From IMG/VR virus record IMGVR_UViG_3300028195_000021: a stretch of DNA of 23,801 nucleotides; one strand, written 5' to 3'. The notes below the pieces were generated by a model. The model searched no databases. It saw only the letters and a list, made by a program, of their open reading frames with translations, and was not told where the DNA came from. This DNA comes from a virus. Position numbers and translations under genes: made by a program. This document shows, in pieces, positions 1 through 23,801 of this stretch. How positions within the stretch are numbered: the stretch's first letter is position 1; every line of letters starts with the position of its first letter.

Positions 1-201
1 ATCAGCATCTACAATTGCAGGCACTGGTAGATTATTAGCTTTAGCTTCTGCTTTTGCAGCTTCTCTACGTTCTTTAGCTGCATTTTTTAATCTTTCTATT
101 TCTACTTGACCATTAGCTACACTACACATCATCACTGCCAACACTCCAAAAGTAAGTAACTTAATTCCCCATTTTGTAACCTTACTTTTTAGTTCATTCA
201 T
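1..201 (-). CDS. Partial ORF (N-terminal 67 aa, runs off the window): putative secreted or membrane-anchored protein
   Basis: Not in the ORF track. Hand translation from ATG at 201: MNELKSKVTKWGIKLLTFGVLAVMMCSVANGQVEIERLKNAAKERREAAKAEAKANNLPVPAIVDAD. Preceded by TAGGAG-TATACA-ATG. Basic N-terminus plus hydrophobic stretch resembles a signal peptide. Confidence 0.8.
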   Translation of the reverse strand, partial: MNELKSKVTKWGIKLLTFGVLAVMMCSVANGQVEIERLKNAAKERREAAKAEAKANNLPVPAIVDAD

Positions 202-210
202 TGTATACTC

Positions 211-279
211 CTAACAATTACAATTTTCACAAGTGCAATTTTCACATTCACAATTTGGATTATCACATACGTTTTTCAT
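211..279 (-). CDS. 22-aa Cys-rich metallothionein-like peptide MKNVCDNPNCECENCTCENCNC
   Basis: Not in the ORF track. ATG at 279 has TAGGAG 7 nt upstream (292-287) and TAG stop at 213-211. It has 7 Cys in a C-x4-CxC-xx-CxC-xx-CxC pattern and fills the gap between two genes exactly. Confidence 0.75.
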   Translation of the reverse strand: MKNVCDNPNCECENCTCENCNC

Positions 280-289
280 TTTATTTCTC

Positions 290-1336
290 CTAAAAATAAG
301 TTCCAAATAATATACTGAAACTCTTACCTCGTTCCCCATAATCATTAACTACGGTGTTATATCCCATTGAAACACCTAAATTAAATGAGAAAGCCGTTCC
401 TAATTTCCAATCCATTGATATGGTTGGCATAAAAATAACAGGACTTCTCAGTAATAAATATCTATCTCCTGGATTATTACCTTCATAATATCTCATTAGA
501 GTATAGGCAATATAGTTAGAAAATGTAATTGTATTTCCACCCATTATCTTAAATGGAAATCTTTGTCCATATACCATCGTTAAATTTCCAAAATTATTAC
601 CACTAACTCTTCCATATGTGCCTGAAAAAACAAATGCTTCAGCATTTTTCTTTTGTAATGATTTGGCATATGAAGTAGATAATAACCAATCCCATCCCTC
701 AAATGTTTGATATGTTAAAGCACTTCCATTCAATACTACATTTTGTTTTTTGGCTTTAAACTTAAATCCTTGACCATATGTAAGAGAACCTTTTCTGAAA
801 TCATTAGTAAAATTAAAATTACCATCGTGTCTTTTTCTACCATCAAATGAAGTTGCTGTATAAACACTATTGAAAGATGTTATCCATTTTTCCTCACCTT
901 GTGTAGAACGGATAGCATAATTAACCTGCTGTGGTGTAGATGATATATCTTCTCCACCACCTTCATCCTTACTAAATTGCTCACTAACATTTTCTGCAAG
1001 TACTGAAGATAATAACTCTTCTGCAACTTTAACTGCACAAGGAAACAAATCTTCGAAATCTTGATAAACTTTTTGTGCCCAATCTTCTATAGCGTATACT
1101 GGTACATTAGTTAATGGATCATACCTTACTATTTCTAATGCCTCTTCTAAGGTAAAAAACTTAGTACGATTGTAATAAGTTACTGTGAACCCTTTATCAT
1201 TTCCTGCAATTGAATAATTACTACGAACTACAGTTTGTTGACACGGGTCTATATAAGAATAAAAAAAAGATTGGGCAGAAACACTACTCCACAATAAAAA
1301 AATTAATATTAGTTTCTGCCACATCCATTTTACCAA
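290..1336 (-). CDS. Putative outer-membrane beta-barrel protein with signal peptide
   Basis: N-terminal signal peptide (WQKLILIFLLWSSVSA-Q). The C-terminal ~200 aa show alternating aromatic/hydrophobic strand patterns and end in SFSILFGTYF, a C-terminal Phe beta-signal. The annotated start is TTG; ATG at 1324 is an alternative. Confidence 0.55.
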   Translation of the reverse strand: MVKWMWQKLILIFLLWSSVSAQSFFYSYIDPCQQTVVRSNYSIAGNDKGFTVTYYNRTKFFTLEEALEIVRYDPLTNVPVYAIEDWAQKVYQDFEDLFPCAVKVAEELLSSVLAENVSEQFSKDEGGGEDISSTPQQVNYAIRSTQGEEKWITSFNSVYTATSFDGRKRHDGNFNFTNDFRKGSLTYGQGFKFKAKKQNVVLNGSALTYQTFEGWDWLLSTSYAKSLQKKNAEAFVFSGTYGRVSGNNFGNLTMVYGQRFPFKIMGGNTITFSNYIAYTLMRYYEGNNPGDRYLLLRSPVIFMPTISMDWKLGTAFSFNLGVSMGYNTVVNDYGERGKSFSILFGTYF

Positions 1337-1992
1337 CCCCTACGGTCAATTGCTTTTATAACATTGACTACGGCTGTCTCCATAGCTTTATTTGATGCGG
1401 AACTTAAAGAAGATTGATTCCAAGCCATATTAGGATTCATAAGAAATCCTCTACCTACGGTTGAAGCTCTTCCTTGACCACTACCAACAACATACTGTGT
1501 ATTCTCATTGTTAATCAACTTAACCTGAATACCAACTATTGTTTCATTGATAGTCTCCACCTTACCAGCTTTTATTTCTTCTTTTAGATTGACAGCAAAA
1601 TCATAAATGGTTACATAACCAGAATACTTTGCCGTTGTGATTTTAGCCTTATTAGCTTTCAAATCATTTCTGATAGCTAACTGCATATCTCTGTCGGCTT
1701 CAATCATATTAAATCTACCGATATAAGATACAACGTTCTGAAGTTCTTGTGTTAGACCGAAAGCAACTCTCTTCTCTGCTAGTTCAGGATATCGTTCTTC
1801 CATATCTTTATTAGCTCTTACTTCAAGTATTTTTAATCCATCTACTTTAGTTACGACAACTTCATCCATTGATTTTTCTTTTTCATACTCACCTACATAT
1901 TGTTCTGTTTGAACGGAAGCCGCACACCCAATTATTTGGGACATTACGAATCCTAAAACAACAAACAATACAAAACGATAATTGTTTTTCAT
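1330..1992 (-). CDS. csgG: CsgG/HfaB-like outer-membrane lipoprotein
   Basis: Lipobox IIG-C at Cys23. GRFNMIE.DR, GYVTIYDF and VGIQVKLIN...VVGSGQG segments resemble the CsgG family. AGGAG RBS. Confidence 0.6.
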   Translation of the reverse strand: MKNNYRFVLFVVLGFVMSQIIGCAASVQTEQYVGEYEKEKSMDEVVVTKVDGLKILEVRANKDMEERYPELAEKRVAFGLTQELQNVVSYIGRFNMIEADRDMQLAIRNDLKANKAKITTAKYSGYVTIYDFAVNLKEEIKAGKVETINETIVGIQVKLINNENTQYVVGSGQGRASTVGRGFLMNPNMAWNQSSLSSASNKAMETAVVNVIKAIDRRGW

Positions 1993-2001
1993 TGTTATCT
2001 C

Positions 2002-2394
2002 CTATTTAAAATCTGCTAAAGGGTCTTTAAGTAGTTCTTCTAACTTCTTAATTTCTCTTTTCAAACCTTTGATTTCATTGGTTAAGTTAGCTACATCTTT
2101 ATCATAAGATTTAACTTTAGGTGTTTTTAAGTTATCAAGTTTATCACGAAGATACTTGATGTCTTCATCATATGAATCAAGTTTAGAAGTTACCAATTCT
2201 ATATCACTTGCATCTGCAAATCCTGTTACTATTTCTTCTAATCCATCAATACGACCAGTAAACGAATACCAACCTGCTATTCCTGTGGATAGAACCGTTA
2301 CAAGAGCTATGATATTTTGGATTGATAATCCAAACTTTTTATTCTTCATCTCTTCTACAGCGGATTCTGCATCCACTACTTTATTTTTCGCCAT
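2002..2394 (-). CDS. Single-pass membrane protein with C-terminal coiled coil
   Basis: Hydrophobic segment IIALVTVLSTGIAGWYSF followed by heptad-like Leu/Ile periodicity (VANLTNEIKGLKREIKKLEELL). Confidence 0.75.
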   Translation of the reverse strand: MAKNKVVDAESAVEEMKNKKFGLSIQNIIALVTVLSTGIAGWYSFTGRIDGLEEIVTGFADASDIELVTSKLDSYDEDIKYLRDKLDNLKTPKVKSYDKDVANLTNEIKGLKREIKKLEELLKDPLADFK

Positions 2395-2395
2395 T

Positions 2396-3232
2396 TTACA
2401 ACTCCAGGTTTATTGTTAATCTAATTGTGTTACTCAACGGTAACGTCTTGTCTCCATAAATATAACTCATACCAACAATATACTTGTCATATTTAAAATC
2501 TAATCCAAATGTGGGATAAGTTAATTCGTGCATATCATCCATATAATATCCAACTTTTCCCCACAACATATTTTTATAATTATAACTTGTTCCAACACCA
2601 AATGTTTGATGTTTTTCCATTTTATTAAATTGACCATAAAACATAAAATCTTTATATGGATATGTTCCAGCCACATTTACACTTGTGGGTAGTTCTGATT
2701 TATAACTACCGAACTTAGGTGCAAATCCAAAGTTACGAACCATAACATCTAAATCTAAATCTTTATACACTTTAGGAAAATAACCACCAACTCCAAATAC
2801 TAAACCGTTTGCTTTTTGAGTATGTAAGTCGTGTGTTATTAGTTTTACATCTAACCCTAAGTTATATTTACTAACCTTACGTGCATAACTAAAACCATAT
2901 ACTGCACTTAATGGTGTGAATTGTCCTTCTATAATTCCACTTTCATTTGTTTGATTTTGTTCTCCATAATTAAAGAACATAATATTAACTCCAAATGGGC
3001 CTCTATCAATATTTAAGAAATTATAACTCATATCATCTACAATATTAGTCATCCAATTTACTCTACTAAAACTGAAATGGTCTTTATCAAAAAGATTACG
3101 GGCTGGGTTCATCATTGGTAACATTACATTACCAATAGAACTTACTTGAGCAGTTGGTGCTAAGGTTAATATTCTATTTGCTTGTGCGAATATACTACTA
3201 AAAAGTAGTAATGTCAATAGTATTTTTTTCAT
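2396..3232 (-). CDS. porV: PorV/PorQ-family T9SS outer-membrane beta-barrel (shuttle-like protein)
   Basis: Signal peptide, then ILTLAPTAQVSSIGN...NPA...NWMTNIVDDM...FFNYGEQNQTNESGIIEGQFTP. These match the order and spacing of the conserved N-terminal PorV motifs as recalled (FL.I.P.AR..GMG / NPA / W...LV.D / YF..G.I..TDE.G...G.F.P). The remainder is amphipathic beta-strands. Confidence 0.75.
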   Translation of the reverse strand: MKKILLTLLLFSSIFAQANRILTLAPTAQVSSIGNVMLPMMNPARNLFDKDHFSFSRVNWMTNIVDDMSYNFLNIDRGPFGVNIMFFNYGEQNQTNESGIIEGQFTPLSAVYGFSYARKVSKYNLGLDVKLITHDLHTQKANGLVFGVGGYFPKVYKDLDLDVMVRNFGFAPKFGSYKSELPTSVNVAGTYPYKDFMFYGQFNKMEKHQTFGVGTSYNYKNMLWGKVGYYMDDMHELTYPTFGLDFKYDKYIVGMSYIYGDKTLPLSNTIRLTINLEL

Positions 3233-6003
3233 TATTTCACCACCGTAAATTTATTAGCTTTAATTCTATTATCTGTTTGCATTACAAAGATATAAACTCC
3301 TGGTTCTAATTTTTGATGATTTTCATACACACTCACATCAGGCAACCAAACCGTTGGTTCATTTGTAAAATCAAATGTATGTAATCCAGTCAACACGTGT
3401 TCATTTAAAAGTGTTCCTATTCTTTGTCCAATAGAATTTAAAATATATAATTGAACATCTTTTGGTTCATCTAAAAAGAATTGAAATTTAGTATTCTCTA
3501 TAAATGGGTTTGGATAGTTATATGTTATTGCTTCTTCATCTGGTTTTCCACCACCAAATGCCCAATACTTATTCCATACCCATACTTCACCATCACTCTT
3601 ACTCATAGTTAAGTCTCTACCTGCAGGTGTTCCAGCTGCGTGCTTACCAATAAAATTTATTGGAGCTTGTGTCCACTCAGTATCAGGAAACGCTGCTTCA
3701 AATACTAAATTTAATCCTACAATCTCTTTATCAATCCAATATCTTTCTGGTGCATTACTTGGTGAATAATCTACACCACCAAACGAAACCCTTTGCCAAT
3801 TATTTACGGGTTCGTGAACATTTACATATGTCATCCACGGGCCTGGTAAAATATCTGTTTTCATATCTATAAAATGTAATACCGTTGTATCAAACTCAAC
3901 TTCAAATTCAAAACCAGATATAAGAACTCCCGCTCTCGGTGTAATAGTTAACGGAACTTCTATCTGATTACCTGATTGAACTCTAACTGTAGAATCAGCG
4001 GGTAAAGAAAGAATAACGTCAACATTCTTAGATTTACTTAATATTCCTGGTGTATTATCTCCTATATTAATTTTTTGATTCCAGTTAGCTGGTGCATTAC
4101 CTACCGCCCCCCACCGATAATATGTTGTGGTATTAGTTTGTGTCTGATATGCATCACTACCAACTTTTGTACCTGTAGTGTTTATATCACCTGTAAAGAA
4201 ATATGATAAACTATCAATCGTGTAATCTGGATTTACATCATTTGTTACTTTATCTGCGTGCCACGTAGAAGTTCCAGCTCCAACATTATAATGTATCGTG
4301 TCTAATCCAGTTATAACATCATCCATCAATGGATTTAAAGTTTCTATAGGGTTATATGTTAAAGCTTGAGCTTGATTAAAATCTCCATCTTCAAATACTG
4401 TAAACTCATATTTTTGTAGTCTTGATTGTCCATTTAAAGTTTGATAATATCCACGAGCTGTTGGTGTTCCAGCTACGTGAAACGTATCTATTGTAGACCA
4501 ATCCTCATAAGAGTTTCCATTATGGTGTGTATAGTTATTCATTATTCCTGATACATAACTCCATAATATATAAGTGTCGTTTAACTGAAATAAATCATCT
4601 CCGTCAACATCACCAATAAAGTATTCAATAGAATTTAATGTGTCTATTCTACCACCACCACTATTATAATTGTGATGTTTACCTGATTGGAAGTTAAATG
4701 ACATTATAGCATCGGTTACATTTGTAATTTGATTTCTATCTAATTCAAGTTGAACGTGGTTTTCAATATCATCACTTGCATCAGGAGGCCAAAATGACAT
4801 TCGGTATCCATTGTTTCTTGGTAACTGTATATTATAATATCCATTAGAATCTGTATAAGTTGAATCATAATAAGATATACCAAGAAATCCCTCTGCGGGC
4901 ACTACTTGGTCTGCTATTGTTGTTTTTTTAAGATAAAAATATCCTGGAGCTCCTGATTGATAATTACCAATAACGTCATCGGTAGTATTAGTTTCTGTTG
5001 TTGTAGTAGCATCTGTAATTGATTCTATGTTATACCAATTAGAATAAGAATGTGGATTACTTTGGTCTAATTCAAATTTTATTTTCCAATATGGATATGT
5101 GTTGTCTGTTGCTGTAGTGAATGCTGCTGCAACGGCTCTACCTTTACCTTGAACATATCTTAAATAACCCTCTACATCTACTAACTTTGGATGTAATGTA
5201 ATATCACCACGGGCACCACCTATACCAACTCCATCTTGTCCTGTGTTACCATCTATATAAACTTGATATGTAGTTAGATAATTTCCATTTGTTACATAAG
5301 TATAATATCCAGTTCCAGCTAAATATTTAGTTGCTACTCTAAATGATTTAGCAGAAAAATTATCTACAACATCTTTTATTCTAAAATGTAATTTTAATAA
5401 TTCTGTTTGAGTAGAATCTCCATTACCAAATGTGTGCGTATTTCCATTATGAGAAACCATTGTGATTCTTAACCAATCATATCGAGCATCTGTAATAGAT
5501 TTTGAAGTATCTTGTGTTCCACCTGCGGCTAATGAATCAGCATATCCTACATCAGCATACCTAACAACTTCGTAAGAGTAATGTGCAGCTGCTGCACTAT
5601 CTCCTTCAGTCCAACCATTTATATATGCACCTTTCTCTACGTGGGTTGAATCGTGAGTCCAATCTATTAAATCATTATCAAATACTAAATCTAAACGAAA
5701 AGCAGTTACATCGGCATCGTTGTCATCAAGTGTAACAGCAATTGTCATTACTGAATCTCTCCAAGCATCAAAGTTATTATTCTTATACGCAACACCTCTA
5801 GTCTTACTTTTATAAGTACCGTTAGTTGGATTAGCTAAACCAGTAGTATCATCTGCTAAAAATCCTCTTAGCTTAAAATTTTCTTGTGCTCCCCACCAAT
5901 ACTTTGGTGTGTTATACTCCCTTGATTGCATAAGTCTAATTATTGGTGTCTGAGTATATACGAAACTCATCACCATCAAGAGGCTTAATAAAAATTTACG
6001 CAA
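3232..6003 (-). CDS. Secreted cohesin/dockerin-like protein with T9SS type A C-terminal sorting domain
   Basis: TTG start with GAGGAG RBS and signal peptide. Cohesin-like segment at ~5370-5755 (IAVTLD...VTAFRLDLVFD...LRITMVS...LLKLHFRIK). Dockerin-like Ca-binding motif at ~4540-4740 (VTDAIMSF...GDVDGDDLFQLNDTYILWSYVSG). Second cohesin-like segment at ~3610-3990 (IEVPLTI...ISGFEFEVEFDTTVLHF). C-terminal YNYPNPF...VQLYILNSIGQRIGTLLN...LEPGVYIFVMQT...KFTVVK is typical of T9SS CTDs. Confidence 0.8.
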   Translation of the reverse strand: MRKFLLSLLMVMSFVYTQTPIIRLMQSREYNTPKYWWGAQENFKLRGFLADDTTGLANPTNGTYKSKTRGVAYKNNNFDAWRDSVMTIAVTLDDNDADVTAFRLDLVFDNDLIDWTHDSTHVEKGAYINGWTEGDSAAAAHYSYEVVRYADVGYADSLAAGGTQDTSKSITDARYDWLRITMVSHNGNTHTFGNGDSTQTELLKLHFRIKDVVDNFSAKSFRVATKYLAGTGYYTYVTNGNYLTTYQVYIDGNTGQDGVGIGGARGDITLHPKLVDVEGYLRYVQGKGRAVAAAFTTATDNTYPYWKIKFELDQSNPHSYSNWYNIESITDATTTTETNTTDDVIGNYQSGAPGYFYLKKTTIADQVVPAEGFLGISYYDSTYTDSNGYYNIQLPRNNGYRMSFWPPDASDDIENHVQLELDRNQITNVTDAIMSFNFQSGKHHNYNSGGGRIDTLNSIEYFIGDVDGDDLFQLNDTYILWSYVSGIMNNYTHHNGNSYEDWSTIDTFHVAGTPTARGYYQTLNGQSRLQKYEFTVFEDGDFNQAQALTYNPIETLNPLMDDVITGLDTIHYNVGAGTSTWHADKVTNDVNPDYTIDSLSYFFTGDINTTGTKVGSDAYQTQTNTTTYYRWGAVGNAPANWNQKINIGDNTPGILSKSKNVDVILSLPADSTVRVQSGNQIEVPLTITPRAGVLISGFEFEVEFDTTVLHFIDMKTDILPGPWMTYVNVHEPVNNWQRVSFGGVDYSPSNAPERYWIDKEIVGLNLVFEAAFPDTEWTQAPINFIGKHAAGTPAGRDLTMSKSDGEVWVWNKYWAFGGGKPDEEAITYNYPNPFIENTKFQFFLDEPKDVQLYILNSIGQRIGTLLNEHVLTGLHTFDFTNEPTVWLPDVSVYENHQKLEPGVYIFVMQTDNRIKANKFTVVK

Positions 6004-6075
6004 TGTAAATCTCCTCGTTATGTTCTAAGTTAAGTAACCTTTTAGAATAAAAAGGGTTTTGATTTATTCCTTACA

Positions 6076-6085
6076 TATAAATATT
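6076..6085 (-). promoter_or_regulatory. Putative phage late-promoter motif (AATATTTATA on the coding strand; TATAAATATT on +)
   Basis: Intergenic, about 70 nt upstream of the 6003 start. The identical 10-mer occurs at 10406-10415 and the 8-mer core occurs three times at 22715-22787. Confidence 0.45.
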
Positions 6086-6161
6086 ATATATATAAGTTAT
6101 AATTAGTTTATTGGATGTATTAATTTGTATTAATTTGTGTCGAATTTCACAACAAAATTAC

Positions 6162-7274
6162 TTATAAATCAAACCTAATAGTGAATGCCATGTCATATTT
6201 TTTTGATTTTTTTATTGGTTTGGCAAGTTTTGAAACTGCTAATAAATCATCATTATCGTTATATAACCCTATCGTAGTTACATAAGTATGAAAATCTGAA
6301 TGTGATACAAAATTTTCTAACTTAAATGTAGGTTTTATTAAAGTATTTTCTTGATACTCTTCATATTTTGTATAATGACCAATTGCAGGATATGCACTTG
6401 AAGTTCTTTCTAACCCTTGTCTAACGTCTGGAAAATATTCTAAATTAGAACCTACCCAATCAGAACCAGAACCTTCAAAAGTTGCACTTTTATTTGTTGG
6501 GGTGTTAAATTCATTTTTCTTTGCTATGACTAAATATTCGTGTTCGTATATTGTTTGAGAATTTTCAAATTCTAATTCCCAACCATCAGAACCAGAACCT
6601 AAACCCACTTCATTATAACTACCTGTATCTGTTATACAAACTAATCCATGTTGATAAAAAACATTTCCAACTAAACTACCACTATTATTACTGTCTGGAG
6701 TTCCTGCTGCATAACTTGAACTAAATGCAGTATCGTACATATTGCCATAACCATCATCAACCAACACAAGTGTTTGTGATGTACTATTATCAAGTATTCT
6801 TACACTACCTGGATATATCTGTTCTCCAAAAAATTTACGGGGAACATTAAATACTTGTACTGAATCGTGTAATTGTCGTCTACGAGGTGTAGAAAGAGTT
6901 GTTTCATTAGGTCTTGGCCAAGCAAGTTCTAAATCATCAAAAGTTTTATCGGGTTGTGGACAGTTTGCAGACCATGGATTAGGTGTTTCTTCACCTTTTA
7001 CATATAAGTGATGAATTGATCTCCATATTGGTTTATGATACCAAGTACCAACACTATACCATTCATCTTTTCCGTGTCCTAAAGATTTAGATTCTTCACT
7101 AAATGCACCAATTGATTGTGAGGCCGCACTGGCAGAGTTAAACCCCAACAAACTTCCACTATGTCCTTCAAGAACAAAGACACCACTTCCAGAATCTACT
7201 TCTGTAAAGGAATATGCCTTATGAACCTTAAAGGGTGTGAATTTATAATCACCAACACCAAGGTTCTTAAACAT
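6162..7274 (-). CDS. Virion tail/baseplate protein, paralog of 7287-8360
   Basis: C-terminal YVTTIGLYNDNDDLLAVSKLAKPIKK...FTIRFDL resembles the C-terminal half of tail-collar fibre (P2 gpH N-terminal-type) domains. It lies in the baseplate operon. Confidence 0.6.
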   Translation of the reverse strand: MFKNLGVGDYKFTPFKVHKAYSFTEVDSGSGVFVLEGHSGSLLGFNSASAASQSIGAFSEESKSLGHGKDEWYSVGTWYHKPIWRSIHHLYVKGEETPNPWSANCPQPDKTFDDLELAWPRPNETTLSTPRRRQLHDSVQVFNVPRKFFGEQIYPGSVRILDNSTSQTLVLVDDGYGNMYDTAFSSSYAAGTPDSNNSGSLVGNVFYQHGLVCITDTGSYNEVGLGSGSDGWELEFENSQTIYEHEYLVIAKKNEFNTPTNKSATFEGSGSDWVGSNLEYFPDVRQGLERTSSAYPAIGHYTKYEEYQENTLIKPTFKLENFVSHSDFHTYVTTIGLYNDNDDLLAVSKLAKPIKKSKKYDMAFTIRFDL

Positions 7275-7286
7275 CCTGTATCTCCC

Positions 7287-8360
7287 TTAGAAGTCTAATC
7301 TGACTTTTACTGTTGCTTCTCTTGAGGGTGTTTTTAAGAATGGTTTGGAAAGTTTAGCGACTGCTAATAATTCATCTGTACCATTATACAAACCAACTGT
7401 AGTTACATAAGAACGAGGATCGGTTAAGAAATTAGGATTAGTTAAATCTCCATTACTTCCTGTAAAATATGTTGGATTTTGACTATAATTAAACATATTG
7501 TTTTTAACTCTACAGAAATAATGAGTTGATTTAATTTCTTCTTCACGTCTTGCTTGAAAATATCCCGTACCAGATGAATCTGATTTAAATGCTTTAAACA
7601 ACTTACTATGATTAAAGTCATCCGCGTTATCTGAATATGCAGTTCCTAAACTTACACCACTTACCGTGCCTGCGGCTTCTGCTGGTGCATCATCTAAGAG
7701 TTTTCTATCAAGATAAATCACACCTAAATATGGATAGAATCTACCATAATATTTCTTAGTAGTTCCAGTACTATATCGGTATGCGGATGCTCCACCTTGA
7801 ATTGAACCAGACACTACATTAAAATATGTAGATGCCTTTCCAGTTTCAGGGTTTGTAGTTGCATCACTATCATCAATTAGGCTTAATCCTTCAGCACCAG
7901 CTGGCGTTCGTAAATCTATTTGCCAGTTACCTGGATCCATTTTCTCTCTCATTCGGGCTCTTGCCACACTAAGAAAATATCCATCAGTAGAACTTGATTC
8001 TGCTCCCGTTGCCCCAATTTTAAAATATGTTTGGGATGGGGGAAGTATCAGATTCTTAAATTGTCTATAAATTGCCTGACTTGGATTATTACCTGATTGA
8101 GCATTCTTTGAACCACTTCCTGCGAAGTGTCCGTAAGCAATACTAAATTGTACCTCTGATGTAGTTGAAGATGTTACTTCGTTGTGAATATCTAAATAAT
8201 ATTCACCACTGCTTCCACTTTGTAAGGATGATGTAAACATCCCTGCTGTTGTGGATGTAGCATCTAATTTAATTGCTCCACCAGACCACATTCCAGTAGA
8301 TACCGTTGATGTTGTTTCTTGTACATCACTTTGGCCGTCGAATTCAACAAATACTGCCAT
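7287..8360 (-). CDS. Virion tail/baseplate protein, paralog of 6162-7274
   Basis: C-terminal YVTTVGLYNGTDELLAVAKLSKPFLK...VKVRLDF. It shares LIDD/LVDD and G.FY...G.I motifs with the neighbour. AGGAG RBS. Confidence 0.6.
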   Translation of the reverse strand: MAVFVEFDGQSDVQETTSTVSTGMWSGGAIKLDATSTTAGMFTSSLQSGSSGEYYLDIHNEVTSSTTSEVQFSIAYGHFAGSGSKNAQSGNNPSQAIYRQFKNLILPPSQTYFKIGATGAESSSTDGYFLSVARARMREKMDPGNWQIDLRTPAGAEGLSLIDDSDATTNPETGKASTYFNVVSGSIQGGASAYRYSTGTTKKYYGRFYPYLGVIYLDRKLLDDAPAEAAGTVSGVSLGTAYSDNADDFNHSKLFKAFKSDSSGTGYFQARREEEIKSTHYFCRVKNNMFNYSQNPTYFTGSNGDLTNPNFLTDPRSYVTTVGLYNGTDELLAVAKLSKPFLKTPSREATVKVRLDF

Positions 8361-8416
8361 TTTTAACTCCTGTTATAATAATTTAATTTTTTTGTCATTA
8401 CCCTACTCAATATTTA

Positions 8417-9103
8417 CTATCTCTCTACTGGGTTTCTTGGCCCGGTCGTTTTACCAATTCCTTTACTTGATAATTTTGCCATAAGTGCTGCTGCTTTCTT
8501 TTTCGCTGCTGCTGCGGCGGCGGCTGCGGCTAATGCGGATGTTGTGGCTGCAGTTGCTACCGATGGGGATGCCTTTTTCTTTTTCTTTGGTGCAGGATCC
8601 TTACCTAGTCCTAGGTTTAGGTTGCCTAAATTACCCAAATTACCTAAATTAGCTAAATTCGATATTCCACCCGATCCAGCTAACTTCTTTAATGCGTCTG
8701 TATCTATCATATCCCTTATTTCCTTTATGTTGGAAGGTAGGGGTGGCTCCACTTCATCCATTATATCTGGAATATCCAGTATTTTTTCTTCTTCTATTAA
8801 GTCAAGTTTTTCTATAATTTTTTCTTCTTTTATTATTTCTATAAGTTCCTCTGGTACTTGATTTGGGTTAAAGGTTTCTACAATTTGTCCACTTTCACTT
8901 AATGTAACCGCCCCACTATTACTCTGTATTGGTGCGTGTCTCCTACCCGCCTTAATTTTTAATTTAACTTTTGTTTCTTTACCAGTTTTTGAACCTTGTA
9001 AAGTTACATATACTTCTCTTTCAACAAAAGAATTTTTATCTGTTGGAACATTGGGTTTAAGAAATATTCCTATTTTTCTTCCTTGTTTTACTGATAATGG
9101 CAT
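8417..9103 (-). CDS. Hypothetical protein with structural-protein-like N-terminus and low-complexity C-terminal tail
   Basis: AGGAGG RBS. N-terminal VYVTLQGSKTGKETKVKLKI resembles the C-terminus of 9623-10318. Followed by acidic, NLG-repeat, poly-Lys and poly-Ala tracts. Confidence 0.75.
   Translation of the reverse strand: MPLSVKQGRKIGIFLKPNVPTDKNSFVEREVYVTLQGSKTGKETKVKLKIKAGRRHAPIQSNSGAVTLSESGQIVETFNPNQVPEELIEIIKEEKIIEKLDLIEEEKILDIPDIMDEVEPPLPSNIKEIRDMIDTDALKKLAGSGGISNLANLGNLGNLGNLNLGLGKDPAPKKKKKASPSVATAATTSALAAAAAAAAAKKKAAALMAKLSSKGIGKTTGPRNPVER
8622..8657. repeat. Imperfect 9-bp tandem repeat x4 encoding NLA/NLG units
   Basis: ttgcctaaa-ttacccaaa-ttacctaaa-ttagctaaa within the 228-aa ORF. 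Confidence 0.85.
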
Positions 9104-9118
9104 TTTATTATTGTCCTC

Positions 9119-9616
9119 CTAAGTAGGCCTTTTCTCGGATCGTACATACGGTGATGCTATCGTATCTCCTTCAACAAATATATCAACAAAAGAATCATCA
9201 CTCAAAGTTATTGTATAGTTTTCATTTCCACCTAAATTTAATGTTTCGGGTGAAAGAACTATATTTGATAATGCACCTTCTAAATTTAATACATCGGGCA
9301 ATCCAGTAATTTCTTGCTCAAATCTACTCTGATTTATTTCACTTGTTAAAAGTGTTTTCATAGTAGAACTTGTTCCATCTTCTGTAGCTGCCGCTGTTCT
9401 TGTAAATGCCTCTAATACAGGCATTCCTAAAATAGAAGAATCAAAATAATCAGGACCCCGTGTATCAGTAACATTAAACATAGAATAATCCACTCCATCA
9501 TCAGATAGTGCAAATTTAACTATATTTAAATTGTCACCTTTAGATAAAAGTTGTCTACCTCTATCAGTTAATACGGCGTCTACAAATATTGCTTGGGATT
9601 TATCTAAAAAACTCAT
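9119..9616 (-). CDS. Virion structural protein, paralog of 9623-10318
   Basis: DAVLTDRGRQLLSKG...IVKFALSDDGVDY...MPVLEA aligns by eye with the neighbouring gene. Confidence 0.65.
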   Translation of the reverse strand: MSFLDKSQAIFVDAVLTDRGRQLLSKGDNLNIVKFALSDDGVDYSMFNVTDTRGPDYFDSSILGMPVLEAFTRTAAATEDGTSSTMKTLLTSEINQSRFEQEITGLPDVLNLEGALSNIVLSPETLNLGGNENYTITLSDDSFVDIFVEGDTIASPYVRSEKRPT

Positions 9617-9622
9617 ATATTA

Positions 9623-10318
9623 TTAACTCGCTGACGTTACTGTTACAGTTATACTGGCTGTTGCACCACTTGTTCTACCTCTAACTATCAATGTAGTTTT
9701 AGCGGGTGAAATCGTGGAACTAATTGCCTTACACTTAATATTAATAGTATCTCCCTTTTCCCTGGTAGTAATAGTTTGAGAACTTCTAAATTTTGTTCTT
9801 GACTCACTATTAAATCCACCTGAATCCGTTTCGTCACCATTAAGATATAAGAATGCTACATTGGTATTCAATAAAGTATAAGAATACGTTTCCGCCTGTT
9901 TTAAATTTTCAGTTGTTGGATTTATAGTAACTGCTGTTCTTGTTCCTCTACCATCATTACCTGTTTGGTTAAATGATAATGAAATACCATTATTTACTTG
10001 GTCTTCTATACCACTCAAATATGCCATTTGAGTTGGGTCTGGTGAACCTTGTAAATGTGTAGTATCTGCAAGAATTTTAAACTTCATAACTGACGCTTCG
10101 TTAGTTACAGCCTCCAAAATTGGCATATTTTCCAATACTGCCCCATAATAATCTGAACCAGATGGGTGTCCTGGATTCCATAAGGTATAATCTATTTCAT
10201 CATCACCTAATGCGAATTTTGTTATATTGAAGCTACCATCACCCTTAGCTAACAACTCACGACCTTTTGTTGTTAGAATAGCATCTAATACTTGTGTTGT
10301 TTTGTTTAAATATCCCAT
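9623..10318 (-). CDS. Virion structural protein (tail/baseplate associated)
   Basis: DAILTTKGRELLAKG...ITKFALGDDEIDY resembles the N-terminal half of tail-collar fibre domains (LT..G...LA...IT..A.GD). Operon context supports a structural role. Confidence 0.65.
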   Translation of the reverse strand: MGYLNKTTQVLDAILTTKGRELLAKGDGSFNITKFALGDDEIDYTLWNPGHPSGSDYYGAVLENMPILEAVTNEASVMKFKILADTTHLQGSPDPTQMAYLSGIEDQVNNGISLSFNQTGNDGRGTRTAVTINPTTENLKQAETYSYTLLNTNVAFLYLNGDETDSGGFNSESRTKFRSSQTITTREKGDTINIKCKAISSTISPAKTTLIVRGRTSGATASITVTVTSAS

Positions 10319-10405
10319 ATATTAATTCCTGATTTTACTGTTTATTTCCATAGAAATACTTGAATTGTCTACGTGAAACCGTTTATTAAAAGTTAATCCT
10401 TCAAG

Positions 10406-10415
10406 TATAAATATT
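10406..10415 (-). promoter_or_regulatory. Putative phage late-promoter motif (AATATTTATA on the coding strand)
   Basis: Intergenic 10-mer identical to 6076-6085, about 87 nt upstream of the 10318 start. Confidence 0.45.
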
Positions 10416-10430
10416 AAGTTTTTAATTAAG

Positions 10431-13400
10431 TTAGTCATCTTTTGCAATATCCAATGTATCTGCTCCAGTATCTAATTCAGTTGTTAATTTAACATTTGCC
10501 GAATCAAAAGTAGTGGCAACATATGGATTGGTTAATACCATAGTAACTGCATCATAGACAATTTGACCACTTAAATCCTTAGAAGGTAGTGCAGTTTCTT
10601 TAGTATTTCTACATCCTACAAATTGTAATCGTTCTAATGCTAAAACATCATCCGCCTGATTTTCATAACTTGATGAATTAAACGATACTCCACTTGCACT
10701 TCCTTGTAAAAAATGTTCTTTAGTACTATAAGTAAATACTTTCTTTTTATTAAATTTAGATGTTCTCTGTTCGTCAATCATAGCAATACTTTCAGTAAAT
10801 ATTGAACTAACACCACCTTGACTCACATAACTTCCTGAAAAATCACTTCCATAACCTCTTGTCATATGTCCAAAACTCATTATTGAACCAAAATGACTTG
10901 CCTTTCTCTCTATATAATCCTCATAATATTTTAATTCGGCTAAATTATCACCACTCAATATTCCCATATATTCTATTTCATTCTCTATTACGGGATTTTC
11001 CCCATGTAATTCAAATACATCACTACCACTATTTCTCAATTTAGTTAATGTATCTTCAAATACTGGATATTCTCTAAAAGTTTTTTCTCGTGCAATTTTA
11101 TTACGTTCTAATATATTATTTTCAATCAATACACCTACGGTTGCTTTAGCTCTAGCAGGTATCAATTTCTTAACTTGACTGAAAACACTATGGTCGAAAT
11201 AATTTATTAATCTCAAATAATCCCAAAAATTATTACTTCCGTTATATTTTCTCCAATACTTATCTGCAGTTTGTTTCAATCCACCATACTTATCATAGGT
11301 TTCTCTTGCATTATCTCTTGGGTCACCTAATTTATCTTCTAAATCTAAATCTGATAAAGTAAAAATAATATCTTCATTAATAACATCAACTGGAGAGAAA
11401 TATATTCCTAATCTTTCTGAATCTTTTGTCTCTATTGAACCTACACTTTTCTCAACTCTGTATTTTGTTGATAAATTCAAACTACCTTTAAACTCATCTT
11501 TTAATTGTCGAGGTGAAATCCTTGCTTTATTTGCACTTCGTCTTATTCCACCAATTGTTGGTAATGGCATTTTCAATCTATCTACTACATTTGAATAATT
11601 GTTCTCACTTGCAAAACCTTTTGCAGACCCCGTATATGGATAATTAGAATTTGCTGCCGTATTCCTAATAGACTTCTCACTATCTGCTCCCGTTCCATGA
11701 TTTGTATCTTCATTAAAAGATAATCGTTGTACTAACTCGTTCATTGAACCTGTAAAATTGTTTCCTACAAAAGATTGTGGTGTTTCCACGTGTGTATCAA
11801 AATGTTGTTCATCTAATGGAGTACTCCACAATCTAAATTCCATCATTGAGCCACTCAATCGCATATTATCACTCGGCACTTCATGTACTGAGCCTGATAC
11901 AAATCCTCCGTGAGAAACGCCTCCGCCACCAACATATAAATCTCCATCTTGTTCCCAACTACCAGAATAAGATGCAGATGCTGCGTTTGATAAACCATCA
12001 ATAATAAGTGATTCACGAGTTTGGTATTGAATAACATCTCTACCCGCATCAAATTGTTTAGCAATCAAATCAAACTTTAATGCTCCAGTTCCTATTTGTC
12101 TTAACTCTCCTTTATCGAAATATATTGTTTGTCCGTTTGTTTCATTATCTAATCTCACACCAATAAATTTTGTTTGTGGGTGTGATATTTTTGCCCTAAC
12201 GGTATATTTTTCCCACTTAGTTCCTATTCCATATGATGCTGGATGTAATGCTCCATATCCCCAATTTTTCTTTTGAGATGGATAATATGTATAACTTTCT
12301 TCTAATATATTTCCTTTTTCACCCAACTCCATAATCCACATTTGCATATTAGCACCACCAGTTTTAGACCGTGCATAAACACTAAAATCAAATTCCTCGG
12401 CAAATGATGCGGATGCTACTCTTGCATCTCCATAAGTACTTACATTAGTACCATCATCATTATTTGTAAATGGATAAGTGTATGCCTCTCCACTTGACTT
12501 TGTATTTTTAAATCCTAAACTATAAAGACCATCAAAAATATAAGAACTTTGTGAAACAACTTCTAATGTTCCACCATCTCCTACCGATTCAAATGGTGTT
12601 TGTAAACTTCCTGTTTCAAAATTGTATGAACCTGTTACCATTCCTACAGAACCAGAATGTATTCTTGTAGAGAATATCTCATCATTAACCAATTCTTTCC
12701 GTAACATCACCGACCAATAATCACCATTAAAAAATGGTAGTGCAGAACTTGTAACTTCTTTAATTTCTTCAGCTGGTGCACCAGATGCCTGAGAGCCACT
12801 AAGTGAAAATACTATGGAGGCCATATTATCTACTGAACCATTATCTTTTAAATGTATTCCCCATCCAGCTTCACGGGAGCCTCTATCCATATGAACCAAC
12901 TGCATATTAGAACTTGATACTGCCTTAAATCTAAACTCAACTGTCTTTGGTTTCATACCAGTATCGGTAGAATCCTTCCACTTTGTATGAACATATTGCG
13001 ATGTTTTAAAATCTAACGCCTTTGAAAATCTACGAACTGCTTCATAGTTGGGATTAACTTCATTTTTAGTTGGGCCACCATATTCTCTTACTCGTAATAT
13101 TGTAGATGGAATACCATAACAAGTTATCAATCCTTTTAATGCCTTTAACGTTCCTTTAGCCTTTAAAAACAATGGCATATTTGTTAATATTCGTTTCCAT
13201 ACTTCCTTACTAACATCTCCCAATGGTACTGATGAAGAGGATGTTATAGTATTATCTTGAGCAACTAATTTACCAGTTGTATATTCATCTAATTGTACTA
13301 AATCATAACCATCATATAATTGCCAACCAAGAGATTTAGCTATCGTAGAAGCTAACTGTTTAGGTAATCCTTTAGTTAATGATTCTTCTCTATCATAAAT

Positions 13401-15926
13401 TGAGGGTAATTCATCAATATAATTTTTAATGTTATCAAAATGTTGTCCTAACATTTTTACTAATCTTAAAAATACTTCATTTTCACTATCTCGTGATATA
13501 TGTTCAGGCATATGATAAATTAAATAATCTCTATTATAATAATCATAATTTGATGCACTTACTTTTTGATTTTCATACCAAGTATCTGCTACAGATTGTG
13601 TTGAATGATATAGAACATATGGTTTTGAAGTATTCTGTTTGGGCCAAGTAGCATCAAAATGCATTCCAAAACTACTTGTGGTAAAAGAAGCACTTTCATA
13701 ATAAAGATATTTCTCATACCCATCAAAATTATTCTTTAATTCATCTATTTGTAATTCTAATGAATCTAATTTTTGTTGAGAACCAGTCACTACCGTGTTA
13801 GGATCATTTCCTAATGCTCCCGAGCCTGTATATAATCCACTAATAGAAGAACTTTCTTGTTCGTATCCTTCAAGTTTTTCTAACTTATATTTAAAATTTG
13901 ATAATCTTTTTTCAGCTGAACTAAAATGTACAAAATTATCATACTCCGAATAATCAACATTTAATTCTGTTTCATTTATACTACCACTAATTACTTTATT
14001 TATAATATCCCTATAAAGAGAACTACTTTGAAAAGATAATTCTGACCAATTTTTATATTCAGTTGTGACTGGCTGTATTTGTTCTGATACTCCATCCGAA
14101 GTAGGGGGCAATAATATAGTTGAGGGTAATGGAGTCTCTATCCAAGGAATTAACTCTACACCAAAACTCTTATTAGGTATTACTTCTTCTACTATTTGAC
14201 AAGTACTTCCTATATTATATCGTTCTGGTAACGGTTGATATAATTTTAAAATTCCTGCGTGTCCGCCATTTTTATTATTAACTATTAAACTTCTATAACC
14301 ATCCCTAAAATACATATATGTTCTAAGATTACTCACAGTAGATTTATTTGTTATAAAAAACATTGGTCTATCTATATAAACTGTATCACTGGTTGGTGCT
14401 TCGAATAAAAATAAACCATTTCTTTTAGCGTAGTCTTTTGGTGTTTCTTCTAATACTATTCTATTAAGAAACTCTCCGTCATAACTAACACTTGAAATTT
14501 TTCCTGTATAATCAGCGTATCTTTTTACTTCTTCAAAAGTTGTTACTGTGTCTTGTCTTGCTTGTAAATCTCCTAAATTATAATCATCCGTCATATAAAA
14601 ATAACCTGCTAAATCATTTACAGTACCATCTAAAGCACCCCAATCACTAATATAATTCCCAATCTGGGTTTCTGTTATAGTACTAGCGGCACTTGCTAAG
14701 ATACCATAATCATCCCAATTCATAGTCAGACCATTAATATCTTTAAATTTTCTTAATACGTCTCTATTTTTAATCCACCACTCTTGAGCCCTATTATGAT
14801 ATTCTACCTCTACGGAGTTATCATGATCCCTTGCTTCGTGCTGCAATTCTTCCCACATATCAATGATAGGAGTTATATGGTTCTGTTGAATTGCCTGTTT
14901 TAAAGACATTCCAACAATCAACACATTACTTAAAAACTCCCCTGATGCATCTTGTTGTAATACACCAAGATTAGGAAGCCAAGAATCTGCAGCTCCATCA
15001 TATATCCATTGTGCCAAATCACTAATTGTTCCTGTTTGAGATCCCACGGGTGGTATGAGTGGTCTTGCCTCTACTTCAGTTTTCGTTACAATTTCTGTCT
15101 TTGGTACTTGTTCAACGGTGGTAACAAACATATCTCGTAATATAACATTGGTAGTTCCTTCAACATAAAATTTATCAAATTGTTCTCGTGTAACTACGTT
15201 GGTGGGGGAAGCCGTACCAAACTCTATAGAATTATCGCCGTGTGCTATTTGTCCAGACCTTACTCCTATTCCAGATGTACCAAAATTTTGTTCTGTTATT
15301 AGGTCTATATCGTCTATCTTAAGTGAGTTTGGGCTTTGAGTTCTTAAATAATATGTATAAGTTGGATTAAATAATAAATCTGTTTCTTCTAAATACTTTT
15401 CATTAGTAATATCTACATTGGGTGATATAATAACTTCATCTCGTAACGTTGAGATATTATTAATTTCTAATCCTGCATCAACCGAACCCAATATGGTGGT
15501 CTCATCTAACACATCCTTATATATATTACCATCTTCTGTAGTTGTAGTGGGGCCAGAATAAAATTCACCGCTTAGATCAATTGAACGAGCACCTGGTAAT
15601 CCACTTTTTCTTCTTAAAAATTCATATTGTACATTATAAGTTCCTTGATCGAATCCAAGTGTTCTTAAATGATTACCAATATTAAAGATAACTTTACCGT
15701 CTGAATCTAAATCAAATGCAGTAGATTTAAATGTTTGTGATAATAAAATCTCTGTACCACCAGAATCTATAACTTTAATTATTGCAAAATCATTTAAAAT
15801 CGGTTGGCCACCTACTATAAGTAAATCTGTAACAGAAGTACCAAATCCAGTAGTGTTAGTTCCACCCGATGTGACTTTACCTTGAGATAAATTTTGAAGA
15901 TCTTCTTGTAATAAAATACTTGACAT
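10431..15926 (-). CDS. Large baseplate wedge/tail protein (T4 gp7 or P2 gpI-like) with LamG-like and carbohydrate-binding-like domains
   Basis: LFLKAKGTLKALKGLITCYGIP motif (~13100-13170) typical of gpI/gp7-like wedge proteins. LamG-like KTVEFRFK...DLYVGG...LSGSMMEFRLWSTPL. Downstream of gp25 and gp6. Confidence 0.6.
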   Translation of the reverse strand: MSSILLQEDLQNLSQGKVTSGGTNTTGFGTSVTDLLIVGGQPILNDFAIIKVIDSGGTEILLSQTFKSTAFDLDSDGKVIFNIGNHLRTLGFDQGTYNVQYEFLRRKSGLPGARSIDLSGEFYSGPTTTTEDGNIYKDVLDETTILGSVDAGLEINNISTLRDEVIISPNVDITNEKYLEETDLLFNPTYTYYLRTQSPNSLKIDDIDLITEQNFGTSGIGVRSGQIAHGDNSIEFGTASPTNVVTREQFDKFYVEGTTNVILRDMFVTTVEQVPKTEIVTKTEVEARPLIPPVGSQTGTISDLAQWIYDGAADSWLPNLGVLQQDASGEFLSNVLIVGMSLKQAIQQNHITPIIDMWEELQHEARDHDNSVEVEYHNRAQEWWIKNRDVLRKFKDINGLTMNWDDYGILASAASTITETQIGNYISDWGALDGTVNDLAGYFYMTDDYNLGDLQARQDTVTTFEEVKRYADYTGKISSVSYDGEFLNRIVLEETPKDYAKRNGLFLFEAPTSDTVYIDRPMFFITNKSTVSNLRTYMYFRDGYRSLIVNNKNGGHAGILKLYQPLPERYNIGSTCQIVEEVIPNKSFGVELIPWIETPLPSTILLPPTSDGVSEQIQPVTTEYKNWSELSFQSSSLYRDIINKVISGSINETELNVDYSEYDNFVHFSSAEKRLSNFKYKLEKLEGYEQESSSISGLYTGSGALGNDPNTVVTGSQQKLDSLELQIDELKNNFDGYEKYLYYESASFTTSSFGMHFDATWPKQNTSKPYVLYHSTQSVADTWYENQKVSASNYDYYNRDYLIYHMPEHISRDSENEVFLRLVKMLGQHFDNIKNYIDELPSIYDREESLTKGLPKQLASTIAKSLGWQLYDGYDLVQLDEYTTGKLVAQDNTITSSSSVPLGDVSKEVWKRILTNMPLFLKAKGTLKALKGLITCYGIPSTILRVREYGGPTKNEVNPNYEAVRRFSKALDFKTSQYVHTKWKDSTDTGMKPKTVEFRFKAVSSSNMQLVHMDRGSREAGWGIHLKDNGSVDNMASIVFSLSGSQASGAPAEEIKEVTSSALPFFNGDYWSVMLRKELVNDEIFSTRIHSGSVGMVTGSYNFETGSLQTPFESVGDGGTLEVVSQSSYIFDGLYSLGFKNTKSSGEAYTYPFTNNDDGTNVSTYGDARVASASFAEEFDFSVYARSKTGGANMQMWIMELGEKGNILEESYTYYPSQKKNWGYGALHPASYGIGTKWEKYTVRAKISHPQTKFIGVRLDNETNGQTIYFDKGELRQIGTGALKFDLIAKQFDAGRDVIQYQTRESLIIDGLSNAASASYSGSWEQDGDLYVGGGGVSHGGFVSGSVHEVPSDNMRLSGSMMEFRLWSTPLDEQHFDTHVETPQSFVGNNFTGSMNELVQRLSFNEDTNHGTGADSEKSIRNTAANSNYPYTGSAKGFASENNYSNVVDRLKMPLPTIGGIRRSANKARISPRQLKDEFKGSLNLSTKYRVEKSVGSIETKDSERLGIYFSPVDVINEDIIFTLSDLDLEDKLGDPRDNARETYDKYGGLKQTADKYWRKYNGSNNFWDYLRLINYFDHSVFSQVKKLIPARAKATVGVLIENNILERNKIAREKTFREYPVFEDTLTKLRNSGSDVFELHGENPVIENEIEYMGILSGDNLAELKYYEDYIERKASHFGSIMSFGHMTRGYGSDFSGSYVSQGGVSSIFTESIAMIDEQRTSKFNKKKVFTYSTKEHFLQGSASGVSFNSSSYENQADDVLALERLQFVGCRNTKETALPSKDLSGQIVYDAVTMVLTNPYVATTFDSANVKLTTELDTGADTLDIAKDD

Positions 15927-16228
15927 TAGAAGTTTTCGAAGTCTGTATTAATATGTAATGGTATTAAATCTTCATCTATATCTGGTATAGTGTTTGGAAC
16001 TACAACCTTTTGCCAATTTGTATCAAAATTTTCTCCACTTCCAGAACCAAAAAATAATAATTGTCCTGAATCATTTTCTATCGTGGGATACTTTGTATCT
16101 TGTTGGCTAGTTTCTTCTATATAGTTATCAACATACGTCATCATTTTATCAAAATTATCAGAAAATTGTTTTTGTTTTAATGAACTATATAAAGGAACAT
16201 TAGGTAATTCACTTTGTTTATATGGCAT
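15926..16228 (-). CDS. Hypothetical protein
   Basis: 100-aa ORF coupled by TAATG stop/start overlaps on both sides. Confidence 0.75.
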   Translation of the reverse strand: MPYKQSELPNVPLYSSLKQKQFSDNFDKMMTYVDNYIEETSQQDTKYPTIENDSGQLLFFGSGSGENFDTNWQKVVVPNTIPDIDEDLIPLHINTDFENF

Positions 16229-17457
16229 TATTTCTCAACCTTGAATGTAAAGTCATTATCATGAATATCATTAATTTCTCCTATAGTCCCACTACCACTT
16301 ACAAATCTGTATAACACTTTGTAATACCTTTCTGCCTGTAATCCATTCATCCAAAGATTAAAGTAATGTCCAGATGAATCACAACTCACTGCAGTATATT
16401 GATCAAAAGGTATTATAGTTTCTTCGGTTAGTGCATCCTTAACAGAATAAAATAGAGTTCCACTTGGAAATGTAGTTACTTGTAATGCACGTGGTGTAGT
16501 TTCATAAGTTTTTGCAGGATATCTTTGCCTACCCGCTAATCTAAATTTTATTTTTGAATTTTCTTTATATGAATCTCTCATACCTTTCATATAAAAAACT
16601 ATATCGTCTAATTGAGAACCACTCATTAAAGTTAAAGCTGTAGAACCGGTCGAATATACAAAATCTTTCCAAACTACTTCTAACTTTGGTTGATAAATTG
16701 TATTCGTATCTCTTGAAAAGAATTTAAATTGTCCATATTCAGATGAATCTCCTTCGGGACAATTTGAATCTTCATTACCCACACTACCACTTCTCTTTAT
16801 AATAAACCCCTCATTTGGATAAGCTGAACTCGAATCAAGTAATATACTAATAGGTTCAGTAACATCCATTCTCATATCTGTACTACCATAATCAAAAGAT
16901 TGAGAAGCATATCTCAAACGTCCTAACTTTCCAGCACTTGCAGTCATGTGAGTTGAAGGATATTCTCCTAATAAATCCCAATTAACACTACCAGTGGTAT
17001 CAAAATCTCCATACCAAGTTCCACCTACATCATTACTACCACTTATCCATTGAGTGCCATCATTCTGTCCAACTCTATATCTCCAACTAACACCATCAGT
17101 AGTTTCTGGGTCATCGTGAAATGTACCTTCACCGGCTGTCCAAGATTGTGAAACAATGTGTGCATATAAAAGTTGTGAAGTTGAGGTCAATCCAGTAGAA
17201 CCAGCATCATAAAGATTTAAAAAATATGAAGCACTTGGTTCAGATTTATCATTACTTGGAATTAAACCATCCGAAATAAAATTTGAAATTTCTGTTAAAT
17301 CAAATTTAATTAAAGCTCGAGATACATTGATAACGGTAGCGCTATCATTCATATCTTTACGAACTTCTAATATTTCATCTAATCCAGTATTTCTACTTTG
17401 TGTTGCACTACCCTCATAAAGTGTAGCGTCTGCATCTGCGTATATAAAATAATGCAT
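16228..17457 (-). CDS. Putative baseplate-associated virion protein
   Basis: 409 aa with AGGAG RBS, between gp6 and the large wedge gene. DATLYEG...NTGLDEILEV N-terminus recalled from environmental myovirus baseplate clusters. Confidence 0.55.
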   Translation of the reverse strand: MHYFIYADADATLYEGSATQSRNTGLDEILEVRKDMNDSATVINVSRALIKFDLTEISNFISDGLIPSNDKSEPSASYFLNLYDAGSTGLTSTSQLLYAHIVSQSWTAGEGTFHDDPETTDGVSWRYRVGQNDGTQWISGSNDVGGTWYGDFDTTGSVNWDLLGEYPSTHMTASAGKLGRLRYASQSFDYGSTDMRMDVTEPISILLDSSSAYPNEGFIIKRSGSVGNEDSNCPEGDSSEYGQFKFFSRDTNTIYQPKLEVVWKDFVYSTGSTALTLMSGSQLDDIVFYMKGMRDSYKENSKIKFRLAGRQRYPAKTYETTPRALQVTTFPSGTLFYSVKDALTEETIIPFDQYTAVSCDSSGHYFNLWMNGLQAERYYKVLYRFVSGSGTIGEINDIHDNDFTFKVEK

Positions 17458-17468
17458 TTAATTATCTC

Positions 17469-19376
17469 CTAATATACATCACCAACTATTTTACCCTCAA
17501 TATCTACATTTGGAAATCTAATTTCAAATATTGATGGATCTCTAGCTGGATATATTACTCCATTTTTAACTACCGTGGGATCAGTAAAGTCATATAATAC
17601 TTCATTGTATCCTTTAGCAGTATTCCATTTGTTTTCTATAACAACTGGTAGATTAAATGGGTTGTCTGTCTTTGGTGGTACAACTCCGGCAACCCCGTCT
17701 ACATCACTTATAAGATTTGCTATATCGGTTGTTACTATCGGTTGATTGATTTGCCATTTCTCAATTCTAAAATGGTCTTGTATAGCCTTTGTTGCCCGTA
17801 ATAATACTTCAGATTTATTAAAATTCCTATTAACCAATATAGTATATTTTATTCCTATATTAATAATATATGCATCTTTAATATTAATAGCGTCAGTCAA
17901 AATTCTTGTTTCTCCAAGATATCTGGCTAAATTTTGTTTAACCAAATTATTACAAAGAGTTAATTTATTCGAAGCCGTGTATCCAAGAACATACATATTT
18001 AATGCTAATGGATTTGACTCTATATTATTACCTATTTCTAATAAATCATTCTGTACCACATATGCTTTAGCAATAGAACCATATTTAGGTGGAAGTGTAT
18101 ATGCTCTAATCACATAATCTTCTTTTGTTACTGACCTACTTTGTGCCTGAAAGAATGCCAATGCATTATTTCTAATTTCTTCAACTGATTCTTCACTCTG
18201 TCCTCCAGTAGCCTGGCTCGGATTGGTCACGGTTAATGAATTTTTAGCAGTAGTAACTTCTGATGTAGTTAATGTAGAATCTACTGCCGCGTAGACCAAA
18301 TTAGACCACGCATTTAAATCTCTTACTTTAGCATTATGTCCTACACCACCACCATGTGCATATGTGACTGTCAATACAGTATTGGTAGGTGCTTCTCCAT
18401 ATGCTCTCGTGTTAGTAAAATTCAATGGGTCAAAAGTAACTCCCAATTTAGTTGGTGACCCTGATATATTACTACCTACTGAAGTTGGGTTTGGTACTAT
18501 TTCTTCGTCGGGTGCAACCAATATTCCTGCACCAAATCTTAATTCTGTTTTTTTATCGGGTCTACGAAATGTTACATATCGTTTAGAAGTTTTTAATAAT
18601 TTTAAAACATATGGAGATGTACCTGCAAATTGTACTAAATTTTTATCATTATCTATATTATTCTCAAAATCACTCAATACAGTATCTTGTGCTAAGAATG
18701 GAACTTCATACCAAGTATTTCCGTCACTATCTGTTATTGAAATTACTTCTGTGATATCAGTTTTACCTAATAAAATACTATCATACTTTGTAGCTGCACC
18801 AAATGGGAATGTTTCCGAAGTAACCTCTCCACTAATTGCCTTAACTCGTTTTGTTATTTTATATCGGGTTGGAGTTCCAGTACTATCAGTTGCTGATACT
18901 TCAAACGTTCTTGGACTCGAAGAACTATTTACTTTAAAATTACAATCTTCCAATAATCTATAATCCACTCCAGTAGTATCACTTGAAACACGAGAATTAT
19001 ATCTAATATTAAGTGCATAATCCCAATCTGGTTCTAAATTATCGTCTGTACTGGCAGGTGCCGTATGTGTTAAAGTTAATTCTACTATTGCCGGTGTAAT
19101 AAATCTTGGTTTGTATCCTAACGATTGTGCTATATTATAAATCGTATTTTTTTCTTGTGCAAATGGTAATAAACTTTCTTTAAAAGTATCATCAATATAA
19201 TAATTTAATACATCTCCCACATATGCTGCCATTTCCACCATCATCATAGCAGGTGAGGTTTCATTAAAATCATTATAAACTGTAGGGTAGTATGTTTTTG
19301 CAAATTCAACTAAATTATTTCTTAAGCTTCCAAAGTCCTTTCCTAAATATTTTACCTGTTTATCAAATTCAGCCAT
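17469..19376 (-). CDS. gp6: Baseplate wedge subunit (T4 gp6 / baseplate J-like)
   Basis: KDFGSLRNNLVEFAKTYYP...DF.E.SP.MMMVEMAAYVGDVLNYYID N-terminus and GG..EESVEEIR.NA...F.AQ.R.VT.EDY motif. Confidence 0.9.
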   Translation of the reverse strand: MAEFDKQVKYLGKDFGSLRNNLVEFAKTYYPTVYNDFNETSPAMMMVEMAAYVGDVLNYYIDDTFKESLLPFAQEKNTIYNIAQSLGYKPRFITPAIVELTLTHTAPASTDDNLEPDWDYALNIRYNSRVSSDTTGVDYRLLEDCNFKVNSSSSPRTFEVSATDSTGTPTRYKITKRVKAISGEVTSETFPFGAATKYDSILLGKTDITEVISITDSDGNTWYEVPFLAQDTVLSDFENNIDNDKNLVQFAGTSPYVLKLLKTSKRYVTFRRPDKKTELRFGAGILVAPDEEIVPNPTSVGSNISGSPTKLGVTFDPLNFTNTRAYGEAPTNTVLTVTYAHGGGVGHNAKVRDLNAWSNLVYAAVDSTLTTSEVTTAKNSLTVTNPSQATGGQSEESVEEIRNNALAFFQAQSRSVTKEDYVIRAYTLPPKYGSIAKAYVVQNDLLEIGNNIESNPLALNMYVLGYTASNKLTLCNNLVKQNLARYLGETRILTDAINIKDAYIINIGIKYTILVNRNFNKSEVLLRATKAIQDHFRIEKWQINQPIVTTDIANLISDVDGVAGVVPPKTDNPFNLPVVIENKWNTAKGYNEVLYDFTDPTVVKNGVIYPARDPSIFEIRFPNVDIEGKIVGDVY

Positions 19377-19377
19377 T

Positions 19378-19785
19378 TTACTCTCCTGTCTCGTAGGTTA
19401 AAGAAACTTCTTCACCACTTGTTAAATCATTTTTTAAACTAAAATTTACATCAACATTCAATCTATTATCAATTTGTTCAATAACCGTTTCATTAACGGA
19501 TATATATGGTAGCCAAATATCAACCGCCTCTTTAATCATTTCTTCAACTCTATCAGGTATATCTGTACCTATGTTTTCAAATATCAACGTATGTATATCG
19601 CATCCAAATTCTGGATGAGCCAATCTCTCACCTTTCATAGTTAATAAAAGATTTTTTAAATTATGTTTAGCTTGTTCCAAGGTAGTTTTAGTTTTTCTAA
19701 AAATACCATCATTAGCAAATCCCAATGGAAATGCTAAACCTATAAAGGTATCTGGATCTTGGTCTTTTTCTCTTGAACTCCCCAT
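19378..19785 (-). CDS. gp25: Baseplate wedge subunit, GPW/gp25 family
   Basis: NLKNLLLTMKGERLAHPEFGCDIHTLIFE...IKEAVDIWLPYI signature, immediately upstream of gp6. Confidence 0.92.
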   Translation of the reverse strand: MGSSREKDQDPDTFIGLAFPLGFANDGIFRKTKTTLEQAKHNLKNLLLTMKGERLAHPEFGCDIHTLIFENIGTDIPDRVEEMIKEAVDIWLPYISVNETVIEQIDNRLNVDVNFSLKNDLTSGEEVSLTYETGE

Positions 19786-19786
19786 T

Positions 19787-20257
19787 TTATTTATTTTTCT
19801 TATCCATTGCTTTTATTAAAGAACTATAATCTCGTGTTAATGCATCTTGTGTTGCTTGAGGTACATCTTCCACTCTAACTCCTGGTACACTTTTGATAGT
19901 CTGAACCGCTCCTATTTCTCTCCTTTGTTCATCACTTCCTGCACCACGAATATCACCATATCCTAATAATTCTGCTGTTCTTGATGAATCAAAAGTTTCT
20001 CCGCTTAGAGTAGGATAATCTTCAAAACCTTCTTTTGGTGCTCCTTTAAATCCGGCTGTCTCATTTAAAATTTTATTAAGAGTTTTATCTTTAGAATAAA
20101 CTACAGGTTCTTCAGTAACTTTAGGTGTTGAAACTACCTTTGGTTTTGTTTTGGTTTTAATAGATTTACCTTCAGTAATAAATATTTTATTTATTTCTTT
20201 TTGTACTTCTTCTCGTACAGTTTTAGCTATATATTTTTTAAGTCCTTCTAACTTCAT
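19787..20257 (-). CDS. Hypothetical phage protein
   Basis: 156 aa with AGGAG RBS, tightly packed in the operon. Confidence 0.8.
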   Translation of the reverse strand: MKLEGLKKYIAKTVREEVQKEINKIFITEGKSIKTKTKPKVVSTPKVTEEPVVYSKDKTLNKILNETAGFKGAPKEGFEDYPTLSGETFDSSRTAELLGYGDIRGAGSDEQRREIGAVQTIKSVPGVRVEDVPQATQDALTRDYSSLIKAMDKKNK

Positions 20258-20280
20258 TTTATTATCTCCTAGTTTGTAAC

Positions 20281-20724
20281 TTATTTTTTACCTATGTTAT
20301 TTAAAGTTTCTCTGGCACTTTTTAATCCGTCTAATGCCTGCTTGATTGCACTCTTACCTTGTTCTTTAACTACTTCTTTAAGATCATCCGCCTGTTCTTT
20401 AGATTTTTCTCTTACTATAAGTGCCACTCCCGGTGAAAGGGCTGGGCCAGTTGGTGTTATAATTGGTGCAAGTGCTAACCCCTCTTGAGTTTTAATAGTA
20501 GTATCTAATCCCTTTATAATCTTTTCATTAGAGTCTAGCCTTTTTTCTATCTCTTCTAAATCTTCAGTTTTATTATTCAAGTCTTTTCTTAACTTCTCAA
20601 TATCTTCCCTGGTGAGAGTACCTTCATATTCCCCAACAGAAATTTTTGCCTCTACCGCATATATTCCATTTAGCTTTGATTGTAAATACTTTTCTAATTG
20701 TTTACCTAATGGTGTTTTTGCCAT
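20281..20724 (-). CDS. Hypothetical coiled-coil protein
   Basis: Two helical heptad-rich segments flanking a short Pro/Gly hairpin (APIITPTGPALSPG). Confidence 0.75.
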   Translation of the reverse strand: MAKTPLGKQLEKYLQSKLNGIYAVEAKISVGEYEGTLTREDIEKLRKDLNNKTEDLEEIEKRLDSNEKIIKGLDTTIKTQEGLALAPIITPTGPALSPGVALIVREKSKEQADDLKEVVKEQGKSAIKQALDGLKSARETLNNIGKK

Positions 20725-20726
20725 AA

Positions 20727-21194
20727 TTAACCTCTAATAGCTGCTACGGCGGTTGGTGTTCGTACTTTACCTGTTGGGCCTTTACTAAAGACTCCAGCTA
20801 CCCCACTAGCGAATGTATCATATAAATTTCCATGCTTTTGTTGGATTCCGAAACTTTTTGCCGCCGTTCTTAAATTATTTGTAGTGATTCCAAACTCGGA
20901 ATTTTCTCCTATTCTAACTTTCCATCTTTCTCCAACTTCTCCACCACTTGGTAATTTAATTTCCACTCTTGATTTAGATCCAGTTTTAATTATATCCCCA
21001 TTGTATAATTTATGTTTAGGCTTGCCTTTTGTACCATTTACAGTTACTTTTCCCAAAGGTAATGTTATGATTCCCAGTGGAGTCTCTAGTACTCGTATAG
21101 TATTTTCTTCAACCATATGGGTTTCCCAAATTATTTGTCGTTCACCGTTATCATCTATAGTTACTGTTTTTACTAATTGTTCTGTTTTCGGCAT
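20727..21194 (-). CDS. FecR-like domain protein (C-terminally truncated domain)
   Basis: LYNGDIIKTGSKSRVEIKL...VRIGENSEF...VRTPTAVAAIRG matches the FecR-domain pattern GD.I.TG..SR.EI....V.L.ENS...V.TP.AV..VRGT, but stops at RG. Confidence 0.65.
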   Translation of the reverse strand: MPKTEQLVKTVTIDDNGERQIIWETHMVEENTIRVLETPLGIITLPLGKVTVNGTKGKPKHKLYNGDIIKTGSKSRVEIKLPSGGEVGERWKVRIGENSEFGITTNNLRTAAKSFGIQQKHGNLYDTFASGVAGVFSKGPTGKVRTPTAVAAIRG

Positions 21195-21197
21195 ATT

Positions 21198-22304
21198 CTA
21201 ATATCCTGAATTGGTTATATAATCGTTAAGTTCTTCATCAGATTTCTTCGTGGGTGGATTACCTTCTGGATTTGTTTCATTCTTATATTTCGAATTAAAT
21301 ATTTGTCGTTGTATACTTTTTAAAATTGCTGTCTCTGAACTGAAAACGGCTCCCTGTACAGGTCCGCCTGATACAGTATTTACCTGGACACCACTAACAA
21401 ATTTATCCATTATACTAACAAGTTGATCTACTAAGTCTCTTATAAAATTTCCATGAACATATGGTTGTCCATTAATAAATATCTCAGGAGAATTAATAGA
21501 GACTTTTTTAAACCCATTGATAAATATTTCTTCTTTTTTAGATTGAAAAATCAACCTATCACTTTCTATTACTATTTGGTCTCCTGTTAATTCTGGAAAT
21601 TCATCTACCCCTTTAACTCTTTGTTTTAAATCTAAAGGTATTCTACTACCTTCTAAATAAATAACACTTCCTTCATTATCGAAATATGGTGTAAATAAAC
21701 CATCCTCATTAAATTTATTTGTATTATTTGTTATTCTCAAACAAGGCTGGGTTTCATTCTTACTGGTAAATTGTATAGTTTGGCCGAATCTACCATTAAT
21801 AAATTTATCCCCATCTTTATATCTTGGTAATGGTACAGTCTTTGTAACTTTGGTATCTTGAATTATAGCTGCTCTTTCCATTTCTGATGTAGTTGCATTA
21901 CCAGAAAGTGCTGGAGAAAAAATATTAAAATTTAAACTTCTATTTGCACTCCAATCTCTTATATAATAAAGTTCTGTTGCTTCTGGTGGAACTCCATATT
22001 CAAATACCATAACATATTCATTTTCAGAAGGTAAATCAAAATCTCTAAGTGAAAATGGTTTTATCCATCTATTCTTTAATGTAGTATTTTTTTCAGAAGT
22101 AACTAACCTACCTTGTATTGCTCCATATAATCCGGCATCTGAATTGTTACCTACAATATATACTTCTTTAACTTCACATATATCAAACTGAATATAACGA
22201 TACGCATCGGAATACTTTCGTATCATATGATACGCCTGATTTTGATTTACAAATCCATCAATACCTTTATCTACTACTACAGTATTATTTTCAATTATCG
22301 GCAT
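21198..22304 (-). CDS. Baseplate hub / central spike protein (gp5/VgrG-like, no lysozyme domain seen)
   Basis: N-terminal OB-fold-like region (CEVKEVY...GAIQGR...LPSENEYVMV). GDKFINGRFGQTIQF and GDQIVIESDRLIFQSKKEEIFI motifs. Positioned upstream of gp25 and gp6. Confidence 0.6.
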   Translation of the reverse strand: MPIIENNTVVVDKGIDGFVNQNQAYHMIRKYSDAYRYIQFDICEVKEVYIVGNNSDAGLYGAIQGRLVTSEKNTTLKNRWIKPFSLRDFDLPSENEYVMVFEYGVPPEATELYYIRDWSANRSLNFNIFSPALSGNATTSEMERAAIIQDTKVTKTVPLPRYKDGDKFINGRFGQTIQFTSKNETQPCLRITNNTNKFNEDGLFTPYFDNEGSVIYLEGSRIPLDLKQRVKGVDEFPELTGDQIVIESDRLIFQSKKEEIFINGFKKVSINSPEIFINGQPYVHGNFIRDLVDQLVSIMDKFVSGVQVNTVSGGPVQGAVFSSETAILKSIQRQIFNSKYKNETNPEGNPPTKKSDEELNDYITNSGY

Positions 22305-22677
22305 TTACTTTTTCTTTACTGTTTACTACATCTGTGTATTCTTGTGCTTCTTGTGCAACTTTTTCTATCGAACCTACTAATTGTTCTTTTTCTTTATCAG
22401 ATAACCCAAATTCATCTTCTGAACCTTTACTTTCAGAACTAACTAATCGTTGAACTATTGATGCCATCTTTACCAATTGTTCATCATTTTTTACTTTAAT
22501 TTCTAAATATTCTTTAACCGCAGGGATTAACTGTACTGCAGTATCACCATCTTTAATGAATCCCACTATCTCTTTTATAAGAATATCTAACTGTTTCTTA
22601 TTAGTTGTTGAATTATCATAGATGTCTTTGAATACATCGGATAACGATTTTCCTTCAAATACTTTAAAATCTGACAT
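22291..22677 (-). CDS. Conserved helical hypothetical phage protein
   Basis: 128 aa, first gene of the minus-strand operon. KEYLEIKVKNDEQLVKMASIVQRL helical motif; function not assignable by eye. Confidence 0.75.
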   Translation of the reverse strand: MSDFKVFEGKSLSDVFKDIYDNSTTNKKQLDILIKEIVGFIKDGDTAVQLIPAVKEYLEIKVKNDEQLVKMASIVQRLVSSESKGSEDEFGLSDKEKEQLVGSIEKVAQEAQEYTDVVNSKEKVNADN

Positions 22678-22714
22678 TTGTTTTCTCGTGTTGTTTGAAT
22701 TAGATTGACTCTAA

Positions 22715-22787
22715 TATAAATATAACTTTAAATTTATTCTGTTTTATATAAATATATACTAAAAAAAGAAATTCTCATATATAAATA
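22715..22787. promoter_or_regulatory. Divergent intergenic region with three TATAAATA/TATTTATA motifs
   Basis: Exact TATAAATA on + at 22715-22722, 22747-22754 and 22780-22787, between divergently transcribed genes. Confidence 0.5.
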
Positions 22788-22851
22788 GTTATATAAGAGG
22801 ACTTTTTATAGTCCTAATTAATGCAATACTAAACTAACTGGAGAAAAACCA

Positions 22852-23073
22852 ATGAGTGAAGTAGTAACAATGGTCAAAGGATGGGTAGAAGACATAGCGT
22901 CTCTATTGTTATCCTTTGTAGCCATCGGAGCCATAGGCGAAGTATTATTCGGCAGTGGTTTCTTTGGTGTTAATGTTATTAGTAACCTAACATCTATTAT
23001 AAATGGTTTTGGCGAATCTGGCTTTGCTGGATTAGTCGCGCTATTGGTGTTGGTGGGTTTATTTCGCAAGTAA
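22852..23073 (+). CDS. Small Gly-rich membrane protein (73 aa, about 2 hydrophobic segments)
   Basis: GGAG RBS. Hydrophobic segments IASLLLSFVAIGAIGEVLFG and GFAGLVALLVLVGLF. Only convincing plus-strand gene, followed by a terminator. Confidence 0.8.
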   Translation: MSEVVTMVKGWVEDIASLLLSFVAIGAIGEVLFGSGFFGVNVISNLTSIINGFGESGFAGLVALLVLVGLFRK

Positions 23074-23110
23074 ATGAGATGTGACATCCCGTCACTCACA
23101 TCTATGCATG

Positions 23111-23138
23111 AAAAACCCCGATTTAGTCGGGGTTTTTT
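23111..23138. terminator. Bidirectional intrinsic terminator
   Basis: Perfect 11-bp stem AAAAACCCCGA-tttag-TCGGGGTTTTT with A and T tracts, between convergent genes. Confidence 0.9.
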
Positions 23139-23149
23139 GTTTTTATAAG

Positions 23150-23707
23150 TTAGATAGAATCATCGTCCCAAAACGAATTAGTATTATTTAATCCTATAAG
23201 TTTGTTCATTTCTTCAGTAACTAATTCTCTATAATAACCATTACCATTCTTATATTCCAAAGATATATTGGCCTTTTTGTAATGTTTCATTTTCATCAAA
23301 TCTTTAAGTGTATACTTTTTCTTCTTTACTATAGTAGATAATTTCTTATTATCTTCTTTTGATAAAATTATACTCGTAAGTAATGGTGGTAATATCTCTT
23401 TTAACTTTTCGATTGTTATTGGTTCTTTTATATATTCATCCATAAGATATTTAGAAACTAATTTTCTTGAATAAACATGGTCATATGTGGGGCTCTTTCC
23501 TTTAGGAATTATTAAACCCTTAGATTTTAATCCACAAGGAAATCCACTAATAGAAAATTCATATAGTAAATTACTTATGGTTCGTTCAAATCTTGCAATT
23601 TGATCACCATTATATACTAAATGTTTTTTTCGCCAGACCAGTTCAAATTGATCGATAAGATTAACAAGCTCTGATTCTTGTCTTTTTTTTAATTTAATTT
23701 CTTGCAT
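23150..23707 (-). CDS. Hypothetical protein, possibly HNH/His-Me-like nuclease fold
   Basis: 185-aa basic protein with a YDHVYSRK motif followed by a distal N (EDNKKLS). Functional call is weak. Confidence 0.6.
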   Translation of the reverse strand: MQEIKLKKRQESELVNLIDQFELVWRKKHLVYNGDQIARFERTISNLLYEFSISGFPCGLKSKGLIIPKGKSPTYDHVYSRKLVSKYLMDEYIKEPITIEKLKEILPPLLTSIILSKEDNKKLSTIVKKKKYTLKDLMKMKHYKKANISLEYKNGNGYYRELVTEEMNKLIGLNNTNSFWDDDSI

Positions 23708-23801
23708 AACCTTGGTTTTTCATAAATTAAATAGAATTAAGCGTTAAATATAGAACCTGTATTGGTGGTGTCTATTTGTCCTAAGTTTTGATAATCATAT
23801 A

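Follow-up and report, generated by a model that had tools for sequence, protein, structure and literature searches.

In P. gingivalis and F. johnsoniae, the T9SS comprises the attachment-complex pairs PorU-PorV and PorZ-PorQ together with the PorV shuttle (PMC5562754). For 'Cryophage', genes predicted to encode T9SS cargo, with a type-A sorting domain at the C-terminus, have been published, and the authors suggested that the phage hijacks the host system, perhaps in exclusion or competition (Bellas et al., 2020; PMC7468147). The pelagimyophages of SAR11 carry a CsgG/CsgF curli-type cluster made up of genuine homologs (PMC7029224). Here, we describe a locus in a viral window (the whole stretch of DNA analysed, 23,801 nucleotides) in which positions 1-6003, on the minus strand, hold a block of exported envelope-protein genes lying after fibre-like genes. 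We give an even chance to the reading that a clade of marine T4-like Flavobacteriales phages shares this block as an envelope cassette of fixed make-up and late expression, whose cargo would be displayed via the host translocon and a phage barrel.

Layout, origin and distribution of the cassette

The cassette consists of seven or eight genes, the seventh protein, p239, being encoded just past the window edge. Its features are as follows:

6004..6161, minus strand: upstream intergenic region with a promoter-like motif and a GAGGAG RBS
3232..6003, minus strand: cargo, 923 aa, with signal peptide, cohesin domain and type-A T9SS sorting domain
2396..3232, minus strand: PorV/PorQ-family barrel, 278 aa, above the NF033709 cut-off
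2002..2394, minus strand: p130, bitopic coiled-coil protein (translation, conservation profile, hydropathy)
1330..1992, minus strand: p220, lipoprotein with a conserved lipobox
290..1324, minus strand: p344, Cys-pair domain and probable beta-barrel (ortholog alignment)
211..279, minus strand: 22-aa Cys-rich micro-ORF preceded by an AGGAG RBS, recurrent in relatives
1..201, minus strand: start of p212 (first 67 codons), p220 paralog, complete on a longer contig
L017:744-1463, outside the window: p239, overlapping p212 by 4 nt

All genes of the earlier note were recovered on the minus strand where it had placed them, and the envelope block that it proposed proved wider than first described, since p239, the paralogy of p220 and p212, and the micro-ORF as a cassette member had been missed. 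No strong terminator had been seen between the block and the preceding operon and, in agreement, no terminator-like site was found between the block and the fibre genes or in the 6004..6161 region. This 158-bp gap holds, on the coding strand, the promoter-like motif ...TATATATAATATTTATATG... (core 6076-6083), about 75 nt before the cargo start codon. The core is retained before the cargo gene of seven related loci (L001, L002, L004, L007, L009, L010 and L011) and recurs in the intergenic gaps that precede the fibre-gene and baseplate operons, with a window-wide count that is not above chance. The cassette is apparently expressed late, the motif being common to the cargo gap and the structural operons.

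The DNA is viral, a point on which the earlier reading depended. Baseplate genes gp6/gp25 lie in the window, a T4 gp23 capsid gene (258 bits) was found in a syntenic 65.6-kb record, and genes of the gp46/47 type occur downstream on a 179.6-kb contig; no recognisable host gene was detected in the 3 kb of contig past the window. The source lineage is a large group of uncultured marine T4-like myoviruses that probably have Flavobacteria as hosts. Among cultured phages, the nearest ones have Flavobacterium and Rhodothermus as hosts, and the closest cultured relatives lack the cassette, with tail fibre or spike genes occupying its position. All four SPI-type signal peptides end ...|Q in every ortholog, a feature reported as Bacteroidetes-specific (PMC5837995).

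Gene order in the cassette was the same in 45 of 45 related viral contigs, directly after two fibre-like genes, and held even where barrel identity was about 25-30%. Searches of 50,697 deposited phage records with the barrel and the cargo as queries returned no match for either, and the cassette was not found among them. Among 301 Flavobacteriales genomes, it occurred only in a phage-type contig binned into one MAG; in all, phage-type contigs of 2-9 kb, bearing cassette genes alone, had been binned into two Flavobacteriales MAGs. Such strict conservation argues against an optional accessory gene set and is closer to what one would expect of a core function than of an exclusion system that the phage could do without.

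The cargo and the PorV/PorQ-family barrel

The cargo gene has a TTG start, preceded by the GAGGAG RBS, and encodes a Sec signal peptide with Gln at +1. Its product matched Pfam Cohesin (PF00963) with 27.5 bits (cut-off 24.1) and TIGR04183 with 23.3 bits (cut-off 23), its orthologs scoring 26.5-30.2 bits against the latter. The earlier note had assigned the C-terminus of the 923-aa protein to the T9SS CTD family, and the HMM check bore this out: a type-A CTD was present in every ortholog (8 of 8 and 10 of 10 in two ortholog sets), corresponding in the cargo itself to residues ~830-923. Each of the large phage records scanned (G001 and five more) encodes exactly one CTD protein. The passenger is phage-specific and carries the cohesin domain without a catalytic domain. 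Matches to the cargo in the 301 Flavobacteriales genomes covered the CTD alone (model positions ~832-935); by these matches, the passenger is without a cellular counterpart and only the tag has one.

The adjoining barrel likewise fell where the earlier note had expected it, i.e., in the PorV/PorQ family, scoring 103.9 bits against NCBIfam NF033709 (cut-off 90), and its sole match among solved structures in the PDB was F. johnsoniae PorV (6H3I_F, E 5.7e-5). Its signal peptide ends ...IFA|Q. At 278 aa, it is shorter than cellular PorV/PorQ (334-425 aa), which score at most 49-61 bits against the phage barrel profile, and it nevertheless retains the N-terminal motifs of the family. We rejected its identification as PorV proper: the PorV and PorQ equivalogs gave 55 bits (cut-off 250) and 62 bits (cut-off 220), respectively, and the phage barrels form a separate clade in the tree (support 89/77), within which divergence is deep. 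Judged by profile scores and phylogeny, the barrel is a third, shortened, phage-specific branch of the family that is neither PorV nor PorQ. Family membership therefore stands, and the 'dedicated shuttle' of the earlier note becomes one option, a dock of the PorQ-PorZ type being equally open. Since the barrel falls short of both equivalog models, PorV-like CTD binding would be an extrapolation. The overlap of the cargo stop and the barrel start, by one base, is present in the window as the earlier note had it, but is not kept in relatives L010-L012, where a gap of ~98 nt separates the two genes.

The accessory envelope proteins

Five further envelope proteins are conserved together with this pair. 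Of these, p130 comprises ~22 cytoplasmic residues (N-in), one TM helix and a periplasmic coiled coil of ~85 residues, and was found in every locus with DNA reaching past the barrel gene. Conservation and hydropathy profiles place its most conserved part in the TM and juxtamembrane segment, which includes invariant polar residues, and searches of Pfam, NCBIfam and PHROGs yielded nothing beyond sub-threshold matches of coiled-coil type. The best conserved cassette component is p220, a well-conserved, predicted globular alpha/beta protein of 200 residues with a soluble paralog; in its lipobox, Cys23 is invariant across the family and the preceding Gly22 nearly so. The earlier note had called it a CsgG-like lipoprotein. 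We rejected its membership in the CsgG family, as profile searches with Pfam, NCBIfam and the PDB gave no match to CsgG, and what survives of that claim is at most a weak resemblance at the level of fold. Foldseek on the p220 model (pLDDT 48) placed CsgG (4UV2) at the top, followed by HpaA, LptE and PelC; clusters of CsgG are among the ESM Atlas neighbours of p220 (0.94), and a merged p220/p212 profile aligned with CsgG (61%, E 8e-5). We take p220 to be a predicted outer-membrane lipoprotein, its resemblance to the alpha/beta fold of the CsgG/LptE/PelC class serving as a lead only.

The p212 protein (212 aa) is complete on a contig of 26,960 bp (L017:109-747) and has Q at +1 in all orthologs. 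By hhalign (94% against p220) it is a distant paralog of p220, predicted to be Sec-exported and non-lipidated. Downstream of it, p239 combines a TM anchor with a coiled coil, and its last 40 residues are conserved.

For p344, the ORF had been listed as 290-1336; orthologs place the true start at the fifth codon (290-1324, 344 aa). Its signal peptide ends ...VSA|Q. Two invariant Cys and a variable insert mark the N-terminal domain, which an acidic linker joins to a C-terminal region with about 11-12 beta strands (AF2 secondary structure, pLDDT 48.5) that terminates in ...FGTYF. Its Foldseek matches were all outer-membrane barrels (FapF, TamA, EspP and OpcA), making this region a probable outer-membrane barrel. 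Since the p220 and p344 models are of low confidence (pLDDT ~48), both folds are offered as leads only. The p344 family is an orphan, with 39 representatives among 1.84 billion, two of them full-length. The micro-ORF at 211-279, with 7 Cys in 22 aa, is a recurrent eighth cassette element: 29 of the 45 related loci have an ORF of 11-36 aa with at least 4 Cys. A GGAG-type RBS precedes most of these ORFs, and 28 of the 29 lie directly after the barrel gene, whereas the window's copy occupies the rarer position between p344 and p212.

Divergence of the CTD was correlated with that of p220 (r = 0.94), p130 (0.88), p348 (0.85) and the barrel (0.80), and with that of its own cargo passenger at an r of only 0.45, all of these correlations being confounded by shared ancestry. 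A counter-example to the coupling of CTD and p220 is the pair L106 and L107, whose CTDs are 53% identical and p220 proteins 94%.

Proposed role, alternatives and comparison with known systems

In the reading that we prefer, the phage would make a non-enzymatic, cohesin-bearing cargo of 923 aa that host Sec exports, as indicated by a signal peptide obeying the Bacteroidetes Q-rule. The type-A CTD would then carry it through the host SprA/Sov translocon, a passage proposed because the phage has the tag and lacks the translocon. The idea of a borrowed host translocon, already put forward in the earlier note, fits the data: SprA was absent from four phage records of 65-122 kb, and the one Flavobacteriales MAG with a binned phage-type contig that was searched for SprA and PorV encodes SprA (2,384 bits) along with a PorV of its own. 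At the outer membrane, the shortened phage barrel would receive the cargo and either escort it, in a PorV-like manner, or hold it at the surface by its CTD (cf. PorQ-PorZ and PorV-PorU). The five co-conserved proteins, i.e., two bitopic inner-membrane coiled-coil proteins, a lipoprotein, its soluble paralog (CsgG/LptE-like fold) and a second barrel, would form an accessory envelope complex working with the tag and the barrel, and the net outcome would be a new structure on the surface of the infected cell. Its most likely purpose, and the weakest link in the proposal, is masking or alteration of receptors (for superinfection exclusion or protection of progeny from debris) or adhesion, which we favour because the cassette adjoins fibre genes. 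The earlier note had put forward receptor masking, superinfection exclusion, adhesion to particles or an exit route. If true, this suggests that these phages rebuild the surface of the infected cell.

The same genes could conceivably form a lysis or egress module, in which the cassette, or p130-p220-p344-p212-p239, is a holin/spanin equivalent and the T9SS-type pair an add-on; as infection ends, the bitopic inner-membrane coils would extend through the periplasm to partners in the outer membrane, and the Bacteroidota envelope would be disrupted. We consider this unlikely, although it has points in its favour. An outer-membrane lipoprotein gene follows p130 within 9 nt, as in a two-component spanin layout, and p239 pairs an anchor with a coil and is conserved at its C-terminus. 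Strict conservation in 45 loci would suit a core function, the promoter-like motif is common to late structural operons, and the rest of the contig yielded no recognisable endolysin, holin or spanin family. In T4, tail-fibre genes 37-38 are immediately followed by t, whose product, the holin, is bitopic with a large periplasmic domain. However, p220, with ~200 residues, is globular and paralogous, unlike the short, proline-rich o-spanins, and the TM of p130, where conservation peaks and invariant polar residues occur, is unlike the anchors of spanins. Lysis families in PHROGs and Pfam gave no match beyond sub-threshold coiled-coil noise, the 923-aa CTD cargo and both barrels are left unexplained, and it is precisely these envelope genes that CTD divergence tracks.

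Less probable still is interference with the host T9SS, with the barrel acting as a decoy against host PorV/PorQ at the translocon or attachment complex and the cargo as a substrate that jams it. The host would no longer secrete the adhesins used as receptors by phages, and exclusion would result from blockade instead of display. A truncated barrel (278 versus 334-425 aa) that keeps the N-terminal family motifs would suit a decoy, and the cassette adjoins fibre genes, much as T5 llp and the cor genes, which encode receptor-blocking lipoproteins, adjoin genes for receptor-binding proteins. In Flavobacterium, resistance to phage is reported to map to genes for gliding and the T9SS (10.1101/2020.10.02.323337). 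Blockade would, however, need fewer than seven or eight conserved genes, the large, conserved cohesin passenger suggests a function of its own, and what seems to be late expression would suit exclusion poorly, though protection of progeny would be possible. A non-phage origin, i.e., host DNA brought in by mis-assembly or recent transfer and playing no role in infection, is very improbable: T9SS parts are otherwise cellular and two of the copies come from contigs assigned to bacterial MAGs, but those contigs are short and bear cassette genes alone, the 301 Flavobacteriales genomes held no other cellular copy, and the 45 independent viral contigs, from many samples, share one gene order with phage genes on both flanks. 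GC is uniform (about 0.29-0.38) and divergence of the phage clade is deep.

Compared with described systems, the cassette resembles the pelagimyophage cluster in that marine T4-like phages carry conserved outer-membrane secretion-type genes between the structural and replication modules, and p220/p212 may share the CsgG fold class. It differs in leaving CsgG HMMs unmatched, in lacking CsgF, in the phylum of the host and in recognisable parts that belong to the T9SS. With two-component spanins and the T4-type holin it has in common bitopic coiled-coil inner-membrane proteins beside an outer-membrane lipoprotein gene, apparent late expression and a place after fibre genes. Unlike in spanins, p220 is large, globular and duplicated, the p130 anchor is highly conserved and no family is matched, and the spanin model offers no role for two barrels and a CTD cargo. 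As in the T9SS pairs, a PorV/PorQ-family barrel is encoded beside a type-A CTD protein, but here it is phage-encoded, 278 instead of 334-425 aa long, placed in a third clade, and tied to one cargo and five envelope proteins without T9SS sequence counterparts. The earlier note had named no characterised phage T9SS cargo/PorV pair. Predicted cargo had already been published for Cryophage, as three variable, enzyme-type flexible genes (endoglucanase, GH39 and PA14), with no secretion-system component described (PMC7468147). By comparison, the locus described here has one conserved, non-enzymatic cargo, a fixed cassette and the phage's own PorV-family barrel.

Gene content and viral origin of the cassette

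The long ORFs are all on the minus strand of the window, which has an even GC content throughout (0.29-0.38). The source assembly is a single virus record of 26,960 bp, of which the window is the reverse complement of positions 108 to 23908; the 3 kb of the record past window position 1 hold the remainder of the cassette. Its genes are as follows:

3232-6003, minus strand: cargo, 923 aa, with a C-terminal T9SS sorting domain (CTD); TTG start after a GAGGAG ribosome-binding site (RBS)
2396-3232, minus strand: barrel, 278 aa; its start shares one base with the cargo stop
2002-2394, minus strand: p130; a single TM helix after a short cytoplasmic N-terminus, and a coiled coil
1330-1992, minus strand: p220, a lipoprotein; the lipobox Cys is invariant in the family and the preceding Gly nearly so
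290-1324, minus strand (ORF listed as 290-1336): p344; start placed at the fifth codon from orthologs
211-279, minus strand: Cys-rich micro-ORF, 22 aa with seven Cys
1-201, minus strand: first 67 codons of p212; remainder past window position 1
Past window position 1: p239; TM anchor, coiled coil and conserved C-terminus; 4-nt overlap with p212

The small genes that follow p239 within those 3 kb matched no family and included no recognisable host gene. On the other side, two fibre-like proteins of 357 and 370 aa (6162-10318, minus strand) lie directly upstream of the cassette; they occur in every related locus and also in the phages vB_FspM_immuto and Mel-JY01, and neither matched a Pfam or PHROG family. 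A 1,831-aa protein (10431-15926) likewise had no family match.

The first reading of the sequence had seen no strong terminator between the cassette and the baseplate operon, and no terminator-like site was found between the cassette and the fibre genes. The 158-bp gap 5' of the cargo gene carries the motif ...ATATTTATA..., which is kept upstream of the cargo gene in relatives, and TATTTATA (coding strand) lies ahead of the cassette, of the block of fibre genes and of the baseplate operon (6076-6083, 10406-10413 and 22715-22787, in plus-strand coordinates). This motif was ruled out as a T4 late promoter, since on the coding strand it is the reverse complement of the T4 late-promoter core and it occurs in the window no more often than by chance. 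Since it is common to the gaps before all three operons, late expression of the cassette together with the structural genes is a reasonable but unproven suggestion. Spacing within the cassette varies among relatives: in some (L010:9903-10004, L011 and L012), the cargo and barrel genes, which overlap by one base in the window, are separated by a 33-aa ORF, and in several (L070/L071, L082-L092) the p130-p220 interval is larger by 370-700 bp and may hold an extra small gene.

The contig proved to be viral, as the earlier note had taken it to be. The window contains baseplate genes (gp6/J-like and gp25/W-like), a syntenic IMG/VR phage record (G001; 65.6 kb, CheckV 40% complete) carries a gp23 capsid gene of the T4 type (258 bits), and the 3 kb of the record beyond the window showed no recognisable host gene. 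NUDIX, PD-(D/E)XK, DnaG-like and gp47/46-type (Metallophos-SMC nuclease) genes come after the cassette on an ENA contig of 179.6 kb. Judged by gene content, the cassette DNA belongs to a T4-like (Straboviridae-like) myovirus. An eCIS or tailocin on a host chromosome was ruled out because syntenic contigs carry the gp23 capsid gene and replication genes and host flanks are lacking, and host contamination was rejected as the source of the cassette.

Closest among deposited phages are Flavobacterium phage vB_FspM_immuto (capsid 55%, gp6 38%), 'Microcystis' phage Mel-JY01 and Rhodothermus phage RM378, which have the baseplate and fibre-base genes in common and carry tail fibre or spike genes where the cassette would sit. 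Mel-JY01 (L016, PP395634.1) is the most similar in capsid and baseplate among named phages, while the metagenomic record LR756508.1 is marginally closer on capsid; given its clustering with immuto and RM378, the cyanobacterial host assignment of Mel-JY01 is worth rechecking.

As to the host, the SPI-type signal peptides of the cargo, barrel, p344 and p212 all end with A, G, S or T immediately before a Q, in every ortholog. This Q-rule is reported to be specific to Bacteroidetes rather than the wider FCB group (PMC5837995), and proteins obeying it have already been noted in P. gingivalis phages (PMC10367356). An origin from a pelagimyophage of SAR11, raised by GC content and the idea of a CsgG protein, was ruled out by the capsid and baseplate relatives, the Q-rule and the T9SS parts. 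Two short phage-type contigs were binned into Flavobacteriales MAGs, one of which encodes SprA (2,384 bits) and its own PorV (433 bits); no SprA was found in the four phage records searched (65-122 kb). Three relatives of 2-9 kb in Flavobacteriales MAGs (NAT55, 'Vicingus sp.'), L018 (NZWA01000008.1), L019 (CAYRAD010000477.1) and L052 (G006:C381), contain cassette genes only. They are probably phage fragments co-binned with a host, and as such a clue to the host, yet a contamination of those MAGs.

The T9SS tag of the cargo and the PorV/PorQ-family barrel

The cargo carries a signal peptide, and the last ~90 residues of the window protein (830-921 of 923) match the NCBIfam model TIGR04183 at 23.3 bits against a cut-off of 23, while its orthologs reach 26.5-30.2 bits. 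A type-A CTD was matched in all 8 close and all 10 diverse orthologs, and the alignment showed the pattern YNYPNPF...GVYIF...K..KFTVVK at the extreme C-terminus. On Pfam PF18962, the window protein stays below the cut-off (14.6 against 27). By these profile scores, the CTD assignment is borderline in the window protein and robust across the family; the proposal that the 923-aa protein ends in a T9SS CTD was thus borne out, as TIGR04183 is exceeded in the window and matched by all orthologs tested. When G001 and five more large phage records were scanned with TIGR04183, each had exactly one CTD protein above cut-off, i.e., the cassette cargo.

The only family recognised by Pfam anywhere in the cassette is a cohesin domain in the cargo (PF00963; 27.5 bits against a cut-off of 24.1), which aligns to profile positions 7-52 of 139 only and was matched in 9 of 10 orthologs; a dockerin-like motif had no HMM support. 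A cargo profile searched against 301 Flavobacteriales genomes gave cellular matches limited to the CTD (model positions ~832-935), and tblastn found no match to the cargo in 50,697 deposited phages. Since the cellular matches are confined to the CTD, the passenger (the rest of the cargo) is phage-specific and the tag host-type.

The T9SS parts were recognised by NCBIfam only, and the barrel, p220 and p344 had no matches in Pfam and PHROGs. The barrel scored 103.9 bits (E 1e-29; cut-off 90) on NF033709, the PorV/PorQ family model, over profile positions 23-325 of 326, and divergent orthologs fell slightly under this cut-off (L054, 73 bits; L052, 89.4 bits). The sole solved structure matched by its sequence was F. 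johnsoniae PorV (6H3I_F, E 5.7e-5; residues 30-135 and 200-275). On the equivalog models, however, it reached 54.9 bits against a cut-off of 250 for PorV (NF033710) and 62.2 bits against 220 for PorQ (NF033711), whereas cellular Flavobacteriales proteins score ~490 bits for PorV and 278-356 bits for PorQ on their own models. A tree (IQ-TREE) resolved three groups, PorV (100/99), PorQ (100/100) and the phage proteins (89/77), with a split inside the phage group of roughly the same depth as that between PorV and PorQ. Phage barrels are 278-306 aa long, versus 334-425 aa for cellular PorV and PorQ. The earlier note had read this protein as a PorV-family barrel: membership of the PorV/PorQ family stands, but the identification as PorV itself does not, given its equivalog score and separate clade. 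The phage barrel lies at an equal distance from PorV and PorQ and has one single cargo as its partner, so it could serve as a dedicated shuttle or as a dock.

No match to the barrel was found in the 50,697 deposited phages (tblastn), and the only strong match of its profile in the 301 Flavobacteriales genomes was a phage-type contig (266 bits), compared with 49 bits or less for cellular proteins. A first scan of the genome collection with the barrel alignment, which was based on two overly specific peptide patterns only, confirmed no relative.

Conservation of the cassette and its accessory proteins

A first scan identified 9 viral contigs with the cassette, and a second scan with a more diverse alignment 45, with barrel identities to the window of ~25% to 99%. 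By iterated profile searches, and as far as the contigs reach, the gene order was the same in all 45: fibre-like 357, fibre-like 370, CTD cargo, barrel, p130, p220, p348 (the slot of p344), p212 and p239. Among close relatives, cassette proteins are 67-100% identical, compared with 33-65% for the adjoining fibre genes. The lineage is common in marine metagenomes, where one protein variant can be found on as many as 98-244 contigs. We then compared CTD identity with the identity of partner proteins in 153 pairs of 18 non-redundant genomes. CTD identity correlated with that of p220 (r 0.94), p130 (r 0.88), p348 (r 0.85) and the barrel (r 0.80), and with that of its own passenger at r 0.45; these correlations are confounded by shared ancestry and block recombination, and the pair L106/L107 runs contrary. 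Two cassette types are found, and the CTD type switches with the envelope genes. The correlation between CTD and envelope genes fits a tag that acts together with components encoded by the phage itself.

The lipoprotein p220 had been read in the earlier note as CsgG-like, a claim that fails at the family level, as no Pfam, NCBIfam or PDB-profile match supports it. Neither p220 nor p212, which are distant paralogs (hhalign 94%, E 9e-8), matched CsgG (PF03783) in Pfam and NCBIfam; PDB searches with shallow and deeper p220/p212 profiles gave chance matches only, none of them to CsgG; and hhalign of each singly against a Flavobacteriales CsgG profile was not significant (p220 0.8%, p212 6%). A merged p220+p212 profile aligned to CsgG at 61% (E 8e-5, 133 columns), and neighbours of p220 in the ESM Atlas include CsgG clusters (0.94). 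AF2 modelling of p220 and p344 used shallow alignments, of 18 and 9 close sequences, and reached a pLDDT of ~48 for both; Foldseek with the p220 model (pLDDT 48.5) returned CsgG 4UV2 first (prob 0.89, E 1.5e-3), then HpaA, LptE and PelC, with TM-scores of ~0.26. Together, ESM Atlas, Foldseek and the merged profile are three weak leads towards a CsgG/LptE/PelC lipoprotein fold class for p220 and p212.

An exhaustive HMMER search with p344 against 1.84 billion representatives found no family and gave 39 matches, two of them full-length, which makes p344 an orphan family. Its N-terminal domain has two invariant Cys and is followed by an acidic linker, 11-12 predicted strands and the end ...FGTYF (model pLDDT 48.5); the signal peptide and this C-terminal ...FGTYF are conserved among orthologs. 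With this low-confidence model, Foldseek returned outer-membrane barrels throughout (FapF, TamA, EspP and OpcA; E 0.01-0.1). Identification as PorP/SprF or as a second PorV-family barrel was rejected, as there was no NCBIfam match at E <= 1 and hhalign to the barrel family covered the signal peptide only. Between the window and the genome record there are 60 differing positions, 48 of which lie within 758-1268 (510 bp), in the p344 N-terminal domain, and an insert of ~15 residues in this domain is present in some relatives and missing in others. The stretch is a hot spot of local variation or recombination in an exported domain.

The TM and juxtamembrane segment of p130, which contains invariant polar residues, is its best conserved part; in p239 this is the C-terminal 40 residues. 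Cys micro-ORFs of 11-36 aa that contain four or more Cys, arranged in CxC/CC patterns, and no hydrophobic residues were found in 29 of 45 loci (e.g., L085:8872, L076:8854, L095:8865 and L018:2445), most with a GGAG-type RBS 7-9 nt upstream. They lie directly 3' of the barrel gene in 28 of the 29 loci, and between p344 and p212 in the window and one relative. We judge the 22-aa ORF at 211-279 not to be a chance ORF; it may encode a metal-binding peptide or a Cys-sensing leader.

A possible surface structure and its alternatives

In known T9SSs, PorV takes up CTD cargo as it leaves the translocon, and PorU and PorZ are retained at the surface by PorV and PorQ, respectively (PMC5562754). The sequence of events that we favour, to which we give about an even chance, is that the cargo would be exported by Sec, pass through the host translocon and be captured by the phage barrel, which would yield a surface structure specified by the phage. 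Alongside it, the five accessory proteins would act as an envelope complex. The purpose of the structure might be receptor masking or exclusion, shielding of progeny from debris, or adhesion.

The main rival, a role of p130, p220 and p239 in lysis or egress, is in our estimation unlikely. The layout of the three proteins is reminiscent of spanins and the T4 holin, strict conservation of the cassette suits a core function, and p130 and p220 fit a two-component spanin in architecture and adjacency. However, p220 is a globular, conserved lipoprotein of 220 aa, whereas its spanin counterpart is small and proline-rich; the best conserved part of p130 is its TM; and no PHROG lysis family was significant. 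We consider a decoy that blocks the T9SS more improbable still. An equally unlikely reading to that of lysis is a self-contained phage trans-envelope apparatus of a new kind, which would have taken from the T9SS only the CTD/PorV-type 'plug and socket', and would either mount the 923-aa protein on the cell surface or open the envelope, with little or no dependence on the host T9SS. Its parts would be two outer-membrane barrels, two CsgG-fold proteins (one lipidated), two bitopic coiled-coil proteins of the inner membrane and the Cys-rich micropeptide.

In the sea, flavobacteria rank among the major degraders of algal organic matter; their surface, with its adhesins, glycanases and gliding machinery, is built by the T9SS. 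The cassette offers a concrete candidate for the way in which these phages alter the surface of infected cells (exclusion, aggregation or particle attachment), and effects on carbon flux are possible. The CTD-barrel pair, with a barrel of 278 aa, is a minimal natural one and thus a means to study how a CTD is recognised and held. Beyond this pair, the cassette adds five co-evolving envelope proteins and a Cys micropeptide without known function.

Parts of this picture have precedents. Predicted T9SS cargo, encoded by three variable enzyme-type genes, has been described in 'Cryophage' (PMC7468147), and CsgG/CsgF clusters occur in pelagimyophages (PMC7029224). Of the cargo and barrel pair, for which novelty was first suggested, predicted phage T9SS cargo is already published, but in the literature searched we found no report of a phage-encoded PorV/PorQ-family protein, nor of the cassette. 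With its T9SS-type cargo and private PorV/PorQ-family member, present throughout the lineage, this would be the first phage known with a T9SS component, rather than a tagged cargo alone. As a case of a phage that exploits a host secretion system, it would bring a component of its own, together with a fixed multi-protein cassette.

Follow-up and report, generated by a model that had tools for sequence, protein, structure and literature searches.

The question raised by this locus is whether a reading frame of only 22 codons, seven of them for cysteine, is a gene and, if so, what its product might do for the phage that carries it. The window (the whole stretch of DNA analysed here, 23.8 kb) is part of a 26,960-base IMG/VR virus record with a CheckV completeness of 15%. 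Its GC content is 29-38% per 1-kb segment, and its gene-like open reading frames (ORFs) of at least 80 amino acids all lie on the minus strand. The features on which the analysis turns are the following.

279..211, minus strand: the micro-gene, 22 codons plus TAG (ATG 279..277, TAG 213..211)
291..287, minus strand: AGGAG ribosome site of the micro-gene, overlapping the upstream TAG at 292..290, with a 7-nt spacer to the ATG
212..208, minus strand: AGGAG ribosome site of the downstream gene, overlapping the micro-gene TAG at 213..211, with a 6-nt spacer to the ATG at 201..199
220..256, minus strand: 15-nt tandem repeat in 2.5 copies, coding for the E-N-C-x-C unit
1336..290, minus strand: upstream gene for a 348-residue protein with a signal peptide, a terminal Phe and the look of an outer-membrane protein; it serves as the synteny anchor
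1..201, minus strand: 5' part of the downstream gene, with 67 codons in the window and 212 residues in the full record (L104); its product has an N-terminal hydrophobic segment
17469-19376, minus strand: baseplate J gene
19378-19785, minus strand: baseplate gp25/W gene

The cysteines of the encoded peptide are spaced C-x4-C-x-C-x2-C-x-C-x2-C-x-C, with three C-x-C pairs and one single residue making up the 7 Cys (32% of the sequence), and there is no aromatic residue, no histidine and no hydrophobic N-terminus. This is the composition by which the metallothionein class is recognized (low mass, ∼15-35% Cys in C-x-C or C-x-x-C, few aromatics). An earlier note, made from the letters of this DNA, had described a 22-residue, seven-Cys ORF with three C-x-C motifs, without aromatics or signal peptide, and every one of these sequence claims was found to be correct when re-read. 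The same is true of the TAGGAG site that it placed over the upstream stop, of the overlap between the micro-gene stop and the next ribosome site, and of the internal E-N-C-x-C duplication, which corresponds to the 15-nt tandem repeat at 220-256. The copy number of this unit differs in frame among relatives, from 2 to 4. A longer reading of 44 residues from an upstream ATG (211..345) was rejected: it lacks a ribosome site and overlaps the 348-residue gene, of which its N-terminal part is only an out-of-frame reading. A plus-strand ORF of 30 residues (201-293) lies antisense in a window whose plausible genes are all on the minus strand.

The micro-gene stands at the far end of a gene string, after a run of signal-peptide proteins. 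The nearest cultured relatives of the baseplate J protein are from large myoviruses, namely Microcystis phage Mel-JY01 (43% identity) and the Flavobacterium 'immuto' phages (38%). Downstream of the tail and baseplate genes, positions 290-6003 (minus strand) hold the genes for signal-peptide proteins, which include the 348-residue and a 278-residue protein that are both outer-membrane-protein-like, a 220-residue lipoprotein, a 130-residue membrane-anchored coiled coil with a sub-threshold match to DUF2730, and a 923-residue protein with a cohesin domain. This module is kept as a whole in related phage contigs. Between the baseplate genes and the envelope-protein module lies an ORF of 1,831 codons (10431-15926, minus strand) with no Pfam or PHROGs match. 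The 348-residue protein likewise belongs to no Pfam or PHROGs family, and none of the genes of the module could be assigned to a secretion system with either collection. Among GenBank phages, no match was found to the DNA of window positions 1-3300, to the 923-residue protein or to the neighbour proteins of two other phage subgroups that carry related micro-genes.

Whether the 22 codons make up a gene was judged from relatives. The upstream 348-residue gene is common to 14 viral loci at 58-84% identity, of which only L002 carries the micro-ORF, lengthened there by one E-N-C-x-C unit. Nine further syntenic loci with the micro-ORF came from scanning metagenomes for the N-terminal half of the conserved 18-residue module (C-x-N-P-x-C-x-C-E-N-C-x-C-E-N-C-x-C). 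The start arrangement TAGGAG-spacer-ATG is present in 11 of 11 syntenic loci, and also in several other contexts, and the overlap of stop and ribosome site (TAG-GAG or TAG-GGG) in 10 of the 11. When the nine distinct syntenic copies are compared in pairs, the 13 Cys, Asn, Pro and Glu positions in the core of 18 residues differ 42 times synonymously and never non-synonymously; for the five of them that were not forced by any search pattern the figures are 16 and none. The five x positions of the core are free to vary (pN 0.24). The overall pN/pS is 0.18; such values are sums over non-independent pairs, although the contrast is still clear. Other phage subfamilies gave pN/pS values of 0.05 to 0.34, and a value of 1.12 from one subgroup with length differences is meaningless and was set aside. 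The module recurs in Actinobacteria of 69-70% GC: the window peptide and that of a 69%-GC actinomycete locus (L129) are identical at 16 of 18 residues, and 14 of the 16 codons concerned differ synonymously. Since the core Cys, Asn, Pro and Glu positions change only synonymously and the module is kept in 69-70%-GC Actinobacteria, selection acts on the peptide and not on a DNA repeat. The earlier note had proposed to look for conservation of the ORF and its Cys spacing with synonymous variation, and exactly this is seen, in syntenic and non-syntenic relatives alike. Judged from these comparisons, the 22-codon ORF is a genuine, conserved coding micro-gene that gene finders have skipped. That the region is instead non-coding, a 15-nt tandem repeat or RNA element with one frame open by accident, is extremely improbable. 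The repeat is indeed present and the composition simple, but frame, start, stop and ribosome site are conserved, the conserved positions change only synonymously, the peptide is kept at 32% as well as at 69-70% GC, and changes in repeat number are always in frame. Nor is an RNA element predicted. The fold has a z score of 0.32, Rfam gives no match, a terminator is absent, and for promoter-like sites the value is lower than the mean of shuffled sequences.

The micro-gene has come and gone at this site. When the junction is aligned with that of three close relatives (L001, L003 and L004), the micro-ORF and the second ribosome site together form one clean indel. In the tree of the 348-residue protein, L002, which has the ORF, is sister to L004, which does not (100/99 support), and the window groups with L001 and L003, both without the micro-ORF. 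This pattern of presence and absence therefore requires several gains or losses at one site, and the unit lies between TAGGAG direct repeats, through which it could be lost precisely. In more distant relatives a Cys micro-ORF is found at a different junction, between homologues of the 278-residue and 130-residue genes (L018, L024, L025, L058, L061, L354 and L361; L020 ends before the second gene), and in L030, L042 and L049 it follows yet other genes. The copy in L099 lies between two genes unrelated to those flanking the window copy, and yet the two copies differ at 6 of 69 bases. We interpret the locus as an accessory region with a turnover of small genes, located downstream of the tail genes. 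By this distribution the micro-gene behaves as a self-contained accessory cassette of ribosome site and ORF that enters and leaves at gene junctions. The junction pattern is not taken as evidence that the peptide works jointly with the neighbouring envelope proteins. The earlier note's description of the peptide as embedded in a secretion operon was an overstatement, given that the neighbours could not be assigned to a secretion system and that the cassette is missing in the three close relatives and occurs in at least 18 unrelated phage contexts.

The family to which the peptide belongs is large. A degenerate DNA pattern for C-E-N-C-x-C-E-N-C matched 89 viral contigs, where about one would be expected by chance according to our own arithmetic. 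Tight, ATG-started ORFs of 17-55 residues accounted for 80 of the ∼90 frames and encode 38 distinct peptides with 6-10 Cys and a mean composition of 25% Cys, 2% aromatic residues and 0.7% His; a generic Cys-periodic DNA pattern, used as a control, returned mostly simple repeats without a start codon. In the phage loci the start lies -10 to +20 nt from the upstream stop in 74 of 77 cases, in 70 of 73 the next start follows at -10 to +30 nt, and half have a Shine-Dalgarno-like motif. These loci fall into at least 18 context groups with unrelated neighbours. In the largest group (29 loci) the ORF and all 8 of its Cys are kept between the same two genes, with the flanking protein down to 42% identity, and pN/pS is 0.34 after removal of forced codons. 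An alignment of 23 phage and bacterial sequences has 10 invariant columns (C, N, C, C, E, N, C, C, C, C), and the window peptide aligns over its full length and carries the family module. We define the N-P-type seven-Cys family here as C-x-N-P-x-C-x-C-E-N-C-x-C followed by further C-x-C pairs, in an ORF of ∼19-65 residues. Viral and genome loci hold 45 such modules, and a metagenome scan gave at least 120 loci, with ATG-started ORFs of 19-65 residues in ∼115 of 121 frames among the matches listed; in the searches behind these relatives, 8 or 9 of the 18 module residues were fixed in advance.

Related motifs were also seen in much larger proteins. Eight loci (L016, L019, L031, L037, L050, L062, L090 and L092) encode near-identical proteins, mostly of 624-633 residues, with a run of E-N-C-x-C; they are encoded on long viral contigs, among them one with the label GVMAG (giant virus), and their context is unrelated to that of the phage micro-genes. 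Three further proteins, P0005 (645 residues), P0014 and P0019, have 3-11 tandem copies of a C-G-N-P-S-C-K-C-P-x-C-E-C-G-type module ahead of an apparent ThiF/MoeB-type adenylyltransferase domain, and one of these proteins is from a 1.4-Mb contig.

Annotation resources are almost blind to the family. A profile search of 1.84 billion representative proteins gave only 36 matches, none of them named, and none of the 36 was present or named in a 15-billion-protein collection, from which all 10 bacterial copies were also missing. In a large protein collection a 50-residue actinobacterial relative had no match and a 40-residue phage relative had four, all unnamed. PHROGs, Pfam and NCBIfam hold no family for these peptides: Pfam gave no match for the window peptide or nine relatives at E values up to 10, PF02069 included, and NCBIfam gave none for the window peptide, NF038108 included. 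Searches of GenBank phages by tblastn with the 22-residue peptide and the 40-residue relative returned no match, for which low-complexity masking is the probable cause. Against all PDB chains of at least 20 residues, a profile of 23 members retrieved only a scorpion toxin (E value of 0.19), and a 59-residue bacterial relative retrieved a snail Cd-metallothionein at a non-significant E value of 1. A literature search, which included the literal motifs, found no phage metallothionein and no description of the family. By sequence, then, this is a new, very short, phage-borne thionein-like family that stands outside every described one, although some of the similarity within it may be convergent, the peptides being compositionally simple.

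The bacterial relatives, which share the N-terminal module, provide the functional context. In Actinobacteria and related metagenome contigs the micro-gene lies directly downstream of a gene for a P1B-ATPase with HMA and E1-E2 domains (L119, L286 and L289); the order CopZ-CopA-micro-gene is found in L293/L294, and in L131 the micro-gene adjoins CopZ and an ATPase. Genes for SCO1/SenC, CtaG or DUF5134 proteins are beside it in L119 and L295, and in a Parafilimonas genome and two metagenome contigs (L116, L374 and L391) it is located between cation-efflux and heavy-metal-binding-domain genes. Overall, a P1B-ATPase or CopZ is beside the micro-gene in at least five bacterial loci, and a P1B-ATPase is within 1 kb in 4 of ∼10 actinobacterial loci, which by our own estimate is far above the figure for a random gene. 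A CsoR-family repressor gene immediately follows the micro-gene in L306, L312, L334, L338, L359, L388, L404 and L411, that is, in 8 of 8 loci of the subtype with 49-65 residues (PDB 4m1p, E value of 2e-17). In at least 12 soil loci (L321-L387) the micro-gene is preceded by the gene for an AraC-type regulator with an N-terminal M-V-C-x-R-C, for example at L349:1131-1835 on the minus strand. This regulator has ∼190 residues and always comes before a micro-protein of 35-41 residues, and the two look like a dedicated, possibly metal-responsive, regulator-target pair. In gene order, these bacterial neighbourhoods are what one classically finds around a thionein that responds to copper or other metals. 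No P1B-ATPase is present in the stretches fetched for the 120 metagenome loci listed, and the ATPase link is therefore specific to some lineages. Beside the phage copies no metal genes were recognized: their neighbours either lack annotation or have nothing to do with metals. In most of the bacterial copper-linked forms the sequence runs on as C-G-x-x-C-x-C, while in the phage forms E-N-C-x-C is repeated, and because the C-terminal continuations differ the bacterial and phage functions could have diverged.

Fungal copper metallothioneins of the Neurospora crassa type consist of ∼25 residues with 7 Cys and bind a Cu(I) cluster, and to our knowledge they are the smallest metallothioneins described. 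The phage peptide shares with them the seven Cys, a comparable length, the C-x-C pairs, the lack of aromatics and the cytoplasmic location. It differs from them in Cys spacing and intervening residues, in being acidic (rich in E, N and D) and built on a five-residue repeat, and in being even shorter, with members of 17 to 22 residues. The PDB profile search gave no sequence match to this type, but the set may not include such a chain. With the β-domain of vertebrate metallothionein the phage peptide shares the periodic C-x-C-x-x-C-x-C-x-x-C and an N-terminal D/N-P-N-C-x-C; that domain, however, has nine Cys and is part of a two-domain protein of ∼60 residues, and no homology between the two is detectable. 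By analogy, the closest known systems would be the fungal seven-Cys copper thioneins in size and Cys count, and the vertebrate β-domain in spacing. Among prokaryotic proteins, SmtA has 53-56 residues, a zinc-finger-like fold and His ligands, and the control of mycobacterial MymT by a copper sensor has its counterpart here in the relatives linked to CsoR and CopA. MymT detoxifies copper (PMC7387436). The family described here resembles SmtA/BmtA (PF02069) and MymT in being prokaryotic, small and Cys-rich; unlike them, it has its own signature, C-x-N-P-x-C-x-C-E-N-C, and no Pfam or NCBIfam match.

We propose that the 22-residue product, which is predicted to be translated, would be a cytoplasmic, acidic, thiolate-rich peptide that most likely wraps a small metal-thiolate cluster, as minimal metallothioneins or metallochaperones do. 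The metal would most likely be Cu(I), with Zn(II) or Cd(II) as possible alternatives. Expression would be from a late operon by way of the strong ribosome site of the micro-gene, with translational coupling on both sides, and during infection the peptide would buffer, sequester or hand on soft metal ions. The phage might thereby gain protection from copper, or hoard zinc for its own metalloproteins; supply of metal to tail-fibre or baseplate assembly and disturbance of host metal sensing are other possible gains. Metal binding by the phage peptide, the identity of the metal and the benefit to the phage are inferred from the relatives and the composition. A metal-thiolate peptide is the best reading because of the metal neighbourhoods of the bacterial relatives together with the Cys-rich, aromatic- and His-poor composition. 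The earlier note had favoured a metallothionein or metal chaperone over a leader peptide or a ribosomally synthesized, modified peptide (RiPP), and the location of bacterial homologues in copper and heavy-metal loci supports that preference, although by sequence the peptide belongs to no described metallothionein family. All considered, a minimal metallothionein or metallochaperone micro-gene, carried as an accessory cassette and with a role in soft-metal handling during infection, is the probable interpretation.

A different reading of the bacterial neighbourhoods is that, rather than storing metal, the peptide binds another protein as a small ligand stabilised by zinc or redox chemistry. It might, for example, modulate a host regulator that senses metal or stress; the phage copy would then imitate a host micro-protein and in this way interfere with a host response. 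Such a role would fit the flavobacterial relatives with 11 Cys and 33-36 residues (L138:3515-3613, L145:524-625, L134:2810-2914, L153:2238-2336 and L117:2465-2572, all minus strand), which in five Flavobacteriaceae genomes lie directly upstream of a gene for an ECF sigma-70 factor with a Cys-rich C-terminal tail (C-C ... C-x-x-C), as well as the pairing of micro-proteins with the M-V-C-x-R-C AraC-type regulator in at least 12 soil loci and with CsoR in eight. Signal peptides ending in A-Q or S-A-Q are of the Bacteroidota type, and a Bacteroidota host would agree with such endings in the phage proteins and with the Flavobacterium-phage relatives of the J protein (38%). We nevertheless regard a regulator ligand as improbable. 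A metallothionein gene beside its own metal sensor is ordinary and requires no contact between the proteins, at three of the five flavobacterial loci a hairpin and T-run lie between the micro-gene and the sigma gene, and the flavobacterial form differs in its N-terminal half. The tail of the flavobacterial sigma factor is reminiscent of metal-sensing sigma factors of the CorE/SigZ type, and the gene upstream of the 11-Cys micro-ORF varies between genomes. Quite improbable, too, is a thiol redox or iron-sulfur role, be it as a sacrificial reductant, as a sink for peroxide or electrophiles, or as a carrier or scaffold helper in Fe-S assembly. The motif C-E-N-C-x-C-E-N-C does occur as a C-terminal tail on an IscU/NifU-like scaffold (L146 and L147) and a 4Fe-4S ferredoxin (L123) and inside a rhodanese-like protein (L379 and L384), a glutaredoxin-like gene is near one phage subgroup (6 loci), and P0016 follows a gene for a pyridine-nucleotide disulfide oxidoreductase. 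The tail fusions are few, however, their host proteins were named by eye and motif only, and it is with copper export and sensing, not with Fe-S genes, that the closest bacterial homologues are associated. By the same means the motif was seen at the N-terminus of GrpE (L115 and L133). In the glutaredoxin-adjacent phage subgroup (L296, L317, L319, L327, L348 and L366) the glutaredoxin-like gene (C-x-x-C) is within 2.5 kb and the micro-protein continues C-D-P-C-x-C ... N-P-C-G-C.

Polycysteine leader ORFs are known in mycobacteria, and with this precedent the 7 Cys codons out of 22 might gate the ribosome according to cysteine supply, with the overlap of stop and ribosome site relaying the effect to the downstream gene. 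The overlap with the next AGGAG in 10 of 11 syntenic loci and the short gap to the next start in 70 of 73 phage cases are what such a device would need, but tight spacing is ordinary in phage operons, the same downstream gene is present in close relatives that lack the ORF, and the downstream genes vary over at least 18 contexts and are not genes of sulfur metabolism. Furthermore, N, P and E are kept as strictly as Cys across phyla, which the counting of codons would not require, and neither a terminator nor a stable RNA fold (z = 0.32) is present, so that a Cys-sensing leader or coupling ORF is very unlikely. Processing of the peptide into a thioether- or thioamide-containing or copper-chelating RiPP is highly unlikely as well. 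The short, Cys-rich core would suit it, and the actinobacterial relative L114 has a weak match to a Cys-every-fifth model (E value of 0.41, 10.6 bits against a cut-off of 30). Yet there is no leader-like region, since many members have 0 to 4 residues before the first Cys, and no enzyme is common to the contexts. No radical-SAM, YcaO, lanthionine or MbnB-type gene was recognized among the window genes scanned or beside the bacterial relatives; the scan of the window genes, which brought up no maturase-type family, bears out what the earlier note had said of the absence of a modifying enzyme.

A bolder version of the metallothionein reading would have the cassette, a ribosome site with 17-27 codons, hopping among the gene junctions of marine phages by ribosome-site microhomology, its product being the shortest natural metallothionein and serving to reset host copper or zinc or to jam CsoR or the Cys-tailed ECF sigma factors. 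As a whole this remains speculative and rather doubtful. If it were true, metal handling would be a widespread phage trait that has been overlooked because it lies below gene-calling cut-offs.

Eukaryotes are well known to have metallothionein-type peptides, but studies of bacterial ones are few. By 2020, SmtA and MymT were the only bacterial metallothioneins with an investigated biological function (PMC7387436). The micro-gene belongs to a large, cross-phylum family of peptides of 17-65 residues that is invisible to annotation; ocean phages carry it as an accessory gene, and its bacterial members appear to be wired into copper export and sensing. If the phage peptide does bind metal, it would be the shortest natural thionein, and trace-metal handling would join the auxiliary functions of phages in metal-poor or copper-stressed seawater. 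The presence or absence of the cassette would then be a natural polymorphism that could be compared with ocean metal data.
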